NCBI GenBank assembly: GCA_026967815.1
Contig: JAPUUO010000001.1
Coordinates: 4,034 to 68,033 of the forward strand
DNA length: 64,000 nucleotides
Source of the DNA: Candidatus Bathyarchaeota archaeon
Lineage (GTDB): Archaea > Thermoproteota > Bathyarchaeia > Bathyarchaeales > Bathyarchaeaceae
Direction of reading: 5' to 3'
Numbering within the stretch: the first letter of the stretch is position 1; each line of letters begins with the position of its first letter. Positions 1 through 64,000 of the stretch are shown in pieces. The translations under genes were made by a program, and so were the position numbers. The notes beneath the pieces were generated by a model that worked only from the letters and a program-made list of their open reading frames with translations, did not search any database and was not told the DNA's origin.

Positions 1-1
1 C

Positions 2-791
2 TTTCGCTCTTTGACTGAGACGTGGAAAACGGTGGAGGGTTGGCCTGATTATGAAGTCAGTAGTTTCGGAAGAGTCCGCTCCAAAGAACGGATGAATCGA
101 GGCAGACGTTTTGGGGGGCATTTTAACACCGCAGTTGCTCTACAAAGACAAAGAATATCTTAGTGTTATGTTTTGCAAGAACGGCAAACACAAAAGATTC
201 AGCATCCATCGTCTGGTTGCCGAAGCTTTTATTCCTAACCCGGAGAACAAACCGCAGGTCAATCACATTGACGAGAATCCCAACAATAATTGCGTTTGGA
301 ATCTTGAATGGGTTACAGCGAAGGAAAACTGCAATCACGGTACAAGGATAGCACGCATCAAATCGAATATGCCGCATAATAAGGCAATTTATCAACTCTC
401 TATGAGCGGAGAGATTGTTGCCGAATATCCGACGATTCAAAGCGCAGCAAAAACAACGGATATTTGTGCTGGCCACATTTGTGATTGTTGCAAGGGCAAT
501 CGTTCATTCGCAAATGGTTACAAATGGCGATATGTTGATGAGATTCTTAATCAACATACGCAAACAAGACTGAACGAGCGTGAAAAAGGATATTGGGAGG
601 GGCGCAAGAGAACGGCTCTCAAAAATTCCAAAAGAGTATTTCAATGCGATATGCAAGGGAATGTCTTAGGTGAATATATCTCAACCGCAGAAGCATCCCG
701 ACAAACAGGAATATGCACCCCCGGCATAATAAACGTCTGTAATGGCAAAGCAAGACAAGCGGGCGGCTACATTTGGCGATATGCGGACTAA
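2..791 (+). pseudogene. NUMOD4/HNH homing endonuclease, 5'-cut by window edge and frame-disrupted at a T4G6 run
   Basis: The frame from nt 2 reads ETWKTVEGWPDYEVSSFGRVRSKERMNRGRRFGG (NUMOD4 signature) and stops at 161-163. The frame of ORF 111-791 continues ILTPQ..HRLVAEAFIPNPENKPQVNHIDENPNNNCVWNLEWVTAKEN (HNH) plus two GYKWRY/GGYIWRY C-terminal repeats. Deleting one G of G6 (113-118) joins the two frames. Confidence 0.6.
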
Positions 792-869
792 GATGTTCAT
801 CGCCGAGCCGCCCGAACCGAAATCAAGACAGCTTACATTATTCGACTGCCACATAACAATACTGTCGAC

Positions 870-1316
870 ATGATACAATGGAATGAACAAAACAGAAACA
901 GGATGAAGGCTCTGTATGCCAAATCCACGACCAAGGAAATCGCCGCAGAACTCGGCACGACCGAGAGGGCGATATACAAAGAGGCGAACAAGCTCGGATT
1001 GCACAAGAAGCAGCCTAACGCCATCGTCCTGACCGAGCAGCAGAAATCATGGCTGGTACGCAATTTCCCGCACGTCTCCAATGATGTGTGCGCCTCGATA
1101 CTCGGCATGAGCCTCCGCACGGTCGTGCGCAAGGCGCGGAGGCTGGGACTTGAAAAGACGGCACAGTTTCGTCACGAATGCTCGCTCTACGGCAGCAAAA
1201 GAGCCGTGGAAACACTCAGGCGTAGCGGCAAGCTGCCTCAGAAAGGCTACTACTCGCCCAACCTACAGAAAGGCGAGCCGTACCAGTTCAAACGCAAAAC
1301 AGCAGCTGGAGAATGA
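870..1316 (+). CDS. DNA-binding protein with two tandem HTH-like segments
   Basis: 148 aa. Contains TTKEIAAELGTTERAIYKEANKLGL and NDVCASILGMSLRTVVRKARRLGL. Its stop overlaps the next ATG (ATGA). Confidence 0.5.
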   Translation: MIQWNEQNRNRMKALYAKSTTKEIAAELGTTERAIYKEANKLGLHKKQPNAIVLTEQQKSWLVRNFPHVSNDVCASILGMSLRTVVRKARRLGLEKTAQFRHECSLYGSKRAVETLRRSGKLPQKGYYSPNLQKGEPYQFKRKTAAGE

Positions 1317-2167
1317 CCTACCTACAGCTCATCAACCGCTTCTGGGACGCAGACCGCGCGTCCCCTTTCTCGCCCTGCGAGACGAGGCTCTACATGCTTC
1401 TTCTCGATGCCGCCAACCGCAAAGGCTGGAACGCGGAGCTTCCGTACACCAAAGAGGAGCTTGCGGAACGTCTCGACGTAGCCGCCACTACGTTTCTAAG
1501 GGCGAGGAGACGGCTCTCCGAAGCAGGGCTTATTACTTATGCCGAGAACTGCGGAGGACGCAAAAAAAGGACAGTCTACACCATAGCCGACGCACCGAAA
1601 AAGGGTAGCATGGTGAAACCCTTTACAGCCGAAAAGGGTATCGAAAAGGGTATCAAAAATGATACAGTTTATGCTACCCTTTCCGAGCAAAAGGGTAGCG
1701 AAAAGGGTAGCATGGTGAAACCCTTTACACCTATAGATATAGATTTGTCATCATATAGACATAAAGACTATATAGTAGAAGAAAAAGAAAACTACTCAAA
1801 AGAAAAAATTCCGCACGGCATTTCCGCTTTCGCTCCCGAGGAAGAAATCTCGGATGTGGTCGCGCAGCTCAAAGACGAGGGCGCGTGGGGCGAATCGGTG
1901 TGCATGAAGTTCCGACTTTCCCCCGACAGTCTTACCGACCTCCTTGACGAGTACCGTCTCCACTGCATGACGATAGGGGAGGAGCGCAAGACCGTCAAAG
2001 ACGCCAAGCGGCATTTCACAAACTGGCTGCGTGCGAAAGCGCGGTCAGAAAAAACAGACCGACATGAAACAGACCGAAAAGATAACCGCAGTGCTGGACG
2101 CGATGAACGTGACGCAGCCTTCCGCAGCTATGTCATCAACAAGCTCTCAAACGGCGATGGTGGCTGA
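1313..2167 (+). CDS. Replication-initiator-like winged-helix protein (function inferred)
   Basis: 284 aa. The N-terminal segment EELAERLDVAATTFLRARRRLSEAGLI is wHTH-like. The central low-complexity linker (KKGSMVKPFTAEKGIEKGI..KGSEKGSMVKPFTP) is encoded by the iteron-like cluster, a lambda O-like arrangement. Confidence 0.4.
   Translation: MTYLQLINRFWDADRASPFSPCETRLYMLLLDAANRKGWNAELPYTKEELAERLDVAATTFLRARRRLSEAGLITYAENCGGRKKRTVYTIADAPKKGSMVKPFTAEKGIEKGIKNDTVYATLSEQKGSEKGSMVKPFTPIDIDLSSYRHKDYIVEEKENYSKEKIPHGISAFAPEEEISDVVAQLKDEGAWGESVCMKFRLSPDSLTDLLDEYRLHCMTIGEERKTVKDAKRHFTNWLRAKARSEKTDRHETDRKDNRSAGRDERDAAFRSYVINKLSNGDGG
1596..1729. repeat. Iteron-like cluster: six direct AAAGGGTA(G/T)C boxes, inverted copies, and a perfect 27-bp direct repeat (1601-1627 = 1703-1729)
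   Basis: Direct boxes read at 1596-1609, 1630-1642, 1642-1654, 1688-1699 and 1699-1711. An inverted box lies at 1673-1684. Each 27-mer contains the palindrome AAAGGGT..ACCCTTT. Confidence 0.8.
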
Positions 2168-2708
2168 ACGCTACGGCGACGCGATGCACTTCCTGTCGGT
2201 TTTCAATCCCGACATGCAGCTGCGCTACAGCACGGACAAGGACAGGTGCTTCCGTGGCAAAGCCCCCGAGCTTGGGCTTGTAAGCCGCACCTATGGAGCA
2301 GGCGTGGCCGAGTCGTGGCTCATGGGACAGCTCCACGAGCTTGGAGAATACACAGGAGTGCGCGACAAGCAGACCGACAGGCAGAAGGAGGACACGGCCA
2401 AGGTGATAATCGCCGAGTTCGGGCATCTCAAAGTTACCGAGATGATGTATTTCTTCGTTCTTCTCAAATCCGGGCGTTTCGGCAGGTTCTACGGCGCGGT
2501 GGATGCCATGGCCATCACTTCTGCGCTAAGGGAGTTCCTGAAAATACGTGATGCGGAACTTGACCGCATCATCCAAGCCGAGCAGCAGACGGAACATGAG
2601 CGCGAAACAGCTCTGCGGAAGCGCGAAGTTATGACCTACGAGGAGTATGAAGAACTTCGGTGGCTGTTCAACATGGGCTATGAGCCGCGCCACCTGCACC
2701 GCTATTGA
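2064..2708 (+). CDS. Hypothetical early protein
   Basis: Starts MKQTEK, the same N-terminal pattern as the next two genes (MTQTEK, MTEREK). An alternative start at 2157 would give only an 11-nt overlap with the upstream gene. Confidence 0.5.
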   Translation: MKQTEKITAVLDAMNVTQPSAAMSSTSSQTAMVAERYGDAMHFLSVFNPDMQLRYSTDKDRCFRGKAPELGLVSRTYGAGVAESWLMGQLHELGEYTGVRDKQTDRQKEDTAKVIIAEFGHLKVTEMMYFFVLLKSGRFGRFYGAVDAMAITSALREFLKIRDAELDRIIQAEQQTEHERETALRKREVMTYEEYEELRWLFNMGYEPRHLHRY

Positions 2709-2736
2709 CACACTCAACAAACACAATCCTACAGAT

Positions 2737-2961
2737 ATGACACAGACAGAAAAGACCGTATTAGACCCCGAGACGCTGCGCTGGTGGACCACCCCGAAGC
2801 GCGGTCCCCTCGGATGGGGATTCTCCCCCAGAGACGAATGGCTCGCAGCAAAAGCCATGAAAGCAGCCTCAGAGTTCATGCGAGGCTACGGCAAAGGGCG
2901 CGCTCATCGCATGATAGACAAATCACGTTACGAACAAGGCACAAACAACCAGCAGCCATGA
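2737..2961 (+). CDS. Hypothetical protein
   Basis: ATG at 2737 (MTQTEKTVLDPETLRWW..). Its stop overlaps the next ATG. Confidence 0.5.
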   Translation: MTQTEKTVLDPETLRWWTTPKRGPLGWGFSPRDEWLAAKAMKAASEFMRGYGKGRAHRMIDKSRYEQGTNNQQP

Positions 2962-3431
2962 CCGAAAGAGAGAAGATACAGCACCGCCTGTCCGTTCACC
3001 GCCTGGAACTCCGCGACCACATGCGCGGACGTGTGGCCGTCACCCCGAGAGCAAAGACACTGCTTGCAAAGATAGCCGAGGACGAAACAGCCCTGCGCGA
3101 GCTTGACCGCGAGGAAGCCGACCGTCTCGCACTCGCAGACGCGCCTGTCGACGATGTGCTGCAAGTGGTAATGATTCCGCTGCTGGCCGACGTGATGAAC
3201 GATGTCGTTGCAGGAGTCAACGGCATGCTCCGTAGGCGCGGATGCACCGAGACGGTCTTTGCGGACTACACCGCCGCATTGCAGAAAACGGCCTTGAAGA
3301 TGGTTGACACCCTCGCCGCCTCGGAGGCCGGGATGCCGAAGCTCCTCGATGTCGACGATACTCTCATAGATGCCGTCAAGAAGAAACTAATGTCATTTAT
3401 AAAACAACGTCTGAATATCACTAAATCGTAA
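2958..3431 (+). CDS. Hypothetical protein
   Basis: ATG at 2958 (MTEREKIQHRL..). Lies in the + operon. Confidence 0.55.
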   Translation: MTEREKIQHRLSVHRLELRDHMRGRVAVTPRAKTLLAKIAEDETALRELDREEADRLALADAPVDDVLQVVMIPLLADVMNDVVAGVNGMLRRRGCTETVFADYTAALQKTALKMVDTLAASEAGMPKLLDVDDTLIDAVKKKLMSFIKQRLNITKS

Positions 3432-3435
3432 GAAA

Positions 3436-3660
3436 ATGGATAAAAACGACCAAGAGAGCAATGTCTTGACATGCGATAAAGCAGAAGTGCTTAAATTCTA
3501 TGAGCATCTGCTGGGCGTGGTAGAAAAGCTGCGTATGAGTGAGCATTTCTCAGAGCTGTGCGAGCTTGAAAGTGAATATATCTCGCTATTTGGCGGAGAG
3601 GAAGCTTTCGGCTTGATGTTTTACTCCGAGTTTCACCCCGAAGAAACGAATGAACAATGA
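3436..3660 (+). CDS. Hypothetical acidic protein
   Basis: 74-aa ORF tightly packed in the operon. Confidence 0.5.
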   Translation: MDKNDQESNVLTCDKAEVLKFYEHLLGVVEKLRMSEHFSELCELESEYISLFGGEEAFGLMFYSEFHPEETNEQ

Positions 3661-3947
3661 CACCCGGACAAATCACAGACATAGCCCGCGAGTATGCGGA
3701 GTTTACCGACCTTTCCCCGGCGGACCAAAAGATTATCAGTGTGGTAAGTGAGAACTTCCTCCAATATATCATGTATCGCTACTGCCTCGTTGAGAAAGCC
3801 AAACTGATTGAGGAATACAAGTCTGCAAAACAGGACAACAAAATGGCACATAGAGAAAAGTTGTACTCCATGCTCGCAGTAGCAGAGGCGAGAAAGGCGT
3901 TGCTCGAATCTCTCTTTCCCGAAATAGCAAAGGAGGTGGAAGAATGA
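3657..3947 (+). CDS. Hypothetical protein
   Basis: 96-aa ORF with ATGA overlaps on both sides. Confidence 0.5.
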   Translation: MTPGQITDIAREYAEFTDLSPADQKIISVVSENFLQYIMYRYCLVEKAKLIEEYKSAKQDNKMAHREKLYSMLAVAEARKALLESLFPEIAKEVEE

Positions 3948-4105
3948 TAACGGAAACAATCTACGACCTTTCAGAGCTTCACCACGGCGTATGCGAGTGG
4001 TGCGGTGAAGAATCCGATGAGATAGTCAGCACCGAAGACGGAGAAAAGTGCATAGACTGCATCGAAGAAGAAAAGTTTTACCAAGAAACAATGAGAGGTC
4101 TATGA
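3944..4105 (+). CDS. Small zinc-ribbon-like protein (53 aa)
   Basis: Hand-translated as MITETIYDLSELHHGVCEWCGEESDEIVSTEDGEKCIDCIEEEKFYQETMRGL, with CxxC..CxxC. ATGA coupling to both neighbours. Below the ORF-track size cutoff. Confidence 0.5.
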   Translation: MITETIYDLSELHHGVCEWCGEESDEIVSTEDGEKCIDCIEEEKFYQETMRGL

Positions 4106-4746
4106 AGAAGATTCTTTTCAACGATAAATTCCAACTCACCCAAGCCGTGCTTGACGGTCGAAAGACACAGACAAGGAGGATAATCAATCCGCAGCCCGAA
4201 GTTTCAGAAAGAATGGGTATGGTTTGGAAAGGTTATGCTTATGGCATCACAAGCCCATACGGCTCGCCATGTTTCCTAAAAGACGTATATCACAACTTTC
4301 TTTCTGGGACAAATTACCCTCAATGTCGAAGATACAAGGTCGGCGAAGTGGTAGCCGTGGCGCAAAGCTACAATGATTGCGGATATGACGGCAATACTTA
4401 TCTTGGTGTTGAGGGTGGATGGGTCCCGTTTAGCGAAACAGCCGGATGGACTAATAAAATGTTCACATTGGCAGACCAAATGCAGCATTTCATCCGCATA
4501 ACCGATGTGAGGGTGGAACGACTCAACGACATATCGGAATCCGACTGCCTCGCTGAAGGTGTATTACATTCAGACAAATACGCAATGCCCTATGGCATCC
4601 CCGACAGAAAAGCACCTAACGGAGTTGACTTCTATTATTCCACTCCCCGTGAAGCCTACGCCGCTCTGATAGACAAGATTTCGGGCAAAGGAACCTTCGA
4701 GAGCAATCCCTATGTATTCGTTTACGAATTTGAATTAGTGAAGTGA
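4102..4746 (+). CDS. ASCH-domain-like protein
   Basis: Start MKKILFNDKFQLTQAVLDGRKTQTRR matches the typical ASCH N-terminal pattern. The ORF-track start at 4048 is probably too far upstream. Confidence 0.45.
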   Translation: MKKILFNDKFQLTQAVLDGRKTQTRRIINPQPEVSERMGMVWKGYAYGITSPYGSPCFLKDVYHNFLSGTNYPQCRRYKVGEVVAVAQSYNDCGYDGNTYLGVEGGWVPFSETAGWTNKMFTLADQMQHFIRITDVRVERLNDISESDCLAEGVLHSDKYAMPYGIPDRKAPNGVDFYYSTPREAYAALIDKISGKGTFESNPYVFVYEFELVK

Positions 4747-4747
4747 T

Positions 4748-5101
4748 ATGGTTAAAGCAAAAAGAAAGGCTGATGGCGAAATAATAGATGTGTCATCGGT
4801 CGAATATACCAACATAAGAACCAACGTAAAAAGCCGATACTGCTCAAAGGACGGCAAGATGTACCCACTTTCCGACCTCGACTTCCTCCCCGAAAAAGAG
4901 ACGGCGGTGATGGAGGGGTGGGTAGCTCGTGACAATTTCGGTGTATTCCTATTTGAGGGTGAACCGACGAGGGATGAATGGCTGGAAGAATGGAAAGCAC
5001 CGGCTCGCTTTTTGAAATTGCCAACAGACTCTTTCCCCTCCGTGACGTGGCAGAGCGAGCCTAAGAAAGTAAGAATCGAGCTGACGCTTATTGACGAATG
5101 A
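4748..5101 (+). CDS. Hypothetical protein
   Basis: 117-aa ORF, last gene of the + block. Confidence 0.5.
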   Translation: MVKAKRKADGEIIDVSSVEYTNIRTNVKSRYCSKDGKMYPLSDLDFLPEKETAVMEGWVARDNFGVFLFEGEPTRDEWLEEWKAPARFLKLPTDSFPSVTWQSEPKKVRIELTLIDE

Positions 5102-5104
5102 ATC

Positions 5105-5150
5105 ATCCCCGGCTGTTCCAATCAAACGGAGCGGTCGGGGATTTTGCGTT
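5105..5150 (+). terminator. Intrinsic terminator at the convergence point
   Basis: ATCCCCG (5105-5111) pairs with CGGGGAT (5136-5142), followed by TTTTGCGTTT. Confidence 0.6.
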
Positions 5151-5557
5151 TAATGCCCTCTGCAATGCTCACACAGATAGTGGCTCACGACCGGGTGCAT
5201 CTTGCGCCCTATCTCTCCGGCAAGATAGCATACCTCCTCGCCTTTTAAATCCAACCCTAAGACATCCGCTATCTGAGTCGCGAGATGATGCTTCTCGTGG
5301 TCGATGGAGTCAGCAAACTCCTCCACGTTGGTTGTAACCGTCACGACCAGCACACTCTCGCCGTCCCCGGTGTAGCAGATACCGCAGTTAGGATTGCCGG
5401 AGGAAAGATTGTCATAGGCACGTTCAAGGCTCTCGTCATCCGCTCCGGCTCGCTCCATTGTCTGCAATATCTCCTCAACCTCATAGTGGGTCACGGCGTA
5501 ATAGCAGGTGATTTTCCATCCGTCGGCACGTTCAAGATATATGGTTTGGCGTATCAT
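5150..5557 (-). CDS. Small protein with HExxH motif (possible mini zinc-metallopeptidase)
   Basis: 135 aa. Contains SIDHEKHHLATQI (HExxH) and a C-terminal CEHCRGH. Last gene of the - late operon. Confidence 0.3.
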   Translation of the reverse strand: MIRQTIYLERADGWKITCYYAVTHYEVEEILQTMERAGADDESLERAYDNLSSGNPNCGICYTGDGESVLVVTVTTNVEEFADSIDHEKHHLATQIADVLGLDLKGEEVCYLAGEIGRKMHPVVSHYLCEHCRGH

Positions 5558-5561
5558 AGCT

Positions 5562-6362
5562 TTATTCTTTGAATTTCCATATATACTTTCCTCTAAATTT
5601 TTGCAAGCGAATTGAACGAGAGCGATTGGATGGAGCAGAGCCGTAGACTTCGCACACCGCTTTTAATGACGGCCATTCTTTTATGAAATTTCCCTCTTTG
5701 TCATATTGAAGAACTGCCTTAGCATTCGTATGTGTGGGCTTATTGTATTGGGCATTATCTAATTTCAAAAAACTCCAAATATACCCTCCAGCCGAATATG
5801 TGTGACCCAAACATACTCGCCCTATGGCAGTATTCTTTATACCAGTATGACGAGCTGCTTCTGCGGCACTTTCGTATTCAGCAATAAACTCTCCGTTCAT
5901 AGCATATTGGTAAACTTTTTTGGGAGCATTTGGAGTGTTTTTGATTATTTTAGTCGCATTGCTTCTATTGGCGACCTCCGAAATATATGTATTATCTCTG
6001 CAATGTTGCATTGTTAATACATTGTTGGCGTTCTCCTTAGGCGTAACCCATCGTAGATTTGACAATGAATAGTTGGTTACATCGGTGTCAATATGGTCTA
6101 TAAACGGTTTATTGTCGGGGTTGGGAATAAAGGCCAATGCAATTATACGATGTAGCGGAGTGACTCGACTCTTCCTGTTCTTACACAAAGTGACACAAGG
6201 ATAACCACCGGACCCGCTGTGGACTTCTTTTATGCGCCCTCTTACGTGGCGCATAGACTTACCTTGCGGAACATAACGCTCAACTGATTTAACTCGACCG
6301 AGATTGCTCACTTCATACAGCCCCTCATAACCTACTACTGGTTTCCAAATTTCTTGCTCCAT
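5562..6362 (-). CDS. NUMOD4/HNH homing endonuclease
   Basis: From ATG 6362: MEQEIWKPVVGYEGLYEVSNLGRVKS..HRIIALAFIPNPDNKPFIDHID..LRWVTPKENANN, with C-terminal GGYIWSF/GKYIWKF repeats. The gene is visibly AT-rich relative to its flanks. Confidence 0.85.
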   Translation of the reverse strand: MEQEIWKPVVGYEGLYEVSNLGRVKSVERYVPQGKSMRHVRGRIKEVHSGSGGYPCVTLCKNRKSRVTPLHRIIALAFIPNPDNKPFIDHIDTDVTNYSLSNLRWVTPKENANNVLTMQHCRDNTYISEVANRSNATKIIKNTPNAPKKVYQYAMNGEFIAEYESAAEAARHTGIKNTAIGRVCLGHTYSAGGYIWSFLKLDNAQYNKPTHTNAKAVLQYDKEGNFIKEWPSLKAVCEVYGSAPSNRSRSIRLQKFRGKYIWKFKE

Positions 6363-6430
6363 AATCTGTTTATTATTATATACAAAGATATAATCTTTGC
6401 GCCAAATAACCAAATTATTTGCAAGTTTTT

Positions 6431-6853
6431 TTAGAGCCAATCATCCCAATCTGCGCCTATGCCTTTTGCATCAAGGTCAACAAGAAAGTGGCGGAAAGCA
6501 TTGCCCCCTTTGAGGTCAGGGTCCCCTATCATATCGGCGACATACTGACACAATCCCTTTTCGTCAATGATGCTTGACTTGTAGAGGTCTGCCTTGGCTT
6601 GGTGGAAGTAATAGCAGAAGTCGTAGCCTACATTATCCTCAATCTTAATGCCATACTTCTGCAAAAGTTCCTCAATCTGCTCCTTCGGAACATATTCTAT
6701 ACGCTCCAGCTTGCCCGTAGCAGGATTTAGACGGCGCATCCCTTTGACTGCGGATTCAAGAGATTTTTTCGCAAAGTGATAGCCATACGAGCGCAAGTAC
6801 GCCCTCATTGACTCAGGAAGTTTCAATTCGTAGTTATCCAATGGTGTTGCCAT
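6431..6853 (-). CDS. Hypothetical protein
   Basis: 140-aa ORF with no recognisable motif. Confidence 0.5.
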   Translation of the reverse strand: MATPLDNYELKLPESMRAYLRSYGYHFAKKSLESAVKGMRRLNPATGKLERIEYVPKEQIEELLQKYGIKIEDNVGYDFCYYFHQAKADLYKSSIIDEKGLCQYVADMIGDPDLKGGNAFRHFLVDLDAKGIGADWDDWL

Positions 6854-6945
6854 ATCTTCTAAAGTTGATAGCTAATAAGTTAATGGAGCGAATATCGCAA
6901 TCTGCGATAAGTTGCGACAAACTGCGACATTCGCCCCACGGTTAT

Positions 6946-7257
6946 TTATCGGCGATAGCGTGAGTATCGACCGGTTCCTCTGACACCACGGCGTTCGCCG
7001 AAGTCGTCGTCATCGTCCCAGCCGTCATCCTCGCGGTTGCCGTAACGGTTGCCGTAGTTACCGCCACCATTGCCGCCGGAATAGCCGCCGCCACGGTTTC
7101 CATAGCGGTTTCCGTAGCCTCCGCGCTCGCCCATCTGCGACTCCTCGGCAAGGTCTTCGATGCACTCATAAAGTTCCTTGCCGTATTTGAGGAGCTTCTT
7201 CGCCTTGTCTCTCAGCTCGTCTTTTTCCTCGGAGCTGATTTCAATTATATAGCCCAT
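6946..7257 (-). CDS. Gly/Arg/Tyr/Asn low-complexity (RGG-like) protein
   Basis: 103 aa. A helical acidic N-terminus is followed by GERGGYGNRYGNRGGGYSGGNGGGNYGNRYGNREDDGWDDDDDFGERRGVRGTGRYSRYRR. Confidence 0.55.
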   Translation of the reverse strand: MGYIIEISSEEKDELRDKAKKLLKYGKELYECIEDLAEESQMGERGGYGNRYGNRGGGYSGGNGGGNYGNRYGNREDDGWDDDDDFGERRGVRGTGRYSRYRR

Positions 7258-7259
7258 AT

Positions 7260-7799
7260 TTATTTTGTTTTAGAAGATTTGTTTCCGTCAGCATCGAGTT
7301 TTGCCAACACCTGTGCCATCATGTTCTTAAGCTCGGCATTGTCCGAAGCCATTGTAGCCATCTGATTCTTCATCGTGGCGATTTCCTGCTCGCGACGCTG
7401 GTTCTCGGCGTACTCAGGATTGAGCTGCATAAGTATCTCGTCATATTTGACAATCTTCTGCCGCTCCTCGTCCACGCGGTTGATGATGCCCACAGCTTCG
7501 TTTTTCAGAGTGGCGATTTCGGCGTTCATCGCATCGCGGCTCACGGTCACGAACACGTTGCCGTTGCTTACGTAGTTCGCGCTCTCCTTGTTTGCCGGAA
7601 GCTGCTGGAACTGACGCTGTGCGCCGCCGACATTGGCGAACACGTCAACTACCTGCTCCTGCATCTGCCCGAACTGCGGTGCTGTCGGGAACTTGTAGAC
7701 AGGCTGCGTTACCTGCGTGATGCTGCCGATTTCAATACGCGGCACACTCTCTTTATAGAGGATATAGATTGGTTGGTTTACTCTTGCTGACTGAAACAT
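7260..7799 (-). CDS. Hypothetical protein with C-terminal coiled coil
   Basis: ATG at 7799 (MFQSARVNQP..). The GTG at 7841 lies inside a perfect palindrome (7825-7848) and is unlikely to be the start. Confidence 0.5.
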   Translation of the reverse strand: MFQSARVNQPIYILYKESVPRIEIGSITQVTQPVYKFPTAPQFGQMQEQVVDVFANVGGAQRQFQQLPANKESANYVSNGNVFVTVSRDAMNAEIATLKNEAVGIINRVDEERQKIVKYDEILMQLNPEYAENQRREQEIATMKNQMATMASDNAELKNMMAQVLAKLDADGNKSSKTK

Positions 7800-7855
7800 A
7801 TCTTGGTTTGTGAATTGATAGAAGTGTGAGGGGAGTTTCACCCCTCACGGATTGT

Positions 7856-8341
7856 TTACTCTGTCGGCGTTGTCGCTGCCGCCCCTGCCGTGTTGGTGAA
7901 CTCCACGAAGCGTGCCACTCCGCGCCTCTTGTCTAGGTACAGAAGCCTCTCTGTTGTTCCCTGCACGTTCGCCCCGGTCACGTTATTGCCCTGCGAGTCC
8001 ACTACGGGCACCCTTGTAGAGGTCGAGCCTGTAGTAGCTCCCGTCGTCGAGGTCGTGGTGCTTCCACCCGGTATCGCGATATGGATAGGGAAGCCCTCGC
8101 CGCCTGTAGGCACGTCCGCATGGATAGTCAGCAGGATAAGACTCTCGCACGGCAATTCGCGGTACTCGCACGGATTGAAGCCGTAGACCACCTGCGAAGC
8201 GGTGGTGTCGAGCACAACGGAGTTGGTGCTGATTTTATATATGCCTCCTACGTCTATGCGTTTGAGGCGGCTGTGTGGCTGCTGCGGAATCACCCCCATA
8301 GGAGGCATCCACCAATACGGATTCATTGCGTTAGGATACAT
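7856..8341 (-). CDS. Hypothetical protein, Pro-rich N-terminus, Thr/Ser/Gly-rich patch
   Basis: 161-aa ORF. A possible beta-rich fibre-tip-like domain is a guess only. Confidence 0.45.
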   Translation of the reverse strand: MYPNAMNPYWWMPPMGVIPQQPHSRLKRIDVGGIYKISTNSVVLDTTASQVVYGFNPCEYRELPCESLILLTIHADVPTGGEGFPIHIAIPGGSTTTSTTGATTGSTSTRVPVVDSQGNNVTGANVQGTTERLLYLDKRRGVARFVEFTNTAGAAATTPTE

Positions 8342-8366
8342 AGCTAATCTTGTTTAGGGTTAAGAA

Positions 8367-8792
8367 TCAGCATCCGCATCCGTTAGCATAGGGGGCGACA
8401 CCGAAGCTGACGGGTTGTGAGTACGACACAGGCACAAGGTTGCTCATCGCAGGGATGTAGGGGATGTTCACAGTCGGGGGTTGTTTGCAGGCTATGTCGG
8501 AAAGCTGCTTGTAAATAGGAGCGAGTTCAGCCTGACGTTCCGAGCGGGCGGTGAGAGTGGCGATGATGCGGTCTTTCTCCGCAAGTTCACGGTCTTTGCG
8601 GCTGTCTTCGATGGCGTCGAGCTTCAGAAGCTCCTCCACGCCGGTACCCAGTTCCACAAGACGGCGAAGATACTTGCGCACCGTGTTGCGCGCTACGCCC
8701 GTCAGGTTGCTGATGCTTTTTGCTCCGGTGCCGCTGCCGTGACAGCGTAGCACCTGTCTTAGTTTGTTCATGCTTAGTCTTCGATTTGCCAT
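8367..8792 (-). CDS. IS21 IstA-N-terminus-like HTH DNA-binding protein with coiled coil (regulator or small-terminase candidate)
   Basis: MNKLRQVLRCHGSGTGAKSISNLTGVARNTVRKYLRRLVELG resembles Bacteroidota IstA N-terminal HTH. There is no DDE domain and no istB. A repeat array lies immediately upstream. Confidence 0.5.
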   Translation of the reverse strand: MANRRLSMNKLRQVLRCHGSGTGAKSISNLTGVARNTVRKYLRRLVELGTGVEELLKLDAIEDSRKDRELAEKDRIIATLTARSERQAELAPIYKQLSDIACKQPPTVNIPYIPAMSNLVPVSYSQPVSFGVAPYANGCGC

Positions 8793-8871
8793 CCATTATA
8801 TGTTTTATGTATTTTTAACATATAATATAGCCTCAAGACTCCTTTCCCGCAATCTTTTTTCCTCTTTTTCA

Positions 8872-8955
8872 GGGGGCAATTTCAATGAGCAGCACGGGGT
8901 CAATTTAGTTGGGTTTTAGGGGGGCAGTTTCTTTGACCACAACGGGGTTAATTTA
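8872..8955 (+). repeat. Four tandem ~24-bp units GGGG(G/T)(C/T)A(A/G)TTT (two 48-bp super-units)
   Basis: GGGGGCAATTTC 8872-8883, GGGGTCAATTTA 8896-8907, GGGGGGCAGTTTC 8919-8931, GGGGTTAATTTA 8944-8955. Spacing is 23-25 bp. Confidence 0.8.
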
Positions 8956-9011
8956 ACTGAGTTTTTCCAGTTTAGGTTTGGAAGAGTTAGACGGCTCAGA
9001 GGTTGCAGGGG

Positions 9012-9509
9012 CTATTTTACTGCCCGCTTCGGAGGCTCGTATTTCAGTCCGGTCAGTTTGTTGTTCGGCGGCTTGCGCCCGCGCTCGTCTTTGCAGTCAG
9101 TGCGCTCACAACGCCATTGTTTCAGATATTCAACGAGTGTGTTGAGGTAGCCGTTTTCTGCGGCGAGCCTCGCTATCTCGTCCTTGTCGGCATTGCGTCC
9201 GTGCTCGGAGTCTATCAGCTGTGAGGTGAGTTTGCGTATCTGCTCGGTCTTGCCGTCGAGAGCCTTGTTCTGCTCGGCTATCCGCTCGGCGTTGTCTTTC
9301 TCCATCTTGATATAGATGTCAAGGCTCTGCTGCTGGTGCGTTATCTGCATATGCAGCCTTTCAACCTCGGCCTTGTCGGCATCATGCTCGGCAAGCTCGG
9401 TCTCGGCATAGTCCTTGCGCTTTCGGTGGGGTAGGGCGAAGTGCATGATTATGTCCCCGACAAAACCGATGCCCAGCACGCTCAACACTATTGTCTGTAA
9501 TACTTCCAT
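9012..9509 (-). CDS. N-terminal-TMD coiled-coil protein (i-spanin-like or class-III-like holin)
   Basis: A TMD (VLQTIVLSVLGIGFVGDIIMHFAL) is followed by a long coiled coil and C-terminal Cys residues. Last gene of the lysis cluster. Confidence 0.4.
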   Translation of the reverse strand: MEVLQTIVLSVLGIGFVGDIIMHFALPHRKRKDYAETELAEHDADKAEVERLHMQITHQQQSLDIYIKMEKDNAERIAEQNKALDGKTEQIRKLTSQLIDSEHGRNADKDEIARLAAENGYLNTLVEYLKQWRCERTDCKDERGRKPPNNKLTGLKYEPPKRAVK

Positions 9510-9512
9510 CGC

Positions 9513-10067
9513 TTATTTCCTGAATTTCTTTATGACTAAACCTGTTGCAGCGACCGCAGCGACAATCACCGCAGCGGCCAGGCAGATTGCTGAGGCATCG
9601 GGCGGCTTGCTGACGGCGGTTGTCTCCTTGGCCTCGTCCTCGGTAGCCTCGTGGGTGGTGCGTCTCTCGGACATGACTGCTGACGAGTCGGCGGTCTCGG
9701 CGTGGTGAAGCTCCGCGCTGCCTTTGCCGGCGGTCAGGCTGTCGGCCTCGGCCATCATACGCGGCGCGTGTATGACCGCGCCTGACGGGAGGGTGACACT
9801 GTTGGCCACAAGCTGCATCTTCAAGTGCCGCATGGCCAGCGTCAGCCAGTTAATCACGCCGCTATCTGTGCGAGTGTAACGCACCACCGACGAGTCCACC
9901 GTCTGAGCTGCGCTGTCCCTTTCCGTGCGTTGTGTGTGCTTCTGAGAGGAACATCCCCCCAGGGTTATCATCAGCACCAACAGGATGATGATGACCGCCA
10001 CGCAGCCGCCCATCACGCGGTTCTGCGTCCGCTGCTCCCTCTCGATGTCAAATCTGTCTCGTGGCAT
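9513..10067 (-). CDS. Lipobox + C-terminal TMD protein (unimolecular-spanin-like architecture)
   Basis: Signal/lipobox VLMITLGGC-SS (possible start at M19) and C-terminal TMD ICLAAAVIVAAVAATGLVI-KKFRK. Lies directly downstream of the amidase. Confidence 0.45.
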   Translation of the reverse strand: MPRDRFDIEREQRTQNRVMGGCVAVIIILLVLMITLGGCSSQKHTQRTERDSAAQTVDSSVVRYTRTDSGVINWLTLAMRHLKMQLVANSVTLPSGAVIHAPRMMAEADSLTAGKGSAELHHAETADSSAVMSERRTTHEATEDEAKETTAVSKPPDASAICLAAAVIVAAVAATGLVIKKFRK

Positions 10068-10069
10068 GG

Positions 10070-10519
10070 TCAGATGTTTTTATATTCAGGTATAGCATCA
10101 AAGCAGGGGCATTCCTTGACACGTTCCCACGGGTCGATGATACCGTTGTGGTTGCGGTCCACGCTCGCAATGTCGCGGTGCCCGAGGATGCGGGCATGGG
10201 GATAGCGCATGCGAAGCTCGCGCAGCAGACGCACGAGGGCTTCCTTCTGTTGCGCCGTGCGGTTGTCTGTGCCGCGCCCCTTGCCGTCTATGCCGCCCAC
10301 GTATGCTATGTTTATGCTGTCTCCGTTGTGGCCTCTCACCCCGTTGCTTATCCTGTCCTCCGCGAGGGTGCATACGGTGTGTCCGTCACGTTCCACTATG
10401 TAGTGGTAGCCCGGGGCTTTCCACCCGAGCTGGGTGCGGTGGTAGCGGACGATGTCGTCCGCGCTCTGTGTCTGCGCCCCTGCGGTGCAGTGGACGACGA
10501 TGTTGTTGATCTTTCTCAT
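10070..10519 (-). CDS. N-acetylmuramoyl-L-alanine amidase (Amidase_2/PGRP-type endolysin)
   Basis: From ATG 10519: MRKINNIVVHCTAG..GYHYIVERDG..NIAYVGG..ILGHRD. The Gly/Arg-rich upstream extension in the ORF track is rejected. Confidence 0.8.
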   Translation of the reverse strand: MRKINNIVVHCTAGAQTQSADDIVRYHRTQLGWKAPGYHYIVERDGHTVCTLAEDRISNGVRGHNGDSINIAYVGGIDGKGRGTDNRTAQQKEALVRLLRELRMRYPHARILGHRDIASVDRNHNGIIDPWERVKECPCFDAIPEYKNI

Positions 10520-10581
10520 AAAATATGGTATGAATGGTGTTAATGCTATGCTGTCGGTCAGCGCGTCGCCGTATGAAAGGC

Positions 10582-10833
10582 TCACTCCGCGCCCTCCCCG
10601 GTGGCCGTGCCGCCGTTCGCGGCCTGTTCCTCGGCCTCCTGTGCCAGTCTGCGCTGTTCCTGTTCCCATGCCTCCACCTCGGAATCAGTGACCTCCGAGT
10701 AGTTGTCGGGCGAGTCCCCCTGCCCCAGATAGGCCGTCGTGGTGGCCGTGGAGAGGTCGCCGAGATATACGATGCGGTATCCGTCGGCTACTGTGAGTTT
10801 GCGCATGCCGTTTGCTGTTGTTGTCTGTTGCAT
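10582..10833 (-). CDS. Hypothetical protein
   Basis: 83-aa ORF between the tape measure and the amidase. No TMD. Confidence 0.45.
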   Translation of the reverse strand: MQQTTTANGMRKLTVADGYRIVYLGDLSTATTTAYLGQGDSPDNYSEVTDSEVEAWEQEQRRLAQEAEEQAANGGTATGEGAE

Positions 10834-10924
10834 GATTCGTTATTATGTATGTTAATATTCTTTTTGATTATATAATGCAAACTGATATTTAGTGTGTTGA
10901 GTAATCATATCTCATATCCCGCCA

Positions 10925-13900
10925 TCATGTCGTGTATCGCGAGTTGACAGCCCAGCTCCCCCCCCTCGTCGTCACCACCCTCCCCAGCAGGGTGTGTATC
11001 TCCGCTATGTGGTGCTCTATCCTCGGCAGACTGCTCAGGTGAGCGTTCGCCGTCTCCATCATCGGCGTGTAGTCTATAGTTCCAGTCACCCCTGCTCCTG
11101 TAGTCCCGGCCTCCATAAGCCGCCTGATAGCCCACACATTCTCGTTCACCATCGCCATGTAGTGCGTCTGCGTCGTCAGAGCTGCCGTGTTCGCGTTAAC
11201 CTCCTCGCTCGTCGCCGACCCTACGGACTTCGCTATTCCGCGTGCCTCCTCCGCATCGCCACGGCTCTGGTAGCCCCACTGCTCAGCCCACGCCATGATG
11301 GCGGCTCCGGCAGCGTTCGCGTCGCGAGCACCCTTGTCCGCCGTCTCCATCACCCTCTCCCAGAAGCCCCGGTCGTAGAAGTCCCCCTCCTCCATCCTGT
11401 CTATCATGTCGAACGTCGGCTTCAGCGCACGCTCCATGGCCCGCGCCATCAGCCCCTCAGTCACCATGTTCTCCACCATCTCCCTGAATTTCTTCCCCAT
11501 CGCATCCGCCGTGTTCCCGAACTCCCTGTAGGCCTCCACCCACGCTTTTGCAAAGTCCCTCGCCGTTGATGACAGGTCTGACCCTATCAGCTGCTCGGCC
11601 ACCTTTCCTTGCAGCTCCGCCAGCCTGTCCATCGTCTCGCGGTACGAGTTCTCGTAATCCCTCAGCTTATCCTCGTCCGTTTTCTTCCCCTTGCTCCGCT
11701 CGGCCTCTGCCTGTTTTCGGTACGCTTCGGCCTGAGCTTGTAAATTTTTCTGTTGGGCTTTGATGTTCCCCACCATTTCTGACCCGAACACACGCTCCAT
11801 TGCCTTTTCGAGCCGACCGTAAGCATACTCCAGCTCCTCCAGTATCCGCTCCTGACGCTCAATCTCTTTGTTTGCCTTGCGGACTTTTGACCCCGTGAGC
11901 CATGAGCCTATGGCAGAGAAAGCTGCTATCGCTCCACCGATTGCCAATAGCCACCAACAAGCCGCCTCGATAGCTATTGCAATAGCGAGTATGGTTGTCA
12001 TTATTGTTGCCGCATTGTTCAGCCCCGACACAAGTCCGTTTACAATATCGCCAAGTTCGCTATCTTCCGCAACACCCATCATGTCGGCGATTGTTTGTAT
12101 TGAGCTTGCCGCAGAGCTGAAAGCGTTTGCCATTGCATTGACGTTCTTTGATAGTTTGGCGATAGCTGCTTTTTGAGCGTCAATGGCGTCTGTGGTGTTC
12201 TGTTCCGCTTTGTTGACCTGTTCAACAGCCTTGTTGCGCTTTTCGGTAGCTTGCGTTACTTTGGTTGTGGCATCGTTAAGGGCAAGTTGAGCCGCAACCC
12301 CCTCGTCAGTATTCAGCTTTCCCTGAGCCTCCAAGTCAGTAACACGCTGCTGTGCTATCGCTTGCTCAGCTTTGGCGGTTTGAATTGCCATATTCAGACC
12401 GACCTCTTGCTGTGCGAACTCGGCTTTTACCCTTGCTTCTTCGGCTTCTGCTGTTCGGTAGTCCTTACGGGCTTTTGCATACTCCTTGAAGCTGTCGATT
12501 ATTCCCTCTATCGGGTTCCTCGTTTCTCTCTCCTCGTTTATCTTGTCAAGTTGCTCGACAAGCGATTTCAAGCCCTCCACATTCTCAGTGTCTTTGACCG
12601 TAGCTATCATCTCCTGCAAACGCTTCTTCATACGGTCAAGAGTCTGAGTGGAAACGCGGTCAAGATCTTGGAACACCTTTATATAATCGTCGCTTGACTT
12701 AAATTCGTCAACAGCGAGTTTAGCCAATTCCTGCGCCTGTTTGTCATAGGACAAAGACACAAGACGGTTACGCTCCTGTGGGTCACGCGTTTCCTTAATT
12801 ATCTTTGCACGTTTCTCGCTCTCTCGCCGTATAATCTCCGTGCGCTGCTCCTCATAGCTCTGCGCTTTTGCCAGCTCTTTCTGCCAATTTGATATATTGG
12901 TGGCCACCTCTTTTTGACCCTCCTGCGCTATCTTCTGCGCCGTGTCACGGTTCTTTTCAATGATGTCGTTCTGATACTTCTCGTATATGTCAGCAAGCAT
13001 CTTGTAGTCGATGCGCTGATTCGTCATGTCAAATACGGGTTCAAGGTCAATCACGACATCCTCCTTGCCACTCTTGAACACTTCCCGAATCTGCGCCACC
13101 GTGTCCTCAAACAGCTCCTCACCCGTAGAGCCGTAGATGCTCAACGACACACGGTTAGCCAACTCCACATCCCCCGTCTGACTAAGTATCTTCTCATAAA
13201 ACTCCTTCGCAGTCTTGGTGCGCGATATGCGGTCGGCAAGGCGTTTCAGCTCGGCTTCGATTTCTCTTTGTTGCTTGTCAATTGCGCTCTTGTCGCGCTT
13301 AAACCCAAGCTCAATAAGTATCTTGTCAGCGTTTTTGATGCCGAGGCGGTTGATTTCCTTGATAATGGCATCATACCATTTCTGCACGTCCTCGATGGTC
13401 TGCGGCACTTCAAATGCAGGGAGCTTGAATTTGTATTTGTCTGCCATTTTCTGCATATCGGCAAAAGATGATGCGAACAGTTTTTGAGTGTCTGCCAACG
13501 CTTTTGTCTGCCCCTCTTTTCTCAGCAAGTCGTCATACTCCTTGTTGATTTGCGCCATTTTGTTGGCAATGTCGTTGAGGATTTGCAGACGCGGGTCGGA
13601 TTGGCGAGTGCCACCACCAGACGTGCTTTTACCAAGAATTTCAGCCATTTTTGAATAAAATTCTTCAAGGTCTTTTGCATTCTCCAATTTATCTGCAATT
13701 TCCTTGTATGCCAATGAAATCACAGGGGTGGCGGCTAAAACTTTTGTAAGGTTTTCAACCTGTTTAGCATAATCCTTAGCGGTATCATTTATTTTCTTTC
13801 GATAGGCTTCCAGCCCCTCTGTTGCACCCATCATATTGCCCCTGACTTTATCGATAAGCCCCATGCTATTGGCAAGTTCCTCAAACTTACTGCGAACACT

Positions 13901-16564
13901 TCTGACAACTGCGTCTTTTGGCACAATTTCATTATATCCCTTTGCAATGTTATCAAGTAACTTTTTTATATCGCTGTGACCGCTACCGAGGGCATTTTTT
14001 ATTGCCTGAATATTGATTGTGGCTATATCGGCAATGTTGAATGCTTTGTCGTTATCTATGTTGAACCATTCATTTTCAATCTTGATATTCTCGGCTTTAA
14101 GAGCATCAACAATAACACCGCCCCATGTCCTTATCTGCTCCGCATTTACCTCCTGTTGATATGCGAATGTATCACTTTTAAACCCTTGTGGAATAAAGTC
14201 AGCCATGTGTTTCTTGGCATCCTCCATAGCCTTTGTATATTTGCCAAGAGCCCCTTCTAATCCTTCATAATAACTTAAAGTTCCTGAAACTTCTTCGTTG
14301 TATTTTCGGGTTGCATTCGCAAGGTCATTGATATAACCATCTTCGGGAAATAAAGCCTTGTAGGTTATCGCAGTTGTGCCAAACATTAATGGCAGGTTCT
14401 TTCCAAACCATTCAAGGGCTTTATTCCAAAAGCCTTTTTCTTCGGCGATTGAGTTTGCAAGTTTTTCTCCCCCCTCAATCCCGGCTTCGTTAAACGCGGC
14501 CACAATCTGCTCTTTGAGCGACTTTGAGGTGTCTTGTGCTTGCTTTTCAAATTCAGCAAAGAATCGAGTACGTTCCTCAACCCCTAAACCTTGTTTATCA
14601 AACCAATCATACAGGTTCTTCATTGCGGTTATACGTTTTGCCCCAAATTCTTCCTCAATAGCACCCAATGCTTTCTGCTTTTGCTGTTGGGCGATATAAT
14701 TTCGTATGGATTCAGTTAGACTTTTATATCCCTCGGCTGCGCTATCTGCTCCACTTCTTAATTTCCGTAGATTCTCAATTGACATATCTTCAACAGGAAT
14801 CATATCCTTGAATGTGCGGTGCAGCTCATCGAGTTTGTCTTTCTGTTCTTTTGACCCATCTGCCGCCTTGATTGCAGCATCAGCAAGATATTCAAAATTG
14901 CGGACTGACTGCGAAGCCAATGTAATACGTTCCGCGTCTATTTCGTTCAACTTACGGTCAAGACGATGTGCGTTCTCGTAGGCTTCAAACAATTTATATA
15001 CGAGTGTTGTAACCGCTGTAATAGCCAATCCGATGCCTAACCCTGCTCCAATGGATTTTGCAACTGACACAAATCCGCTTTTGAGCAAGCCCATTCGGGT
15101 AGTGGCCTTTTGCGCCGCGACTTCATCCGCTTTTGCTTTTTGCAAGGTCGCCCATGCTGCGTTTATTTCATCAACAGTTGCTTTTTCATTCAATTTCGCC
15201 AACTGTAAGACAGCAGCTTTTCTTCGCTCGGTTGCTGCCGCTGCTGCGGATTGAGCGGCTTCGACCCTTTGACTTGCAGTTGAATATTTGTATAGCGCAA
15301 GGATGGCGGCATTGGGGAGAATGAAATATTGAGCTGTATTTGCAACGGCTTTCCAATTCCTCATCAATTCCGTCAGCAGACCAATGGCTGTTTTCATGCC
15401 TTGGTTTACGCTCTCTGTATTACCGATTTCATCGTACATTACCGAAGCAGCGTCACCAAGTTTCGCCCATAGACCGAACAATGTGTTGCCCTGCTTCTCT
15501 TGAATGTTATAGAATTGACCGCCTGCGGATGTCATATCCTTGAATACCTCCTCAACCATTTCAAAAGAAATGGCTCGTTTGGATATTAAGTCCATGACTT
15601 CTGCGGCTGTATATCCTCGTCCGTTCAGTTCTTCGAGTTTCTTCGCCAACTTGTCAACGAGGGGTATTCCCATTTCAGTTGCCTGCCTTAATTCACTCGC
15701 GCGAAGATAACCTGTTGCGAAAACCTGCCCGAAAAATAATGTCGCACGTGACATATCCGTACCTAATCCGACGGAAATATCTGTCAGCATCTTAGTCGTG
15801 TCAAACAACTTCTTTGTCTCAACCCCATACGCCGCTACTTGCTTTGTATATTTTGTCAAGTCCATAATTGACACGGGCGACTTCAAAGCAAATGTCTTGA
15901 TTTCGGAGAAAAGCTGATTGGCTTTGTTCGTATCTTGAATTATTGCACCGAGAGAAACCCTCTGCAATTCAAACTGAGCCGTGACCTCTCTGATATTGGT
16001 TAGGAAATTCTGTACTTGCTGAACGCTCCATACTGCCACCATTTTCTTTAGGAGGCGTTCAATATAAAAAGTTTGAGAGTCGTATGCTTTTGTTAGATTA
16101 TTAACCGCAGTGGTCGCTTTATTAGCCGCTGTTGCAGACTTTTCTCTTGCGGCGGCTAATTTTAGCTCGGCTTGTTCCGCTTTTGCTGCTCTCTGACGAG
16201 CCAATTCACGGGCTGCTGCTGCTTTGGCTTCAATTTCATCAACTCTTGCACCTCGTACCTCCGCAGTTCCGACACTTCTGCTTGAATATTTCTGCACTTG
16301 TTCAAGAGCTTTGGCGAGAACCGTCAATTCCCTCGCAAGTTCTTTGATTGCGGATTTCGTTTCGGGAGTAATTGGCTCAATCTTTAACTGAGCAAGGCGG
16401 GTCTTAACATCCGTCAAATTCTCAAAATCGAGTTTCACCTTGACAGCTCGTTTGGCTAAGATTGACTCCAACTTAGCCGCGTACTTCTTATCCCATTCTT
16501 GCCCTGCTTCTTCGACCGCTTTTTGGAGGTCAAACCCTATCGGAAATATCAAATTATCCGCCAT
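10925..16564 (-). CDS. Tail tape measure protein (1879 aa)
   Basis: Very long, Ala/Lys/Glu-rich coiled-coil protein with hydrophobic segments (AIAIEAACWWLLAIGGAIAAFSAIGSWL). Sits downstream of the tail chaperones. Confidence 0.85.
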   Translation of the reverse strand: MADNLIFPIGFDLQKAVEEAGQEWDKKYAAKLESILAKRAVKVKLDFENLTDVKTRLAQLKIEPITPETKSAIKELARELTVLAKALEQVQKYSSRSVGTAEVRGARVDEIEAKAAAARELARQRAAKAEQAELKLAAAREKSATAANKATTAVNNLTKAYDSQTFYIERLLKKMVAVWSVQQVQNFLTNIREVTAQFELQRVSLGAIIQDTNKANQLFSEIKTFALKSPVSIMDLTKYTKQVAAYGVETKKLFDTTKMLTDISVGLGTDMSRATLFFGQVFATGYLRASELRQATEMGIPLVDKLAKKLEELNGRGYTAAEVMDLISKRAISFEMVEEVFKDMTSAGGQFYNIQEKQGNTLFGLWAKLGDAASVMYDEIGNTESVNQGMKTAIGLLTELMRNWKAVANTAQYFILPNAAILALYKYSTASQRVEAAQSAAAAATERRKAAVLQLAKLNEKATVDEINAAWATLQKAKADEVAAQKATTRMGLLKSGFVSVAKSIGAGLGIGLAITAVTTLVYKLFEAYENAHRLDRKLNEIDAERITLASQSVRNFEYLADAAIKAADGSKEQKDKLDELHRTFKDMIPVEDMSIENLRKLRSGADSAAEGYKSLTESIRNYIAQQQKQKALGAIEEEFGAKRITAMKNLYDWFDKQGLGVEERTRFFAEFEKQAQDTSKSLKEQIVAAFNEAGIEGGEKLANSIAEEKGFWNKALEWFGKNLPLMFGTTAITYKALFPEDGYINDLANATRKYNEEVSGTLSYYEGLEGALGKYTKAMEDAKKHMADFIPQGFKSDTFAYQQEVNAEQIRTWGGVIVDALKAENIKIENEWFNIDNDKAFNIADIATINIQAIKNALGSGHSDIKKLLDNIAKGYNEIVPKDAVVRSVRSKFEELANSMGLIDKVRGNMMGATEGLEAYRKKINDTAKDYAKQVENLTKVLAATPVISLAYKEIADKLENAKDLEEFYSKMAEILGKSTSGGGTRQSDPRLQILNDIANKMAQINKEYDDLLRKEGQTKALADTQKLFASSFADMQKMADKYKFKLPAFEVPQTIEDVQKWYDAIIKEINRLGIKNADKILIELGFKRDKSAIDKQQREIEAELKRLADRISRTKTAKEFYEKILSQTGDVELANRVSLSIYGSTGEELFEDTVAQIREVFKSGKEDVVIDLEPVFDMTNQRIDYKMLADIYEKYQNDIIEKNRDTAQKIAQEGQKEVATNISNWQKELAKAQSYEEQRTEIIRRESEKRAKIIKETRDPQERNRLVSLSYDKQAQELAKLAVDEFKSSDDYIKVFQDLDRVSTQTLDRMKKRLQEMIATVKDTENVEGLKSLVEQLDKINEERETRNPIEGIIDSFKEYAKARKDYRTAEAEEARVKAEFAQQEVGLNMAIQTAKAEQAIAQQRVTDLEAQGKLNTDEGVAAQLALNDATTKVTQATEKRNKAVEQVNKAEQNTTDAIDAQKAAIAKLSKNVNAMANAFSSAASSIQTIADMMGVAEDSELGDIVNGLVSGLNNAATIMTTILAIAIAIEAACWWLLAIGGAIAAFSAIGSWLTGSKVRKANKEIERQERILEELEYAYGRLEKAMERVFGSEMVGNIKAQQKNLQAQAEAYRKQAEAERSKGKKTDEDKLRDYENSYRETMDRLAELQGKVAEQLIGSDLSSTARDFAKAWVEAYREFGNTADAMGKKFREMVENMVTEGLMARAMERALKPTFDMIDRMEEGDFYDRGFWERVMETADKGARDANAAGAAIMAWAEQWGYQSRGDAEEARGIAKSVGSATSEEVNANTAALTTQTHYMAMVNENVWAIRRLMEAGTTGAGVTGTIDYTPMMETANAHLSSLPRIEHHIAEIHTLLGRVVTTRGGSWAVNSRYTT

Positions 16565-16648
16565 TGCTTATATTGTGTTGTAAAACATAGCCAATTCAGG
16601 CGTTTGTTTGTTGTTGTTTTTGTATCTTTGTGGATTAAATCAAGTTTT

Positions 16649-16816
16649 ATGAACTACTTCGACACTTTTATGGGGCTGACCCTATTGGAAGATATATTTG
16701 GTGGACTTAAAGATTTAGCCACCTCTCCCGACACTGCCAAATGGTTTTGGGGCATAGCTGTTGGGCTAATTGTGGTGTTGTCAATCTCATTATTCATCGT
16801 CAAACTTTTCTGTTGA
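16649..16816 (+). CDS. Small membrane protein (55 aa), opposite-strand cassette gene a
   Basis: ATG 16649 follows -7 box TATCTTTG (16623-16630). C-terminal TMD WFWGIAVGLIVVLSISLFIV. Confidence 0.5.
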   Translation: MNYFDTFMGLTLLEDIFGGLKDLATSPDTAKWFWGIAVGLIVVLSISLFIVKLFC

Positions 16817-16817
16817 A

Positions 16818-17201
16818 ATGGCGCAACTTGTAATCCTCGCCGTCCTTTTGATTTTCGTCGGCTTTATCGGCTTCAGTATTTTTCGTAATCGCAAATCTGA
16901 TGGGACGGCAAACCTTGAAAAAACTTTGTCTTTTGACCCCACGTCTGATATTGAACCGATACAATCTGCATCTACGCCAAGTCCCGATTTTACACATAAG
17001 CCTTGTGCGTTAGCCGTGACCCTACGGATTGTCGGCGTGGTAAACATATTTGCCGCCATTATTTTAGGGCTTGTGTTGGCCGATGATTTTGGTTGGGTTA
17101 TATCCATAGCCGTAATTCTTTCAGGTTGTCTTGGTTGCTTGTTTTGTTATGCGTTTGCCAAGTGCGTAGAGGCAGCTGACAAGTATCTGAATAGCCATTA
17201 A
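16818..17201 (+). CDS. Three-TMD membrane protein (127 aa), cassette gene b
   Basis: ATG 16818 lies 1 nt after the gene a stop. TMDs: LVILAVLLIFVGFIGFSIF, LRIVGVVNIFAAIILGLVLA, VISIAVILSGCLGCLFCYAFA. Confidence 0.55.
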   Translation: MAQLVILAVLLIFVGFIGFSIFRNRKSDGTANLEKTLSFDPTSDIEPIQSASTPSPDFTHKPCALAVTLRIVGVVNIFAAIILGLVLADDFGWVISIAVILSGCLGCLFCYAFAKCVEAADKYLNSH

Positions 17202-17207
17202 AGCACA

Positions 17208-17247
17208 AGAGCCACCCGCGATTCCTCGCGAATGGCTCTTTGGCTCT
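17208..17247. terminator. Hairpin AGAGCCA..TGGCTCT plus extra GGCTCT (AGAGCC-doublet element, copy 1)
   Basis: AGAGCCA 17208-17214 pairs with TGGCTCT 17233-17239 (inner stem CGCGA/TCGCG), then TT and GGCTCT 17242-17247. Confidence 0.6.
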
Positions 17248-17266
17248 AACGGTCATATTTATTGTG

Positions 17267-17298
17267 CAAAGATAGTAAAAAATATAATCGATAGCAAA
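17267..17298 (-). promoter_or_regulatory. Canonical Bacteroidota promoter pointing toward the tape-measure gene
   Basis: Minus strand reads TTTG (17298-17295) - N20 - TATCTTTG (17274-17267). Confidence 0.5.
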
Positions 17299-17385
17299 TT
17301 GCTCGGTTTGTTGTTCTAATGTTCATGTCTATATTGAATTAGATATTTGAATAATACACAAACACCTATGGAATAGACGATTATA

Positions 17386-17417
17386 TTTGCTATTGTCAAC
17401 TTTTTACACTAACTTTG
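17386..17417 (+). promoter_or_regulatory. Canonical promoter of cassette gene c
   Basis: TTTG 17386-17389 - N20 - TAACTTTG 17410-17417, with the ATG at 17453. Confidence 0.55.
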
Positions 17418-17452
17418 CGTTGAAATAGTAAACCCAAAGCCCTTGAGCTTTT

Positions 17453-18130
17453 ATGGAACCTGTCACTCGCTTCATAGAGCAAAACTTCGGACTGTCATTT
17501 CTTGTAGGAGTGATAGTCGTTGGAACTGTTATCAGCGGAATTGTATGGATTACAATTTGGGCTGTCAAGCTAACCAATAAGCATAAAGACGTGTCAAAGC
17601 GCATTGATGATGTACCGTGCCCTCACCACACATCCAAAATAGAGAGGCATGATGAGCAATTTGCAGATACTCGTGCTTTAATGAGCCGAATGGAGGGACA
17701 ACTTGAATTATGGGTGCAAAATTCGATAGAAAAGAGCAATAGTAAAATAAAGAAAAAATCGGGGCTTGCGTTTAGTGCAAAACACAGTCCACGACAGTTG
17801 AATGGGAATGGCATAGAGCTATTAAACGATTGCGGTGGCAAGGATTTTCTTGAAGCCAATATGAGTTTCTTCATAGACAAAATGGAGAAGTTAAAACCCA
17901 AAACAGCTCTTGATGTTGAGGATATGGCTTTGGCTATTCTGCAAACCCATACTAATGAGGATATGTTTATTCCACTCAAAAGTTGGGTTTACAATGCTCC
18001 GTCAAGAGAACTTAAGAACCCCAATGGTTCTACAAAAACGCAGGATGTTGATTTAGACGATGTGATATTTGTTTTGTCACTTCCATTGAGAGACAAATAC
18101 CTTGAACTCCATCCTGAAATTATTAAATAA
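17453..18130 (+). CDS. Membrane-anchored protein (225 aa), cassette gene c; candidate superinfection-exclusion/abortive-infection factor
   Basis: N-terminal TMD FLVGVIVVGTVISGIVWITIWAV followed by a soluble C-terminal domain. It has its own promoter and terminator, is AT-rich, and is on the opposite strand to the surrounding tail genes. Confidence 0.35.
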   Translation: MEPVTRFIEQNFGLSFLVGVIVVGTVISGIVWITIWAVKLTNKHKDVSKRIDDVPCPHHTSKIERHDEQFADTRALMSRMEGQLELWVQNSIEKSNSKIKKKSGLAFSAKHSPRQLNGNGIELLNDCGGKDFLEANMSFFIDKMEKLKPKTALDVEDMALAILQTHTNEDMFIPLKSWVYNAPSRELKNPNGSTKTQDVDLDDVIFVLSLPLRDKYLELHPEIIK

Positions 18131-18140
18131 TGAAATATAG

Positions 18141-18175
18141 GGGCGACGCATCACCGCATCGCCCTTTTCTTTTCC
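18141..18175 (+). terminator. Intrinsic terminator of gene c
   Basis: GGGCGA 18141-18146 pairs with TCGCCC 18159-18164, followed by TTTTCTTTTCC. Confidence 0.6.
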
Positions 18176-18618
18176 TCCGCCATCACCTCGGCTTGCAGTT
18201 CCTCCGGCGTGAGGGGTTTCTTCTTGGGTCTTACGTTCAGTCCCATGCCGCGAAGTTTAGCCTCCAGTTCATCATCGCTCGTTGCCGCTGTCAGTGCCGC
18301 CTCTGTCCGCTCGCTCGGCTTCTCGTAGTCATAGTCGTAATAGCCCTTGTCAAGCAACATAAACGTTACCCAATTTTCGGTATCTAAAAACCAATACCGA
18401 AGCCAGCTCCATAGATTGTAGTTGCCGTAGATCGCCTTTATCTTCTCGTTGTCGGTTGCCTCGGCGAACAGACTGCCTACTTGCTGTCCTCCGCCTTTTT
18501 CTTCGTAGCGTCCTCCGCCGCTTGCGCCTCCGCCGCCCTCCATCTTTTCAGCGCCTCTCTTACGCCGTCGCCAATTGGTTTCATAGAGAGCGCGAGTTGA
18601 TGCTTTGTATTTTCCCAA
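18151..18618 (-). CDS. -1-frame extension of the tail chaperone (gpT-like part of a G-T fusion)
   Basis: The ORF is in the -1 frame relative to 18477-19043 (codon phase checked). There is no convincing independent start. Confidence 0.55.
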   Translation of the reverse strand: MGKYKASTRALYETNWRRRKRGAEKMEGGGGASGGGRYEEKGGGQQVGSLFAEATDNEKIKAIYGNYNLWSWLRYWFLDTENWVTFMLLDKGYYDYDYEKPSERTEAALTAATSDDELEAKLRGMGLNVRPKKKPLTPEELQAEVMAEEKKRAMR

Positions 18619-19043
18619 TTGGCTAAAGAAAAACCCACCTCTTCATCGTTTAAGGCGGCGTTGTTGATTGTGGCGGTATGCTCCTCGTATCGCAGCATGA
18701 GCCGCCGCCATGTCAGGGCGAAAAGAAACGGCACGAACAGAGCCTTGTTGCCTAACAGATAGTAGGCGGCTGTCTTGGCGTGGAGCGTGTCGAGCTTGCG
18801 CTGTATCTTCTTAGCCTTGCGCAGCGGCATTGCCTCTTTCTGCTTGCCCGACAGCGCGTAGGCTTCAAGTTCAAGCGTGTGGATGCGCTCTCTCACTTTC
18901 TTGCTCACCTGTCTTACGGTGTAAGTCTTGCCTCCGACGGCTATCACTCGCGGAAATCCGTGCTTGATATGCTCCTTTGCCGCTACCATGCGGTCAAGCT
19001 CCTCGGTTGTAAGCTCCTGCGGTTTTTCTTTGTCTTCGGTCAT
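18477..19043 (-). CDS. Tail assembly chaperone (gpG-like)
   Basis: 188-aa ORF upstream of the tape measure. Its 3' end overlaps a -1-frame ORF by 142 nt. Confidence 0.6.
   Translation of the reverse strand: MTEDKEKPQELTTEELDRMVAAKEHIKHGFPRVIAVGGKTYTVRQVSKKVRERIHTLELEAYALSGKQKEAMPLRKAKKIQRKLDTLHAKTAAYYLLGNKALFVPFLFALTWRRLMLRYEEHTATINNAALNDEEVGFSLANWENTKHQLALSMKPIGDGVREALKRWRAAEAQAAEDATKKKAEDSK
18495..18501 (-). promoter_or_regulatory. Candidate -1 slippery site G_AAA_AAG
   Basis: The minus-strand zero frame reads acg aag aaa aag gcg. Slipping -1 gives gaa aaa ggc gga (..KKGGGQQ..). Confidence 0.45.
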
Positions 19044-19044
19044 A

Positions 19045-19380
19045 TCACTCTTTATTTATCGGCTCTTTGCTCCATGTGGCGTGTTGCCGTATGAAATCAA
19101 GCACCATGCTCGGATAGCCGTCGGAATCGTTAAATTCAACCATGCGGGGTTCTTCTTTTCCCTGTGCAAGATTTACTACAACACTTAACAAGTCCTTGCA
19201 GTCAGCTTGCAGTTCGTCATATTTGCGCTGCAACTCCATCATAAGCTCCATGTCGGACTTCTGATGCGGAGGGCATAATATCCTCTCGGCAAACTCACGG
19301 CGTTCCGAATGGGGCATAAATCCAAGGCTGTCCCAAATGGATTCCAAAACTCGGTCTTTTGCTTTTTCGCTTTCAGTCAT
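19045..19380 (-). CDS. Hypothetical tail-module protein
   Basis: 111-aa ORF between the major tail and chaperone genes. Confidence 0.45.
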   Translation of the reverse strand: MTESEKAKDRVLESIWDSLGFMPHSERREFAERILCPPHQKSDMELMMELQRKYDELQADCKDLLSVVVNLAQGKEEPRMVEFNDSDGYPSMVLDFIRQHATWSKEPINKE

Positions 19381-19399
19381 TGGCGTGGTGGTGTGTTAA

Positions 19400-19431
19400 G
19401 AGGGGCGGCGGCATTGAAGCTACCGCCCCTC
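19400..19431 (-). terminator. GC-rich 9-bp hairpin after the major tail gene (partial terminator/stabiliser)
   Basis: GAGGGGCGG 19400-19408 pairs with CCGCCCCTC 19423-19431. There is no U-run. Confidence 0.4.
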
Positions 19432-19451
19432 GTTAAAAAGATTGTTATGAG

Positions 19452-20042
19452 TTACGCACCGGTGGCATAGGTGAGATTGATTTTGTCAATCAGCATCATC
19501 GTACCCAGCTTTTCGGTGTTGCAGTCCTGAGCCTTGCAGATCGCTTTCAGCGTAAACAGACCGTCCTCGGGAGTGGGGCCGGTGAGAATGCGCGCTTTCG
19601 GGAAAAAGATTGCCTTTTTCGCGGTGTCGTTGACAAGCGCGATAGGACGCTCGATGACGGGCATTTCCTCGGTAGTTGCCACTGCGGTCGCGCCTGTGCC
19701 GAAAGCACTGCCTGTGCCGAAGTTGGCGGTGGTGATGTCCTTGCCTTTCATAAAGGTTTTGAACTTGTCTGCCGAGAAGTCGGCCATCTCGAAGTCGTAG
19801 CCGTAAGAGCCTTTGGTCGGGTTGGAAACGATGATGTCGCCCTGTTCGTCGAGCTTGTCCTCAAACGAGGGGTCTTCGCCGTTCCATGTGGTCGAACCCT
19901 GGAACACCTGACCTACGTCGAAGCCGTCGGCTGTGATGTCGCCCACGGTTGCTGTGGAGTAGTCCTCCACCTCGTCAAAGACGATAATCATGCTCTGACC
20001 GTTAAAGACCGAGGTCGGGGTTGCTTTTTTAATTCCTGCCAT
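19452..20042 (-). CDS. Major tail protein
   Basis: 196 aa. Called from its position between the connector genes and the chaperones, and the hairpin after it. Confidence 0.55.
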   Translation of the reverse strand: MAGIKKATPTSVFNGQSMIIVFDEVEDYSTATVGDITADGFDVGQVFQGSTTWNGEDPSFEDKLDEQGDIIVSNPTKGSYGYDFEMADFSADKFKTFMKGKDITTANFGTGSAFGTGATAVATTEEMPVIERPIALVNDTAKKAIFFPKARILTGPTPEDGLFTLKAICKAQDCNTEKLGTMMLIDKINLTYATGA

Positions 20043-20072
20043 GATTTTATGGTTTTAATTGTTAATAATTCG

Positions 20073-20516
20073 TTATCTGTTTCGCCACCACACGTTCAGT
20101 ATCGTCGTGTAGTAGCCGTTGTTAAGGTTGGGTGTCGGGGGCGTTATCGGATTGTTCGCGTCAAGTCTGAAAAAGAACCGCTCCGATGCCGCTCCCCTGT
20201 TCAGCCGCTCCTCCACCTGCGCAATCAGCGAATTGTTGCGGTTGCGCTTGATGGTGTTGTCGCTGTTGCTCTTGCAGAGGATTTCAAGGGCAATATTGCC
20301 GTCCCACAGCCCGAAGCCGTCCGAGCCTCTTGTGCGCGGTCGCGGATTGCCGTTGGAGCGTAGCCTTATGAACTCGTCGCCAAGTCCGGTGCCGGGCATG
20401 GCGTTCTCGGCATACACCTTGACTGTCCGGCTCGCTGTCGCCGAGGTCTGCACCGCCACCTTGCCGTCAAGCAATGCCGCAAGTGCCGTGTCGGGAGTAA
20501 GGTCGGAGAGGTTCAT
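20073..20516 (-). CDS. Tail terminator-like protein
   Basis: 147 aa. Positional inference. Confidence 0.35.
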   Translation of the reverse strand: MNLSDLTPDTALAALLDGKVAVQTSATASRTVKVYAENAMPGTGLGDEFIRLRSNGNPRPRTRGSDGFGLWDGNIALEILCKSNSDNTIKRNRNNSLIAQVEERLNRGAASERFFFRLDANNPITPPTPNLNNGYYTTILNVWWRNR

Positions 20517-21031
20517 ATTGCGGATGGATTAATAGGCTGCAAACCTGTTATCACGTTCTGGAAAAGCACCTCACCAAGTCCATCAAAGAACCCAACGCCT
20601 CGCCCACGCTTTGAGCCTTGCGTGTTTATCTTGTAAGCGTATGACACAGTAGAAAAAAGCACTATCCAAATCCCTTTTGAGAATTGCGTGGCAGCTGCTT
20701 GCACGGCATTTCGCAAAGCGATAGAGCCATCAATGCCTATCTCGCCCTGATTCGTTTGCTGCTCTACGGCAATAGCTGTAGGCAAATAGGAACTTAGCCG
20801 ACCGTCGATATACACGCCCACGCCGGTGGCATCATGGAGATTGCCTGTATCAACCGGGAACTGCATATTGCCATACGGTGGGATGAAACCACCGTCGATA
20901 TAGGCAACCAATTTCTCCGCCACACCACGCAACATTGTTTCAAGTTTGACCTTGATAACACGCTCTGCGTAGTTATTCAGACCAACCTTGAATACTTTGC
21001 TGTTATGTGCTGTGTAGCCGCTCATTGTCAA
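20513..21031 (-). CDS. Neck/tail-completion protein (HK97 gp10-like)
   Basis: 172 aa. Called from the ..FPVDTGNLHDATG.. motif region and position. Confidence 0.4.
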   Translation of the reverse strand: MTMSGYTAHNSKVFKVGLNNYAERVIKVKLETMLRGVAEKLVAYIDGGFIPPYGNMQFPVDTGNLHDATGVGVYIDGRLSSYLPTAIAVEQQTNQGEIGIDGSIALRNAVQAAATQFSKGIWIVLFSTVSYAYKINTQGSKRGRGVGFFDGLGEVLFQNVITGLQPINPSAI

Positions 21032-21378
21032 TCTCCTGCTCCTTGCTTTATCTCAATCTCTGTCACCCAGCTGCCGTCAAGCTCAATCTTCACGTCGTTG
21101 GCTTCGTCAATCACTCCGTGGAATCTGCGACCCGATTCAGTTACCCAGTCTATCACATCGCCGTTGGAAATCATTTCGCCGTCAGCGGTTCTGATTATTC
21201 CGGGTAAATAAATCTTGTCGTTTGTCCGCACCGCTATCATGCCGCGCGTCTGCTCTCCGGGCTGGAAGTCGCACACATCGTCATAAATCACTTTGGGAGC
21301 AAGCGGCTCGTCGTATTCGTCGTAGCCGTTCTGCTCGCGTGTGATTTTGCAGTGGTCGGGGTAGCTCAGCATTGCCAT
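21028..21378 (-). CDS. Head-closure / head-tail adaptor protein
   Basis: 116 aa. Called from position and size. Confidence 0.4.
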   Translation of the reverse strand: MAMLSYPDHCKITREQNGYDEYDEPLAPKVIYDDVCDFQPGEQTRGMIAVRTNDKIYLPGIIRTADGEMISNGDVIDWVTESGRRFHGVIDEANDVKIELDGSWVTEIEIKQGAGD

Positions 21379-21803
21379 CTTCGTGGAGGTCTGTTTATCC
21401 TGTTGGTTGCGTCAAACATCCCGCCCTCGTCCGCATCGGGTTCTTCGATGTCAAGTCCGAACTTGGTGCGGATTCGGTCGGCACGGTTGCGGAAAGCCTC
21501 GCGGTCACGGGTGGTGAACGAATGTCCGCCGCGGGTCACTTGACGGTTGCCACGCTTCTCGCTCCTTGACCCCGTGCTTGTCGCCGAGGACATGGCGTAG
21601 AGTAAAGTGGAGAGGGCATACTGCAAGCTGTTGGCAAACACCTCGTCGCCGACATAATCATTTTTATCCTCGCTAAGGCTCAATGCCCGAAAACGAGGGT
21701 CGTTTACATCGCCCGGCGAATCCGCCGCCACGGCAAGCACATCCGCTTCAAGCTGCTCGCCTATGCCTTGGAACTGCCCTCTAAGCCACTTCTCTACCGT
21801 CAT
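21366..21803 (-). CDS. Head-tail connector protein
   Basis: 145 aa, directly downstream of the capsid gene. Confidence 0.4.
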   Translation of the reverse strand: MTVEKWLRGQFQGIGEQLEADVLAVAADSPGDVNDPRFRALSLSEDKNDYVGDEVFANSLQYALSTLLYAMSSATSTGSRSEKRGNRQVTRGGHSFTTRDREAFRNRADRIRTKFGLDIEEPDADEGGMFDATNRINRPPRRWQC

Positions 21804-21815
21804 AGCTCAGTCGGA

Positions 21816-23120
21816 TTATGCGCTCTTGGCGCGAGTGGTTGTAGATCCCGATGCAATCTCCTCGACCTCGACGTAATAGAGGTCGCTGGGGCAGGTCGGC
21901 ACTGCGAGGAAAGACACCTCTGAAATCCACTCCTGCGTCTTTTGACGACCGTCATAGAAGTATTCAATGATACCCCATCCGTTCATGAAGTTTGCATACA
22001 CATACTCCTTGTCGGGGCGGATAACCTGCACAGGCTGAATAATGCCGATGTTGCCGGTCGGGCGAAGGAGAACCACGCCTTCCTCAAACACGTTGAGCTT
22101 CTTGGTCTTGTACCTCTTTGTCGTACCGTCGAGCTTATCAACGCCTACAACTGCCGTGTGGAGTTTTACTTCGTCAGCACCCACAGCAGATTTGAACCAT
22201 GCTACTGCTGCGGCATCACTCCATTCAAGAAGTTGATTGCGGCCTACATCCTGCGCTTTGGCTGAGGCGGCGGTATTCTTGCTGAGTCCGGCAACGAGGA
22301 TTGCAAGCTCTTTATTGGGGTTGCCAATCATTTCAAGCACCTCGGGGTGTTCGAGCATACGGAAGAAGGTACGGTAGTTCATTTCGACACGTACATTGGT
22401 ATATCCGTTATACTGGTCCATGCGAAGCTCACGAATCTTCTTCTTGAGCGTCATTACAGGGTTGACCGTGGTGACGTATTCAAGAGAGCCGTCCGCCTTG
22501 ACAGTGTACCACTTTTCTTTTGTCACATTGCCTTCCGGCACTCGCGACTCAAACTTCACACCCACAATGCCATCAGGGTTGTTCTCTCGTGTGATATAAA
22601 GACCACGCTTGGAAAGCATCTGGCCGCACTGATAGTTCAGCGACGCAACCGTGGATTCGGGGAATGCACGGAGGTCTTCAGTGGTTGAGCGAATAAGGTA
22701 ATCACGGAGCGACTGACGCGCAACGTTGCCATTTCTGCCGTTGCTTTCAAGCACTGCTGAGAAAACAGAGTCCTGTGCGGCAAGCAGACGATCCTTGTAA
22801 TCATCCTTGCCAAGTTTTACGGCATAGCGTATTGTCGGAATGCTCTCCGACCACTTGGTCAGTTCTGCCTCACGTCCACGGGCGATGGGTTCAGAGTCCT
22901 CGCTGGTGTAGGTCGCCATACCGCGCAGATATTTCTTCGCTTCGGCAAATTTCACCTCGGAATTAAGTTTGATAGGCGCATTAGTGAAACCGTCGGTTTC
23001 AAGGTCAGTGGTTTCATAGCCTTTCAGAGCGGTGTCATAGAATGTCTGAAGGCGTGAGGACGAATTTAAGTCCAGTGTCGAGGCAATATCAAGGCCTGCT
23101 ACAAATTCTTCGATATTCAT
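21816..23120 (-). CDS. Major capsid protein
   Basis: 434 aa. Called from its position after the scaffold and auxiliary head genes. Confidence 0.6.
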   Translation of the reverse strand: MNIEEFVAGLDIASTLDLNSSSRLQTFYDTALKGYETTDLETDGFTNAPIKLNSEVKFAEAKKYLRGMATYTSEDSEPIARGREAELTKWSESIPTIRYAVKLGKDDYKDRLLAAQDSVFSAVLESNGRNGNVARQSLRDYLIRSTTEDLRAFPESTVASLNYQCGQMLSKRGLYITRENNPDGIVGVKFESRVPEGNVTKEKWYTVKADGSLEYVTTVNPVMTLKKKIRELRMDQYNGYTNVRVEMNYRTFFRMLEHPEVLEMIGNPNKELAILVAGLSKNTAASAKAQDVGRNQLLEWSDAAAVAWFKSAVGADEVKLHTAVVGVDKLDGTTKRYKTKKLNVFEEGVVLLRPTGNIGIIQPVQVIRPDKEYVYANFMNGWGIIEYFYDGRQKTQEWISEVSFLAVPTCPSDLYYVEVEEIASGSTTTRAKSA

Positions 23121-23125
23121 ACGAC

Positions 23126-23521
23126 TTAATCTTTAATTTGGGGATAAAACTTGATGCGGAATTTTACCGCTTCTTTCTGCTCGTCAGAGATTTCAGCGTC
23201 AATGCGGTCAATCAGAAGCTCACCGCCGTCAATCACGTCAAGCGTGCAGCAGTCTGGCCCCATCGGGGTGTCATGTTCAAGTAGTCCGCTGTAAGGAAGT
23301 GTGAGGTCGGCTGCCGCGCCTACGGTAGCTGCGCCGCCGATTTCAGTCATCGACACGGGAGTACCGAGTGGAATCACTTTACCCTCCGGCCATTCATCAC
23401 TCTTGGCGAGGACTCCGCCCACGGGGATTCGGGAGGTGATTCGGTGCCATGCGTTGAGCGTCCTTACGCCAACGCTGGGATATTCCTTGATACCATGCGA
23501 ATTACCATAATTCTTTGCCAT
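23126..23521 (-). CDS. Head auxiliary/decoration-like protein
   Basis: 131 aa, between the scaffold and capsid genes. Confidence 0.35.
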   Translation of the reverse strand: MAKNYGNSHGIKEYPSVGVRTLNAWHRITSRIPVGGVLAKSDEWPEGKVIPLGTPVSMTEIGGAATVGAAADLTLPYSGLLEHDTPMGPDCCTLDVIDGGELLIDRIDAEISDEQKEAVKFRIKFYPQIKD

Positions 23522-23569
23522 TGATGTTCGGAATTTTAGATGTTAATAATCTGGTTGATTGCATGGCAA

Positions 23570-24247
23570 CTATTCCTCCTTGCCGAGTGCCCTGCGGATT
23601 TCAGCTGCAAAAGCAGCGTCCGCTTCTTTGGGGTCTGTTCCTGCCCCTCCGTCGCTCTGAAATGGCTTGGTCGTGTCTACGCCTTTCTTGCTTACCGCCT
23701 TGTTGAATTTCTCCTTGAACTTGGTGGTAAGCTCATCAGCAGTCCATTTCTTCCCGCTGACTTCGTAAAGCTCCATCACGCGCTCGTAAGCGTCCTCGCA
23801 CTCCGTAGGGTAGCCTTTGGCATAGTCCCACGATGCTTTGAGGTCGTTAAGTGCGGCTACTGCCGATTTCTGCGACTGTGCGGTTTCAAACTGCGTCAGC
23901 CTCTCAGTTATCGGATTCAGCTTCTTGTCAAGAGCCGCCTCGATAAGCGCAGCGATGTCCGGCGTTTCGGGCTTCGGTTCGGGTGGATTGTTGCCGTTGT
24001 CAGGCTCATCAACTTTTGGTGTGTTATTAGGCTTCGGTACAAACCGCTCCAAATCCCGCACTTTGTCATTGATGCTCTGATATGACCTGAGCAGACTAAG
24101 TGTGCTTTCGCTGTTGACGAATCCCTCAATCGCGCTCTCGTCAGTGATGAAAGTTTCTACGGAAGCGGCTACCCTTTCAAATACCTCGTCACTCAGACCC
24201 AGTTTCTTATGACCCTGTTTCAGTGCTTCCTTGATTTTTTGCTTCAT
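23570..24247 (-). CDS. Scaffolding protein
   Basis: 225 aa, helical and charged. First structural gene upstream of the capsid. Confidence 0.5.
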   Translation of the reverse strand: MKQKIKEALKQGHKKLGLSDEVFERVAASVETFITDESAIEGFVNSESTLSLLRSYQSINDKVRDLERFVPKPNNTPKVDEPDNGNNPPEPKPETPDIAALIEAALDKKLNPITERLTQFETAQSQKSAVAALNDLKASWDYAKGYPTECEDAYERVMELYEVSGKKWTADELTTKFKEKFNKAVSKKGVDTTKPFQSDGGAGTDPKEADAAFAAEIRRALGKEE

Positions 24248-24270
24248 TGTGAAGTAGTTAGTTGGTTAAT

Positions 24271-24320
24271 AAAAAAAGAGCCGACAAACGCTGTTACACG
24301 TCTATCGGCTCTGTGGCTCT
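24271..24320 (-). terminator. Strong intrinsic terminator downstream of the tRNA (AGAGCC-doublet element, copy 2)
   Basis: Minus strand reads AGAGCC(24320-24315) AC AGAGCCGA(24312-24305) loop UCGGCUCU(24284-24277) U7. Confidence 0.7.
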
Positions 24321-24331
24321 AATTGTATTTG

Positions 24332-24403
24332 TGGCGCGGGGCGGACTCGAACCGCCGACCTTAGCCTTATGAGGGCTACGAGCTACCGCTGCTCTACCGC
24401 GCT
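24332..24403 (-). tRNA. tRNA with CAT anticodon (Met; Ile2 or initiator-like not excluded)
   Basis: Hand-folded 72-nt cloverleaf: AGCGCGG-TA-GAGC-AGCGGTA-GCTC-G-TAGCC-CTCATAA-GGCTA-AGGTC-GGCGG-TTCGAGT-CCGCC-CCGCGCC-A. Position 1:72 is an A.C mismatch. No CCA is encoded. Confidence 0.8.
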
Positions 24404-24417
24404 ATGTCTAAACCAAC

Positions 24418-24461
24418 AGAGCCGACAAATGCACTCTTGCATCCATCGGCTCTGTGGCTCT
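24418..24461 (-). promoter_or_regulatory. Hairpin paralogous to the tRNA terminator (AGAGCC-doublet element, copy 3)
   Basis: Minus strand reads AGAGCC(24461-24456) AC AGAGCCGA(24453-24446) loop UCGGCUCU(24425-24418) GUUGGUUU. Confidence 0.6.
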
Positions 24462-24478
24462 GTGGTTAAACAATCTTT

Positions 24479-24643
24479 TTACCTGTCAAGGCTGTACTTC
24501 CGCATGTCTATCGGTATCTCTTTACCGCATTTTTTACAAAACAGAAACACAATGCCCCGGCCTACAATATCTTCATATCTGCCGAGTAGTTTCGGCTTGC
24601 GTCCTAATTCCGCACATCTCGGACAATAAATATCACCCCTCAT
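24479..24643 (-). CDS. Zinc-ribbon micro-protein (54 aa)
   Basis: Hand-translated as MRGDIYCPRCAELGRKPKLLGRYEDIVGRGIVFLFCKKCGKEIPIDMRKYSLDR. ATGA overlap with the HNH stop. Confidence 0.55.
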   Translation of the reverse strand: MRGDIYCPRCAELGRKPKLLGRYEDIVGRGIVFLFCKKCGKEIPIDMRKYSLDR

Positions 24644-25281
24644 ATCTGCAATGAACTCACATCTTTAACATACATCCATTTATAACCTTTTGACTGCCTA
24701 AGGATGCCACGAGCAGCTGCGCTAATATTATTAACGCCGGTGACACGTGTTGCTTCTTTAACCGATGGGAACGACGCCAATATGTTGCCGTTCATGTCCA
24801 TTTGGTATACGGCTTTATCGTTATTAGGGAGTTTATGCGTTTTATGCACAGAATGCTTTTTGACATTTTTGCAAACCTTATGCGCATAACGTGCTGCATG
24901 AGCTGCCTTTCGTCTTGCATTTGCGCTACCATAGTTTACATTATATAAATGAGTACACCACTCTAAATTCTCAACAATGTTATTAGACTTGTTTTCATCC
25001 TTGTGGTTAATACATCTCAAACCATCAGGATTGGGAAGAAAAGCGAGCGCGATAAGACGATGAGTTCTGATTGATTTACCTTTGCCACCCCTGCTCAACC
25101 AGCAAAGTTTATATCCGTGTCCGTCGCTCCCTTGCGACAAAACCCGTTCAGGATAGCTTCTTGTATATCGGGTGCCTTTATGAAATTCGACCATATTTCG
25201 GGCAAGACTTTTCACCCTGCCAAGATTGCTTGCTTGGTAAAGTCCTTCATATCCGGGTATGTCACGCCATTCTTCGGTCAT
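24640..25281 (-). CDS. NUMOD4/HNH homing endonuclease adjacent to terL
   Basis: From ATG 25281: MTEEWRDIPGYEGLYQASNLGRVKS..HRLIALAFLPNPDGLRCINHKDENKSNNIVENLEW, with a C-terminal KGYKWMY repeat. Confidence 0.85.
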   Translation of the reverse strand: MTEEWRDIPGYEGLYQASNLGRVKSLARNMVEFHKGTRYTRSYPERVLSQGSDGHGYKLCWLSRGGKGKSIRTHRLIALAFLPNPDGLRCINHKDENKSNNIVENLEWCTHLYNVNYGSANARRKAAHAARYAHKVCKNVKKHSVHKTHKLPNNDKAVYQMDMNGNILASFPSVKEATRVTGVNNISAAARGILRQSKGYKWMYVKDVSSLQI

Positions 25282-25302
25282 ATTTGTAATTCTTTCTGCG
25301 TG

Positions 25303-25371
25303 CAAATATAATGTGTTTTTGTAGATTGCGCAAGAAAAACTATAAAATAACTTTAGATTTTATTATCTTTG
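25303..25371. promoter_or_regulatory. Divergent late-promoter region
   Basis: Minus-strand -7 box TATATTTG (25310-25303) faces the HNH gene. Plus-strand -7 box TATCTTTG (25364-25371) faces terL. The -33 elements are weak. Confidence 0.5.
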
Positions 25372-25381
25372 CACCAAAATC

Positions 25382-25433
25382 AGAGCCGCAGAGCCACTTG
25401 ACCCCATCGCGTCAGGTGGCTTTCGCGGTTTTT
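25382..25433 (+). promoter_or_regulatory. AGAGCC-doublet + hairpin + U-run in the terL leader (copy 4)
   Basis: AGAGCC 25382-25387, GC, AGAGCC 25390-25395. A 10-bp stem GCCACTTGAC 25393-25402 / GTCAGGTGGC 25411-25420 follows, then TTTCGCGGTTTTT. Confidence 0.6.
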
Positions 25434-25440
25434 AGCATCT

Positions 25441-27207
25441 ATGGCGTTCAGATTACTCGACAAATCAATAGCGTTTCCGGCACTCTATCCAAGGGTAGAG
25501 CGCAAACTTGCTACGGTCAAAAGCAAGAGTAAAACGGTTGTGGGAGGATTTGAACTGCGCCATAAGATAGACTACATTCCGCAAGTTGGGCTTCAGGAGA
25601 ATGTATGCGCCTCGGAGTGCAATCTTGTGTTTATGTGCGGACAAGGCACATCGGGTAAGACATTTTCGATGTACCTTAAAGCTCTTTCGGGCGTAGATAA
25701 GCAGGATTTCAAGGCACGTCTTATCTCAGTCCGTGCATTGGACTCCAAAAAAGGCTCGTCGATTTTCACGGACGGCGTTAAGGTATGCGGAGGCTTTGCC
25801 GGATGTCAGGCAAGTTCATCTGATATTCCCTCGTTTGTATGGCCGCAATGGAACTCAAATCTCCAGCTCATACACTCGAACTTCAACTATGCCAACCCCG
25901 ACGAAAAGAAACTGTTTGAGGACTATGCCAAGAAAAATCAGGCTTCGCTCATAATGATTGACGAGGCAACCGAAATGAATCACTTCGGTATGTTCTCGTT
26001 CTGGTTCATGCGTAACCGCGATGATTCGGGCATGATTCCGCAGATGATACTCTCGTTCAACCCTCTGCATGAGCATTGGACTACGGAAATGTTGCGCGAC
26101 GCTGGCTATCTCGGAGCGGACTGGTATCTGCGCAGGGATATGATCGGAAAGATACGCTATTTCTATGTCAAGGGCGACACTCCGGCTGAAATCATTTGGG
26201 GCGACACACGCGAGGAAGTAGTGGAGAAAGCAAGTCCCCGAATATCGCAAGAGGACAGAGAGGCGGGACTGACCGAAGCTGATATGGTAAAATCGTTTAC
26301 CGTGTTCACGGGTACTGCCGCAGACAACCGCGAGCTTGTGAACGCCACGGGCGGTCAGTCAGTCGCAAACCTCCACGCTGTCGGTGGCACACAACGCGCC
26401 ATTGTCGGAGAGGCTTATTTCGGGCCGGTGGAGAACGAGGAAATTAACGTAAGCCGCTCTATGATTCATTCGTTGTGGGAAAATCCGATTGACAATAAGG
26501 ATGCCAACGTATATGCAACTATGGATATTTCCAAAGGCGGGGTAGATTCAGACGGCTGTCCCTGCATCATTTGGAAAGGCTTGCAGATTGTAGCCATTGA
26601 GTTTTTCTGTAAAAACTCCGATTCCGAGGAAACGCATCAGCTGGAGAATTTCATAAACGGCATACTCTTTCGCTACAACATACCGATTGCAAACTTCGCA
26701 TACGATGCAAACGGCATAGGTGGTCTGATTGAGGACTTCCTGAAAAAAGGCGCAAGAGGCATTAGCGGTCAGGGGAGAGTAGAGCAGGAATATGACGAAA
26801 ACGGTAATCAGGTAACGGTCGCCCGATACTTCAACCTCCGCTCACAGCTTCTCGGCAAGACCGAGATAATGCTGAAAAAGGGAGAAATATCAGTTGGCGT
26901 AAGCAAGGATCTTGTAATCCCTTACGGCAAGAAAGGACAACGACGCCGATTCATCGACGTGCTTTTCGATGAAATCAACGTCTTCATCACCACCGACCGC
27001 AACGGCAAAATCTACTACCGCAAGAAAGAGGAATACAAGGACAAATTCAAGTCCTCGCCTGACCTTATGGACGCTATTTCCTACCGGGCAATCTTTGAAC
27101 TCGACACCCGCGAGCGCAAGCAGCCCGCAAAAAGAGTACCCGACAACGCTTATTACAACTTGGTAAACCGTCCGCGCATAGTCAATCCGTGGCGAGGATT
27201 CCGATAA
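25441..27207 (+). CDS. terL: Terminase large subunit
   Basis: 588 aa. Walker A is MCGQGTSGKTF and Walker B is SLIMIDEATE. Followed by the portal gene. Confidence 0.85.
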   Translation: MAFRLLDKSIAFPALYPRVERKLATVKSKSKTVVGGFELRHKIDYIPQVGLQENVCASECNLVFMCGQGTSGKTFSMYLKALSGVDKQDFKARLISVRALDSKKGSSIFTDGVKVCGGFAGCQASSSDIPSFVWPQWNSNLQLIHSNFNYANPDEKKLFEDYAKKNQASLIMIDEATEMNHFGMFSFWFMRNRDDSGMIPQMILSFNPLHEHWTTEMLRDAGYLGADWYLRRDMIGKIRYFYVKGDTPAEIIWGDTREEVVEKASPRISQEDREAGLTEADMVKSFTVFTGTAADNRELVNATGGQSVANLHAVGGTQRAIVGEAYFGPVENEEINVSRSMIHSLWENPIDNKDANVYATMDISKGGVDSDGCPCIIWKGLQIVAIEFFCKNSDSEETHQLENFINGILFRYNIPIANFAYDANGIGGLIEDFLKKGARGISGQGRVEQEYDENGNQVTVARYFNLRSQLLGKTEIMLKKGEISVGVSKDLVIPYGKKGQRRRFIDVLFDEINVFITTDRNGKIYYRKKEEYKDKFKSSPDLMDAISYRAIFELDTRERKQPAKRVPDNAYYNLVNRPRIVNPWRGFR

Positions 27208-27222
27208 CAACAGATACGAGAT

Positions 27223-28896
27223 ATGAGAATTTCAGAGAGATTACAAAAACAGTTTTGGCGACGCAGGATAAATCCCGATGCCGTCGATAAGCATACGCCC
27301 GTTGGTGCGCAGTATTATCGAGAACCCGCCATGTCGTATGACGATGGCTGTTATATGCTGCTTACGCAAGAGGATTTCTGCCGCGAAAATGACCCATTGG
27401 CGCACGACATAAATAGCCGGTATATGAGTATGCGCCCTATTTATGAGGTGCGCAAAAAGCTGGATGCGGAGGGCAATGCCGTTCTTGACGAGGAGGGAAA
27501 GCCGATAAACGAATGGCATATTGTCGATTTTGAACCCGTGGAAACGGTGCGCTTCGGCTTGCAGAAGCGCATCAATACCTCAAAAGCGGCGTTTATGGCA
27601 GGTAACGGCTTTTGGGTGTGCCATGAGGACAAAGACCACGACCTCGGCGAAAAACTCAACTCATGGAAAGACAGCGCGGGGCTTGATACGGCTTGGCAGG
27701 AGTTGGTGAAGTCCTGCTACCTTACGGGCGATGGCGCGATTTATCAGTACGTCCATAACGGACAGTTACAATATGAGGTTTTCAGCTATCTCAAAGGAGA
27801 CATTCTGTTTCCAGACTATGACGAGAACCGCAACCCCGTACTTGCCCGTCTTTACACATTGCGCGGCAGACGCGCCGTGGATATTTTCACCACGGAACGT
27901 GTACAGACATGGATTGAGGGCGATAAGGTAAGCGAAAAGGATGCGTCGTGGTTCATGCGCTTTTCGGGGTGGTTTGCAAAAGGTCTTAAATGGGATTCAG
28001 CAAAAACGAGCGAAGACGGCTGGCGTTGTCTCTCCGACAACCCCACACAAACACCCGTAGGTATCAATCCATGTACCTATTTCAAAGTGCCGGACATTCC
28101 CTCAGGCATAGCCAATCAGGAAATCGGCACTCTTGAAAAAGCGTGTTCGTTTGTAGCAGACGGAGTACGTGCCAACTCACAGGCTCCGCTATTTGTCAAG
28201 GCAACCGACATCGACAATCTGCCGCGCACCGATTCGACGGGTAAGATTATCGGTGTGAAAGGCGCGGTAGAAGAGCTTAAAGCCGCAGATGCAAAGTTCT
28301 TGACACCTCCAAACCTCTCTGACATCGCAACCATAGACATAGCCAACAAACAGAGGTCTATCCGCGAGTCCACGATGAGCGTAGATATTACACCCGAAAT
28401 ATTCCGTGCGGCAGACCCTTCAAGCGCGGCAATCAAGTTATTGTTCACCGATACAATTATTTGGTGCAAGAACGAGTTTGTGCATCTTTATCCCTCGCTC
28501 GTCAGCCTCATAGATGTATTTAAGGCTCTTGTGGCAAAGATTGAGGGTAACGGTAAGATTGCGACCATGCGGACTTCGTGCGGTTGTGATTTTTGGATTC
28601 CGCAGAACGATAGCGAGGTGTTGAAGCGCGAACTTGACATGGTGGCATATCGTATCAAGTCGCGCAAATCCGCAATGTCTGACGCAGGGAACAGCCATGT
28701 AGAGGACTACGAGCAGATTATAAAAGAATGGAAAGAGGAACTTGACATCAAGGCCCGAATCCCGGCTGTCGCGAAAGCGGAGGTGCAAGAGAAATACGGC
28801 GAACCGCAGGAAACAATCGAAGTCGAAGAGGAAGATAATGACAACAAACCCAAAATTGACAACTCCGCAAAGGGCAAGTCAATAACGGAAGGCTAA
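27223..28896 (+). CDS. Portal protein
   Basis: 557 aa, immediately after terL. The acidic C-terminus is typical of portals. Confidence 0.7.
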   Translation: MRISERLQKQFWRRRINPDAVDKHTPVGAQYYREPAMSYDDGCYMLLTQEDFCRENDPLAHDINSRYMSMRPIYEVRKKLDAEGNAVLDEEGKPINEWHIVDFEPVETVRFGLQKRINTSKAAFMAGNGFWVCHEDKDHDLGEKLNSWKDSAGLDTAWQELVKSCYLTGDGAIYQYVHNGQLQYEVFSYLKGDILFPDYDENRNPVLARLYTLRGRRAVDIFTTERVQTWIEGDKVSEKDASWFMRFSGWFAKGLKWDSAKTSEDGWRCLSDNPTQTPVGINPCTYFKVPDIPSGIANQEIGTLEKACSFVADGVRANSQAPLFVKATDIDNLPRTDSTGKIIGVKGAVEELKAADAKFLTPPNLSDIATIDIANKQRSIRESTMSVDITPEIFRAADPSSAAIKLLFTDTIIWCKNEFVHLYPSLVSLIDVFKALVAKIEGNGKIATMRTSCGCDFWIPQNDSEVLKRELDMVAYRIKSRKSAMSDAGNSHVEDYEQIIKEWKEELDIKARIPAVAKAEVQEKYGEPQETIEVEEEDNDNKPKIDNSAKGKSITEG

Positions 28897-29684
28897 TCGG
28901 TTATCTCAACTTTATATCTTTGTAAGGCAAGATACACCTCTTTGGTTATCTTGCCTTGCTTGTAGTAGCCTTCGGCAATTTCTTTTAGGTACGCCTCCTT
29001 GGCGGCTTTATATACAGCAAAGGCTTTTTCGGGAGTGTTAAAATAGCCTAAGTGAACTTTATGAGTGGGTGTGTTGATTTGCGCAATATAAGAATTTTCG
29101 ACCCTTGAAACTCCTATTGGATAGTTGCCTCTACTTCTTTTGCGTAGCAATATTAGGGTATTAAGTCTATTGGGCACGAAACAACATGTTTTGGGCGAAT
29201 AAATCTTATTTCCCTTTACGAGTATGTCTTTGTCTAACTGATACCCCTCTTGATAACCGTTTTCGGGATTGTCAAACCACTTTTTGAAGTTTGAAAATGT
29301 GTGCCATTCCTCGCACACCGAACATTCTTTATAGGTAGGGTATTTATCTTGGTATTTCTTTTCGTAGCATCGTCTTAACATTGTAAACCAATATCGGTAT
29401 GCGGTGGTTTGTCTGACATTAGGCATGTCATTTATCCCTACTCCGAGTACCAACTTGGATTTGCGCAAAGAACGCATCCTTTCTCTTCCACACATCGGGC
29501 ATCCTCTTTTGTGCCCAATGTGGTCTGTAGGGCGCATGGAAAATTCGCCATGAGAAGGGCATATTATTGCTACATGCGTGAGTTTGTCTGTATAATTTAC
29601 TTTGGAATAATCATAACGGCATCCGTGTATCTTTTGCGCCCGTAGTATAAATTCTGATGTGGTAAGATTGTTTCCGTTTGGCAT
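28893..29684 (-). CDS. Homing-endonuclease-like protein with AP2-type DNA-binding domain
   Basis: The N-terminus FILRAQKIHGCRYDYSKVNY..CPSHGEFSMRPTDHIGHKRGCPMCG is a phage endonuclease-associated Zn motif. The C-terminus IGVSRVENSYIAQINTPTHKVHLGYFNTPEKAFAVYKAAKEAY is AP2-like. Opposite strand and AT-rich. Confidence 0.6.
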   Translation of the reverse strand: MPNGNNLTTSEFILRAQKIHGCRYDYSKVNYTDKLTHVAIICPSHGEFSMRPTDHIGHKRGCPMCGRERMRSLRKSKLVLGVGINDMPNVRQTTAYRYWFTMLRRCYEKKYQDKYPTYKECSVCEEWHTFSNFKKWFDNPENGYQEGYQLDKDILVKGNKIYSPKTCCFVPNRLNTLILLRKRSRGNYPIGVSRVENSYIAQINTPTHKVHLGYFNTPEKAFAVYKAAKEAYLKEIAEGYYKQGKITKEVYLALQRYKVEITD

Positions 29685-29797
29685 ATACTAAATTTGAGTT
29701 TATAACGCTCGGCGGAATGGTTTACCATTATCTTATCAGCACTACAAGATTACTAAAATTTCGCGAGATAGCCAAAGATTATTTCGGATATTTTTGT

Positions 29798-29860
29798 TAA
29801 ATTTGCAATCATAAAAGAGCCATGAGCCTGCAACGCCCAAAGCGTTGTGGGCTTTATTGT
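29798..29860 (+). promoter_or_regulatory. -7 box + imperfect AGAGCC doublet + hairpin/U-run (copy 5)
   Basis: TAAATTTG 29798-29805; AGAGCC 29816-29821, AT, GAGCC 29824-29828; stem CAACGC 29831-29836 / GCGTTG 29842-29847, then TGGGCTTTATTGTT. Confidence 0.45.
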
Positions 29861-29993
29861 TATAACTCAGAACAAAGAACTTATATGGAAGAACATAAGG
29901 ACAACCCCGACAAAGCCGAGAAGTCTCCAAAAATAGACAACAACGCCGACCGGAAGGACATAGCAGACAACGACAACAAATAACGCATCAAAC

Positions 29994-30560
29994 ATGGTAT
30001 CCAACTGGAATAAGACAAAAGTGATGGAGATGGCCGAATCCAGGATAATCACCTATTCGGGCCGGTCTCTATGCGACAACTACCGTAATCCGCTCCAAAG
30101 GTGCGATACGGCGGCGCAAGCGATACGCCTCTACAAAAACTGCATCAGCTGGGCGTTGCAGGAGCGTTACCCGACCAAGGATGACCTTCTCGCTTTCGCG
30201 CCCAAAGAGACGCTTGCCGAAAACGGTGTCTTCATTGATACTGTGTTTGACGGCGAGCGCATCGACTCTCATATCTGCTGCGTGTTCCTCAATTGCTGTG
30301 GATGGATAAACACCGGCCTTAACCTTGACAAGGCGATTATCCCTATGCTGTATCTGAGCGAAGGGAGCGAACTGGAAGTCAAGGTTGACGAGGGCCTTTT
30401 AAACCACGTGCCCGTAGAACTGTATTATAGCAGCAAGGTCGGCGGCAATGTGAAAGCCATGTCTGTAAAGGACCGCAATCACCTCACAGCAAAGGATAAT
30501 GTCGGTTTTACCGACGAGCAACTGAGTGTTGACCCCGATTTAGATAATGCCGACCTATGA
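29994..30560 (+). CDS. Hypothetical structural-module protein
   Basis: 188-aa ORF upstream of the fibre genes. Confidence 0.45.
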   Translation: MVSNWNKTKVMEMAESRIITYSGRSLCDNYRNPLQRCDTAAQAIRLYKNCISWALQERYPTKDDLLAFAPKETLAENGVFIDTVFDGERIDSHICCVFLNCCGWINTGLNLDKAIIPMLYLSEGSELEVKVDEGLLNHVPVELYYSSKVGGNVKAMSVKDRNHLTAKDNVGFTDEQLSVDPDLDNADL

Positions 30561-31033
30561 TAAGTGTAAGGATAAAGATAGGTGACGGAGCGGTGGAGGA
30601 CACCTTCGCGGCGCACAAGCTGATTTACCTTTCGGCTGACAACCGCACGGAGGCTCCGATAAAGAAGCGCGACGCCTCGAGCTACGCCGAGCAAGCCGGA
30701 GACAATGTCGACCGCCGCACGGTGCAGGACTCCTTTGACTATAAGGTGACGTTCATCATCGACGGGCAGAACACCGACCTCGACAACGTGAACGCAATCA
30801 TAGCTGCGTTTAACCGCAAGCTCTACACGCAGCCGGCTGACAGCGATATACGCACCTACAAGGAGGTGGCTTTCTTCAATGACTTCAAGCGCGTCAAGAT
30901 TGTCGGCATACCCGAGCCGATTGCCGAGCCTAAAGAGATGAAGCGGAGCCGCAATGGATTTGACTTCGCCGAGGTGGAGTTTGTAATCCACGCGAACGAC
31001 CCCACTAAGTGTGATTTCAATTTGAGTATGTAA
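30557..31033 (+). CDS. Putative tail-tip/baseplate component (Dit-like by position)
   Basis: 158 aa. ATGA overlap with the upstream gene. Directly precedes the Tal-like giant fibre. Confidence 0.3.
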   Translation: MISVRIKIGDGAVEDTFAAHKLIYLSADNRTEAPIKKRDASSYAEQAGDNVDRRTVQDSFDYKVTFIIDGQNTDLDNVNAIIAAFNRKLYTQPADSDIRTYKEVAFFNDFKRVKIVGIPEPIAEPKEMKRSRNGFDFAEVEFVIHANDPTKCDFNLSM

Positions 31034-31069
31034 CCTTTTGAGCCGAGAGCCTACGCCTTATGATACGAT

Positions 31070-34000
31070 TTGATTCCTGACATAATCAAAGTCGGATTCC
31101 CCGACTATGCTACTTTGACCCATGCCACGGTCAGCCTCGCCGATATGGGCGAGAAGTCCATAGCTACCCAAATCAAGATTGATGCCGCTGTCGCGCCCGA
31201 CTTTTCACACGACTGGGAGTTGCGCTTCCAGGGCGAACGTTACATCATGCCGTTGCGCAAACCCCAGGGGTCAAAGGATAATACTACCCTTAATGCGACA
31301 ATAGACCTGACGTTTCAGCATTGGGCCATATATCAGCTTAAACGTTGGATGTTCTTCTCGCTGCCCGATGTGGAGACGGGTTCGCCATCGCCCGACAAGT
31401 GGGTAGTGCCTTTGCAGCTCAATCTCCGCGACTTCTGCGCTGTGTTTGCCCGTGTACTGGAGTATTGGTATGGCGATACTATAACTTTGGATCTTAACCC
31501 TGCGTGGAAGTTCAAGGCGGAGCCGTCTACAGTCGACATCAGCTATTCATTCATATGGGATGTGCTGATTAAGCTCTATGAAATCTATGCCGTCCGTTGG
31601 TTTATCGAGCCTACAGGTGACGCGGACCACTACGTAATCCGCATCGGCTATCCGGCTGTAGAAGTGGAGCATATCTTTGAATACGGTTTTGAGGGCGGTC
31701 TGCTTAAGGTGGAGCGGCAGGTGCAGAGCGAGGAAATTCGCAACATGCTTCTTGGCCGCGGTGGTGACAAAAACCTCCCTTTGCGATATTTTAAGGACAA
31801 GGACCCCGGCAACCCAAAATTCAGTCCCGACCCTGACTGGGTGCAGGAACTCGCCAATATCTATTTTGACCGCCTCCGCGGAGCTACTTTCCGCTCCTAC
31901 GTGCAGGGGTGGAAGGCAGCGCATATATCGGAATATCCGGGCTACACGGCAGTAGGGGAGGACAATGCCTATGCGCCGTGGGCTTACCGCAAAGGCTACA
32001 CGGACGCGAAGTTTGACCCTGTGGAATATGTCAAGGACGATGAGAGCATACTCCTATATGGTCCCCTTCTCGGTGCCCTTGACGATAACGACGATTTTTA
32101 CCCTACGATACAGGGTACTGGCCTTGACATCGCGGTTGATGTGGAGCAGATTCTCAGCGACGATGTGCAGCAGTCGTCTGATGCCACTTCTGTAATATCC
32201 GATGTCAAGGGCGGCTCGCTGACACAGGTAATCTGGCATGGTACCACTGCCTCTTTCGTAATCCCCTGCGGCGACTTCATTGTACCCCCGGATTCGGTGG
32301 GCGTTCTTGTCACTGCGTCTACGGGCGCGTCGGCCTATTGGTGGGACTGGGTCAAACATGATAAAAAGGTGTTCCGTGAGCAGTTTGCCCCCAATGATTT
32401 TGAAATCCTGTCTACCGACATTGATGTCTTTGACTCTGCCGGCAATAAGCTCTCATCTTCTGTCGGGATTCCTCCGGGGGCATATACGTGCCGGGTGCGT
32501 TATGAGGTGATTAACAAGATGGGGCAGCACGTGGACCTCGTGACTACAATCTCATGTAACGGACTCAAACTGACTACTTCGGCTTCGTCCAAACAGTGGT
32601 CCAATACTTTCGACATCTGGGTAAAGAATATCTGGGATTCGGCTCCGTTGCCCTCGGAATCGGATGCGGCTTATGCCAGGCGCGTGTGGGAGCCTGTGCT
32701 CGGTGACAGAGAGGGCAGCGAGGCCAAGGTGCTGTTTACCACAGGCAATCTGGCTGTCAGCGATGACTACGAATTTACCATTGTGGAATATCCCGTTCCT
32801 GACAGTTCTAAATCATATACTTCACCTGATGGCGTGACCCATCAATCCCATTGGCGCATTCGCCTCGCGAAATCCGATGCCGACCTTGAATCTACAGGCG
32901 TGTATGTTCCCTCTACCAAAAGACAGGGTGCCCCGGGTGACCGTTTTGTGTTTATCGGCACGGAGATGACCCACATTCCTTATGTGGTAGATGCAGAGAG
33001 GAGGCTTGACGATTGGAAAACTGACAATCTCGCGGATTTTAAGGACATCCGTCCTACTTGGGTCGTGACGACTGACCGTGTGCGGCTTAACAACGAGGGG
33101 CGGCCTGACGCGCTTATCGGACAGCTTCGTATCGGTAATTCCATCCGTCTTGCCGACAGCCGTTTCATCCAGCCTGTAGGTGATAAGGCTTATGAGACTC
33201 TATATCTCCAGTCGTTGACTATAACTTACCGCGAGCCGAGCAGCGATGATGCGGCTCTCAACCCCGATGTAGAGATAGTTCTCGGCAACGATTATGCGGT
33301 CTCGGCCAATCCTGTATCTACCATGCAGGGCGATATTTCCGCGATACAGCAGCAGCTCGGCTCCATAAGTAATGTGGAGCAGATAGTCCGCGCCGTGGGC
33401 GATAGCCTGTATCTGCGCAAGGATGGCATATCCGACCGTTCGCTCTCGCCCACTCAATTCTTCTCGCTGCTGACTTCGGGCGATTTCCGCAACGGTGTTG
33501 TCGGCGGAGCGGGGTGGGGATTCTTCAAGGACGAGGACGGCAACTGGGTATTGGAGACGGACCGCATAAATGTCCGCAGTGATTTGCAGGTCAATAATCT
33601 TGTCATCAACCAGGTGTCGGCTCGCGGCGGCATGCAGATCGACACGGCGGCTTCGATAACCATTACCAAGGTGATTGAGACGCAGCTTGAATATGTCTGC
33701 TACTTCGACCAGAAAAACGGCTCTGTGGCTAATCTTTTCAAGGTCGGCGATGTGGCCATGTCTATGGTCTATGATGAAAATTGGGACACGGATGCAAACC
33801 TTGTAAAGGCTTACCGCCGCAGGGTGACGGCTGTTGCTCCCGACAGCATCTCTCTGACCAAGGAACGCGATGGAGACCTCCGTCCGTCGTGGTGGATTGA
33901 CAACGGGGTCAACGGCTCGGGAGTGCCATCGGTGGGTGATGTGGTGGTCCACTTCGGCAATTATAACGAGAAGGCTCGTCAGTATGTCAAGGTGCGTGAC

Positions 34001-37000
34001 GTGGTTGGTGGCGGTTATGAACGTTTTATTGACGGCCTTGACTCGGTAAATGCGTCCGGGGTGGAATACTTCTTTGTCGGACGACAGGCTGGTATGTACG
34101 GCGACCGTCCGCGCTGGTTTGTCGGCGATACTAACGGGTACATCGAGTGGGTCAACGGCCATCTTGACATCAAGGGTCGCATCAGCGTACTCTCCACTAT
34201 CGGCGGCAAGCCTGTGGGCGATTATGTCTCGGATGCTGCAAAGGCGGAGGCGGACAAGGCCAAGGCTGAGCTGGAGGCGAGCATCAAGGCTCTACAGGAG
34301 CAGGTTGACGGCGTGATAGAGAGTTTCAGCGGTTTCGGCGCACCCTCGCTGACCAACTTCCCGGCGGTGGAGTGGACCACGGATGCCGAACGCAAGGCTC
34401 ACGACCGCGACATATACACCGACCGCACTCCCTATGTCGATGATGCCACTACGCCTACTTCGGGACACTCCTGGAAGTGGTACTACAACACGCCTACCGA
34501 CTACGGATGGACCAAAATAGCCGATTCGGACGCTGTCAAGGCTTTGCAGATGGCGCAGATGTCTGTCCGCGATTCCGATGTCTACTTTATCTCGCACACT
34601 TCTGCCACATCCGCGCCTCCATTGCCTGTAATAGGTATCAACGGCGAGATTACCGATGCCAAAGGGTGGTCTACGTCGGCTCCTGCATGGCAGCAGGACA
34701 AGTATATCTGGCAGACTACCTACACGGTCAAGGGCGACGGCTCTGTGTCGTTCACCGACCCGACCTGCATATCGGGTCGCAACGGCAAAGGCATTGCGTC
34801 AATCACGGAGCAATACTACCTGTCGACATCGCGCGACAATCCCGTCGGAAGCTCTGTCGGTTGGACCGACCGTGACCACCGCGAGCAGTGGACTGTGGGC
34901 AAATACTGGTGGACGCGCTCGAAGATAACCTACACCGACGGCACGAGCGAATACATCGGGGAGGTCTGCGTCACAGGCGCGGACGGCGTGGACGGCACGT
35001 CCGTGCTGGCAAGGTATTCGTCTGACCTTGCGAACTGGCATCCCACGATGCTCGCCACGGACATATACATGCAGACATCCTCAGACGGAGGCAAAACATG
35101 GTCGCCAGCTGTGAGGATGACAGGTAGCGACTACACCGAAAACCTCATGCTAAAGACGGAGGAGCGCATAGAACTGACATACTCCACCGACGGCGACCAC
35201 TGGAGCGGATGGCCCGACCGAACCATCCACATGGAGCAGGGGCAGACCTACACCATATCGGGGCGCACCAACGCCGAGGCATTCACAAATGTGCATACAG
35301 CCTCCATCGGGCTTTCAAGATGCGTCCTGTGGATATGCTCAAACCCGCAGTCGCCGCAGGGCGAGGTAAACCAGGTTGTGTCGGGTACTGACATGGCAAC
35401 CGACGGCTCCACCGGCCACACGTTCGTATGGACCCGACCCACGGGAGACTACTACCTGCGCACGAACTTCTACTCGGCTGGTACATGGTGGGTTGAAAAG
35501 GTCAAGGTGGAGAAAGGGCGCAACCCCTCGCCCGTGTGGACTCCCAACAGCTCGGAGATGGTGGGCGTGGACGGTCGCTGGCAGAAAATGCAGTGGGCTA
35601 AGAACAACTCGGAGACCGCAGCACCCACAAGCGGATGGCAGGACACGCCTTTGTCCGCCCTCCCCGGCGAATACATATGGACGCGCAGCGGATGGGTCAT
35701 ACCTCCGGCTACGGAGCCGTCATCCTACGGTGACGCGGTGCGCATCACGGGCGATGCAGGAAGCAACGGAAGCGATGTCTACCGCCTTGACCTTGACAAC
35801 GAGATGGCGGCGGTGGCGGTACGCCCCGATGGAGGTCTTGACAGCAATTCCGTGCTCCCTACAGCTAATGCCAGCGTCTATAAGGGAGCGACAAAGCTGA
35901 CAAGCGGCGTTGTTTTCTCCATTCCTCAGTATGACGGTGTCGCAGGGGTTTCAATCTCTCCCGAGGGCAAGGTGCAGGTACTCGGAACTGTCATGTCCAA
36001 TGTGGCAAGGATAACCGTACAGGCCGTTGTTGACGGGCTGACGCTCACAACCATAATGACCGTCTACAAGGTCAAGCCGGGACATGACGGCGCATCTGCC
36101 AAGGTTGTGGTGGTCAATGCCGACTCGCAGGTGTTCTCCTATGCCGACGATTTCTCGGGCAGCCCCTCGCCGTCTGCCATACGCATCACGGCCTCGGTGC
36201 AGGGCATCGCGTCTCCGGCTTACAGCTGGAGCTACAAGTTCCCCGGCGATGCGGATTTCACCGCTTATGGCGCAGAGACAGGCGCGGTGCTCACCCTGTC
36301 GCCCACATGGCAGCAGTGGGGCAACCGCCGCTCTGTGACATGGCGGTGCACTGTCGACGGGGTGCATGACGAGGTGACGGTGGCAAAGGTCAGCAGTGGA
36401 AAGAACGGCACGGACGGCACGGATGCCTACACCGTGCTGCTGACGAACGAATCGCACACTTTCGCAGGCGACGAGTCCGCAGCACTCGCTTCTTCCGCCG
36501 AATGCTCGGTGGTAGCATACAAGGGCGCGGTGCAGACCGCCGTGACAATAGGCACCGTCACGGGCGCACCCCAGGGCATGTCGGTACAGACCGCCAACAA
36601 CGGCACGACCTCCGCCAAAATCACCGTCAGCGTCACGCCGTCGCTCAAACAACGGCAGGGTGTGCTGAAAATCCCCGTGAGCGTTGACGGCAAATCGTTC
36701 ACTAAAGACTTCTCTTGGTCGCTCGCACTCAAAGGCGAGGCTGTCACGGTAGACAAGGGCAAATCGTCCGTCACATATCAGACATCCACCAACTACACCA
36801 CGCCCCCCACAGGCCAATGGCTGACGGCTGTGCCGTCTGTGCCCAACGGACATTATCTGTGGACGCGCACAATCGTTGCATACACCGACGGCAATTCCAC
36901 TACGGCCTACAGTGTGGCACGGCAGGGTGTTAATGGCACAGACGGCACTAATGGCACAAACGGAGACAGCTACACCAACAATATACTCCGCAACACCGAC

Positions 37001-39724
37001 TTCCGCGAGGGCGGCCGTCATTGGTGGTTCATGTCAAACGGCGTGACGGCGGTTGATACTTCAAGGGTGTTCCAGGGACGTGTGTCGCTGAGGTCATCGC
37101 AGAGCGGAGCGACGACTTCGAAGCCGTGCGGATGGATAGCCGGCAGCGACAACGAGTTCATCCCTGCCAAAAAGGGCGATGTCATAACCCTGAGCTGCTG
37201 GGTGTGCTGCGATAATCCCTCTGCCATTGACGGAGACGTAGTAGCGGAGATATATTGGCGCGACGCAGCCAAGCAGCGAATAGCCACGTCGGTCTATAAC
37301 CACGCTTCTTTCATGCCGTCCGGGCCGGGGACTTGGACGCTCCGCTCTCTGACGAGCGATGTTGCTCCCGAGGGTACTGCGTATGCGGAACTGCGCTGCC
37401 AGCTGACGCAAAACGGCACGGTGTGGTTCAACGGCATCAAGGCGGAGTACGGCGCGAACACCGCTCCTGTATGGACTCCTTTTGCCGAGGGTACGGCTCT
37501 GGACGGCCAGTCTGTGACATACGCCAAATCGTCAACGGCATCCCAGCCGTCCGACTCGGCTTTCACGGCCACGAGCATCGGCCAGCTCGGACTCGCCCCG
37601 GGTGAATACATGTGGAGCAAGACGGAGGTAAGATACTCCGACGGCACGGTGACAAAGAGCTACATGGTGGCGCGTGTCGGCACGGACGGCACGGGCGGAT
37701 TGCCGGGTGCTCCGGGCAAGGATGGCAAGACCACATACGTCCATTTCGCCTACGCAAATTCGGCTGACGGCGTAAAGGACTTTTCCACAACGCCTTTCGC
37801 AGGGGCGAAATACCTCGGCACATGCTCGGATTTCAACCAGCCCGACCCGACCACTCCGTCAAGCTACCAGTGGAGCGAATACAAGGGCTCGGACGCCGTG
37901 ATATACGAAATCATACCGAGCGTAGACAAAATCACGCGCTCTTTCACGGGCGAGCTGTCAGCTTCATCGGTAAGATGCTCGGTCTACAAGACCGTAGGCG
38001 GCACACGGACACTGACCGTAGAGAAATATCTTAGATACACGCGCTACCCCGACGGCGCGACAGGTGCGATGCCGCATCTGGGCATATCCGTAAACACCGT
38101 TGACATTCTTGACGACACTACCGAAGTAGTGTTCGAGCTTTACAACAGCTCCACGGAGCTTAACGAAGCAAACCTGCTTGACCGCGAGAGGGTGCTTGTG
38201 CTGACGGATGCCGCGGGGCTTGAAATCGGAGGCACGAACCTGCTGCGCAACTCGGCTGCTACAATAGAGCGGACGTACACCGATTACGGCGACCATTTCT
38301 TCCCATTGCCAGACCGCACGATACACATGGAGCAAGGGAAAGTCTACACAATATCCGCGCAGACCAACGCGGAGTTCATAGACCCATCCAAGCACAGCAA
38401 CGTCAACGGCGGTGTCCTCGGCTACTGGGTGTCGCTGTGGATAGTCTCGCCCTCTCCGCAGCCAACGGACGGCAGCGCGGTCAATATACTTGTGACAGGC
38501 GAGGACATGGCTTCGGACGGCAGCAAGGGACATGTGTTCAAGTGGCTCAAACCTACAGGCGACTATGTGCTTCGAGTCAACTTCTACGCTCCCGGCACAT
38601 GGTGGGTCAAGAAGATAATGATTGAGCGCGGCAATGTGGCCTCTGCATGGTCTCCGAGTCCCGAGGACATGGACTATCTGACCCGCGCCCTGCGCGAGAG
38701 CATCACCATGGACGGCGGTCTGCTGCTGGCCACTCTCATCAAGCTGGGCTACACAGACCCCGGCGGTCTGTACAAGGTGATGGCAGGTGTCAACGGCTCG
38801 TACACCTCTCCATCCGACATAGCTTTCTGGTCGGGAGGCGAGATGGTCGACAAACTGCCTCCGCAGTCCGTTGCCTCGGTGCAGGCCGCTTCGGAACTTG
38901 CGGCACAGGCAGAGGGAGCTACCTATGTGATGCGTATGAACGGCACCGGCTACATGGCCGACGGTGTGCTGCGCTTTGAAAAAAATCATATAGGGGTGGG
39001 CGACTCAGTGATACTCGACAACTCAGGGCTGCATCTGATGGACGGCGACAGCGAAAGACTTCGCATCGCCAACACCCCGATTGACGAAAAGTTCCTCAAT
39101 GCGCAGTTAGGCAAAACTGAAATTTCCGCAGGACCCTTCTCTGGTAGGCTGGCTTTCGTGCGAAGGTATTCGCCCCACGACAACGGCACGTTTTATCCAC
39201 GTTCAGGCATGACCGTTGAACTATGGAGCGGCACTCTTACGAAGGACTCGTTCGTGTCATTGTCCGTATCGTATTTTGACAACCTTGTCCGCGTAGGGAG
39301 CGATGTTGTCAATCCGTCTTGGTCCGCCCGTCCATACATTGAGGTGACAAGGGGGAACAAGTACACACACTTTAAAAGCAGCAGCAGCACAGCAGCCAGC
39401 TTCACAGTCCCCGAGGATGATACATATTACATATTTCTGCGCATAGACCAGGACACATATACAGGCGGCTCGCCATCGGATCATAATTCAATAGATGTGG
39501 AGTACAGCTCAATCAAACTTGCAGGCTATTCCTCGCCTCCTACCTCGGTGGGACTCACCCTCGGAAATAACGGATTCGCAGGGATATTTGACAAAATCGC
39601 CTTGATAGCCAACCCCGACGGCATAACCATGATGGCGGGGAACTACGGATTGAGACTGACACCAGCCAGAGGCATACAATACAACAAGACCGGTCTCGAC
39701 ACCGGGTGGACAAACCTCGTATAG
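31070..39724 (+). CDS. Giant tail fibre / host-specificity protein (2884 aa, Tal-like N-terminus)
   Basis: TTG start (the frame opens at 31064 and there is no upstream ATG). Contains repeated YxW(T/S)(R/K)..Y(T/S)DG motifs, short collagen-like GxxGxxG runs, and three internal N(L/I)LRN..VW(T/S)P modules. Confidence 0.8.
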   Translation: MIPDIIKVGFPDYATLTHATVSLADMGEKSIATQIKIDAAVAPDFSHDWELRFQGERYIMPLRKPQGSKDNTTLNATIDLTFQHWAIYQLKRWMFFSLPDVETGSPSPDKWVVPLQLNLRDFCAVFARVLEYWYGDTITLDLNPAWKFKAEPSTVDISYSFIWDVLIKLYEIYAVRWFIEPTGDADHYVIRIGYPAVEVEHIFEYGFEGGLLKVERQVQSEEIRNMLLGRGGDKNLPLRYFKDKDPGNPKFSPDPDWVQELANIYFDRLRGATFRSYVQGWKAAHISEYPGYTAVGEDNAYAPWAYRKGYTDAKFDPVEYVKDDESILLYGPLLGALDDNDDFYPTIQGTGLDIAVDVEQILSDDVQQSSDATSVISDVKGGSLTQVIWHGTTASFVIPCGDFIVPPDSVGVLVTASTGASAYWWDWVKHDKKVFREQFAPNDFEILSTDIDVFDSAGNKLSSSVGIPPGAYTCRVRYEVINKMGQHVDLVTTISCNGLKLTTSASSKQWSNTFDIWVKNIWDSAPLPSESDAAYARRVWEPVLGDREGSEAKVLFTTGNLAVSDDYEFTIVEYPVPDSSKSYTSPDGVTHQSHWRIRLAKSDADLESTGVYVPSTKRQGAPGDRFVFIGTEMTHIPYVVDAERRLDDWKTDNLADFKDIRPTWVVTTDRVRLNNEGRPDALIGQLRIGNSIRLADSRFIQPVGDKAYETLYLQSLTITYREPSSDDAALNPDVEIVLGNDYAVSANPVSTMQGDISAIQQQLGSISNVEQIVRAVGDSLYLRKDGISDRSLSPTQFFSLLTSGDFRNGVVGGAGWGFFKDEDGNWVLETDRINVRSDLQVNNLVINQVSARGGMQIDTAASITITKVIETQLEYVCYFDQKNGSVANLFKVGDVAMSMVYDENWDTDANLVKAYRRRVTAVAPDSISLTKERDGDLRPSWWIDNGVNGSGVPSVGDVVVHFGNYNEKARQYVKVRDVVGGGYERFIDGLDSVNASGVEYFFVGRQAGMYGDRPRWFVGDTNGYIEWVNGHLDIKGRISVLSTIGGKPVGDYVSDAAKAEADKAKAELEASIKALQEQVDGVIESFSGFGAPSLTNFPAVEWTTDAERKAHDRDIYTDRTPYVDDATTPTSGHSWKWYYNTPTDYGWTKIADSDAVKALQMAQMSVRDSDVYFISHTSATSAPPLPVIGINGEITDAKGWSTSAPAWQQDKYIWQTTYTVKGDGSVSFTDPTCISGRNGKGIASITEQYYLSTSRDNPVGSSVGWTDRDHREQWTVGKYWWTRSKITYTDGTSEYIGEVCVTGADGVDGTSVLARYSSDLANWHPTMLATDIYMQTSSDGGKTWSPAVRMTGSDYTENLMLKTEERIELTYSTDGDHWSGWPDRTIHMEQGQTYTISGRTNAEAFTNVHTASIGLSRCVLWICSNPQSPQGEVNQVVSGTDMATDGSTGHTFVWTRPTGDYYLRTNFYSAGTWWVEKVKVEKGRNPSPVWTPNSSEMVGVDGRWQKMQWAKNNSETAAPTSGWQDTPLSALPGEYIWTRSGWVIPPATEPSSYGDAVRITGDAGSNGSDVYRLDLDNEMAAVAVRPDGGLDSNSVLPTANASVYKGATKLTSGVVFSIPQYDGVAGVSISPEGKVQVLGTVMSNVARITVQAVVDGLTLTTIMTVYKVKPGHDGASAKVVVVNADSQVFSYADDFSGSPSPSAIRITASVQGIASPAYSWSYKFPGDADFTAYGAETGAVLTLSPTWQQWGNRRSVTWRCTVDGVHDEVTVAKVSSGKNGTDGTDAYTVLLTNESHTFAGDESAALASSAECSVVAYKGAVQTAVTIGTVTGAPQGMSVQTANNGTTSAKITVSVTPSLKQRQGVLKIPVSVDGKSFTKDFSWSLALKGEAVTVDKGKSSVTYQTSTNYTTPPTGQWLTAVPSVPNGHYLWTRTIVAYTDGNSTTAYSVARQGVNGTDGTNGTNGDSYTNNILRNTDFREGGRHWWFMSNGVTAVDTSRVFQGRVSLRSSQSGATTSKPCGWIAGSDNEFIPAKKGDVITLSCWVCCDNPSAIDGDVVAEIYWRDAAKQRIATSVYNHASFMPSGPGTWTLRSLTSDVAPEGTAYAELRCQLTQNGTVWFNGIKAEYGANTAPVWTPFAEGTALDGQSVTYAKSSTASQPSDSAFTATSIGQLGLAPGEYMWSKTEVRYSDGTVTKSYMVARVGTDGTGGLPGAPGKDGKTTYVHFAYANSADGVKDFSTTPFAGAKYLGTCSDFNQPDPTTPSSYQWSEYKGSDAVIYEIIPSVDKITRSFTGELSASSVRCSVYKTVGGTRTLTVEKYLRYTRYPDGATGAMPHLGISVNTVDILDDTTEVVFELYNSSTELNEANLLDRERVLVLTDAAGLEIGGTNLLRNSAATIERTYTDYGDHFFPLPDRTIHMEQGKVYTISAQTNAEFIDPSKHSNVNGGVLGYWVSLWIVSPSPQPTDGSAVNILVTGEDMASDGSKGHVFKWLKPTGDYVLRVNFYAPGTWWVKKIMIERGNVASAWSPSPEDMDYLTRALRESITMDGGLLLATLIKLGYTDPGGLYKVMAGVNGSYTSPSDIAFWSGGEMVDKLPPQSVASVQAASELAAQAEGATYVMRMNGTGYMADGVLRFEKNHIGVGDSVILDNSGLHLMDGDSERLRIANTPIDEKFLNAQLGKTEISAGPFSGRLAFVRRYSPHDNGTFYPRSGMTVELWSGTLTKDSFVSLSVSYFDNLVRVGSDVVNPSWSARPYIEVTRGNKYTHFKSSSSTAASFTVPEDDTYYIFLRIDQDTYTGGSPSDHNSIDVEYSSIKLAGYSSPPTSVGLTLGNNGFAGIFDKIALIANPDGITMMAGNYGLRLTPARGIQYNKTGLDTGWTNLV

Positions 39725-39742
39725 TTACATCTCTTGACAACA

Positions 39743-39772
39743 AGAGGCGCAGGGATTTCTCCTTGCGCCTCT
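39743..39772. terminator. Bidirectional terminator between convergent operons
   Basis: 13-bp stem AGAGGCGCAGGGA / TCCTTGCGCCTCT with loop TTTC, followed by GTAATTTGTAATT. Confidence 0.65.
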
Positions 39773-39828
39773 GTAATTTGTAATTAAACTTGGAATTTGT
39801 CAATTCATGGATTGGTTGATTCCAAATT

Positions 39829-40182
39829 TCAGAACGGTAAGTCGTCGCCCCCCTGTGTCGGCTGTGTGGGTTGTGCCGGAGCAGACTGCGGTTGCGGAGT
39901 GGGTTGCTGTGTCGGGGTCGCTTTCCACGCCGACGCGCTCATACATGTGCGCCCATTGTATTCTCTTGTGGAGAAATCAATCTCCACTTCATACTCCACG
40001 CCCTGCTTGATGTCCAGTTGTTCGATTTTATCGCCCATTACGTCAAACAGCACGGACTTGGGATATTGTTCGTTTGAGTTGTCGTACTGCAAGATGTAGG
40101 ACGCTCTGCGCCACTCCTTGCCATTCTTGCTTGTGCCGCTTGCCACTGGCATTGCGGCGGTAATGATGCCCTTAAAAGTCAT
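39829..40182 (-). CDS. DUF3127-like OB-fold protein with SSB-type acidic tail
   Basis: MTFKGIITAAMPVASGTSKNGKEWRRASYILQYD..REYNGRTCMSASAWK matches the DUF3127 pattern as recalled. A Pro/Gln-rich linker ends in GGDDLPF. Confidence 0.6.
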   Translation of the reverse strand: MTFKGIITAAMPVASGTSKNGKEWRRASYILQYDNSNEQYPKSVLFDVMGDKIEQLDIKQGVEYEVEIDFSTREYNGRTCMSASAWKATPTQQPTPQPQSAPAQPTQPTQGGDDLPF

Positions 40183-40420
40183 TGTTGGTTGTTGGTTTTG
40201 GTTGATTATTAAATTTGTTTACATACTCTTTCTTCGGCGCGAAGCCAAGTATCTGCTTCGGTTTGATTTCGTCCACCTCGCGTATCTTATCCGCCGTGCA
40301 GACGATGTAACGTGTCTTGAACAGCGTCTTGCGATACGCCTTGACGTAGCCGACACGATGGAATTTAGACCCATCGCGGTAGACGTAATACTCAATTCTG
40401 TCATTCAAATTGTAGTCCAT
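40172..40420 (-). CDS. Hypothetical protein
   Basis: 82-aa ORF. Confidence 0.45.
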   Translation of the reverse strand: MDYNLNDRIEYYVYRDGSKFHRVGYVKAYRKTLFKTRYIVCTADKIREVDEIKPKQILGFAPKKEYVNKFNNQPKPTTNNDF

Positions 40421-41369
40421 TGTTAGTTATTGGATTGGTTTGTTTTCTTTCCAATAAAGCAATCACCTCGTCCGATACAATGCGGTTGTGGTTGTAATGT
40501 CCCTCCCGGCGTTGGGGCTTGCCCTTTCGGTATCTGTGGCTATTCATTACAATATAGTTAATATCAAGCCCCATGCACAGAAACTTTGATGTGCTTTGGT
40601 TGCTAATCCCCGTTATTCGACTAAACTCTGAAACACTTAATCGCTTGCCCTTATAAATAACATACGAATTTCTCCGCGTGTTATTCATCTGTTCAATCAT
40701 TGTCGCCCAACGACAATTTTCGGGGCAGTAGTCGCCGTTTACATCTATGCGGTCGATTGAATATTCTTTGCCGGGACGCTCGCCCATGTCACTCACGAAA
40801 TTTTCAAATCCATTATCCCCATTCCAACGGTCGCAAACTTTGATGCCACGTCCACCGTAATATTTATAGGCGTGTTTATTCGGGTTGTTGCACCTTCTTC
40901 TCATATCCATCCAAATTTGATAAAGAGGATGTTCAGCAATCCGCTCTGCAAAGTCAGATGAGGCACTGCGTCTATTCTTTCTACCATTCTCAGCTACCAT
41001 TGCAATTCGTTCTTTGGTACGGAACAAACATCCACATGATTTAGTATGTCCGGTTTTTAGGCAACGCGCGCTTGTCGTTATGTGCCCTCCACAGTCGCAT
41101 TTGCATTTCCAATACGACCCTGTCCCTTTCTTTATGTTGTCTTTCTCAATAACGGTAAGCAATCCGAAACGCATACCTATAAGGTTGGGAGTGTTACAAT
41201 CCTTGCAGTGGCGCGTCTTGCCTATGTACTCTCTCCGAATAATAAACTCTTTGTTGCATATAGGACATAGACACAAATATCGCCTCATGTGTCCTTTATC
41301 GCAGCCCAAGTCTGCCAGTAATTTCACTCCGTTGTACGTTTCGCCAACTTTAATATCTCGCCATGTCAT
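40401..41369 (-). CDS. Zn-finger/HNH-type homing endonuclease with C-terminal HTH
   Basis: CxxC-rich N-terminus (LCLCPICNKEF..HCKDCN; WKCKCDCGG..KSCGCL). YSIDRIDVNGDYCPENCRWATMIEQMNNTRRN is an HNH-like core. LSVSEFSRITGISNQSTSKFL is an HTH. Confidence 0.65.
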   Translation of the reverse strand: MTWRDIKVGETYNGVKLLADLGCDKGHMRRYLCLCPICNKEFIIRREYIGKTRHCKDCNTPNLIGMRFGLLTVIEKDNIKKGTGSYWKCKCDCGGHITTSARCLKTGHTKSCGCLFRTKERIAMVAENGRKNRRSASSDFAERIAEHPLYQIWMDMRRRCNNPNKHAYKYYGGRGIKVCDRWNGDNGFENFVSDMGERPGKEYSIDRIDVNGDYCPENCRWATMIEQMNNTRRNSYVIYKGKRLSVSEFSRITGISNQSTSKFLCMGLDINYIVMNSHRYRKGKPQRREGHYNHNRIVSDEVIALLERKQTNPITNNGLQFE

Positions 41370-41400
41370 ATTGTCTATTTATTAGTTGTAGACACAAAAA

Positions 41401-41599
41401 GCGGTGTCATTTGCGCTGTTCCAAGATGATAGCACCCCGAAAGGCGTTAATCTTACGCAATGACACCGCCGTATGCGGATATAGTAAGGGCATAAAAATA
41501 GCCCAAACAATATGTTGAGCGATAACCGTCGCCCATCGGAGTAGGTTACTACCATCTTGGAACACTGCAAATTTACGAATTATTTTCGACATAGCCAAA
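41401..41599 (-). promoter_or_regulatory. Canonical promoter plus interleaved inverted repeats (structured RNA / attenuator candidate)
   Basis: Minus strand has TTTG (41599-41596) - N20 - TAAATTTG (41575-41568). A 12-bp IR is TGTTCCAAGATG 41417-41428 / 41553-41564. A 14-15-bp IR is 41401-41415 / 41456-41469, followed on the minus strand by TTTTTG. Confidence 0.45.
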
Positions 41600-41600
41600 T

Positions 41601-42308
41601 TTAATTGGGGCATTTCCCGCTCAGAATATCCTCCATACGGACATCGTTCTTGCTATCAAGTTCATCTATTACGTCTTGCGGAACGTCAAGCAACTTGCAG
41701 GGGTCGTATTTGAATCCGTGTTCCTCCGCATAGGCTCTTGCCCGACAATATGAGCAATCATCGAATATGCGCCCCTCCAACACTTGCGTTTCCACAAAGG
41801 CACGATACCGACATTCTGACTTACAACGAGCCATAAGCACCCTTACGGGTTTTATCTGCTGTTCCTCGTCCTCCTTAATCAGTTTCAGCTTGACGGCAAT
41901 ATCGGCAATCAGTTTAATCGTTTCGGGGTCTAAGTCCTCGCCCTTTTCCATAAGCGACAGCGCACGGTTCACAAGCACTTTGAGGGCGTTGTCCTTGCGA
42001 GAGTCGTTGATTACATCGCTCGTCGCAATCTTTACCGTCCCCTTTGTCAATGCCTCCAAATGCGCCCTCATAGCGTCCATGTATGCAATATTATTCGGAT
42101 GCGAGAAAAACATCCGGCACTCTCGCTGACCGGCTTTATTCAGTTTGCCGTTTCTGTCGCATAGTTCAGGATGGAACAGCGCGTATGCTGTCGCATTAGA
42201 GCAAGCGTAGAGAAGCGGAAAGACCAAGATGTCTTTCTCCAATTTGCTCTGCTTGAAATCGTCGTTGTTCGCCGGACGGTGGAACTGAATCTTTTCTGTT
42301 TCTGCCAT
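41601..42308 (-). CDS. Hypothetical protein; weak small-terminase-like HTH pattern
   Basis: From ATG 42308: MAETEKIQF... The segment LLYACSNATAYALFHPE..AGQRECRMFFSHPNNIAYMDAM loosely resembles Terminase_2-type N-termini. The C-terminus is Cys-rich. Confidence 0.25.
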   Translation of the reverse strand: MAETEKIQFHRPANNDDFKQSKLEKDILVFPLLYACSNATAYALFHPELCDRNGKLNKAGQRECRMFFSHPNNIAYMDAMRAHLEALTKGTVKIATSDVINDSRKDNALKVLVNRALSLMEKGEDLDPETIKLIADIAVKLKLIKEDEEQQIKPVRVLMARCKSECRYRAFVETQVLEGRIFDDCSYCRARAYAEEHGFKYDPCKLLDVPQDVIDELDSKNDVRMEDILSGKCPN

Positions 42309-42309
42309 A

Positions 42310-42591
42310 TCACACACAATAAATTCTAAGTTTTCGTATAGCCGCATCTATCAGTTTTCCCACAACATATGGAGGCGGCATTTTTAGTTTGTCAGAGTTG
42401 CTTCTGCGCCACTTCTGCAAATAGTGAAGTCCATAAATTACCGCATCGTGTCCGATTCTGTTGTGGTCTAACTCGCATTGGTCACCACAACGCATCGAAT
42501 CGCACCGCAGTTTGCAGTAGCCGATACCGTTAATATCTTCGTCTTGCAGGAAACAGCATTCTCCGCAATAAGGGGTATTGTGGTTGGTCAT
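42310..42591 (-). CDS. Cys-rich small protein
   Basis: 93 aa with multiple Cys pairs (YCGECCF, CKLRCDSMRCGDQC). Confidence 0.45.
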   Translation of the reverse strand: MTNHNTPYCGECCFLQDEDINGIGYCKLRCDSMRCGDQCELDHNRIGHDAVIYGLHYLQKWRRSNSDKLKMPPPYVVGKLIDAAIRKLRIYCV

Positions 42592-42998
42592 ATATCTTCA
42601 TTTGCTTTATACACTAATCTCACGTCAATATCGTGGAAATACTTCATCATTTTGAGGCGTAATGGCACGTCACGACTTAGAAGCAACGGTGAGGACTTGA
42701 CATCCTCCACAATCAACTCACCATCTTTTATATACGAGAAATCCGCCGTATAATGTATGGGTAACATCACCGTCCGCTCGCAGATTTTATCCTTTGTTTT
42801 AAGGTGCTTGACATACTGCTCTTTTTTCGCAGGGAGCAACTCCCAACGAGGCTGTAAGGTCAGCTCGCTTATAAGCCCATTCTCCTGCGCCTCTTTCAGC
42901 ACAAGATAGCGTTTGCCCTCCTTGGTGGAGTCAAAGGTTATGCCGTCAATCACGACTTTCTTATTCCGATACTTATTCTTTGCCGCTTCCATCTTCAA
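42588..42998 (-). CDS. DUF1064-like PD-(D/E)xK nuclease (resolvase-like)
   Basis: KYRNKKVVIDGITFDSTKEGKRY..YTADFSYIKDGELIVEDVKS matches the DUF1064 pattern. Confidence 0.6.
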   Translation of the reverse strand: MKMEAAKNKYRNKKVVIDGITFDSTKEGKRYLVLKEAQENGLISELTLQPRWELLPAKKEQYVKHLKTKDKICERTVMLPIHYTADFSYIKDGELIVEDVKSSPLLLSRDVPLRLKMMKYFHDIDVRLVYKANEDI

Positions 42999-43338
42999 TC
43001 CATTTGGGTACGAGATAGGGATAGCGTTTATCGCCTATAATCAAATGCGTTGTTTGGGAGGAGAAATCTACCTCAAATCGCGCATGGTATTTAACCAACA
43101 GCTCTTTCAGTTCCGAGAGAAAAGCGGTCTTGGGGTCTATCGGTTCTAAATTGCAAGCACATATAAAATGTTCTGTCATTTCACCGCTTTCCACGTTTTT
43201 CATCCTTATTCGGCAAAAACCTTTATTGTCCTCGTCCGCTGACACTTCGCCCACACAACCCTTTTCAAAGGTTATGTAGTCAAAGCACACGGTTCTTCTC
43301 ATACGGGCTTTATCGCCTTTCTTTAATTTCTTATCCAT
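42973..43338 (-). CDS. Hypothetical protein
   Basis: 121-aa ORF. Confidence 0.45.
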   Translation of the reverse strand: MDKKLKKGDKARMRRTVCFDYITFEKGCVGEVSADEDNKGFCRIRMKNVESGEMTEHFICACNLEPIDPKTAFLSELKELLVKYHARFEVDFSSQTTHLIIGDKRYPYLVPKWIEDGSGKE

Positions 43339-43531
43339 ATCTTTCCATTAAAGCGTTAAACAATCTGACATGAAAGGTTTTGATTGGCTTACACTCTACG
43401 CCCAAATGCTTGCTTATCCGCTCTCTCAACTCGGCATTACTTATGAATAATGCGTCATAATCGTAGCCCATCTCTCGCTGTCGTTTGACATATTGGGCGG
43501 CATCGCGGCATATCTCCTCAGTGGACTTCAT
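43331..43531 (-). CDS. Hypothetical protein
   Basis: 66-aa ORF. Confidence 0.4.
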   Translation of the reverse strand: MKSTEEICRDAAQYVKRQREMGYDYDALFISNAELRERISKHLGVECKPIKTFHVRLFNALMERYG

Positions 43532-43544
43532 TGCTTATTTGTAA

Positions 43545-43823
43545 TCATTCTAAATTAGATGTTTTGCTTCTCAGTTTAATTGTCATTGGCTCGAAACCGA
43601 CACCTCTTTGTATTTCACCGCCGAATCCATTATGCGATAATTCGTTGAGCAATGCCCAATAATGGAGTAACGGAGTGCCCTTATGCTTTTCAATTATCGC
43701 CCAAGCAGTCAGTTGTTGCTCGGGTGTAAGGCGGCTCATATCAAACCGCACCTCAACAGACCAATCAAACTTTTGATTTGGGTCGTACTCGATTATGCCC
43801 TTTCCGTTAATAATCGTTTTCAT
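43545..43823 (-). CDS. Hypothetical protein
   Basis: ATG 43823 (MKTIINGK..) with ATGA overlap to the upstream stop. Confidence 0.45.
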   Translation of the reverse strand: MKTIINGKGIIEYDPNQKFDWSVEVRFDMSRLTPEQQLTAWAIIEKHKGTPLLHYWALLNELSHNGFGGEIQRGVGFEPMTIKLRSKTSNLE

Positions 43824-44167
43824 TCTTCGCTTACCTCCACAATGATACACTGCTCCTTGTCAATACCATCTTTCCCTATCCCCTCCACGACAGCCCACGC
43901 CTCCCAACGCTCCATCAGCTTTGCGATTGTCATACTCTCGCCATAAATGCTGCGGAGCATAAAGGTAAATTCGGGCGAGTTGATGCGGAAACGGCAGATG
44001 TTGGTGATTACGCGCTTGTCCTTTCGCCATTCGCAATGGAATTGCACCACGTCGCCGATTTTCGCAGCTTGCAATGTTTGGTTACAGTAGAGTCCTATCG
44101 GTAGTACAACTTGTGCCACACTTCTCGTCTGAGGGGTAGGGTGCTGTATCTTTATAGGTCGGGGCAT
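43820..44167 (-). CDS. Hypothetical protein
   Basis: 115-aa ORF. Confidence 0.45.
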   Translation of the reverse strand: MPRPIKIQHPTPQTRSVAQVVLPIGLYCNQTLQAAKIGDVVQFHCEWRKDKRVITNICRFRINSPEFTFMLRSIYGESMTIAKLMERWEAWAVVEGIGKDGIDKEQCIIVEVSEE

Positions 44168-44169
44168 AT

Positions 44170-44751
44170 TCAGAACCAGTCTATTCTCGTTTCACATTTA
44201 TATCCTTTCTCCCACACATACCACGCATATCCCTGCGCACTCCCTCTGAAATTCCCATCACGATCGCTACACGGTATTCTTGAAGATGACACCCAAATTC
44301 GCTTCGGTGGAAATTCTCTGAAAAGCTCCTGCCTATGCTTGCTTTCAAGGAACAATATGCGCAGCCACATTGCAACCTTGCATCCGTCTGCGACAACCGA
44401 CAATGCTTTACGCACCATATCCGTAGCACAAGAATATGGAGGATTAGTCACTATTTCACCATGCCATTCTTCTCCGTTGTAAGCGAGAAAATCAAGTTGC
44501 TCAATATCTCTATTCCGCGTAATTATGTCGCTCCTGCGCACATCATAACCGTTCTTGGCAAGCGTGTCAGAAATATGTCCTAATCCATCACACGGCTCCC
44601 ATATTTGATGTGAGGACTGTTCAAGTTTCAGCAATTCCTCCACTGCTTTCGGATGTGTGCAATACAAGTCGTACTGCGCCCTTTCTCCAGCGGCGTGATT
44701 GCTTGCTCCGAGTGTGGAATATACGTTTGCCGATTTCTTTGCCATACTCAA
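44170..44751 (-). CDS. Orphan N6-adenine DNA methyltransferase
   Basis: Motif I-like WEPCDGLGHIS and catalytic IVTNPPYS. No partner nuclease is present. Confidence 0.7.
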   Translation of the reverse strand: MSMAKKSANVYSTLGASNHAAGERAQYDLYCTHPKAVEELLKLEQSSHQIWEPCDGLGHISDTLAKNGYDVRRSDIITRNRDIEQLDFLAYNGEEWHGEIVTNPPYSCATDMVRKALSVVADGCKVAMWLRILFLESKHRQELFREFPPKRIWVSSSRIPCSDRDGNFRGSAQGYAWYVWEKGYKCETRIDWF

Positions 44752-45371
44752 TCCTTATTAGATGTCAATGCCAACCCCACAGCACGGATATACCAATCAA
44801 ACTGCATCGGCTTCATCGCTCCGAGTTTGTTCGCTTCATAGTGCGTTTTGCTCTCCCACACCGCATTGTCGCGCCGTTGCAGGTCGAAACAGCATAGCTG
44901 TATTTCGTCAATGTAGCGACGGTTGTTCACGTTCTGAAAGCCCTTCGCCGTCAAAAACACTCGCGTTTTCTCTTGAAAGAGCGCATAGTCGAACTGCTGT
45001 CTATTATCCACATAATCGCGCACCCCTTTCGCATAAAAGGCTTGCGACACGGGAATAAACGCCCCGAGGTAGTTCTGATTAGGTCGGCTTCCGATAAGCG
45101 AGAAATAACGCGTCATCGCTCCGTTCCAGCTCGTCATTCGTGCCTGCGCCATAAGCCGAAGCGTCCACTCTTTCCAGCTCATCGTAATGCCCTCCTCGTT
45201 CAGAAAGCCGTACACGCCCGTCTGCGAAACCTTGTCGAGAAATTCCCTCGCCAAACCCTCGTCGCCGATGCGGTGCGCGTCCTCAACCCCCTTGCGGTAG
45301 CAAAAATCTATCAAGGAAATTGTTGAAAGGGCTACGCCTCTGTCAATGATAGGTCGGTTCTTACTCGCCAT
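44748..45371 (-). CDS. Hypothetical protein
   Basis: 207-aa ORF. Confidence 0.5.
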   Translation of the reverse strand: MASKNRPIIDRGVALSTISLIDFCYRKGVEDAHRIGDEGLAREFLDKVSQTGVYGFLNEEGITMSWKEWTLRLMAQARMTSWNGAMTRYFSLIGSRPNQNYLGAFIPVSQAFYAKGVRDYVDNRQQFDYALFQEKTRVFLTAKGFQNVNNRRYIDEIQLCCFDLQRRDNAVWESKTHYEANKLGAMKPMQFDWYIRAVGLALTSNKD

Positions 45372-45855
45372 TGTCCTCTTCGTTAAGCACCTCTTTCATC
45401 AGCTCTCTGTCCGCCTCTCTTTTCGCTTTCAGCTCTTTCTTGCTCATGCCGCTTTCGGAGGCAATATCTTCCATAAAGGCGGCACTTGCCATTTCTTCGG
45501 AATCGGTAACGGATTTCGCTTTCTCCGCGCCCTCGGCATCCTTGCGTTTCTGCCATTCCACAATAGCTTTCTGCACTCCGCTTGTCAGTTCTTGGTCTTG
45601 CGTCATAGCCATTGCAGGAATGAATAGAGATACGATGTAGCCCTGCAACTGGTCTATACGCTCTTGTTTCGCGGCGGCAAGGAGATACCCGTAAGCGTGA
45701 GTATTACCCCCGATACGGCAGTTGAAAATGCCGCTCGTACTCGTTATCGAAAGGAAAGTCCGCTCGATGCTTCCCTCCTTGTAGTGGAAAGTGAACTTCC
45801 ACTCGCCAACCTCCTTCACGAGGTAAGGCTTACGCTGTTTAATCTTTATGCTCAT
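45361..45855 (-). CDS. Hypothetical protein
   Basis: 164-aa ORF with an acidic C-terminus. Confidence 0.5.
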   Translation of the reverse strand: MSIKIKQRKPYLVKEVGEWKFTFHYKEGSIERTFLSITSTSGIFNCRIGGNTHAYGYLLAAAKQERIDQLQGYIVSLFIPAMAMTQDQELTSGVQKAIVEWQKRKDAEGAEKAKSVTDSEEMASAAFMEDIASESGMSKKELKAKREADRELMKEVLNEEDNGE

Positions 45856-46255
45856 TTGTCTTTTTGGATTGTATCGTTATGTTGTAAATCTTGCAATGAA
45901 GCGCGAAACGCTGTGCGAGTGCGTTGAAATCGCGCTCAATCTTCCTACGCTCCTTGCGCATACCGAAGCCATAGTATTTATGCCACAGAGCGTGATATTC
46001 GCGCAATCTGTCAAGCATATTCTGCGCCTCTTGTATCGGTTTAAGGTTCGCATTTTCCTCAAACCACTTGGATAGGCTCGGCATTTCACACGAAAGCGAA
46101 AAACTGCCCCTTGTTGGAACATAATCGGATTCTTCCTCCGATTCAAAGCTTGTGCTACGCTCTACCACCTTGCCGATTGACCTCATTTCGCCATTCGGGT
46201 CGCAAATAAGTAATTCGGGATTTCCGAACAACTTGTCTGTATCTTTGTCGCCCAT
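45839..46255 (-). CDS. Hypothetical protein
   Basis: 138-aa ORF. Confidence 0.5.
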   Translation of the reverse strand: MGDKDTDKLFGNPELLICDPNGEMRSIGKVVERSTSFESEEESDYVPTRGSFSLSCEMPSLSKWFEENANLKPIQEAQNMLDRLREYHALWHKYYGFGMRKERRKIERDFNALAQRFALHCKIYNITIQSKKTNEHKD

Positions 46256-46257
46256 AG

Positions 46258-46560
46258 TCAGTCGTAATAAGTTTTGATTTTCTTTCGGGTGAAAAAGAGA
46301 TAAAGATGCGCGAGGTTAGGCTGGTGCGTAGAAACCAATTCCCAACCCTCGGCAGACATCCGCTCCAGCATTTGTTTCATATCGAAAGGGTCATCGGCGT
46401 TTACGACCTTAACCACATTCTCAACCTCACTCGGAGCGGCATGCCCTTTCTCCACGGCTCGTTTGCCCTGCTTGATTTGCAGGACTATCCGCGCCAACAA
46501 CAGCACGGCAATTATTAATAGTAGGATGTCGGTCATAATTCCTCTTGGTTTAATTTCCAC
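46258..46560 (-). CDS. Small membrane protein
   Basis: N-terminal TMD ILLLIIAVLLLARIVL. Confidence 0.45.
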   Translation of the reverse strand: MEIKPRGIMTDILLLIIAVLLLARIVLQIKQGKRAVEKGHAAPSEVENVVKVVNADDPFDMKQMLERMSAEGWELVSTHQPNLAHLYLFFTRKKIKTYYD

Positions 46561-46742
46561 TTCACAAAATCCATATCGCCGTCATTGTCATAGAGTTGGA
46601 AGATATACTCTTTCATTTTCTCCGCTCCTGCAATGAACGCAAATTCAACTTCCTGCTCTACCTCGTGAGGTTCTGACGCATGAAAGGACAAATTGTCCCT
46701 TACTTCTTTGGCATATATTTCAGCCGCTTCTCTGATTGTCAT
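46533..46742 (-). CDS. Hypothetical protein
   Basis: 69-aa ORF. Confidence 0.4.
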   Translation of the reverse strand: MTIREAAEIYAKEVRDNLSFHASEPHEVEQEVEFAFIAGAEKMKEYIFQLYDNDGDMDFVKWKLNQEEL

Positions 46743-46933
46743 ATCTGTTCTTGTTTCTTCCGTTTATCAAATCGTTTCATCCTCGCGCAGTTGCAGTCGG
46801 AAGTGCAGAGAATATCCACAGCGAAATAAAAGCCGTAGATACGCTCACAATGTGATTTCCTGCCACAATGTCCGCTTGCAGGAGAATGGTATCTGCACTT
46901 CATTCTGTACGCCTCGCGCTCCTTGGTCTCCAT
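46739..46933 (-). CDS. Cys/His-rich small protein
   Basis: 64 aa containing CRYHSPASGHCGRKSHC..CTSDCNC. Confidence 0.4.
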   Translation of the reverse strand: METKEREAYRMKCRYHSPASGHCGRKSHCERIYGFYFAVDILCTSDCNCARMKRFDKRKKQEQI

Positions 46934-46934
46934 A

Positions 46935-47444
46935 TCAATATTTCGGTATTGCTCTGTAAAGCGGTTTCTCCTTTTTCAGATGGTAGTTGACATCAAAAAC
47001 GGCGAGGCGGTCAATGATATTCTTTAGGCGTTGCATGTCACCCTGCAACTCATGCACTTGGTCTTTCCATTTCACACCCTCGCGCTTTCGCGCTCTTGCG
47101 GACATCATGACAATATCGGCCACATTTAACTTTATCTCTCTGATGCGCCGTTTCAGCATACCGACAAGCTCCACGCGCTGACGTTCTGTAAAGACAACCT
47201 CTTTGTTCTCGCCTCGGAGCATATCGACAACTTCCTGCAACACCGCTATTCTGTCTTTGATGTAAGACTGCTGTTGCTTGCGTAATACGGGGTCGGTAAT
47301 GTCAGCTTTGTCCTCGTGCAGACGCTGGCACGCAGCCAACGAGAGACAGATGTATTTGCGTAGAACGCACCGCTCTGTTATTGTGAGGCGAAGTGTCGCC
47401 CTTTCGGGGGTTGTCGGGGTGTATGATTCTTTGTAATAGCTCAT
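46935..47444 (-). CDS. Hypothetical coiled-coil protein
   Basis: ATG 47444 (MSYYKESY..) with ATGA overlap. The longer ORF-track start is rejected. Confidence 0.45.
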   Translation of the reverse strand: MSYYKESYTPTTPERATLRLTITERCVLRKYICLSLAACQRLHEDKADITDPVLRKQQQSYIKDRIAVLQEVVDMLRGENKEVVFTERQRVELVGMLKRRIREIKLNVADIVMMSARARKREGVKWKDQVHELQGDMQRLKNIIDRLAVFDVNYHLKKEKPLYRAIPKY

Positions 47445-47692
47445 ATCTTGAATCGTTTTATAAGTTTCTTGACTCTTGTGCAGTCGGACAGCTCGCACCG
47501 TGTAGGCGCGGCATAGAGCCGAGGGCAGTCGTGCGGGCATCCGTCTTTCTCGATGGCGTAGAGCTTGCACTGCTCATTGATTTTCTTGGAGCAATATTTC
47601 GTATTCTCTGTTGATAAAGAGAGATAGGGGCAACTATCTATGAGGTATTCCGTCAGTGCCTCGGTGCTTACTTGAATAGTTTTCATGCTCAC
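47441..47692 (-). CDS. Cys-rich small protein
   Basis: 83 aa with 7 Cys. Confidence 0.4.
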   Translation of the reverse strand: MSMKTIQVSTEALTEYLIDSCPYLSLSTENTKYCSKKINEQCKLYAIEKDGCPHDCPRLYAAPTRCELSDCTRVKKLIKRFKI

Positions 47693-48534
47693 TTCCCTTT
47701 CAGTCCCTCCACAACCGCTTGGGCAACCGAAACGGCATACTCGGCGACTTCTTTGGGTGTGTTAAACTTGTTTGCCACTTTCAAGGCTACCTCTTTTGCG
47801 AGGTCGGCGGCGTATGCGTCCCAATAGCTGTCCGTGAGGTCAACTTCCACGGGGATTTTGATTGAGCCGATATTAGGCTTCTTCTCCGCCTCCGCCTGCT
47901 CCGTTGGCTGAACAAGCTCCACGCAATCTTCGGGAATATTGTAGATGAATGAATCATCGTGCTTCAGCGTGTAGATGCGTCCTGCACAATCTCGGCGCAT
48001 TTCAACGCTTATGACCTTCCATTCCTTTTGCGAAACAGCATGAGGAGGCATATTGGTAATTTCCAAGTGTCTTTCCACGTCTAAGCAAATAGGTTCGTGT
48101 AGATTTTCAAGAACTCTAACGAAGTCCCCAACCTTGATTGTCGGGGCGGTCGGCTCGGTGTAGGGTTCGATGCTATGTATTGTTGCAGGGTATATCGTAG
48201 AGTCGATTTCTACATATATGTGGCATCCATCTATCTTTCTGATAACGCCTATACAGCCACACAGCTCCTCCTTGTAGTAGCCGTCTTTCATGCGCACAAC
48301 ATCCCCCTCCTTAAACTTCGGCTCTTTCGCCTCCGCATCGACCTTGACGAGATACTTGAGGGGGATAGCGAGCGTGAAGCCATATAGTCCACCAACTTTG
48401 TGCTGGATTATAATTTTTGAGGGATTGATTCTCACTACCTCGTAATTCATGTCATCGCCTTTGAATCTTTCAAACTCTTTCGGCGCGTCCTTTGACACTC
48501 TCACCTTGTCGCCTTGCTTGATTTCGTTGCTCAT
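47689..48534 (-). CDS. Hypothetical protein with three GDxVRV (KOW/SH3-like) repeats
   Basis: The repeats are GDKVRVSKD, EGDVVRMKDG and VGDFVRVLEN. Confidence 0.45.
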   Translation of the reverse strand: MSNEIKQGDKVRVSKDAPKEFERFKGDDMNYEVVRINPSKIIIQHKVGGLYGFTLAIPLKYLVKVDAEAKEPKFKEGDVVRMKDGYYKEELCGCIGVIRKIDGCHIYVEIDSTIYPATIHSIEPYTEPTAPTIKVGDFVRVLENLHEPICLDVERHLEITNMPPHAVSQKEWKVISVEMRRDCAGRIYTLKHDDSFIYNIPEDCVELVQPTEQAEAEKKPNIGSIKIPVEVDLTDSYWDAYAADLAKEVALKVANKFNTPKEVAEYAVSVAQAVVEGLKGK

Positions 48535-48752
48535 GCTTCTTCCTCCATTTGTTTGGCGATTTGTGCAAGTGCGAGCAAGGATATTCCCTGCACAAATTCC
48601 TTTTCATCTGCATAAACCTCAGACGAAACTTCTACACTCTCGATTTCCAACACTCGTTCTACAAAGTTGGCGGGTGCATCATCACCCTGTGCCATTAGCA
48701 GATAGGCGTTCTTTTTGATTTCCTTTTCGGGAATGTCAAATGTTACTTTCAT
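48531..48752 (-). CDS. Hypothetical acidic protein
   Basis: 73-aa ORF. A -7 box TATATTTG (48863-48856, minus strand) lies upstream. Confidence 0.45.
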   Translation of the reverse strand: MKVTFDIPEKEIKKNAYLLMAQGDDAPANFVERVLEIESVEVSSEVYADEKEFVQGISLLALAQIAKQMEEEA

Positions 48753-48892
48753 CTTTCAAACAAAAGGCTCAAACTTTCGCCCGGCTGTGCGAGAACCGGA
48801 GTACTTGTATGAGCCGTTAAATTCCTTTTCCGAAGCCTCGCACGCTTCATAAGTGCAAATATAGTGTTATATTGTGGATTATGTAAGTAATT

Positions 48893-50398
48893 CTATAAAA
48901 TCACTTTAGGTTTTCGCAAACAAAAGCCATAGCCGACCTGCAATCTCTGCTTGAAGCACCCTTTCTGCGCGAGCATAGCCGACAATTCAGGTCGGGCGTG
49001 CTGTTTACTCCCCTCGGCTTCGGCAAACGCCTTATACTCGTCATACAGCTCAGCAAGACTGCGCCAGCAATCCTTGTCGTATTCCTTGACCGCCTCGTAG
49101 TCGTTCTCAGCCCACCATCGGCGCATATTGTTGCTCCCTGCCATGATTATCTCCTGCGACTTCTTCATGTCCTCGCCCATTACTATGTCGCCTTTGTTTT
49201 TGGCAAAGATGCGGTAGCCCTCCACAATCCAATGAAAGATATACATAAGGGCTTCGGGGCGCGTCAGTTTGTAGGTAAGACTCGTGTCCCTGTCCTCGCC
49301 CGTAAACGCCCGTGTGGTCGTATGAACAACCAATCGTCTGCGCTGACCTCCGTAGCTGTCATCGTCAGTCTCGGGCATAGTGTTGGCACAACACAAAAGC
49401 GGCGGCGCAATAACCTTTACGGGCTTTTTGTCGTATGGTACACGACCCTGGAACTCGCCTCCGCTCGCAAACCTCTTGAAGTCACCGCCCGAAAGCTCTT
49501 TGCCGTCCATATCGTCTATGAAGTTGGCTACTTTGTTGGCGAGTGCCGCGATATTCACGTTGCGGTCGCTGTCCTTGAACAGCTGACGGAACGAAAAGCA
49601 CGAAAAATACTCCTTGCCGAACACCGAGGCTATCACATTCGACACAACGGACTTACCGTTACTGCCGGGTCCCAAGAGGAATAGACAATACTCCATCTTA
49701 AACGCCTGACGGTCAGAAATTAAAGAGCCGCACCACTGCTGAAAAACGCTCCGAGCGTCCTTGTTCGGGACAATCTCGGCGATTTTCTCCTCCCACAGCT
49801 TGCAGGGATTGCCGAAAGTGCCGTATTTCTCGGCACACTCGCGATACAGCTCGTCCTTGTCCTTGTATTCAAGGTCAAGCACGATAGCAGGGCATTGCTC
49901 CACACTCGGCTTCACCGCCTTGCGCTTCTCAACGTCATACACAAGGTTTCTGAACGCCACATAACGCCTATTCGGACGATACAGATACTTGTCGCTGCTC
50001 GAAATCGTGTCAAGGCAGCTCATGGCGATAGCCTTTGCAGGGTACTCGTCATTGTACTTCTCGCCCAAATCAAGCTCGATAAAGGCTCTTTTGAGCAATT
50101 CCTTTAAGAATATCTCTCTGTCCTCCACACGCACGAAACACACGCCGTTAAACGCATATATCGCGCTCTTTGAGCCGTCCGAGAGGAAGCGTTTCATCTT
50201 GTCCTCGCAAATCAGGTTGCGGACAATCGCCCTCAGTCGGTCAACACGCCCCTGATACACGTTCTTGTCGTATTTGCCGAGACCTCTCAGCTTGCCTCCA
50301 TCCTTGCCCTTTGAGTACAGCCGCTTGTACTCCGCCTCCATCGCAGGACAGAGCCAATCCAACAAATGCTGGTACAAAAATTCACTTACAAGTGCCAT
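48893..50398 (-). CDS. P4/D5-type primase-helicase (SF3 helicase domain)
   Basis: 501 aa. Walker A is LLGPGSNGKSVV. The size and layout match phage/plasmid primase P4-family C-terminal domain proteins. Confidence 0.7.
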   Translation of the reverse strand: MALVSEFLYQHLLDWLCPAMEAEYKRLYSKGKDGGKLRGLGKYDKNVYQGRVDRLRAIVRNLICEDKMKRFLSDGSKSAIYAFNGVCFVRVEDREIFLKELLKRAFIELDLGEKYNDEYPAKAIAMSCLDTISSSDKYLYRPNRRYVAFRNLVYDVEKRKAVKPSVEQCPAIVLDLEYKDKDELYRECAEKYGTFGNPCKLWEEKIAEIVPNKDARSVFQQWCGSLISDRQAFKMEYCLFLLGPGSNGKSVVSNVIASVFGKEYFSCFSFRQLFKDSDRNVNIAALANKVANFIDDMDGKELSGGDFKRFASGGEFQGRVPYDKKPVKVIAPPLLCCANTMPETDDDSYGGQRRRLVVHTTTRAFTGEDRDTSLTYKLTRPEALMYIFHWIVEGYRIFAKNKGDIVMGEDMKKSQEIIMAGSNNMRRWWAENDYEAVKEYDKDCWRSLAELYDEYKAFAEAEGSKQHARPELSAMLAQKGCFKQRLQVGYGFCLRKPKVIL

Positions 50399-50401
50399 AT
50401 T

Positions 50402-50665
50402 TCAACCATATAATTTACTCCAATCCAATATGGATTTCGTATGTTCTACAAGTTCAGTCGTTCCCATCACACCGTCCAATTCCTCGCCGTGTCGCTCTTT
50501 ATACAGAAGTTGCCCATCACGCCACGGATTGAGCGTCAACGTCAGAACACCCCACCTATATCGGGCGTATATGTACTCGCCATCATCGGTGTAAATATCC
50601 CATTGGCTCGGGCACGCCGAACACGTCATTATGCAATGTTTGACTTCGTATTTCTTTGTTGTCAT
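50402..50665 (-). CDS. Hypothetical protein
   Basis: ATG 50665 (MTTKKYEVKHC..). Confidence 0.45.
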   Translation of the reverse strand: MTTKKYEVKHCIMTCSACPSQWDIYTDDGEYIYARYRWGVLTLTLNPWRDGQLLYKERHGEELDGVMGTTELVEHTKSILDWSKLYG

Positions 50666-50667
50666 AC

Positions 50668-51039
50668 TCACTCCTTTATCAGTTCAACTCCGTGCAACGC
50701 CAAAAACGCCTCCGCCTCGTGGAGATAGCGGACAATGCACCCACCGAAATAGTAACTCGCGTTTGCCACTCCAACGCGCCATGAAAAAGCGTCTGTGCGG
50801 TGAAAGTAAACAAGATATTCATTGATGCACTTTACGACATTCAACTCTTCTCGCTTAAACCCCAGCCATTTCAGGATTGAGTAAGTAATCTCAATCGGCT
50901 CAACCTCACTCGCCATCACATACTCCGCAGGGAACCGCACAATAAGTCCGTTGTCCTCGTCCAAACCACGCACTCGCTCACGCTTGCCGTTGACAAGGAT
51001 ATGCGAGCCGATTCTAAGCTGTTTAATATCTACTGCCAT
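50668..51039 (-). CDS. Hypothetical protein
   Basis: ATG 51039 (MAVDIKQLRIG..). Confidence 0.45.
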   Translation of the reverse strand: MAVDIKQLRIGSHILVNGKRERVRGLDEDNGLIVRFPAEYVMASEVEPIEITYSILKWLGFKREELNVVKCINEYLVYFHRTDAFSWRVGVANASYYFGGCIVRYLHEAEAFLALHGVELIKE

Positions 51040-51040
51040 A

Positions 51041-51385
51041 TCATTCCTCCTCCTTGAAAAAATCCGCGCCGAAGATGCGCTCCAAAACACCTTGGATAAG
51101 TATATTCTCCACTCCGCAATCAATGTCATTCGGATAGGTGTTGGCATATTCTTTCCCCACCTTCTCTTTCTCCTCGGCGGTCAGACGTTGTGAAAGAGGT
51201 AATCCGTAAACATGGTTTGTTCCTGCCTTGAATCCGTCCTCATACGAATCGGCAGGACACTCACAGCAATCAAAAGCTGTGTTTTCTCCTCCGCAAAAGT
51301 CGCAATTTTCTTTCCATGCGCATTTTTCGCAGAAATATTCTTTTCTCACGGCTTCTTTCGCCGCTTCTTCTATCGTCTTATTCAT
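51041..51385 (-). CDS. Cys-rich protein
   Basis: 114 aa containing CEKCAWKENCDFCGGENTAFDCCEC. Confidence 0.45.
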   Translation of the reverse strand: MNKTIEEAAKEAVRKEYFCEKCAWKENCDFCGGENTAFDCCECPADSYEDGFKAGTNHVYGLPLSQRLTAEEKEKVGKEYANTYPNDIDCGVENILIQGVLERIFGADFFKEEE

Positions 51386-51612
51386 ATCTTCTCAAATTTT
51401 AGCCCGAAGCACCATCTGAGCATGATGCGCTTGAATCGAGATATGGGTTTGTAGACTGCGAGCGAGTAGCCTGTGGGTTCGTGTTTGAGGTAGCCGATAG
51501 GCTTTACCCACTCAATCGTATGACCGCTGCGGAATACATCGTCAATGGATTTTCGTAAGTCCATCATCGCTGTCATCGTCTGTTTCATATCGTCATTTGT
51601 TTTCTTGTTCAA
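51382..51612 (-). CDS. Hypothetical protein
   Basis: 76-aa ORF. Confidence 0.4.
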   Translation of the reverse strand: MNKKTNDDMKQTMTAMMDLRKSIDDVFRSGHTIEWVKPIGYLKHEPTGYSLAVYKPISRFKRIMLRWCFGLKFEKI

Positions 51613-51994
51613 TCAGTTCAAGCACAACACTAATACCATCCGCTAATGCTTCCTCATAGGTGGCGAATGTAGCGTCGGTATCATCGAATTCTCCGCTATC
51701 AAGGTTGAGCCAATCGGCAAACCAAACCTTATGGTAGTGAATATAGCTCACACGGACGCTGATATGCTTGACTTCTCTCAGCCACTTCTGAGCCTGCCAT
51801 AAAAAAGGCGCCGAAACGAAATCATCTGGTCTGCGTTTATAGTTGTTGAAGTCCGCACATGAACCATGAATAAACCACATATCATCTTCGGGTACGCCGT
51901 TTTTGATATGATAGTAGTGGTCGCACGGCTCATCGAATCCGCACGCTTTCAATTTCTTGGCAAGCTCATAAGAGCAGTAATCTTCTTGATTCAT
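51593..51994 (-). CDS. Hypothetical protein (weak paralog of 53274-53660 and 54677-55147)
   Basis: ATG 51994 with ATGA overlap. Shares ELAKKLKACGF.. and ..ALADGISVVLELIE. Confidence 0.45.
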   Translation of the reverse strand: MNQEDYCSYELAKKLKACGFDEPCDHYYHIKNGVPEDDMWFIHGSCADFNNYKRRPDDFVSAPFLWQAQKWLREVKHISVRVSYIHYHKVWFADWLNLDSGEFDDTDATFATYEEALADGISVVLELIEQENK

Positions 51995-52245
51995 GATTCT
52001 TGTATTAAAAGTAAATCTGATTCCGTCCAATTTAGAGCGGAGATTCTATGTGTGAAGTGGCATTTCCTGCCGTATTCATCCTCGACAAACTCAAAGATGT
52101 CACCTCTTTTGCGCTTTCGGATTCTGCATTTAAGGTGGCATTCTGATGTTCCGTCCACTCCTCCCCACCATATAAAATCCAAGAGTGCGCCATAAGGTAT
52201 CTTATTGCACTCGGAATCCCTATAAGGCGACATTTCATTTTTCAT
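51991..52245 (-). CDS. Hypothetical protein
   Basis: The start is ambiguous (52245 MKNEM or 52233 MSPYR). Confidence 0.4.
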   Translation of the reverse strand: MKNEMSPYRDSECNKIPYGALLDFIWWGGVDGTSECHLKCRIRKRKRGDIFEFVEDEYGRKCHFTHRISALNWTESDLLLIQES

Positions 52246-52516
52246 CTTTCTTCTTGTTAAGTTCCGCAATCAGAGCGTCGGCGGCACTGACCGACATAGA
52301 TGCGATGTGGCTGTATTTATCGCCCCATTTAGCGTTTTGCATCATTGAAGCCATGATTTGCGCCGCAATCTTCCGCCTTTCGGCCTCGGTGTTCATCTCT
52401 ACGATGCGGTTGAAATAGTCTGATTTTCCGAGCAGACGCGCCTCTAATTTCTCTTGCTCCTTCATCGCTAAAGTGTGGAGATGAAGTTCTTCTTTTAGCT
52501 TGTCTTCTATATTCAT
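52235..52516 (-). CDS. Hypothetical coiled-coil protein
   Basis: 93-aa ORF. Confidence 0.45.
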   Translation of the reverse strand: MNIEDKLKEELHLHTLAMKEQEKLEARLLGKSDYFNRIVEMNTEAERRKIAAQIMASMMQNAKWGDKYSHIASMSVSAADALIAELNKKKDEK

Positions 52517-52597
52517 TCTTATTTTATTTTACGCGCATAACGCGCTGTGTTATTTTACTTTATCATCAAAAAGTAAAATAAGCAGGTTTAATCATGC

Positions 52598-52765
52598 TTA
52601 TTTTGACTTCTTGGTTTTAGGGGTGAAGTCGGGGCAGATACCACGGCACCATACATTAAGCGTAAATGCTCCATTAAGCAGAATAAATTCGGGCATGAGT
52701 CCACATATACCATTACACCAATACTCACACTCCTGCGGTCGCTGGTCAGTCGGGGTCGGTGTCAT
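52598..52765 (-). CDS. Cys-rich micro-protein (55 aa)
   Basis: Hand-translated as MTPTPTDQRPQECEYWCNGICGLMPEFILLNGAFTLNVWCRGICPDFTPKTKKSK. Confidence 0.4.
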   Translation of the reverse strand: MTPTPTDQRPQECEYWCNGICGLMPEFILLNGAFTLNVWCRGICPDFTPKTKKSK

Positions 52766-52898
52766 ATACTCTAAGTTTTGTTTTGAGCCAATTCGTGAAC
52801 TTCCATATCCATGTTGCAGGATAGTAGAATATGCAATAGATAGGAATTATAATCCATGTTGTCGCATCATACACGGCTCTGCGGTGTTTCTTTTTCAT
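52746..52898 (-). CDS. Small membrane protein (50 aa)
   Basis: Hand-translated as MKKKHRRAVYDATTWIIIPIYCIFYYPATWIWKFTNWLKTKLRVYDTDPD. ATGA overlap with the upstream stop. Confidence 0.4.
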   Translation of the reverse strand: MKKKHRRAVYDATTWIIIPIYCIFYYPATWIWKFTNWLKTKLRVYDTDPD

Positions 52899-53254
52899 CG
52901 CTTGTCGCTTATCGGTTTATCCTCGCGGTTCGGTCTCCAATGCGTAACACGAAAATCTCCATAGTCACACACATGGTTATCTCCGTTAGGGTCGTGTTCT
53001 TCGGTGTTTGCAGAACACCAATACTTCGATATATCGTCATACACATACACCCTGCCACCTCCCATGTACTTGTCATAGCAGTAGCAAATCTGCATGTGGT
53101 TGGGGCGCATAACTTTCGCATCATACCAATTCAAATCATCTGCCGATGCACCTCCGGCTATAAAGCCCTCCTCAAACTCTTTCGGCATAGGCATATTTGG
53201 GTGATGTTGCTCCCATGCACGGAGCATTTCTCTTTTTAGAATTTCTTGTTTCAT
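52895..53254 (-). CDS. Hypothetical protein
   Basis: 119-aa ORF. Confidence 0.45.
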   Translation of the reverse strand: MKQEILKREMLRAWEQHHPNMPMPKEFEEGFIAGGASADDLNWYDAKVMRPNHMQICYCYDKYMGGGRVYVYDDISKYWCSANTEEHDPNGDNHVCDYGDFRVTHWRPNREDKPISDKR

Positions 53255-53273
53255 ATTTTTTTGGTCGTGAAGT

Positions 53274-53660
53274 TTACTTCTTTAGAAAATTCTTTTCGAT
53301 AACCCAACAGAGGGTTGAGAATAATGCGTCAATGAGTTCTGAATCTACTCCGACACCAACAGGACGTGGAACAAGGTCATATCCGACAAACCATTTTTGG
53401 CAGTTTTTATCCCACCTCATGCTTATCGGGCAAACGTCATTCTCACACATGATTGTGTCTTGCTCAATCTCTTTCGGGAGCAACGAGCAAACATCTGCGA
53501 GGGTGAAGATTGGCGCATAGCCGTCAAATACTCTCTTTATCGAGCCGTTTTGAAGCTCAACAGTCTTGTATGTTCTTTCACCTTGTCCGCTCGCCTTGTC
53601 CGCGCTTATGCCTTTGGCTATGAGCGTGGCGGATTGTTCGGGGGTTAACAAATGCTTCAT
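53274..53660 (-). CDS. Hypothetical protein (paralog of 54677-55147)
   Basis: Shares TPEQSATLIAKGISADKAS, SLLPKEI and LIDALFSTLCWVIE with the paralog. Confidence 0.5.
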   Translation of the reverse strand: MKHLLTPEQSATLIAKGISADKASGQGERTYKTVELQNGSIKRVFDGYAPIFTLADVCSLLPKEIEQDTIMCENDVCPISMRWDKNCQKWFVGYDLVPRPVGVGVDSELIDALFSTLCWVIEKNFLKK

Positions 53661-53776
53661 ATTCCTTTCATTTTTAGGATTGCACTTCTCAGATACCGCT
53701 CGGCTTCGGCAAGAGAGCCTATAGCCTCGCCTAGTTCGAGAGGTGCGAATCCGATTTGCTCTTTCTGTTCTTTCAT
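53657..53776 (-). CDS. Micro-protein (39 aa)
   Basis: Hand-translated as MKEQKEQIGFAPLELGEAIGSLAEAERYLRSAILKMKGI. ATGA overlap downstream. Confidence 0.35.
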   Translation of the reverse strand: MKEQKEQIGFAPLELGEAIGSLAEAERYLRSAILKMKGI

Positions 53777-53777
53777 C

Positions 53778-54173
53778 TCACTTGCAGTTTAATGATTCAA
53801 TATTGTCATGGAAATTACCCACGACTTTGTATGTCATATTTCCCTCAAAAGGCTCTAAGGATGCGCCTGTACCTTTGTCAATCCCAAAGGCGGCGTCCGG
53901 CAAGGCGTAACGTACTGCACCCATAAAGGCAAGTTCTTCATCGAGGTCATACGCCTCTACTATGTCGCCCTCGTATATGGGTCGAGAATCCTTATCACGC
54001 AGTCCTGTAAACTGACCGACCGTAGCTTCTTCAACTTGATAATAGTCTGGGTCGTGCCCTCCGCGCACTACGCCAATCATCGGAATGTGGTCGCCGTCGC
54101 CTAATTGGAGGTCTCCGTATATCCATTCTCCATTGTCGAGGCGTTTGCCGCGAAAAAGTATCTGTCGGTTCAT
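53778..54173 (-). CDS. YopX-family protein
   Basis: Contains MNRQILFRGKRLDNGEWIYGDL..FTGLRDKDSRPIYEGDIVE. Confidence 0.7.
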   Translation of the reverse strand: MNRQILFRGKRLDNGEWIYGDLQLGDGDHIPMIGVVRGGHDPDYYQVEEATVGQFTGLRDKDSRPIYEGDIVEAYDLDEELAFMGAVRYALPDAAFGIDKGTGASLEPFEGNMTYKVVGNFHDNIESLNCK

Positions 54174-54175
54174 TC

Positions 54176-54505
54176 TTATTTCGTTTTAGGGTTGACTATT
54201 TCCAATATCTGCTCCAGCTGAGAGTCGGAGAGCTGTTCAAAGATTATATCACTGCATTGGCTTATCATCCTTTGCCGTCTTACCTCTTTTCTGAAATCCT
54301 CCAAATCTTCCTCCGTAGCTATTTCCGCGCTTGCGGAAGTCCAACAGTCAGAAGATACAAGAGTGCCGCTCGACTTGCGGAATTTATAGCCTTTGGCAAT
54401 GACGAAGTTCTTTTGTACCTTTTCAACCGTTAGAATCGTTCGATTCCATCGGCTTGTCATTATCAGTTTGTCGCCCACCTTGGCGTTATCCAATAATCCG
54501 CTCAT
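54176..54505 (-). CDS. Hypothetical protein
   Basis: 109-aa ORF. Confidence 0.45.
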   Translation of the reverse strand: MSGLLDNAKVGDKLIMTSRWNRTILTVEKVQKNFVIAKGYKFRKSSGTLVSSDCWTSASAEIATEEDLEDFRKEVRRQRMISQCSDIIFEQLSDSQLEQILEIVNPKTK

Positions 54506-54690
54506 TTCTCACCTCCTTTCAGTCTTTCCGTAAGCTCGGGAGAGTAGCGGAAGGTTGCATCTACTCCGAATCCAGTGCATATCGCACGGCAGTTCTCCCT
54601 GTCTAATGCGCATTCATCACAGTCTTGTCCGAATATGTGTTCGGGGACATAAATCTTGCCCTCTCTGATGATTCCGTTAATCTTCTCCAT
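54502..54690 (-). CDS. Cys-rich small protein
   Basis: From ATG 54690: MEKINGIIREGKIYVPEHIFGQDCDECALDRENCRAICTGFG.. Confidence 0.4.
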   Translation of the reverse strand: MEKINGIIREGKIYVPEHIFGQDCDECALDRENCRAICTGFGVDATFRYSPELTERLKGGEK

Positions 54691-55147
54691 GCTCCGAGCC
54701 TCCTTTCTCAATCCCGTTCAGTGCGTAGCCGTTGGCGGTTAATAACTCTATGGCGAGGACACAAGCCTCAATAGGGTTGTCAGACTGAGGCAAGCGGCCT
54801 GTAAAGCCATCCCAATCATAGTCTACAATCCAATGTCCATCGCTGAAATACAATATCACCTCGCCGTTGATAGTGCTTTCATCCTCTTTGTCGCAAATCT
54901 CCCAGCCGTCCTGAAACGGCTCGTACCACTTGGTAAAAGGGAAATCATCAAGTTCTTTCGGCAGCAGCCCCAGCAGACATCCGAGGCTCCAGGCAGGGGA
55001 ATGCCCTCTGTCTCTAAATGCACTCTTATATGGGTTGGTCGAGAGCGTGTTATGCGGAGTAATCATCATATCCGCACTCTCAGCCGGAACGCCGCATTTC
55101 AGCAGACGGTCGCTCTGCTCGCGTGTTGTAGCAATTCTGTTTGTCAT
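54677..55147 (-). CDS. Hypothetical protein (paralog of 53274-53660)
   Basis: Contains TREQSDRLLKCGVPAESAD, GLLPKEL and PIEACVLAIELL. Confidence 0.5.
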   Translation of the reverse strand: MTNRIATTREQSDRLLKCGVPAESADMMITPHNTLSTNPYKSAFRDRGHSPAWSLGCLLGLLPKELDDFPFTKWYEPFQDGWEICDKEDESTINGEVILYFSDGHWIVDYDWDGFTGRLPQSDNPIEACVLAIELLTANGYALNGIEKGGSEHGED

Positions 55148-55168
55148 ATCTCTTGTTTTTGTGGTGAG

Positions 55169-55975
55169 CTATAGTGTTAAATCCAATTTAAGTTGCGCCT
55201 GAGCGTCCTTTACACGCTTCACGGCAATGTCGTAATACTCCTGCATCAGCTCTATGCTGATGCCTCGGCGGTTGGCATTCACGCAAGCGACAAGCGTAGA
55301 GCCACTACCCATCGTACAGTCAAGCACGCAATCGCCCTCGTTGGTGTAGGCTTTAATCAGATACTCCAATAGCGTGACTGGCTTCTGTGTAGGATGATTG
55401 ACTTTCTCCTTTGAGTTTGATACCACCGATGGTATAGTAATCACATTGCCCTGCAATTTGCGGTCGGCGTCAAACGTATGCCAATCTCTTGGAGCGTACT
55501 CAGTGGCAAACGACACTTCCTGCGTAGGCTTCTTGTTTGTGCGCCACTGCTTGCTGTTGCCTTTCTGCGCTTGACGCACCCTATCGGATTTGCGCTCGGT
55601 ATATTGAGGGTTGAATGTGTATCTGCCGTTGGCAAACACTACAATATCCTCGCTGTATTTCAGATGCCGTATTCGGGCGTTGCCGATATTGCTCGGCTTA
55701 TGCTTTACCCACGTCAGTTTCTCCTTGAAAGCGTTATAATTGCTCGCTATCAATGCCGATGTGAACGGCTCACTCGCAAACAGCACGATAGCACCCTTGC
55801 ACACCCGATTAAGTTGTTCCCATAGTGGAGCAAACGGAATTACCACGTCCCATTTGCAGGAGGTTGTTCCATAGGGCAAATCGCAGATTACAGCGTCTAT
55901 GCTGTTATCAGCAAGCGTAGGCAGAATTTCAAGGCAGTCGCCGCGCAGGAGGGTGATGTTGTCTGTCTTATTCAT
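55169..55975 (-). CDS. Orphan beta-class DNA methyltransferase (N4-C or N6-A)
   Basis: From ATG 55975: MNKTDNITLLRGDCLEILPTL..SIDAVICDLPYG..HPTQKPVTLLEYLIKAYTNEGDCVLDCTMGSGST. Confidence 0.8.
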   Translation of the reverse strand: MNKTDNITLLRGDCLEILPTLADNSIDAVICDLPYGTTSCKWDVVIPFAPLWEQLNRVCKGAIVLFASEPFTSALIASNYNAFKEKLTWVKHKPSNIGNARIRHLKYSEDIVVFANGRYTFNPQYTERKSDRVRQAQKGNSKQWRTNKKPTQEVSFATEYAPRDWHTFDADRKLQGNVITIPSVVSNSKEKVNHPTQKPVTLLEYLIKAYTNEGDCVLDCTMGSGSTLVACVNANRRGISIELMQEYYDIAVKRVKDAQAQLKLDLTL

Positions 55976-55978
55976 ATC

Positions 55979-56037
55979 GGCTCTTTTGGCTCTTGGTTCA
56001 TACCGCAAAGTTAAAGCGACATTGCGGATTATCCAAA
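55979..56037 (-). promoter_or_regulatory. Canonical early-left promoter followed by AGAGCC doublet (copy 6)
   Basis: Minus strand reads TTTG (56037-56034) - N20 - TAACTTTG (56013-56006) - 12 nt - AGAGCC AAA AGAGCC (55993-55979) GAT ATG. Confidence 0.6.
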
Positions 56038-56086
56038 TAAACCTATAATGTAGGTTTAAGTTTCGAGAGAGCCGAAAAAGACGTGA

Positions 56087-56572
56087 TTTTGACCCCTATT
56101 TTGAGCAAAATCGGCTGAATCTCCTACACAACTTCATGCCCTCTTTTCTCCCTTTCTCTTTCTCCCTCAGCGAATTAGGCGGTCAAGCTATATAATGTAG
56201 TGTACCTATTTTCTATTTAACTTTTTTCTCTTTCTCTCGTACTATATATTTTTATAGAATTATTTTTTTCGTTTTTCAGTTCATTTACTACATTAAAGAG
56301 ATAAATATATAATAATCAATATTTTATCCGTGTAGTTGCTGGTTCAGTCCGCTGCATTGAGGTGCATAAGTGTTAAAAATATATAAAAGTTTGATTTTGC
56401 ACAGAAACTGAAATTTTGAGCAAAAAAAATTTTTCTGGGTCGCACCCACCCGTTTCAGTCCTGTCGACTCCACACCCCCGGCACCCCTTTGCGGGGTCAA
56501 ATACTCCACGAAATCAACGTGTTACACATGATAAACGGTCGCAACTGTGCTGTAACTCTCAATTTTGACCCC
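56087..56572. repeat. Three dispersed GGGGTCAAA(W) sites and a 13-nt direct repeat ATTTTGAGCAAAA
   Basis: TTTTGACCCC 56087-56096 and TTGACCCC 56565-56572 (both as reverse complement); GGGGTCAA 56493-56500; ATTTTGAGCAAAA at 56098-56110 and 56413-56425. Confidence 0.7.
56139..56238 (+). repeat. Pure polypyrimidine tracts flanking onset of a very AT-rich block
   Basis: A 31-nt C/T-only run lies at 56139-56169 and an 18-nt C/T-only run at 56221-56238. AT-rich sequence continues to about 56420. Confidence 0.75.
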
Positions 56573-56905
56573 TATTTTTACCCTTATTTTGAATGATTCT
56601 AAATAAACAACCGCAAATAATTGAAATTCAACACATTACATTTGGATTCCTCCGCAAATATGCATCATCTCCACCACATCACCAACAATTAAACAAACTT
56701 TAACACGCTCAATAATCGGCTTTCTGTCTTTTCGCGTGTCGCACCGGTTTGTGATCGCCTTCAATTTTTGCCATTGGAGTGTTAAACGCCGTATGCGTGT
56801 AGGCTGTGCGCTTTAGGTGCGATTCTGTGCGAAGCCTCTGTTTCAAGTGTTAAAATCAAGGCCATATTTTGAGAGTTAACCCGCTGAAAATAAACCGCTT
56901 AAAAG

Positions 56906-56936
56906 TTTGACATGTCATAAATTTTCCGTACCTTTG
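56906..56936 (+). promoter_or_regulatory. Canonical rightward promoter
   Basis: TTTG 56906-56909 - N19 - TACCTTTG 56929-56936. Confidence 0.6.
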
Positions 56937-56940
56937 TAGT

Positions 56941-57286
56941 GTAAGGAATGACCAAGCGGAACGCCTTACAATAGGACATTGAAAGAAAAAAGCCCTCAAA
57001 GGCTGCAACCGATGAGGGCGAAAAGGTGTAAAGGCCGACCGATAAAACGGCTATAACCTTTAAAACCCGTTGATATATGAGGCTTGAAATCTCATGGAAG
57101 TTAGGCAAATGGCGGTTTAAAATCATAATCAACCGCTAATGCCTTCGGGGGTTTAAAAATGCTACCAAAGGATAGCGACCCCCGAAAAGGGTTTTAAATC
57201 ACTCGCAAAGATAGCACAAACTTTGCAAAGATGCAACAGGCAAACGAAAAACCGCCCCGTTTGTCTGTCACAGATGAAGGGCGGTT
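56941..57286 (+). ncRNA. Long highly structured leader / ncRNA candidate (~350 nt)
   Basis: There is no ORF. At least seven hairpins were hand-folded, e.g. GTAAGG/CCTTAC 56941-56969, GCCCTCA/TGAGGGC 56992-57019, TTCGGGGGT/ACCCCCGAA 57144-57187 and AACCGCCC/GGGCGGTT 57250-57286. GGTTTAAAA and CAAAG(A/G)TA motifs recur. Confidence 0.4.
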
Positions 57287-57356
57287 AATTCAAATTAAGT
57301 TCCTGCAAAGGTACGACAATTCAAATTAAGTTTCACTATCAAATTCAAATTAAGTT
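57287..57356 (+). repeat. Three perfect 15-bp direct repeats AATTCAAATTAAGTT abutting a start codon
   Basis: Copies at 57287-57301, 57318-57332 and 57342-57356, with the ATG at 57357. Confidence 0.9.
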
Positions 57357-57995
57357 ATGACAAACAAAATTAACACCGGTGTTAATTCCACCATGAACGC
57401 AAACGAAATCAACGCCCGCACAAAATCCATCAACGGCATAATGAATCAGGCTAACCGCTTAATGTCGGTATGCAACATGGTTCGGAACTTCAAACGTGCC
57501 AATGCTATCCGTGAAATCGCTTTCCGCTATTACGACAACATTCGCGCTTGTGTCGGACGGTTCAACTACAACGACGATAGTGAGTATAACAAAGAGTATT
57601 CACGCGCCCAATACATGAACGCAAAAGAAACAAAAGCCCCCGAATTTTCGGAACTGTCACACACTGCAACTTCCGCAATTTGCCCGCTTGATTTCGATAC
57701 GACTTTCGACGCATACAATTACGCAATGGCGCACCGCCTTGATGAAAGCCCGTTAGCCGTTGCAATACCCACCGACGCCCACGGCACGGACTACGGTCGC
57801 AGTCTCGCACTAAACGGCGTTAAGTTGTTCGCCGTATGGTCTGACGAACTGGAGGAAACCGCAAACGGCTATGTCTATACGACCGAGGCCGGAGCGCGTG
57901 AAGCCATGGCACAAGTCGAAGATAACGATAAAGAGGCCGGAGTATATGAGCCTAACTACTGGAAAGTGTCCGATATGACAAAATATTTCGCATGA
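57357..57995 (+). CDS. Hypothetical protein
   Basis: 212-aa ORF, first gene of the rightward block. Confidence 0.55.
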   Translation: MTNKINTGVNSTMNANEINARTKSINGIMNQANRLMSVCNMVRNFKRANAIREIAFRYYDNIRACVGRFNYNDDSEYNKEYSRAQYMNAKETKAPEFSELSHTATSAICPLDFDTTFDAYNYAMAHRLDESPLAVAIPTDAHGTDYGRSLALNGVKLFAVWSDELEETANGYVYTTEAGAREAMAQVEDNDKEAGVYEPNYWKVSDMTKYFA

Positions 57996-58111
57996 AACAC
58001 ACCCTAAAAGCCACGGCGGCGATTGTCGGCATGCTTGCCGCCGGGCTTCTCTTCTGGTACATCGTAATTGAATTTATGTGGATGTGCTACTATGCCGGAA
58101 TCAGAATGTAA
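57992..58111 (+). CDS. Membrane micro-protein (39 aa)
   Basis: Hand-translated as MKHTLKATAAIVGMLAAGLLFWYIVIEFMWMCYYAGIRM. ATGA overlap upstream. Confidence 0.4.
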   Translation: MKHTLKATAAIVGMLAAGLLFWYIVIEFMWMCYYAGIRM

Positions 58112-58133
58112 AACCAATAAACACTACAAAGAT

Positions 58134-58385
58134 ATGCAGACAATCAGAATAAACACCCGCACAAATGCCAGTGGCAACGTTACAACATTCAGCATTAACG
58201 GAACATGTATAGCCCACGTTGGAACGGATTTATACAACGTAGGACGTTACGCCGGGCGTGTCAACCATGCAGGCGGCGCGGTGTGCAATAACTCAACCTT
58301 TCCCGATGCCGTGGAGTTTATAGGCGATGCCATTTGCATCCATTTCGCGCAATTTGGGTTAAACGTGGAATTTGTCAACGCTTAA
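58134..58385 (+). CDS. Hypothetical protein
   Basis: ATG 58134 (MQTIRINTR..). The ORF-track TTG start at 58068 is less likely. Confidence 0.45.
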   Translation: MQTIRINTRTNASGNVTTFSINGTCIAHVGTDLYNVGRYAGRVNHAGGAVCNNSTFPDAVEFIGDAICIHFAQFGLNVEFVNA

Positions 58386-58397
58386 ACAGTAGGAAAG

Positions 58398-58589
58398 ATG
58401 AAAACAAAACACATGACAATCGAACAGGGCAACCGCGTTAATTTGTCGCAGTTTCCGAACTTCCACAAGTCCGGCAGCATTGCAGGGATGAAGCGGCTTT
58501 ATTATGGTTCAAACGCTTTATTAGTGCGTTGTGGCTCGTATATCTACAATGTAACAGCAGCCCCGGAGATATACGCACAAGCACACTAA
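58398..58589 (+). CDS. Hypothetical protein
   Basis: 63-aa ORF. Confidence 0.45.
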   Translation: MKTKHMTIEQGNRVNLSQFPNFHKSGSIAGMKRLYYGSNALLVRCGSYIYNVTAAPEIYAQAH

Positions 58590-58672
58590 CCCCACACCCG
58601 GCGGCGCGGTGTTCCTGACCGCTGCGACCAAATCGACCGCCGGGAGCTAATAATAAATAAAAGCAAAAGAAT

Positions 58673-58843
58673 ATGACACAGAAAGAAGCAATGCGCAAAG
58701 TGGTTGAGTTTATGAACAACCAAATGCCGGAATACGGACTGCGCCCCGACATGATTACGGGTAAAACCTTTGCCGTTGTCAAGACAGACAACAAGGACAG
58801 AACAATAGCCACTATCAGCAGCTATTACAAGCCGACCTATTAA
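58673..58843 (+). CDS. Hypothetical micro-protein (56 aa)
   Basis: Hand-translated as MTQKEAMRKVVEFMNNQMPEYGLRPDMITGKTFAVVKTDNKDRTIATISSYYKPTY. Confidence 0.4.
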   Translation: MTQKEAMRKVVEFMNNQMPEYGLRPDMITGKTFAVVKTDNKDRTIATISSYYKPTY

Positions 58844-59008
58844 TATGGATTGACGGATTTTGCGGGCGCCATGCGTTTGACACAATGGCACACACGACCG
58901 CCTAAACCTCCCCAAATTCCGCGTTTCAACCCTCAGACGGTCAAACATACCGACAAGGGGAGAAACGGCGGGAGAAGTCAAGAAAACAACCAAAAACGCC
59001 ATACGGAC

Positions 59009-59257
59009 ATGAAAACAAGATACTACCTCTACGCGGGCTATTACGAATTATGGATAAGCCCCAAAAGATTAGGCGCACCGCTCACGCCTATAAGCTGGCA
59101 CAAGTCGCTTGAAGCTGCCGAGAAAGCCGCCGAGCGTTACGATGAATATGCAACGGTTATCTACGATGCCGAGTTAGCCAACGATCTAAACACGATTGAC
59201 CGTTGTGAGACACCCGCCGACCAAATAGCGGACATGGCTAAGTATATAGCAGCCTGA
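59009..59257 (+). CDS. Hypothetical protein
   Basis: ATG 59009 (MKTRYYLYAGYYELW..). Confidence 0.45.
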   Translation: MKTRYYLYAGYYELWISPKRLGAPLTPISWHKSLEAAEKAAERYDEYATVIYDAELANDLNTIDRCETPADQIADMAKYIAA

Positions 59258-59321
59258 CGGCGGGAGAAACAAAAGAAACAAGTAAAACCGCCCTATTGGC
59301 AGGGCATAAAGAATAACGACA

Positions 59322-59603
59322 ATGAAAACAAAGACACCGAAACAGATAGACGACCAATTTAGCCGCATTGGCTGGAGTTTATTCTTCCGCACCGGCCTTC
59401 CAATCCCCGTGCCAGAAGATGAACAGGCAAGCGAGAAATACAAGCATTATGAAGCAAACGAGAAGCGAGTGATGGCGATTGCAGAGCGTTATTTAGACAA
59501 CATGGCTAAATACTTTGGACTGTATGATGATTGCACAATGGAGCAATGGCAAACCGTTTATAACACCCCCGTCCCCGCCTCAGTCTACGCAAAACAAGTC
59601 TAA
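59322..59603 (+). CDS. Hypothetical protein
   Basis: 93-aa ORF. Confidence 0.45.
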   Translation: MKTKTPKQIDDQFSRIGWSLFFRTGLPIPVPEDEQASEKYKHYEANEKRVMAIAERYLDNMAKYFGLYDDCTMEQWQTVYNTPVPASVYAKQV

Positions 59604-59792
59604 CCCCTAAACAGATACAAACATGATACTAATAGCCCTAATATGCGCTATCGCATGGCTCGGCCCTGCATTACGCGACGGATCGAATGTAAAGTAAAAC
59701 AAGTAATCAACCCATACCGGCTCAGGCTAACGGCCTCTGAAAGCCCGCGACTTTCGCCGGGAACTATCAACAACAAATAAAATCATACGAAT

Positions 59793-60647
59793 ATGGCAAA
59801 CTACAGATTCAAGACCGCCGAAATAGAGGCGATGAAGAAAAACATCCTCACACACATAGAGCGCGAGGCCGAGACAAAAACCGCGTGGCGTTTACGCTGT
59901 GCAATAGAGGGGCAACTTATGTGCTGCCGACCCTCAAAACGCGAGGCGGCACGACTGGAGCGCGAATTAGCACTCTACGAAAAGTTAACCAAAAACGATT
60001 TACCTAATTGGCAGAGCGAACCGACACAGCCCGCACAACCCACAGAAACACCCCAAATTTCCACGGAAACCGCCGAGACGGTAAATATATCGGCAGAGGG
60101 AGAGAAAGCGGCAGAAACAAAAGAAATGCCGCATTACGAATGTCCGAATTATGCGGACTATGCTTTTGAGCGAGGCTGGAGCATCGAAAACACCGACTTT
60201 GACGCGCATTCGGGCGTATTGTGTATGATACACTTCGACCCGACCGATGAAAAGTATGTGTGCGGATGCTTGTGGCAGATAAACTCCGACAGTCCGAATT
60301 ATACCGAACACAGACGGTTTAAGACGCTCAAAGGTGCGCAGAATTACGGCACTAAACGGATGGGGATGAAATTGAAATATCAGACCTTGACAGTACATTG
60401 CCCGACAACTCCAATAGAGCCTCCACAATCGCCCGAAACTCCGCAGACGGTAGATTGTGCCACCGACACACCCAAACCGCGAGAAGCGGCACGAAAACCG
60501 CAAAATCGGGGCATTGGCGGCACACAACGTTCTCGACGCTCAGGATTGGGAGCGGGAGGATATGTGATGCTCGACAATGCAAGCGCAACACTTGACGCAA
60601 TGAGTGTTCCACATGAATGTTCCACGGCAGAAGCAGCTTATTGGTAG
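59793..60647 (+). CDS. Hypothetical protein with Pro/Thr/Gln-rich linkers
   Basis: 284-aa ORF. Confidence 0.5.
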   Translation: MANYRFKTAEIEAMKKNILTHIEREAETKTAWRLRCAIEGQLMCCRPSKREAARLERELALYEKLTKNDLPNWQSEPTQPAQPTETPQISTETAETVNISAEGEKAAETKEMPHYECPNYADYAFERGWSIENTDFDAHSGVLCMIHFDPTDEKYVCGCLWQINSDSPNYTEHRRFKTLKGAQNYGTKRMGMKLKYQTLTVHCPTTPIEPPQSPETPQTVDCATDTPKPREAARKPQNRGIGGTQRSRRSGLGAGGYVMLDNASATLDAMSVPHECSTAEAAYW

Positions 60648-60722
60648 CCCCGACCGAACTCTCTCCATTGGCAGACCTCAACGAATTTCAAAACTATTCA
60701 GTAATTTAGCAAATAAAAGATT

Positions 60723-61517
60723 ATGGCACGATACATATACGCGAGGTGCAGCACCATTGAGCAGGACTTTATGCAACAGCAGAACTGCGTAAACACCTAT
60801 CTTACGCAACACGGCGTCAACCCCGACAAGGACATAGCAAAAACTGTGGTCGAGAAAATATCCGGCACGGTACGGCATACCGAGCGCAAACTTGCCGGGC
60901 TTCTCGCCAAATGCAAGCAGGACGATATAATCTATATCTCCGAGCTATCCCGACTTGGCCGTAACATGTCAGATTTGTTCGCCATCGTCACCGAATCGTG
61001 CGAGAAAGGTGTTACAATCGTGCAGTGCAAAGACGGCAGCACGATAGAGAACGAAAGCATAGGCGGAAAGGCACTTTTATTTGCCCTCTCGCTCGCCGCA
61101 GAGATTGAAGTGCAGAACATACGCCAGCGTACACAAATGGGCCTGGATGCACGTAAAAAGCTATTGGAAGAGCAGGGCAGCTTCATCAGCAAGTCGGGCA
61201 ATATATGTACCAAATTTGGCCGTCCCAAGCGCGTCGAGGGCGAACCTTATGACCTGTCGGGCCTTGAGGCCGCAGCGGCAGCCAAAACCGACGCGGCAAT
61301 ACGTTGGCGCGAGAAGTCGCAGGCCGTCCGATTTGTCCGCCGCAAACGCAAAGAGGGGTGGGGCATAGTCCAGATAACCGAGGAACTTGGCAAGATGTAC
61401 GACGAGTTTGCAACAGCAGAAGGGAGCATAAACCCCTACGCCACGCCCTCCGGCTGCAAGCCTCAAAAAGGCACCGTGTCGCGTTGGTGCCGTGAGATGA
61501 ACCCGATTGCTATTTAA
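60723..61517 (+). CDS. Small serine recombinase (resolvase/invertase family)
   Basis: MARYIYARCSTIEQD contains the catalytic Ser context. Also has IYISELSRLGRN and AEIEVQNIRQRTQMGL, plus a C-terminal extension. Confidence 0.75.
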   Translation: MARYIYARCSTIEQDFMQQQNCVNTYLTQHGVNPDKDIAKTVVEKISGTVRHTERKLAGLLAKCKQDDIIYISELSRLGRNMSDLFAIVTESCEKGVTIVQCKDGSTIENESIGGKALLFALSLAAEIEVQNIRQRTQMGLDARKKLLEEQGSFISKSGNICTKFGRPKRVEGEPYDLSGLEAAAAAKTDAAIRWREKSQAVRFVRRKRKEGWGIVQITEELGKMYDEFATAEGSINPYATPSGCKPQKGTVSRWCREMNPIAI

Positions 61518-61535
61518 CGAATAAATCCCGTACAG

Positions 61536-61787
61536 ATGATGTCTTTGGACCAACTTTCATCAATAAAGGCATTCGCCGAAATCTACGGCATGACTGTGTA
61601 TAGAGGAGTTGGGTACCACGCGCATGAATACCAACTGCTAAAAGAGGTAGACGGGCGCAGCTTTCCCGTATGCCGATATATGGAACCTGCTATGCTTATA
61701 GCATGGATTGATGGTTACGAGGAGGGCAGAAAAGAGCAAACGCCCATCATCCCCAAGCGTGGGCGCAGGAAACAGTCATCGGATTAG
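61536..61787 (+). CDS. Hypothetical protein (possible recombination directionality factor by position only)
   Basis: 83-aa ORF convergent with the integrase. Confidence 0.3.
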   Translation: MMSLDQLSSIKAFAEIYGMTVYRGVGYHAHEYQLLKEVDGRSFPVCRYMEPAMLIAWIDGYEEGRKEQTPIIPKRGRRKQSSD

Positions 61788-61791
61788 TGCT

Positions 61792-63027
61792 TCATTTCGC
61801 CCACTCCGGTATCGGCATATCATCGTCGGGTGTCTCGTTAAGCGAGAAGTCTATAATCTTGCGGATTGCCAAATCAGCCTGAAAGCGCATTACTTTCATG
61901 TAGTTGAATATCGGCCGAGAGTTTGCATCCTTGATACTTTGTCCTATGGCATATTCAAGAACGTAAAGCGGTATCCCAAGCTGCTGACCGAACTGCACGA
62001 AAGTTTTTCGGGCGGAGTAAAACATCAGCTTTTTCTCAAAGCCCAAATCTTCGCCGATTTTATTCAGCCCTTTGGTCACAAAAGAGCGGAACTGCTCATA
62101 TTGGCTGTAATTGTAGCCGAATTCAAGCCTCCCATCTCTGGTGATGTATTTGTCGATGATTACTCGTGCTTCGGGCTGTATCGTCAAGGAAACGCCTTTC
62201 TCGCCCGTCTTTTTTGCCGCCGTCTTTTTGCGCACAAAGTTGATGGTATCACCGTCCAGCTTCGCATCCATAAGGTCGGTAAGGTTGATTCCGGCGAAGT
62301 AGAACGAGAGCATGAACAAATCCCTCGCGATGGTATGCCGACGCTCTGACACGCCTTTAAATTCCGCTTCACGCAACTTTCCCAACTCGTCTTTGCTTAT
62401 CCAAATCTCGCGAATGTTCTTCATCGGCATACGGTAGTTCGCGAATGGCGGTATTTTATATTCAACCGCGCCCGTCTTTACGGCGTGATTCAACAACGCC
62501 TTAAGATGTGTCATGCGGATGTTGATTGTAGTGTCAGACTGCCCTTTTTTTCGTAGGTGGTTTTCAAACAATTCAAGAGCGATATACGAGAAATCTTTCA
62601 ACCGCACGTTGTCGCCGAAACAGTCAAATATGGCCTTTACGGTATATCCCATGTTTTGAGCATAGGACTTCTGATTGTTTTCTTTAAGTCGGGCTATATA
62701 TTTTTCTGCAAGTGTCGTGAAACTTTCTTTGTCGGGCGTGGCGTCGCTTTCAAACCACTCTCTTATCTTGGATGCTGGCATGTTTTTAGGCGGGTCAAGT
62801 TCATCGAGCTTTGTTTGATAGGCACACAGCATCTGCGATAACTTGGCGTTAATCATTGCAGCTTGCGGATGCCGCACTACCTGGCCGCCGTTCCATTGCT
62901 TTTTTTCGACGGAGTATTGAGTAGCGATATAGGTTACACTTGTTCCATTGGTGATTTTAAATCGAATGGCAAATGTTCCGTCTTGCTTGGGACGGGAAGT
63001 GACGATACAAAGTGAGATTGTAGCCAT
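61792..63027 (-). CDS. int: Tyrosine integrase (Bacteroidota phage-integrase type)
   Basis: 411 aa. Has an N-terminal arm-binding-like domain (MATISLCIVTSRPKQDGTFAIRFKITNG), a SAM-like core and a C-terminal catalytic region ..YSARKTFVQFGQQLGIPLYVLEYAIGQS. Confidence 0.8.
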   Translation of the reverse strand: MATISLCIVTSRPKQDGTFAIRFKITNGTSVTYIATQYSVEKKQWNGGQVVRHPQAAMINAKLSQMLCAYQTKLDELDPPKNMPASKIREWFESDATPDKESFTTLAEKYIARLKENNQKSYAQNMGYTVKAIFDCFGDNVRLKDFSYIALELFENHLRKKGQSDTTINIRMTHLKALLNHAVKTGAVEYKIPPFANYRMPMKNIREIWISKDELGKLREAEFKGVSERRHTIARDLFMLSFYFAGINLTDLMDAKLDGDTINFVRKKTAAKKTGEKGVSLTIQPEARVIIDKYITRDGRLEFGYNYSQYEQFRSFVTKGLNKIGEDLGFEKKLMFYSARKTFVQFGQQLGIPLYVLEYAIGQSIKDANSRPIFNYMKVMRFQADLAIRKIIDFSLNETPDDDMPIPEWAK

Positions 63028-63061
63028 AATCTACCTAATGTTAAGACCTATTAAATTCATT

Positions 63062-63083
63062 AGCGTCAAAAGAGCGTCAAAAG
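63062..63083 (+). repeat. Tandem AGCGTCAAAAG x2 upstream of int (arm-type site candidate)
   Basis: Copies at 63062-63072 and 63073-63083. A degenerate third copy CTTCAAAAGTG lies at 63090-63100. Confidence 0.6.
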
Positions 63084-63209
63084 ATTTCTCTTCAAAAGTG
63101 AGGACATTTTTTGACATGGCCGCTATTTTACCGCAATTTTAACCAGTTTTAACAAAACAAAGAAACTCAGCCAATTTGCTAACTGACTGAATTTCTTTAT
63201 TTTAGCTTT

Positions 63210-63240
63210 TGAGCCGCAAGTCAGGCTCGAACTGACGACC
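63210..63240 (-). other. tRNA 3' fragment (T-arm + acceptor 3' strand): att core candidate
   Basis: Minus strand reads GGTCGTCAG-TTCGAGC-CTGAC-TTGCGGC-TCA. No matching 5' acceptor strand (GCCGCAA), D-arm or anticodon arm lies upstream. Confidence 0.6.
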
Positions 63241-63363
63241 TTTTCGTTACGAATGAAAAATTTAATACGTGTAAATTTCTAATTAACTGTAAATTATATC
63301 GTGCTAAAATGTGTTAAGTCAAAATTCAGTCAAAAAAAAGTGGCGTTTTGCCGGTTTTGCTGT

Positions 63364-63503
63364 TTTGCCAATTGAAATTAACAACTTATCTTTGTCTCCG
63401 TATCAAGGTCAACAATACGATAAAATACATACGGAAAGATTTACCCCCTTTCTGAATTGACGAATCGCACAGTTGACCCTTTGGTGCGATTCGTCTCTTT
63501 TTA
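63364..63503 (+). ncRNA. ~100-nt sRNA candidate with canonical promoter and strong terminator
   Basis: TTTG 63364-63367 - N19 - TATCTTTG 63387-63394. Hairpin CCGTAT/ATACGG 63398-63434. Terminator GACGAATCGCAC 63459-63470 / GTGCGATTCGTC 63484-63495 plus TCTTTTTA. There is no ATG in the transcript. Confidence 0.5.
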
Positions 63504-63660
63504 TCGCCCCAAGCGACCGAACTGCGGACGGGGATAGAGGGAGAAGAATCAAAGAGGCGGAAGCCGCCGGTGCTCCCAGCTGCCTTATAGCGTTTGATGG
63601 GCGAAATGCAGGCATGTTGGAGAGGAGCGGAATCAAAGGCCGCATTTTGAGTCCGTCTGA

Positions 63661-64000
63661 TTAGCTCTGGCTGTCCTCATCTTTGTTGTCTGCATCAAGC
63701 AGCCATTCCAGGACGCTCTCGACACGTACCTTCGTGCTCGGGTCGTCGATGCGCCTGACGGCTTCGGAAAGAAGCCTTATTGCTCCTTTCGCCGACTTGC
63801 ATTTGTCCGGGGCGTGGAGCTGCGGTTTCACGGTGTGCCCTTTCATCGCCTCTTTTGCCGCCTCTGTGCGCAGTTTGCGGACATACAGCAGCTCCATGAT
63901 GCGCTTGACGGTTTCAATGTCAGCAAGAGTATATCGGCGTTGGTTGCCGACGCGGGCGGGTTCAAGCTCGTCGAACTCCTTCTCCCAGTAGCGCAGGGTA
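63661..64000 (-). CDS. MerR-family transcriptional regulator (5' end beyond window)
   Basis: The reverse translation at the window edge reads YWEKEFDELEPARVGNQRRYTLADIETVKRIMELLYVRKL.., a MerR HTH signature. Confidence 0.7.
   Translation of the reverse strand, partial: TLRYWEKEFDELEPARVGNQRRYTLADIETVKRIMELLYVRKLRTEAAKEAMKGHTVKPQLHAPDKCKSAKGAIRLLSEAVRRIDDPSTKVRVESVLEWLLDADNKDEDSQS

Follow-up and report, generated by a model that had tools for sequence, protein, structure and literature searches.

The locus lies in a temperate phage represented by the 64,000-nucleotide stretch of DNA that was analyzed (hereafter the window), which carries an integrase gene (61792-63027), a large terminase gene (25441-27207), a portal protein gene and a gene for a 1,879-aa tape measure protein. 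Amidase and spanin-like lysis genes, the latter at 9012-9509, sit just upstream of the locus. The locus itself is read on the minus strand and consists of four short tandem repeats (8872-8955), a leader region (8793..8871) and an open reading frame of 141 aa (8367-8792). Between the stop codon of the spanin-like ORF and the beginning of this arrangement is a short intergenic stretch of phage DNA (8970..9011, minus strand).

The phage has several other features that were recorded along with the locus. At least three genes of the HNH/NUMOD homing-endonuclease type are present (5562-6440, 24640-25305 and 28893-29684, all on the minus strand), and an apparent fourth (1-240) is cut off by the start of the window. 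A tRNA-Met gene (24331-24403, minus strand) lies between the head genes and an HNH gene, and a single ORF of 2,884 aa (31070-39724, plus strand) fills 8.6 kb. The tetranucleotides GATC and CTAG occur only 15 times and twice, respectively, in positions 1-64000, where base composition predicts about 250 copies of each and where the other 4-bp palindromes have 97-362 copies each. The scarcity of GATC looks like strong avoidance of GATC-specific restriction, and that of CTAG looks like the depletion that is common for this tetranucleotide. A search of GenBank phages with the 6-kb neighborhood of the locus returned one weak match and no others.

The N-terminus of the 141-aa ORF gave weak Pfam matches to HTH_7 and HTH_IclR (E of about 2e-4). 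The ORF scored 20 bits against the NCBIfam model for IS21 transposases (NF033546, cut-off 160), had no rve domain, and matched a PHROG annotated as transposase at E 0.004. In a single-sequence AlphaFold model, the protein was predicted to form short helices at residues 8-17 and 32-47 and a long helix at residues 52-102, followed by a disordered tail; the pLDDT was 88-95 across residues 61-90. The combination of an N-terminal HTH, a long helix and a flexible tail is superficially like that of small terminases, and there is no obvious terS beside terL at 25441-27207, both of which favor the proposal that the protein is a small terminase (TerS) and the four repeats are its pac-site array. However, no terminase small-subunit family was present among the PHROG or Pfam matches of the protein.

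When a large protein collection was searched with the 141-aa protein, 52 relatives were found, and their alignment splits into two groups, one for each half of the query. For residues 1-59 (MANRRLSMNKLRQVLRCHGSGTGAKSISNLTGVARNTVRKYLRRLVELGTGVEELLKLD), the matches, at 92-96% within the aligned part, are proteins that continue as IS21 IstA (...HLEHKAGDKMYVDYAGD...). Residues 57-141 (KLDAIEDSRKDRELAEKDR...CGC) match the C-termini of phage proteins with long unrelated N-termini that are Gly-rich/hydrophobic and Cys-rich. These phage proteins belong to the family phrog_16490 (E 5.6e-57), and an intact 321-aa homolog in a sister phage from IMG/VR (contig L011) shares the final residues of the ORF, ...VNIPYIPAMSNLVPVSYSQPVSFGVAPYANGCGC. 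As these alignments show, the 141-aa ORF is a chimera of IstA residues 1-59 and the last 82 residues of a phrog_16490 protein. Its N-terminal part (8616..8792, minus strand) comprises istA codons 1-59, encoding HTH-1 and a linker, and is identical to residues 1-59 of the IstA of the intact element on contig L093 described below, while protein alignment assigns its C-terminal part (8367..8615, minus strand) to the last 82 codons, plus stop codon, of the phrog_16490 gene. A sequence-only reading of this DNA had described a protein in which an HTH resembling the N-terminus of IS21 transposases continues into a coiled coil in place of a DDE domain. The resemblance of the HTH is explained by its identity with IstA, and the long helix is supported by the model, but what looks like a new domain architecture results from the fusion of the HTH to the 3′ portion of a phage gene.

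The 82 C-terminal residues of the fusion ORF place it with the phrog_16490 proteins, and the downstream order of genes (161, 193, 103 and 140 aa) matches that of L011 and of another contig, L009. Unlike those proteins, the fusion ORF is missing about 218 N-terminal residues and has IstA 1-59 in their place. The phrog_16490 gene is also a mosaic. When window positions 8367-8625 were compared with L009 6450-6565 and L011 5886-6008, the helical segment in the window resembled the allele of the L009/P0029 type (77.6% nucleotide identity), and the last ~30 codons were of the L011/P0041 type.

The DNA upstream of the ORF was found to belong to the same insertion sequence (IS) as the HTH. A fragment of 358 nt (8612..8969, minus strand) contains the outer tip, the terminal repeats, the istA leader and istA codons 1-59 of an IS21-family left end, and its outer terminus is 5′-TGGAAAAACTC at position 8969. 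The four repeats, all on the minus strand, are TAAATTAACCCC (8944..8955, offset 14 from the IS tip, 17.7 bits on the matrix described below), GAAACTGCCCCC (8920..8931, offset 38, 21.2 bits), TAAATTGACCCC (8896..8907, offset 62, 18.9 bits) and GAAATTGCCCCC (8872..8883, offset 86, 21.4 bits). The four tandem units that had been noticed upstream of the ORF are present as described, and their spacing is exact, with matches to the consensus GGGGNNANTTT starting at 8872, 8896, 8920 and 8944, precisely 24 bp apart. Tandem Repeats Finder reported the same array as two 48-bp units (8872-8965, 78% matches), each of which contains two sub-units. In the whole window, GGGGNNANTTT has only six matches, five of which are inside 8872-9018.

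Metagenome contigs were scanned with the 33 nt that start at TGGAAAAACTC, and one contig, L093, was found. No exact match to this 33-nt tip was found in IMG/VR, and no GenBank phage matched the full IS. A full-length element of 2,674 bp (10784 to 8111), with istA followed by istB, lies on L093, which as a metagenome contig may come from another host strain. Its 520-aa IstA scored 216.4 bits on NF033546 (cut-off 160) and its 246-aa IstB scored 237.2 bits on NF038214 (cut-off 200). The Pfam domains rve and Mu-transpos_C_2 were present in IstA, and IstB_IS21 was also found. The L093 IstA aligned with the structures of IS5376 IstA (PDB 8b4h/8q4d; E 3e-9), including the HTH-1 region. The left end of the L093 element begins with TGGAAAAACTCAG, followed by four repeats of the form AAAnTGnCCCC, and the right end contains two inverted copies of the repeat and terminates in ...GGGAATTTCCA. 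The sequences that flank the element, where a target-site duplication would lie, are GTTAT and GTTAA, which match at 4 of 5 positions; in the window, a single end survives for such a comparison.

Comparison with this element demonstrated the origin of the fragment. In alignments over 358 nt, the fragment shares 99.7% identity with both the L093 IS (10427-10784) and a remnant in a related prophage (L001), and the base-by-base comparison with L093 gave 100% identity across offsets 0-354 (355 nt), a stretch that includes the left end together with the part encoding the HTH. The identity of the window with L001, L093 and a short metagenome contig (L002) begins exactly at the terminal TGG. A decayed IS21 end had been listed among the possible readings of the locus, with an intact copy that has identical ends named as the finding that would mark it as plain IS debris, and L093, a metagenome contig, contains such an intact IS21-family copy.

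The L093 relative resembles the known members of the IS21 family (IS21, IS5376) in having istA and then istB, both above the NCBIfam cut-offs, in having 5′-TG...CA-3′ ends with terminal inverted repeats that are built from several short direct repeats, and in its N-terminal HTH motif ...ARNTVRKYL, which aligns with HTH-1 of IS5376 IstA. The locus in the window differs from them in that it keeps just 358 nt, the left end and 59 istA codons. The terminus of the TG...CA type with its multi-repeat inverted repeat is present in the window at the left end only; the right end (two inverted repeats, ...TTTCCA) was found in L093 and in an IS copy from a Bacteroidales genome (L014), and is missing from the window. 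The lack of istB that had been noticed in the original reading was confirmed by a blastn search of the window with the full intact IS, which matched the 358-bp piece at 8612-8969 and nothing else. Because the fusion ORF reaches only 20 bits on NF033546 and has no rve domain, the window holds a fragment of an IS21-family member and not an autonomous member. The fragment is incapable of transposition because it has a single end, no DDE domain and no IstB.

As a hallmark of the family, the terminal inverted repeats of IS21-family elements consist of multiple repeats (L1/L2 and R1/R2) that are engaged by two tandem N-terminal HTH domains of IstA (PMC10122671). The likeness of the array to these terminal repeats had been pointed out before, and it holds in that the offsets of 14, 38, 62 and 86 from the tip are common to five copies of the IS clade (L093, L008, L014, L015 and L016) that are only 76-92% identical and whose spacers vary. 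The array of four repeats at 24-bp intervals is the multi-repeat left terminal inverted repeat of the IS, the part of an intact element to which IstA binds with its tandem N-terminal HTH domains. The prototypes of the family are drawn with L1 and L2 (PMC10122671), whereas the present clade has four left-end repeats with strict 24-bp spacing. An iteron origin, suggested by phased repeats beside an AT-rich stretch, was also considered and rejected; the whole block is IS sequence and is absent from the sister phage.

The region between the array and the ORF (8793..8871, minus strand) consists of the istA 5′ leader and the presumed promoter region of the IS, and contains a conserved inverted repeat (8795-8804 and 8817-8826) whose 10-nt arms are 100% complementary. 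A scan of 8300-9100 for promoters of the sigma-70 style gave nothing informative on the minus strand, with a tool that omits Bacteroidota promoters. The leader has a hairpin (8788-8832, minus strand) that is conserved across five relatives of the IS, among which one A-U/G-C change is compensatory, and in an outer helix GCUAU is paired with AUGGC, which includes the istA start codon. From the comparison of these five sequences, the hairpin may serve in translational control of the transposase.

Other copies of the IS place it in Bacteroidales. Across 2.7 kb, the L093 element has 78% identity with IS copies in Bacteroidales genomes (L014), where istB is also present. In a collection with one genome per species, the closest copies have about 76% protein identity and are found in Paramuribaculum, Duncaniella and other Bacteroidales; the phage hosts are therefore probably bacteria like these. 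The related prophage in L001 (GCA_964017925.1, a 535-kb contig) has a separate left-end remnant of 489 bp at 5803-6290, a different site, which encodes a truncated IstA of 123 aa (P0006). This remnant shows that the IS repeatedly strikes these prophages, and is no proof that such a remnant is useful. The L001 prophage also has a different gene order, as its positions 7210-12372 correspond to window 877-4746 (98%) followed directly by the reverse complement of 55096-53842 (99.5%). Since these two segments adjoin in L001, a block of about 50 kb (4747-55096) is inverted or differently placed in either the window phage or the L001 phage.

The sister phage in L011 is 87-99% identical to the window in both flanks of the locus and has no IS there. 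In L011 the spanin-like ORF is followed by a 98-aa gene with a DnaA_C-like HTH and then by the 321-aa phrog_16490 gene, both of which are intact; in the window, the 98-aa HTH gene and the intact phrog_16490 gene are both lost. The intergenic DNA at 8970..9011 aligns with L011 from 4489 to ~4528. The similarity of this flank extends about 40 bp beyond the spanin-like stop codon and breaks off precisely where the IS begins; the IS therefore inserted into that intergenic spacer. The sister phage also bears on the terminase proposal. The HTH and the array are IS21 sequence that came with the IS and is absent from L011, which would then lack both terS and a pac site, and the long helix comes from a 321-aa phage protein of another family (phrog_16490). 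With these results, the probability that the protein is a small terminase acting on a pac-site array is negligible.

The other junction (8612..8625, minus strand) lies in a microhomology between the IS (GAAGCTCGACGACA) and the phage alleles (GAAGCTCGATGCA and CAAGCTTGACGCA). The shared sequence, AAGCTCGAyG (GAAGCTCGAyG), encodes Lys-Leu-Asp in both the IS (IstA K57-L58-D59) and the phage gene. Copies of the IS break assemblies; five short metagenome contigs (L002-L006) have the exact IS tip as their first position, as a multi-copy element would be expected to produce, and two others (L008 and L007) end within the IS. This behavior raises the question of whether the assembler created the IS/phage junction by falsely joining sequences at a repeat. 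However, both junctions (8969/8970 and ~8612) are reproduced in an independent ENA contig, L094, with a nominal coverage of 230x and from 6 samples, and the microhomology of ~10 nt at the inner junction is too short for a k-mer join. L094 differs from the window by one SNP in 6.4 kb, at position 8614, in the junction codon. Because the same junctions are found in an independent contig, the structure is real and not a misassembly, and the lineage persists; an assembly artifact is highly improbable.

The locus is almost certainly the leftover left end of an ordinary IS21-family IS, fused by a deletion to the tail of a phage gene. The identities, the boundaries, the absence of the IS from the sister phage and the microhomology are seen directly, and we infer from them an order in which insertion preceded deletion. 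A 2,674-bp IS21-family element would have inserted into a temperate phage or prophage of Bacteroidales, in the intergenic region between the spanin-like gene, which ended about 40 bp upstream of the insertion point, and the small DnaA_C-like HTH gene. A later illegitimate deletion would have joined istA codons 57-59 to about codon 219 of the phrog_16490 gene through the Lys-Leu-Asp stretch. From the IS this deletion would have taken ~2.3 kb, comprising the remainder of istA, the whole of istB and the right end, and from the phage ~1.2 kb, comprising the 98-aa HTH gene and the leading two-thirds of the phrog_16490 gene. The window retains 358 nt of the IS left end and, as an accidental product, a 141-aa fusion ORF, and the in-frame fusion is automatic because the microhomology encodes Lys-Leu-Asp in both genes. 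The event is recent, and selection has not yet acted on it, because the fragment is still 100% identical to the intact IS. As a guess, packaging size may have selected for the deletion.

The sequence-only reading had connected the array with a region near 56 kb, in which the same core was said to recur three times. Three copies of GGGGTCAA are indeed found there, at 56089-56096 (minus strand), 56493-56500 (plus strand) and 56565-56572 (minus strand), but they do not carry the array motif. None of the three fits the array consensus GGGGNNANTTT, and on a position weight matrix built from 20 IS repeats, whose weakest training site scored 12.3 bits, they scored 6.7, 5.7 and 0.5 bits compared to 17.7-21.4 bits for the array sites. 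Two of the three belong to a separate 17-nt phage repeat, ATTTTGACCCCTATTTT. The matrix does not recover an operator motif common to 8.9 kb and 56 kb, and the proposal that the protein is a master regulator or repressor of the phage loses its basis with these sites. Regulatory logic common to the array and the 56-kb region is not expected because the array came with the IS, and none was seen. The sole further site in the window with the score of a true repeat (position 112, 13.2 bits) was rejected as an IS site; it lies in a coding region of the HNH/NUMOD type and has no IS context.

The 56-kb copies of GGGGTCAA are part of a larger set. The window contains 11 copies, which are scattered and mostly coding, compared to 1.5 expected from shuffles and 2.2 from an order-3 Markov model. 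This excess may be approximately a chance extreme among ~33,000 8-mers, and other 8-mers are equally enriched. Copies are located, for example, at 11887, 16933, 21566, 25398, 30529, 31267 and 33905, and every GGGGTCA is followed by A. Another 8-mer, TGTCGGGG, has 13 copies (2.2 expected), for example at 1921, 4599, 6113, 9455 and 12023. The copies of both GGGGTCAA and TGTCGGGG are mostly coding and have no common flanks.

The 56-kb region itself (56009-57356) is 1.35 kb of non-coding DNA between a divergent methyltransferase gene (55169-56008, minus strand) and an ORF at 57357-57995 (plus strand). It contains ATTTTGACCCCTATTTT at 56086 and 56562, a degenerate third copy at 56574, and several AT-rich palindromes, and three exact copies of AATTCAAATTAAGTT (57287-57356) immediately precede the ORF at 57357. 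The phage itself probably uses this region for control or as an origin. When IMG/VR was scanned for the 17-mer, 13 single matches were obtained, none of them in the L011 contig.

Truncated transposases that keep the N-terminal DNA-binding part inhibit transposition, as exemplified by Tn5 Inh and IS1 InsA. The fusion protein resembles such regulators in that it has a transposase HTH, has no catalytic domain and adjoins its cognate sites, and it could be viewed as a domesticated transposase DNA-binding domain that is made from the istA promoter and binds the four repeats. Such a protein could repress its own synthesis, act in trans as a dominant-negative inhibitor of intact IS copies, or regulate phage genes. 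In agreement with this, the ORF has an intact, in-frame coding sequence that is still preceded by the native istA leader and uses the native start codon, the model gives its long helix high confidence, persistence of the chimera is seen in at least two assemblies and 6 samples, and the second phage-borne remnant, in L001, also retains the left end and the IstA N-terminus. However, the fusion differs from Tn5 Inh and IS1 InsA in that it arose from a random microhomology deletion and retains half of a bipartite HTH unit. Only HTH-1 and the linker are left, and HTH-2, the other half of the bipartite DNA-binding unit (PMC10122671), is lost. The reading frame, which follows automatically from the Lys-Leu-Asp microhomology, and the 100% identity with the intact IS, which points to a recent event, give no signal of selection. 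In the window outside the array, only the site at position 112 reaches the score of a true repeat, and the 56-kb sites fail. The sole other truncated relative whose context was checked (P0007 in L108), a candidate for a third phage-borne truncated IstA, proved to be a frameshifted, decayed IS21 beside conjugation-type genes and is not in a phage.

Domestication of the fusion protein is, on balance, very unlikely. It is equally doubtful that the IstA(1-59)-phage helix fusion binds the four repeats and the ends of intact IS copies, as an inhibitor or titrator or as part of a promoter/operator module. If it did, the prophage would carry a trans-acting inhibitor or titrator of IS21 transposition, or, alternatively, an IS-derived promoter/operator module would control the downstream phage genes at 7856-8341 and beyond, and the two prophages that keep the IstA N-terminus with the left end would represent early domestication and not debris. 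Returning to the reading of the locus as the leftover left end of an IS, we infer that neither the fusion protein nor the array has a role in the phage.

The element is of a kind that is already known, namely ordinary IS debris, and its identification matters first for annotation. Neither regulator, nor small terminase, nor new HTH/coiled-coil family is an appropriate annotation for the ORF, and pac site, iteron origin and operator set are likewise unsuitable labels for the array. The locus also provides a clean and datable case in which an IS entered a temperate phage and was trimmed by a microhomology deletion that removed two phage genes. The end structure of the Muribaculaceae-type IS21 clade is documented as well, with four repeats at the left end, two at the right end and 24-bp phasing. 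As for the phage, its lineage has persisted in gut samples without the 98-aa DnaA_C-like gene and without the full-length phrog_16490 protein, both of which are thus dispensable in at least this respect.

What the first reader, a model, noticed from the sequence alone, without database searches (positions are those of the whole stretch)
16565..18175. Opposite-strand, AT-rich, self-promoted membrane-protein cassette inserted between the tail chaperone (G/GT) and tape-measure genes
Three + strand genes interrupt an otherwise uninterrupted minus-strand tail operon at a junction that is normally contiguous (GT to TMP). They encode a 55-aa single-TMD protein, a 127-aa three-TMD protein and a 225-aa N-terminally anchored protein. 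The cassette has its own promoters (-7 box at 16623-16630; canonical TTTG-N20-TAACTTTG at 17386-17417). It also has its own terminators (17208-17239; 18141-18175). Its sequence is visibly more AT-rich than its flanks, which fits a moron expressed from the prophage. A canonical minus-strand promoter (17298-17267) carrying an AGAGCC doublet fires antisense through genes a and b toward the tape measure. This would allow lytic-phase antisense silencing and restart of tail-gene transcription. The membrane topology and position make it a candidate superinfection-exclusion, abortive-infection or other lysogen-protective system. No known defence domain is recognisable by eye.
Basis: partly seen in the sequence, partly recalled or inferred. 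Interest (0 to 1): 0.7.

Follow-up and report, generated by a model that had tools for sequence, protein, structure and literature searches.

The report
Moron cassette beside phage tape-measure gene
Three small membrane-protein genes with their own host-type promoters sit backwards between the tail-chaperone and tape-measure genes of a temperate Bacteroidales phage, at a spot where every related phage carries different extra genes; this is the classic 'moron' position, and the function of the proteins is still unknown.

Summary
Genes a (16649-16816), b (16818-17201) and c (17453-18130) are real and under purifying selection. They encode membrane proteins with 1, 3 and 1 predicted TM segments. 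They lie on the + strand inside a minus-strand late block, in the most AT-rich stretch of the window. They carry Bacteroides-type promoters and strong hairpin terminators.

The "three-gene insertion into a normally contiguous junction" reading needs correcting. None of the roughly 16 distinct relatives has GT and TMP adjacent. The gap runs from 0.77 kb to over 7 kb, with different cargo each time, so this is a family-wide accessory-gene hotspot. The cassette is two units:
- a-b is a semi-conserved module fixed about 84 nt from the TMP start, and it shares TMP's divergence level.
- c is one of many alternative cargo genes. It travels with its own promoter and also occurs alone in Bacteroidales chromosomes and in Mu-like phages.

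No family, defence or fold library recognises any of the three proteins. The endolysin lies downstream of TMP on the late strand, which argues against a lysis role.

The closest precedent is HK97 gene 15, the first named moron. It sits at the same junction and encodes an inner-membrane superinfection-exclusion protein. Verdict: a new member of a known kind, of moderate interest. A protective function is inferred, not shown.

The parts
10925..16564 (-). Tape measure protein gene (1879 aa); left flank of the hotspot
   Evidence: ORF. PF20155 TMP_3 on the identical protein in L024. Its N-terminal 400 aa are 53-92% identical in relatives.
16623..16630 (+). -7 box (TATCTTTG) of the a-b promoter, 18 nt upstream of the a start codon
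   Evidence: Sequence. The box is kept as TAnnTTTG in all 7 aligned loci. Every b-like gene in other lineages has a TAnnTTTG 12-37 nt upstream of its ATG.
16649..16816 (+). Gene a: 55-aa protein with an acidic N-terminus and one C-terminal TM segment (36-54)
   Evidence: 28 homologue clusters of 54-60 aa, one of 68. dN/dS is 0.18-0.23. It is always followed by b on the same contigs. No family match.
16818..17201 (+). Gene b: 127-aa protein with three TM segments and a conserved C-terminal motif, CYA(L/F)AKCV(D/E)AADKYL
   Evidence: 27 homologue clusters. 37 representatives among 1.84 billion proteins; the conserved core is the last two TM segments plus the C-terminal helix. dN/dS is 0.10-0.12. 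b-like genes are found in most relatives.
17208..17247 (.). a-b terminator: AGAGCC-stem-GGCTCT hairpin plus a second GGCTCT
   Evidence: Folds at -26.9 kcal/mol (plus) and -40.5 (minus), with z -6.9 and -8.6. The same design follows every TMP-divergent b or b-like gene. The inner stems differ in sequence but are each self-complementary.
17267..17298 (-). Canonical Bacteroides-type promoter pointing antisense through b and a toward TMP (TTTG-N20-TATCTTTG)
   Evidence: Pattern match. The -7 box (CAAAGATA on the plus strand) is invariant in 6 aligned relatives and L003, and a TATATTTG sits at the equivalent place in L006. The -33 element is not conserved. Function unknown.
17386..17417 (+). Promoter of c (TTTG-N20-TAACTTTG), 36 nt upstream of the ATG
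   Evidence: The same promoter and 5'UTR are found in L032. Full canonical promoters also precede the chromosomal c homologues in L015, L033 and L036.
17453..18130 (+). Gene c: 225-aa protein with an N-terminal TM anchor (17-35; positive-inside rule predicts N-out, C-in), one LPCxxH motif with coiled coil, and a conserved C-terminal domain of about 125 aa
   Evidence: 101 homologue clusters, those with a source name being Bacteroides, Bacteroidales or Muribaculaceae. Alignment A1. dN/dS 0.10-0.25. AF2 model of the C-domain has pLDDT 93.6. No fold or sequence match.
18139..18175 (.). Convergent terminator hairpin shared by c (plus strand, followed by UUUUCUUUU) and GT (minus strand); it overlaps the GT stop codon
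   Evidence: The identical 3' flank is found in L032 and L006.
18151..19043 (-). Tail assembly chaperone G (18477-19043) and the -1-frame GT extension (18151-18636); right flank of the hotspot
   Evidence: Overlapping ORFs in the -1 frame, with an in-phase G GGT TTT at 18636-18630. G is 75-98% identical in 14 IMG/VR relatives.

Best explanation
The region is the accessory-gene (moron) hotspot of a family of temperate Bacteroidales siphophage-like viruses. It lies at the seam between the head-tube-G/GT module and the TMP module.

It contains two autonomous transcription units that the host's primary sigma factor can read, independently of the late operon:
1. a-b is a pair of small inner-membrane proteins. 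It is physically tied to the 5' end of the TMP gene and is transcribed divergently from it.
2. c is a single-gene cargo unit. It encodes a membrane-anchored protein with a cytoplasmic domain of unrecognised fold. It is exchanged among phages and chromosomes together with its promoter.

Most likely mode of action (inferred, not shown): the proteins are made in the lysogen or early in infection and act at the cytoplasmic membrane to protect the cell or prophage. The a-b pair is the best candidate for an HK97-gp15-like block of TMP-mediated DNA entry. c is an independent protective or regulatory factor.

The conserved antisense promoter and hairpin after b probably couple cassette expression and TMP transcription during the lytic cycle. 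This is also inferred.
For: Shown:
- The genes are real. Homologue clusters number 28, 27 and 101 for a, b and c, and dN/dS is 0.10-0.25.
- TM segments are predicted in all three.
- GC is the lowest in the window.
- Canonical Bacteroides promoters are enriched, 7 against 0.55 expected, with two in the b-c spacer.
- Every b or b-like gene has its own -7 box.
- Every c homologue outside the Mu-like phages has a full canonical promoter, except the distant c-like gene in L006, whose only match lies about 120 nt upstream.
- Strong terminator hairpins, conserved with varied inner stems.
- Hotspot: 16 gap configurations from 767 nt to over 7 kb, none with GT and TMP adjacent. Cargo includes KilA-N, Bro-N/KilAC, Rha, T5orf172/MUG113, a DUF4379 zinc-finger protein, a C5 methylase and many unknown membrane proteins.
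- Mosaic seam: between the window and L027/L029/L032, dS is 0.33 for G but about 2 or saturated for the TMP N-terminus, 1.6-1.9 for b and about 0.8 for a.
- c occurs alone in chromosomes (L015-18, L033-36) and in the accessory region of Mu-like phages (L019-23).
- Temperate lifestyle: a tyrosine integrase at 61792-63027, and relatives sit near the ends of 138-153 kb contigs.
- The lysis genes are elsewhere: an Amidase_2 endolysin at 10070-10669 and spanin-like genes, all on the late strand.

Precedent: HK97 gene 15, the first moron, lies between the tail chaperone and TMP genes and encodes an inner-membrane superinfection-exclusion protein whose effect depends on the incoming phage's tail region (PMC3594210).
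Against: - No expression or phenotype data exist.
- There is no similarity to any known Sie, Abi or defence protein (PADLOC, Pfam, PHROGs, NCBIfam, PDB, BFVD).
- a-b is more conserved across relatives than a typical moron, which could indicate a phage-intrinsic role.
- In L002 and L005 the b-like gene is co-oriented with the late genes.
- b divergence does not track TMP divergence. L003 b is 70% identical to the window's while its TMP N-terminus is 62%; L027 b is 72% with TMP N-terminus at 92%.
- None of the 10 cargo proteins from relatives that were scanned matched PADLOC, so the hotspot is not demonstrably a defence island.
- Only one species-representative genome carries a b homologue, so lysogeny of this exact phage is inferred rather than seen.
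Confidence: 0.55

Rival explanations
1. Lysis accessory genes. On this reading a-b is a holin/antiholin pair (b has a class-I-like 3-TM, N-out/C-in layout). c is a releasin-like factor: an N-out/C-in membrane protein with a cytoplasmic helical domain, like Mu gp25 (DUF2730).
For: - b has 3 TM segments and b-like proteins have 2, both of which are holin-like topologies.
- No obvious holin lies next to the endolysin, apart from a 165-aa protein with an N-terminal TM segment.
- a-b is conserved in most relatives.
- One long c homologue (P0096) reaches PF10805/DUF2730 at 27.3 bits, and precomputed hits are listed for P0037, P0038 and P0097. DUF2730 is the Mu releasin family, with the same predicted topology (PMC9239132).
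- The c homologue P0089 sits in Mu-like phages.
Against: - a, b and c are on the opposite strand from the late and lysis genes, with host-type promoters.
- The endolysin is about 6 kb away across TMP and has no SAR-like N-terminus.
- Holin family matches are not significant (E 0.08).
- c itself has no DUF2730 hit. The P0096 hit covers only the repeated coiled-coil region, not the conserved C-domain.
- c homologues occur as solo chromosomal genes between housekeeping genes, each with its own promoter.
- No b-like gene is found in the 16.5 kb held around G in L001, L004, L012 and L013. In L001 and L004 an unrelated gene occupies the TMP-divergent position.
Confidence: 0.13
2. Lysogenic-conversion or host-fitness genes unrelated to phage defence, for example envelope, stress or colonisation functions. 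They would be carried as ordinary morons.
For: - The structural evidence is the same as for the best explanation: autonomous host-type promoters, membrane location, and a variable hotspot.
- c homologues sit in chromosomes next to housekeeping or cell-surface sugar genes such as rml.
- There is no defence signature.
Against: - The tight and conserved physical link of a-b to the TMP start across divergent lineages is easier to explain by a phage-directed function.
- The families are narrow: 37 representatives for b.
Confidence: 0.2
3. Mainly a transcriptional device. On this reading the divergent and antisense promoters and the hairpins exist to gate or restart TMP transcription, through an attenuated internal promoter or an antisense RNA. 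The small ORFs are secondary.
For: - The antisense -7 box and the AGAGCC...GGCTCT-NN-GGCTCT hairpin are conserved after b in several lineages.
- Two strong minus-strand hairpins lie between GT and TMP.
- A 23-nt invariant block precedes the TMP ATG.
Against: - a, b and c are under purifying selection as proteins, with conserved motifs.
- The -33 element of the antisense promoter is not conserved, and strict promoter matches pointing toward TMP are absent from most relatives.
- No Rfam family matches the region.
Confidence: 0.07
4. Chance ORFs or an annotation artefact in an AT-rich spacer.
For: The ORFs are small, and no library gives a family match.
Against: - Homologue clusters number 28, 27 and 101, with conserved lengths.
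- dN/dS is 0.10-0.25.
- Start positions and promoters are conserved.
Confidence: 0.01

Closest known systems
HK97 gene 15 moron (gp15, a YebO-related inner-membrane superinfection-exclusion protein)
   Same: It occupies the same genomic position, between the tail assembly chaperone and tape measure genes. It has its own promoter and terminator and a deviant base composition, and it encodes a small inner-membrane protein. It is expressed from the prophage, and its exclusion depends on the tail region of the incoming phage (PMC3594210).
   Different: There is no sequence similarity. HK97 gene 15 is a single gene co-oriented with the late operon (my own knowledge). Here there are two units on the opposite strand, a conserved a-b pair, and a slot with many alternative cargos. 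The function here is untested.
Phage accessory or defence hotspots at fixed genome positions (for example the P2/P4 hotspots; Rousset et al. 2022, cited from my own knowledge and listed as reference 12 of PMC10884400)
   Same: Conserved flanking genes bracket highly variable cargo that differs between close relatives. The cargo is AT-rich and has its own promoters.
   Different: The cargo here shows no match to known defence systems. The hotspot lies inside the tail operon of Bacteroidales phages and includes a semi-conserved resident module (a-b).
Mu gp25 releasin (DUF2730, PF10805)
   Same: It has an N-terminal TM anchor, a predicted N-out/C-in topology and a helical cytoplasmic part. Some c-family members give a marginal PF10805 hit, and some c homologues are in Mu-like phages.
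   Different: c itself does not match PF10805. c has an extra conserved C-terminal domain of about 125 aa. It is not near the endolysin, the endolysin is not a SAR type, and c also occurs as a solo chromosomal gene.
Holins (class I with 3 TM, class II with 2 TM)
   Same: Similar size and TM count for b and b-like proteins.
   Different: Opposite strand, a host-type promoter, not adjacent to the endolysin, no significant match to any holin family, and a C-terminal tail that is not highly basic.

Membership tests
Moron (Juhala/Hendrix definition) | Extra gene(s) present in some phages and absent or different in close relatives, between conserved neighbours | tested here: met
   There are 16 different gap contents between conserved G/GT and TMP. 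c is replaced by T5orf172/MUG113, Rha or unknown genes in relatives that keep a-b. Caveat: a-b itself is semi-conserved.
Moron (Juhala/Hendrix definition) | Own promoter and own terminator | tested here: met
   Met at sequence-pattern level only. Canonical or -7 promoter elements are conserved. Hairpins have z -3.5 to -8.6 and are conserved.
Moron (Juhala/Hendrix definition) | Base composition different from the neighbouring genes | tested here: met
   GC is 0.398 against 0.508, the lowest window in the 64 kb. GC3 is 0.38-0.48 against 0.52-0.72.
Moron (Juhala/Hendrix definition) | Expressed from the repressed prophage | not testable with these tools
   Needs RNA-seq of a lysogen.
HK97 gp15 / YebO-type superinfection exclusion | Sequence homology to gp15/YebO | tested here: not met
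   No Pfam or NCBIfam hit of that kind for a, b or c.
HK97 gp15 / YebO-type superinfection exclusion | Small inner-membrane protein encoded between the tail chaperone and TMP genes | tested here: met
   Position and predicted TM segments. Precedent in PMC3594210.
HK97 gp15 / YebO-type superinfection exclusion | Blocks DNA entry of the cognate or related phages without affecting adsorption | not testable with these tools
   Needs phage challenge and DNA-entry assays.
Known anti-phage defence systems (PADLOC-DB 2.0) | Match to a defence-system protein model | tested here: not met
   No hits at E<=1 for a, b and c. No hits at E<=0.01 for 10 cargo proteins of relatives.
Holin | Encoded in the late transcription unit next to the endolysin | tested here: not met
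   The endolysin (Amidase_2) is at 10070-10669 on the minus strand, about 6 kb away across TMP. a and b are on the plus strand.
Holin | Match to a holin family, or a hydrophilic, highly charged C-terminus after the last TM segment | tested here: inconclusive
   The only hits are phrog_689 at E 0.082 and XhlA at E 0.087, both for a. The C-tail of b, AKCVEAADKYLNSH, is short and near neutral. TM counts are compatible.
Mu gp25 releasin (DUF2730) | PF10805 match over the TM segment plus cytoplasmic domain | tested here: not met
   c gives no hit at E<=1. P0096 scores 27.3 bits over its repeat region only.
Mu gp25 releasin (DUF2730) | [quoted passage not shown] | tested here: not met
   c is separated from the endolysin by a, b and TMP and lies on the other strand. 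No transposase was noted among the window proteins scanned; an integrase was found.

The most novel reading that the evidence does not exclude
a-b is a TMP-linked superinfection-exclusion pair conserved across a family of gut Bacteroidales temperate phages. c founds a new family of single-gene, membrane-anchored anti-phage proteins, built from an LPCxxH repeat and a C-terminal domain of unrecognised fold. c is swapped as promoter-to-terminator alleles inside a tail-operon defence island. The conserved antisense promoter and hairpin shut the cassette off and re-prime TMP transcription on induction.
Probability: 0.2. Interest if true: 0.6.

Novelty: new member of a known kind. Interest (0 to 1): 0.4.

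Why it matters
Morons at the chaperone/TMP junction are textbook in coliphage HK97, but prophage-encoded protection in gut Bacteroidales phages is almost uncharted.

This locus provides:
- a cleanly delimited hotspot with conserved flanks, which can be mined across metagenomes;
- two uncharacterised membrane-protein families, a-b and c, seen only in Bacteroidales or unnamed metagenome sequences. Both are abundant in gut metagenomes: the exact b protein is listed in 260 blocks of the assembly collection;
- a conserved promoter and terminator architecture that can be tested directly.

If a-b or c protect lysogens, they would help explain phage-host coexistence in the gut. They would also add new single-gene or two-gene exclusion systems. 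If they do nothing of the sort, the locus remains an ordinary moron site.

Tried and rejected
- Family scans of a, b and c against Pfam, PHROGs, PADLOC and NCBIfam gave nothing significant.
- The GenBank phage collection gave no DNA match for the tail region. c gave only a weak hit to a Megaira phage, and b gave a 30% hit in Dulem virus 40.
- The full-length c model (pLDDT 85) and the C-domain model (pLDDT 93.6) gave no match at E<=0.001 in PDB or BFVD by Foldseek. The weak MarR-like winged-helix hits (E about 1, TM<=0.3) were rejected as noise. A PDB sequence-profile search was also negative.
- A direct IMG/VR search with c found nothing.
- The idea that a strict toward-TMP promoter is universal in relatives was rejected. 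Among the relatives, strict matches pointing toward TMP occur only in L024 (identical to the window), L029 and L011. Only the -7 box is conserved in the a-b lineage.
- The idea that L003's inverted TMP block is a site-specific invertible segment found no support from flanking inverted repeats.
- The 52-aa minus-strand ORF 17098-17256, downstream of the antisense promoter, overlaps the variable hairpin and was not pursued as a gene.
- Rfam gave no credible RNA family.
- The genome-contig scan for b found only one Muribaculaceae MAG.
Full report
**What is there.** Between the 1879-aa tape measure gene (10925-16564, minus) and the G/GT chaperone pair (18151-19043, minus) lie three plus-strand ORFs:
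- a, 16649-16816, 55 aa
- b, 16818-17201, 127 aa
- c, 17453-18130, 225 aa

TMP identity rests on PF20155 TMP_3, called on the identical protein in L024. The G/GT assignment rests on three things: its position after a tube-like gene, an overlapping -1-frame ORF, and an in-phase slippery heptamer G GGT TTT at 18636-18630. Hydropathy gives 1, 3 and 1 TM segments for a, b and c. For c, the basic residues that follow the anchor predict an N-out, C-in topology (positive-inside rule, inference). The cassette has GC 0.398 against 0.508 for the rest of the minus-strand block, and it is the lowest-GC window of its size in the 64 kb.

**Signals.** The Bacteroides promoter consensus TTTG-N19-21-TAnnTTTG occurs 7 times in the window against 0.55 expected, and 0 of 100 shuffles reach 7. 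Two of the seven lie back to back in the b-c spacer, at 17267-17298 on the minus strand and 17386-17417 on the plus strand. Gene a is preceded by a -7 box at 16623-16630 without a canonically spaced -33.

The hairpin at 17208-17239 folds at -26.9 kcal/mol on the plus strand and -40.5 on the minus strand. The hairpin at 18139-18166 is followed by UUUUCUUUU on the plus strand and is shared convergently with GT.

**The genes are real.**
- c has 101 homologue clusters. The few that a source names are from Bacteroides, Bacteroidales or Muribaculaceae.
- b has 27 clusters and only 37 representatives among 1.84 billion proteins.
- a has 28 clusters, mostly 54-55 aa.
- Pairwise dN/dS is 0.18-0.23 for a, 0.10-0.12 for b and 0.10-0.25 for c.
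- The exact b protein is listed in 260 blocks of the assembly collection. All contigs read show the same a-b-c layout.

**Comparative anatomy changes the picture.** Fourteen IMG/VR relatives share G at 75-98% identity, and further relatives were fetched through a and b. None has GT and TMP adjacent. The gap is 767 nt in L001, about 1.45-1.9 kb in several loci, 2.8-3.8 kb in others, about 5 kb in L008 and L011, and over 7 kb in L012.

Cargo found in the gap includes KilA-N, Bro-N/KilAC, Rha, T5orf172/MUG113, a 699-aa DUF4379 zinc-finger protein, a C5 methylase and many unknown proteins. Of the cargo ORFs examined, 16 of 37 have a predicted TM segment.

Within this hotspot, a-b is a fixed resident. 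In L027-L032 it sits about 84 nt from the TMP ATG, exactly as in the window, with the -7 box position kept as TAnnTTTG. Shorter b-like genes have two TM segments and the same C-terminal AK.V.AA.KYL motif. They occupy the same TMP-divergent position in L006, L008, L010 and L011, and a co-oriented position after GT in L002 and L005. Each has its own TAnnTTTG 12-37 nt upstream of the ATG. No b-like gene is found in the 16.5 kb held for L001, L004, L012 and L013. In L001 and L004 an unrelated gene takes the TMP-divergent place.

The slot after b is the truly variable part. It holds c in the window, a 44%-identical c allele in L032, and unrelated genes elsewhere.

Synonymous divergence locates a mosaic seam in the slot. 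Between the window and L027/L029/L032, dS is 0.33 for G but about 2 or saturated for the TMP N-terminus, 1.6-1.9 for b and about 0.8 for a. On this measure a-b groups with TMP rather than with G.

**c is an autonomous, mobile gene.** Its homologues occur in three other settings:
- as solo chromosomal genes next to a MerR-type regulator gene and arabinofuranosidase genes (L015-18);
- as solo chromosomal genes between lepA and rml genes (L033-36);
- in the accessory region of Mu-like Bacteroidales phages, beside NYN, KilA-N, Bro-N and HicA genes (L019-23).

The chromosomal copies and the L032 allele each carry a full canonical promoter 37-49 nt upstream of the ATG. The window, L032, L015 and L006 also share a similar 5'UTR.

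The protein has a TM anchor, one to four LPCxxH-plus-coiled-coil repeats, and a conserved C-domain of about 125 aa. The C-domain models confidently (pLDDT 93.6, pTM 0.86), but it has no match at E<=0.001 in PDB or BFVD and none by PDB sequence profile.

**Lysis is elsewhere.** The gene directly downstream of TMP is an Amidase_2 endolysin (10070-10669). It is followed by a 184-aa protein with a lipobox and a C-terminal TM segment, and then by a 165-aa coiled-coil protein with an N-terminal TM segment. All are on the late strand.

DUF2730, which is hit marginally by some long c homologues, is the Mu gp25 releasin family (PMC9239132). However, c itself does not match it, c is not near the endolysin, and the endolysin has no SAR-like N-terminus. 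The lysis reading therefore stays a minority rival.

**The antisense promoter.** Its -7 box (CAAAGATA on the plus strand) is invariant in six aligned relatives and in L003, and a TATATTTG sits at the equivalent place in L006. It lies 56-92 nt after the b stop. It always comes after the conserved AGAGCC...GGCTCT-NN-GGCTCT hairpin, whose inner stem differs between lineages but stays self-complementary.

The -33 element is not conserved, and strict toward-TMP promoters are absent from most relatives. A transcript from this promoter would begin about 10 nt before a -40 kcal/mol hairpin. Whether it is a terminated antisense RNA, an attenuated restart promoter for TMP, or something else cannot be decided here.

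**Lifestyle.** The window carries a tyrosine integrase at 61792-63027 and a serine recombinase at 60723-61517. Relatives lie near the ends of 138-153 kb contigs, which fits integrated prophages. However, only one of the species-representative genomes has a b homologue.

**Comparison with what is known.** The term moron was first used for HK97 gene 15. That gene lies between the tail chaperone and TMP genes. It is expressed from the prophage and encodes an inner-membrane protein that blocks genome entry in a manner that depends on the incoming phage's tail region (PMC3594210). The present locus matches that archetype in position, autonomy, composition and membrane targeting, but not in sequence.

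It also differs in being a multi-unit hotspot on the opposite strand with a semi-conserved resident pair. It is therefore a new member of a known kind. The protective function is an inference from analogy and anatomy. Expression and phenotype are untested, and no library recognises the proteins.

Noticed in passing
L003:8400-16564 (IMGVR_UViG_3300029772_000300): The TMP gene and its adjacent b homologue are inverted relative to G/GT, so TMP converges on GT. No flanking inverted repeats longer than 22 nt were found, so it may be a real rearrangement or a misassembly.
   Followed up: partly
window 9012-10833: The lysis cassette lies directly downstream of TMP. It comprises an Amidase_2 endolysin (10070-10669), a 184-aa protein with a lipobox and a C-terminal TM segment (u-spanin-like, 9513-10067), and a 165-aa coiled-coil protein with an N-terminal TM segment (9012-9509). 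No Dit- or Tal-sized tail-tip genes follow TMP. A 2884-aa ORF sits far away, at 31070-39724 on the plus strand.
   Followed up: partly
window 6946-9509; L004:8900-11300; L011:8892-11800; L012:10788-11657: In the window, a run of genes follows the lysis genes: the 165-aa TM protein, an HTH protein of 141 aa, and proteins of 161, 193 and 103 aa. By eye, several of them look similar to ORFs that lie between GT and TMP in L004, L011 and L012, so whole modules appear to shuffle around TMP. Only the 165-aa protein's conserved C-terminus was compared directly.
   Followed up: no
window 5562-6440 and 6383-6414: An HNH/NUMOD homing-endonuclease-like gene on the late strand carries one of the seven canonical Bacteroides promoters in the window.
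   Followed up: no
window 17386-18175 vs L032:6800-7640: The c alleles of the window and L032 have nearly identical promoters, 5'UTRs and 3' flanks, but the proteins are only 44% identical (dN 0.59). This looks like allele replacement or rapid divergence inside fixed borders.
   Followed up: partly
alignment A1 (c family): The number of LPCxxH-plus-coiled-coil repeats between the TM anchor and the conserved C-domain varies from one to four among homologues. The Cys is nearly invariant, which suggests a metal or dimerisation site.
   Followed up: no
window 16569-16591: The block TTATATTGTGTTGTAAAACATAG lies just upstream of the TMP start codon, on the plus strand. It is nearly invariant in 7 loci, including the otherwise divergent L003, which has two substitutions. 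It may be the TMP translation-initiation region or a promoter element.
   Followed up: no
window 60723-63027: A serine recombinase (resolvase N-terminal domain, 264 aa) lies next to a tyrosine integrase with Arm-DNA-bind_5 and Phage_int_SAM_5 domains, near the right end of the window.
   Followed up: no
window 24331-24403: A tRNA-Met (CAT) gene lies on the minus strand, just upstream of the head-gene block.
   Followed up: no
L037 (Dulem virus 40, PP511379.1) 7127-7423: A b-like gene (30% identity) in a lemur-gut phage lies 1.4 kb upstream of, and co-oriented with, a hypothetical ORF of more than 1800 aa that may be its TMP.
   Followed up: no

Follow-up and report, generated by a model that had tools for sequence, protein, structure and literature searches.

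In the LicT/SacY-RAT, HutP, PyrR and TRAP systems, the 5' arm of the leader terminator overlaps with short RNA repeats, and protein binding decides whether the terminator forms. Late-gene control in the phages of Bacteroidota is, to our knowledge, essentially uncharted; the hosts use -33/-7 promoters and have no Shine-Dalgarno sites. Among zinc-finger RNA switches, we know of only one with a measured RNA motif, Com of phage Mu. By SELEX and footprinting, this motif was identified as 5'-CC(N)2-3GAG-3', with a bipartite form, GAGNNCC(N)2-3GAGNNCC, and the native mom site, GAAUGCCUGCGAGCAUCCC, adjoins a translation inhibition structure that is opened by Com binding (PMC6483171). The PeSL cassettes of T4-like phages consist of a stem-loop (terminator) followed by a promoter and are generic sigma-70 signals (PMC2839356, PMC4122927).

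Here, we examined a stretch of 64,000 nucleotides, referred to as the window, in which hairpins that share a tandem repeat are located at the head of every structural operon of a gut phage. The results point to an undescribed late-gene switch in many gut phages. They define a compact cis element, a candidate trans factor and a regulon that comprises the packaging, head, tail and fibre operons, and tie the cis element and the candidate factor to Mu Com. Judging from the sequence patterns described below, the hairpin family is tied to a tiny zinc-ribbon protein that probably opens the hairpin.

The head-operon region and the hairpins around its tRNA

The head-operon region is located on the minus strand and contains, in this order, a -7 box, an HNH gene, a Zn-ribbon ORF, an upstream hairpin module (UP), a gene for tRNA-Met, a downstream hairpin module (DN) and a scaffold-like ORF. 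Every element of the gene order, hairpins and tRNA in the earlier note was recovered at its coordinates on this strand:

25303..25310, minus strand: -7 box TATATTTG; no other canonical Bacteroidota promoter precedes the HNH, Zn-ribbon, tRNA and head genes
24640..25281, minus strand: HNH homing-endonuclease gene (Pfam NUMOD4/HNH_3, phrog_59)
24479..24643, minus strand: Zn-ribbon gene of 54 aa with CxxC...CxxC, candidate trans-acting partner of the modules
24410..24460, minus strand: UP module, with tandem GAGCC at 24460-24448, inner stem at 24453-24418, and outer helix of 24460-24455 with 24415-24410
24331..24403, minus strand: tRNA-Met (CAT), from ARAGORN and Rfam RF00005 (64 bits)
24271..24320, minus strand: DN module, with tandem GAGCC at 24319-24307, stem at 24312-24277 and T-run at 24277-24271
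23570..24247, minus strand: scaffold-like gene (phrog_5824) with its ATG at 24247, the first gene after the DN module
21816..23120, minus strand: 434-aa capsid gene, preceded by a 131-aa ORF, both downstream of the scaffold-like gene

The clade of the window was not represented among the deposited phage genomes searched with megablast and tblastn, and its sole link to them was a tblastn match of the capsid protein to the major head protein of a Bacteroides LoVEphage, with 22% identity. The HNH gene is inserted between the promoter and the Zn-ribbon gene, and among the relatives it was found at the same place only in locus L016. A box homologous to the 25.3-kb -7 box is located 4-6 or 19 nt before the Zn-ribbon ATG in the relatives.

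The exact sequence TAnnTTTG was found only once on the minus strand between 25320 and 24240, at 25310-25303, and boxes with one mismatch were no more frequent in this segment than expected by chance (about 5 per kb). We also searched for a hidden promoter between the DN U-run and the scaffold ATG and found none, in agreement with the earlier note, which had seen no TAnnTTTG box in this interval. The only near-consensus box, TGCATTTG, is located in the 3' arm of UP and occurs at the chance rate. Since the DN hairpin precedes the head genes and no canonical promoter is located in between, transcripts from the 25.3-kb promoter must cross DN to reach the head genes. The arrangement is kept in about 17 relatives, which argues that read-through is a designed feature.

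Fold energies, a check that had been proposed together with the claim of a strong terminator, were -34.5 kcal/mol for UP (z -8.6) and -25.1 kcal/mol for DN (z -6.6), and in neither case did any of the 200 shuffles fold as well. The two modules form a 47-nt direct repeat with 79% identity, so that the tRNA is indeed bracketed by two paralogous hairpins. By the criteria for intrinsic terminators, DN has a GC-rich stem of 15 bp and a T-run, the first T of which (24277) pairs with A24312, and the hairpin directly before the scaffold and capsid genes is in this sense terminator-shaped. It lies 23-29 nt upstream of the scaffold ATG and was the top terminator-like match within the 20-30 kb part of the window; the copy before TerL, described below, has a U5 run. 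The UP copy is without a clean U-run, and the proximal arm of its hairpin begins 26 nt after the Zn-ribbon stop codon. An Rfam scan of 23800-25600 with E <= 10 recovered the tRNA and no other covariance-model match.

Some details of the hairpins differed from the first description. The stem arms, given as 8 bp, are actually 15-16 bp long, and the shared CAAA at the start of the loop, which was read on the plus strand, is UUUG on the RNA strand, where it lengthens the stem via G.U wobbles. The upstream AGAGCC-AC extension is present, but is really the distal copy of a tandem GAGCC repeat.

A family of modules in the window and in related phages

The module consists of a tandem GAGCC-N2-3-GAGCC, in which the second GAGCC forms the 5' base of a hairpin, followed by a U-run. 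Eight occurrences of the tandem were identified in the window (0.63 expected). Apart from the copies around the tRNA, full modules were located after three canonical -7 boxes, those of the TerL/portal, tape-measure and tail-fibre operons, and the four full modules that are either linked to promoters or precede the scaffold gene all head structural operons. Two additional sites contain only the tandem:

25364..25433, plus strand: TerL/portal leader, with -7 box TATCTTTG at 25364-25371, 11 nt, tandem at 25383-25395, bipartite hairpin at 25382-25432, U5 at 25429-25433 and the TerL ATG at 25441
29798..29866, plus strand: tail-fibre operon leader, with -7 box TAAATTTG, 11 nt, tandem at 29817-29828 and hairpin at 29824-29854
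17196..17274, minus strand: tape-measure/tail leader, with -7 box TATCTTTG at 17274-17267, 20 nt, tandem at 17246-17234 and hairpin at 17250-17196
55976..56013, minus strand: tandem-only site of a DNA methyltransferase gene, with -7 box TAACTTTG, 13 nt and GAGCCAAAAGAGCC
31040..31051, plus strand: tandem-only site GAGCCGAGAGCC, 18 nt before the start of a 2884-aa tail-fibre-like ORF

The TerL leader folded with -32.5 kcal/mol (z -7.7) and the tape-measure leader, which has a poor U-run, with -35.5 kcal/mol (z -6.1); sites homologous to the latter were identified at position 11923 in L013 and 11865 in L014. The hairpin of the tail-fibre leader is followed by a U-rich run, and the operon behind it includes, and ends in, the 2884-aa tail-fibre-like protein. 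The site before the methyltransferase gene, which is without a hairpin, ends 3 nt before the ATG (55975), and the site at 31040 is kept in L007. Stems of the clean ordinary terminators in the same genome were unrelated and contained no GAGCC. The hairpins in the window end 8-29 nt before the ATGs and do not mask the start codons; their position and the U-run make transcription termination the likely output, rather than start-codon masking.

According to the earlier note, transcription of all head and tail genes from the 25.3-kb promoter has to cross the DN hairpin. This holds for the head genes, but not for the tail genes: the tape-measure/tail operon has its own -7 box and module at 17274-17196 on the minus strand, and so does the tail-fibre operon at 29798-29854 on the plus strand. 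What had been missed is that the hairpins belong to a multi-copy, sequence-specific module family, tied to the adjacent Zn-ribbon gene. We are inclined to view the scaffold-proximal hairpin as one of several copies of a cis-regulatory leader module encoded by the phage.

To study the module in other phages, 23 related loci were gathered via the scaffold protein, and further loci were collected via Zn-ribbon homologs or module patterns. The loci span only 3-12 kb, and the censuses are therefore partial. The DN module, its U-run and a spacer of about 25 nt to the ATG were kept in about 17 of the 23 scaffold-linked loci. The tRNA content between the modules varied among close relatives (Met; Ala and Ser; Tyr and Met; Met and Ile; Asn; none), and the flanking modules were retained whatever the tRNA content. 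In five tRNA-less loci (L003, L006 and L018-20), the module was located directly after the Zn-ribbon ORF.

An alignment of 14 DN copies showed that 99% of the cells were paired and that 5 pairs contained compensatory changes; these values were reached in 0 of 500 shuffles, and no slid register came close. The stem base, AGAGCCGAU/GUCGGCUCU, was invariant across the alignment, and the inner stem drifts. The same applies between module copies, where the loop and inner stem vary freely and the stem base and tandem are conserved. The distal repeat and the spacer of the TerL-type copies form an outer helix, which covaries. Among 83 distinct hairpins, the sense strand was the more stable in 73 (p = 2e-13), and the number of G.U pairs per hairpin was 1.87 for the sense strand versus 0.11 for the folded antisense strand. 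The stability and the G.U bias indicate that the selected object is a folded single strand of sense polarity, and not a palindrome in duplex DNA.

A -7 box was present in 19 cases in the window and the loci, and in 17 of these, 10-11 nt separate the end of the box from the tandem; the cases are partly non-independent because many of them are homologous TerL leaders. An ORF usually started 7-35 nt after the hairpin. A complete scan of IMG/VR for TATCTTTG followed after 10-11 nt by the tandem identified 26 distinct sequences, 23 of which had a hairpin and a U-rich run, mostly before an ORF of TerL size. The TATCTTTG anchor was used here because a scan anchored on TTTG alone was swamped by chance matches, with 3 usable ones. 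A scan of IMG/VR for the module pattern identified true modules whose inner stems are unrelated, in contigs with a GC content of 34-59%. The pattern GAGCCN{1,5}GAGCCGAN{10,30}TCGGCT was too loose for a scan of 596 Gb of genome contigs; among the matches listed, most were chance occurrences in high-GC genomes.

The Zn-ribbon gene and its product

The Zn-ribbon gene and the modules were both present in 19 sequences (18 loci and the window), and both were missing in 5 loci. The modules in the Zn-positive sequences include the copy in the TerL leader, although the Zn-ribbon gene is not its neighbor. No tandem was identified anywhere in the 5 Zn-negative loci, and in those that cover the start of TerL, the -7 box leads straight into a short AT-rich leader. 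The TerL protein of the Zn-negative locus L008 was 68% identical to that of the window, which is above the values for most Zn-positive relatives, and the division into loci with and without the gene and modules is thus not a single deep split. The co-variation of gene and modules could also have arisen through joint inheritance, the modules being a repeat family that expands within genomes.

The association was also observed when modules were used as the starting point. Seventeen of 47 distinct true modules in IMG/VR had an adjacent Zn-ribbon ORF that ended within about 35 nt, versus 3 of 58 and 0 of 119 in the controls. Reciprocally, a tandem hairpin was identified at the 3' end of the Zn-ribbon gene in 69 of 74 phage loci, a 48-fold enrichment; these loci were found from Zn-ribbon homologs alone and represent a divergent subgroup that was recovered with a query of 3 sequences. 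In many of them, the motif forms part of the ORF (GAG CCN nnG AGC CGN, translated as E-P-x-S-R) and the hairpin contains the stop codon, and in many a tRNA gene (Met, Ser or Arg) comes next, followed by a scaffold-like gene. A group of loci that uses Shine-Dalgarno sites (L455-L480) contains a tandem hairpin that lacks a U-run and encloses AAGGAG together with the ATG of the following gene, as well as a tandem-only site on the start codon of another gene.

The Zn-ribbon protein in the window matched PF14205 (Cys_rich_KTR) with E = 0.0057 and 16.9 bits, below the gathering cut-off of 25.5. Four divergent relatives, linked to it by jackhmmer, matched the same family with 48-58 bits (1e-13 to 1e-16); the link from the window protein runs through jackhmmer intermediates in a small local set. 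For the window protein, no significant match to PF10122 (Pfam Com) or to PHROG was obtained, structure prediction and fold search gave no informative match, and the domain searches revealed no Q-like domain. One family member matched PF10122 with a value of 0.018, and several matched phrog_6417, annotated as a translational regulator, weakly (1.3e-5 to 5.4e-3). An hhalign comparison of the family profile with Mu Com gave a probability of 74% with both zinc knuckles aligned, which is a lead only.

We found no function for PF14205 in the literature searched, and nothing relevant on LoVEphage hairpins or Bacteroides phage antitermination. It was noted that the cultured Flavonifractor phage Cormatin (ON453905) contains a Zn-ribbon homolog, annotated as a translational regulator, between its replication genes and HNH-TerS-TerL. 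Behind the homolog, GCGCCUGAGCCA is repeated, and its second copy forms the 5' base of a hairpin followed by a U-run.

The tandem GAGCC-N2-3-GAGCC contains the Com motif CC(N)2-3GAG: the sequence is GCCUGCGAGC in mom, GCCACAGAGC in UP and DN, and GCCGCAGAGC in the TerL leader. Only 5 bases of the Com motif are specified, and the resemblance was recognized post hoc. The spacer was 2-3 nt in 135 of 181 real modules, unlike in the tandem matches without a hairpin.

A proposed late-gene switch, its rivals and known systems

With moderate confidence, we favor the reading that a Com-like protein binds the repeats, blocks the folding of the leader terminators and thereby turns on the structural operons. 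The sequences show the anatomy of the modules and their positions relative to promoters and genes, stems that covary and fold on the sense strand, a coupling of the modules to the Zn-ribbon gene and their match to the RNA motif of Com; termination, protein binding and this direction of control are inferred. By default, the leader RNA would fold into an intrinsic terminator or attenuator before the first gene of each structural operon, such that the TerL/portal, scaffold/capsid, tape-measure/tail and tail-fibre operons would all be gated. The Zn-ribbon protein, as the first product of the head-operon promoter, would recognize GCC-N2-3-GAGC, which is formed across both repeats, and its predicted RNA targets are sequences that carry GAGCCACAGAGCCGAU, or 5'-UUAGAGCCACAGAGCCGAUAGACG-3'. 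If the protein were bound to the nascent RNA before the 3' arm had been made, the 5' stem base would be withheld and no terminator would form. RNA polymerase would then read into the late genes, providing a delay switch for the virion genes. At the tandem-only sites by start codons (55.99 kb and 31.04 kb), the same binding may act on translation.

The tRNA would in this scheme be located in a landing pad between two module copies, of which the upstream one may have lost its U-run. The duplication most plausibly records the capture of a cassette by recombination inside the module. A switch that works by RNA only, through alternative pairing of the two repeats, was also considered and was rejected, since either repeat together with the 3' arm still gives a terminator. 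The absence of a U-run in the UP copy and the poor run of the 17.2-kb copy do not fit easily with terminator control.

Each of the rival explanations accounts for a part of the data, and none for the full set. The simplest is a plain constitutive intrinsic terminator or attenuator that ends the Zn-ribbon/tRNA transcript and leaks to the head genes, the conservation being due to shared ancestry. The canonical shape with a 15-bp GC-rich stem and a U-run, the location just after a gene and a tRNA, and the many module copies 5-50 nt from the end of an upstream ORF would all be expected. We nevertheless consider this explanation unlikely, because conservation of the stem base and the upstream repeat, with a drifting inner stem, extends across phages with 35-70% protein identity and even across phages of different host phyla, whereas the ordinary terminators of the genome share nothing with the module. 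Nor would it explain why copies are placed immediately between a promoter and an essential gene (TerL, for example), or their perfect co-variation with a gene located away from the TerL copy.

The hairpin might instead stabilize the late mRNAs by protecting their 5' ends, generated by initiation or by excision of the tRNA with RNase P/Z, from 5'-end-dependent decay, and the Zn-ribbon protein would then be unrelated or an RNA chaperone. However, a stabilizer or RNase-processing module needs neither the conserved U-run after the helix that is seen in nearly all promoter-proximal copies nor a sequence-specific tandem, and it leaves the tandem-only sites on start codons without a hairpin and the versions that hide a ribosome-binding site unexplained. 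For these reasons we give it a low probability, even though the structure is on the sense strand, the tandem lies 10-11 nt after the -7 box and hence a few nt from the expected start of transcription, and 3' processing of the tRNA would create a 5' end 12 nt from DN.

Similarly improbable in our view is an element that acts at the DNA level, with the direct repeats near the transcription start serving as an operator or loading site for a DNA-binding factor, either in a Q/QBE-like manner or on the non-template strand as in RfaH/ops, or as a recombination linker like the PeSLs. The inner-stem covariation and the strong G.U bias favor a folded single strand over duplex DNA, the distance between the arms varies from 10 to 30 nt, and copies occur after the Zn-ribbon gene and tRNAs without an adjacent promoter. 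There is no Q-like protein signature, and the order in PeSLs is the opposite, with the terminator before the promoter. On the other hand, the repeat period of about 8 fits the two 8-bp QBE subsites of Q21, the Q cassette has the same order of regulator gene, promoter, repeat, terminator and late genes, and the tRNA content differs between close relatives with the flanking modules kept, as in PeSL cassettes. The spacing from the -7 box, fixed at 10-11 nt, is what one would rather expect of a site read in DNA or on the non-template strand than of the RNA-binding switch, and recognition of the non-template strand may still be at work.

We regard it as very unlikely that the modules are tRNA maturation or insulation signals, or that a ribosome ending translation of the Zn-ribbon ORF melts the hairpin (translation-coupled read-through), because, despite the recurrence of the Zn-ribbon, module and tRNA triad (tRNA-Met, Ser, Arg) in distant phages and the stop codon inside the hairpin in many relatives, the module is found at the same place in the tRNA-less relatives, as well as in the TerL and other leaders without tRNAs, which excludes the tRNA processing or insulation offered by the earlier note as the primary function, and because the stop codon in the window is 26 nt before the proximal arm of UP and the DN, TerL and tail copies have no ORF before them.

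If the switch operates as proposed, it would suggest a function for PF14205 and account for the strong "terminators" before essential virion genes in many uncultured gut phage genomes, with a bearing on operon prediction and on the engineering of gut phages. The idea is directly testable with a 54-aa protein and 50-nt RNAs. A broader and distinctly more tentative suggestion is that PF14205/Com-like zinc-ribbon proteins represent a widespread, unrecognized class of late-gene switches in gut phages of Bacteroidota and Firmicutes, as readers of GAGCC-RNA. The content of the adjoining hairpin would then set the output (terminators of all virion operons relieved, ribosome-binding sites unmasked, or start codons of early genes occluded), and the modules would also serve as recombination linkers that capture tRNAs.

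Of the known systems, ordinary Rho-independent terminators share the GC-rich stem followed by a U-run, but the stem base and the upstream half-repeat are conserved here, and the modules are located at the heads of operons rather than at their ends. The PeSL cassettes resemble the modules in that a conserved composite regulatory repeat flanks variable cargo (here tRNAs) and plausibly mediates cassette shuffling; they differ in that the promoter here precedes the hairpin, and in the specific tandem motif and dedicated protein. In the N/nut system of lambda, boxB is read by an arginine-rich peptide, whereas no conserved loop of the boxB type was seen here. The RNA-binding attenuation proteins have a fold that is unrelated to that of the phage-encoded protein, and no alternative antiterminator helix is evident in the modules.

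The lambdoid Q/pR'-tR' system is similar in its succession of a regulator gene, a promoter, a direct repeat near the start, a terminator and late genes, and in that the late virion genes are, here putatively, off by default via a promoter-proximal terminator. However, Q binds duplex DNA (QBE) and requires a sigma-dependent pause at the promoter, whereas the modules include copies far from promoters, it is the folded sense strand that is conserved, and the 54-aa Zn ribbon has no similarity to Q.

In the Com/mom system of Mu, as in the window, the gene for a small zinc protein with CxxC...CxxC directly precedes its target on one transcript (in the window and its relatives, the succession is Zn-ribbon, module, tRNA if present, and scaffold), and an RNA site, CC(N)2-3GAG, adjoins or overlaps an inhibitory hairpin. 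The relatives with Shine-Dalgarno sites hold the Shine-Dalgarno sequence and the start codon in the hairpin, like the mom inhibition structure, and the proteins have weak profile similarity. The systems differ in that mom is a single accessory gene, whereas several targets head all structural operons here and would form a regulon. Furthermore, Com binds a motif in a hairpin loop, whereas here it reaches across a single-stranded spacer and the base of the stem. The window protein fails Pfam Com (PF10122), with its relatives falling in PF14205. The paradox of a terminator before the head genes, to which the earlier note drew attention, is real and is best resolved by a dedicated regulatory system, in which the element would combine Com/mom-like recognition with an antitermination-like output on a regulon.

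Start of the Zn-ribbon gene and HNH insertions

In the related phage loci, the ATG of the Zn-ribbon gene, whose product is the candidate partner of the hairpin modules, was located 4 to 6 or 19 nt downstream of the -7 box, TAnnTTTG. The gap to the ATG or GTG was only 4 to 6 nt in L003, L004, L006, L010, L014, and L018 (at about 5700-5760 in each locus), which implies that the mRNA of the putative regulator would be leaderless or near-leaderless in these six loci. Two HNH genes were noted in the window:

24640-25281, minus strand: HNH homing-endonuclease gene, an insertion separating the head-operon -7 box from the Zn-ribbon gene
28893-29684, minus strand: a further HNH endonuclease gene, assigned to phrog_953 (E = 2e-79)

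An HNH gene at the position matching the first was identified in only one relative, L016, with 41% identity. The inserted gene takes over the original head-operon leader, CACGCAGAAgAA..., and the second is oriented convergently to the end of the portal gene.

Modules overlapping or preceding ORFs

Among the loci found via Zn-ribbon homologues, many of L407 to L454 had the tandem motif, together with the hairpin's 5' arm, within the Zn-ribbon ORF (around 1600-1700 in each locus), so that the protein has the C-terminus ...E-P-x-S-(R)*. The stop codon is located in the hairpin loop or arm, and translation of the ORF would, as judged from this arrangement, collide with the putative terminator hairpin. 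Putative ORFs of 25 and 32 aa were also noted at the tail- and fibre-operon modules (17196-17198, minus strand, and 29886-29983, plus strand), starting immediately past the module or in its 3' strand. In some leaders, the -7 box was separated from a very long ORF (782 to 1747 aa) by two consecutive modules that differed from each other:

L037: modules at 4777 and 4848
L106: modules at 6698 and 6768
L133: modules at 327 and 401

A -7-like box and tRNA-like sequence near the modules

24426-24433, minus strand: near-consensus -7 box TGCATTTG, 23 nt 5' of the tRNA and contained in the UP hairpin's 3' arm

This box was common to all "type A" UP modules (L001, L005, L013, and L016). A role as promoter of the tRNA is conceivable yet unsupported, because one-mismatch -7 boxes were no commoner than expected by chance. 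In L004 (5835-5925), a third tRNA-like sequence, GGAGATACGCC...TTCGATTCC...TCTCCACC, separates tRNA-Ser from the DN module and was not called by ARAGORN.

Tandem-only sites and streptococcal homologues

55976-56013, minus strand: tandem GAGCC without hairpin, ending 3 nt 5' of the DNA methyltransferase ATG
31040-31051, plus strand: tandem GAGCC without hairpin, 18 nt 5' of a 2884-aa tail-fibre-like ORF

The former is preceded by a degenerate third repeat, GAACC, and the latter was retained in L007. Both sites are possibly translational targets of the same factor as that proposed for the modules.

The PF14205-type protein family was also present in many phage-like elements of Streptococcus suis, S. 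pyogenes, and S. pneumoniae, and tet(O) was located directly upstream of the homologue ORF60 in Streptococcus phage phi-m46.1 (L483; FM864213, 53531-53704).
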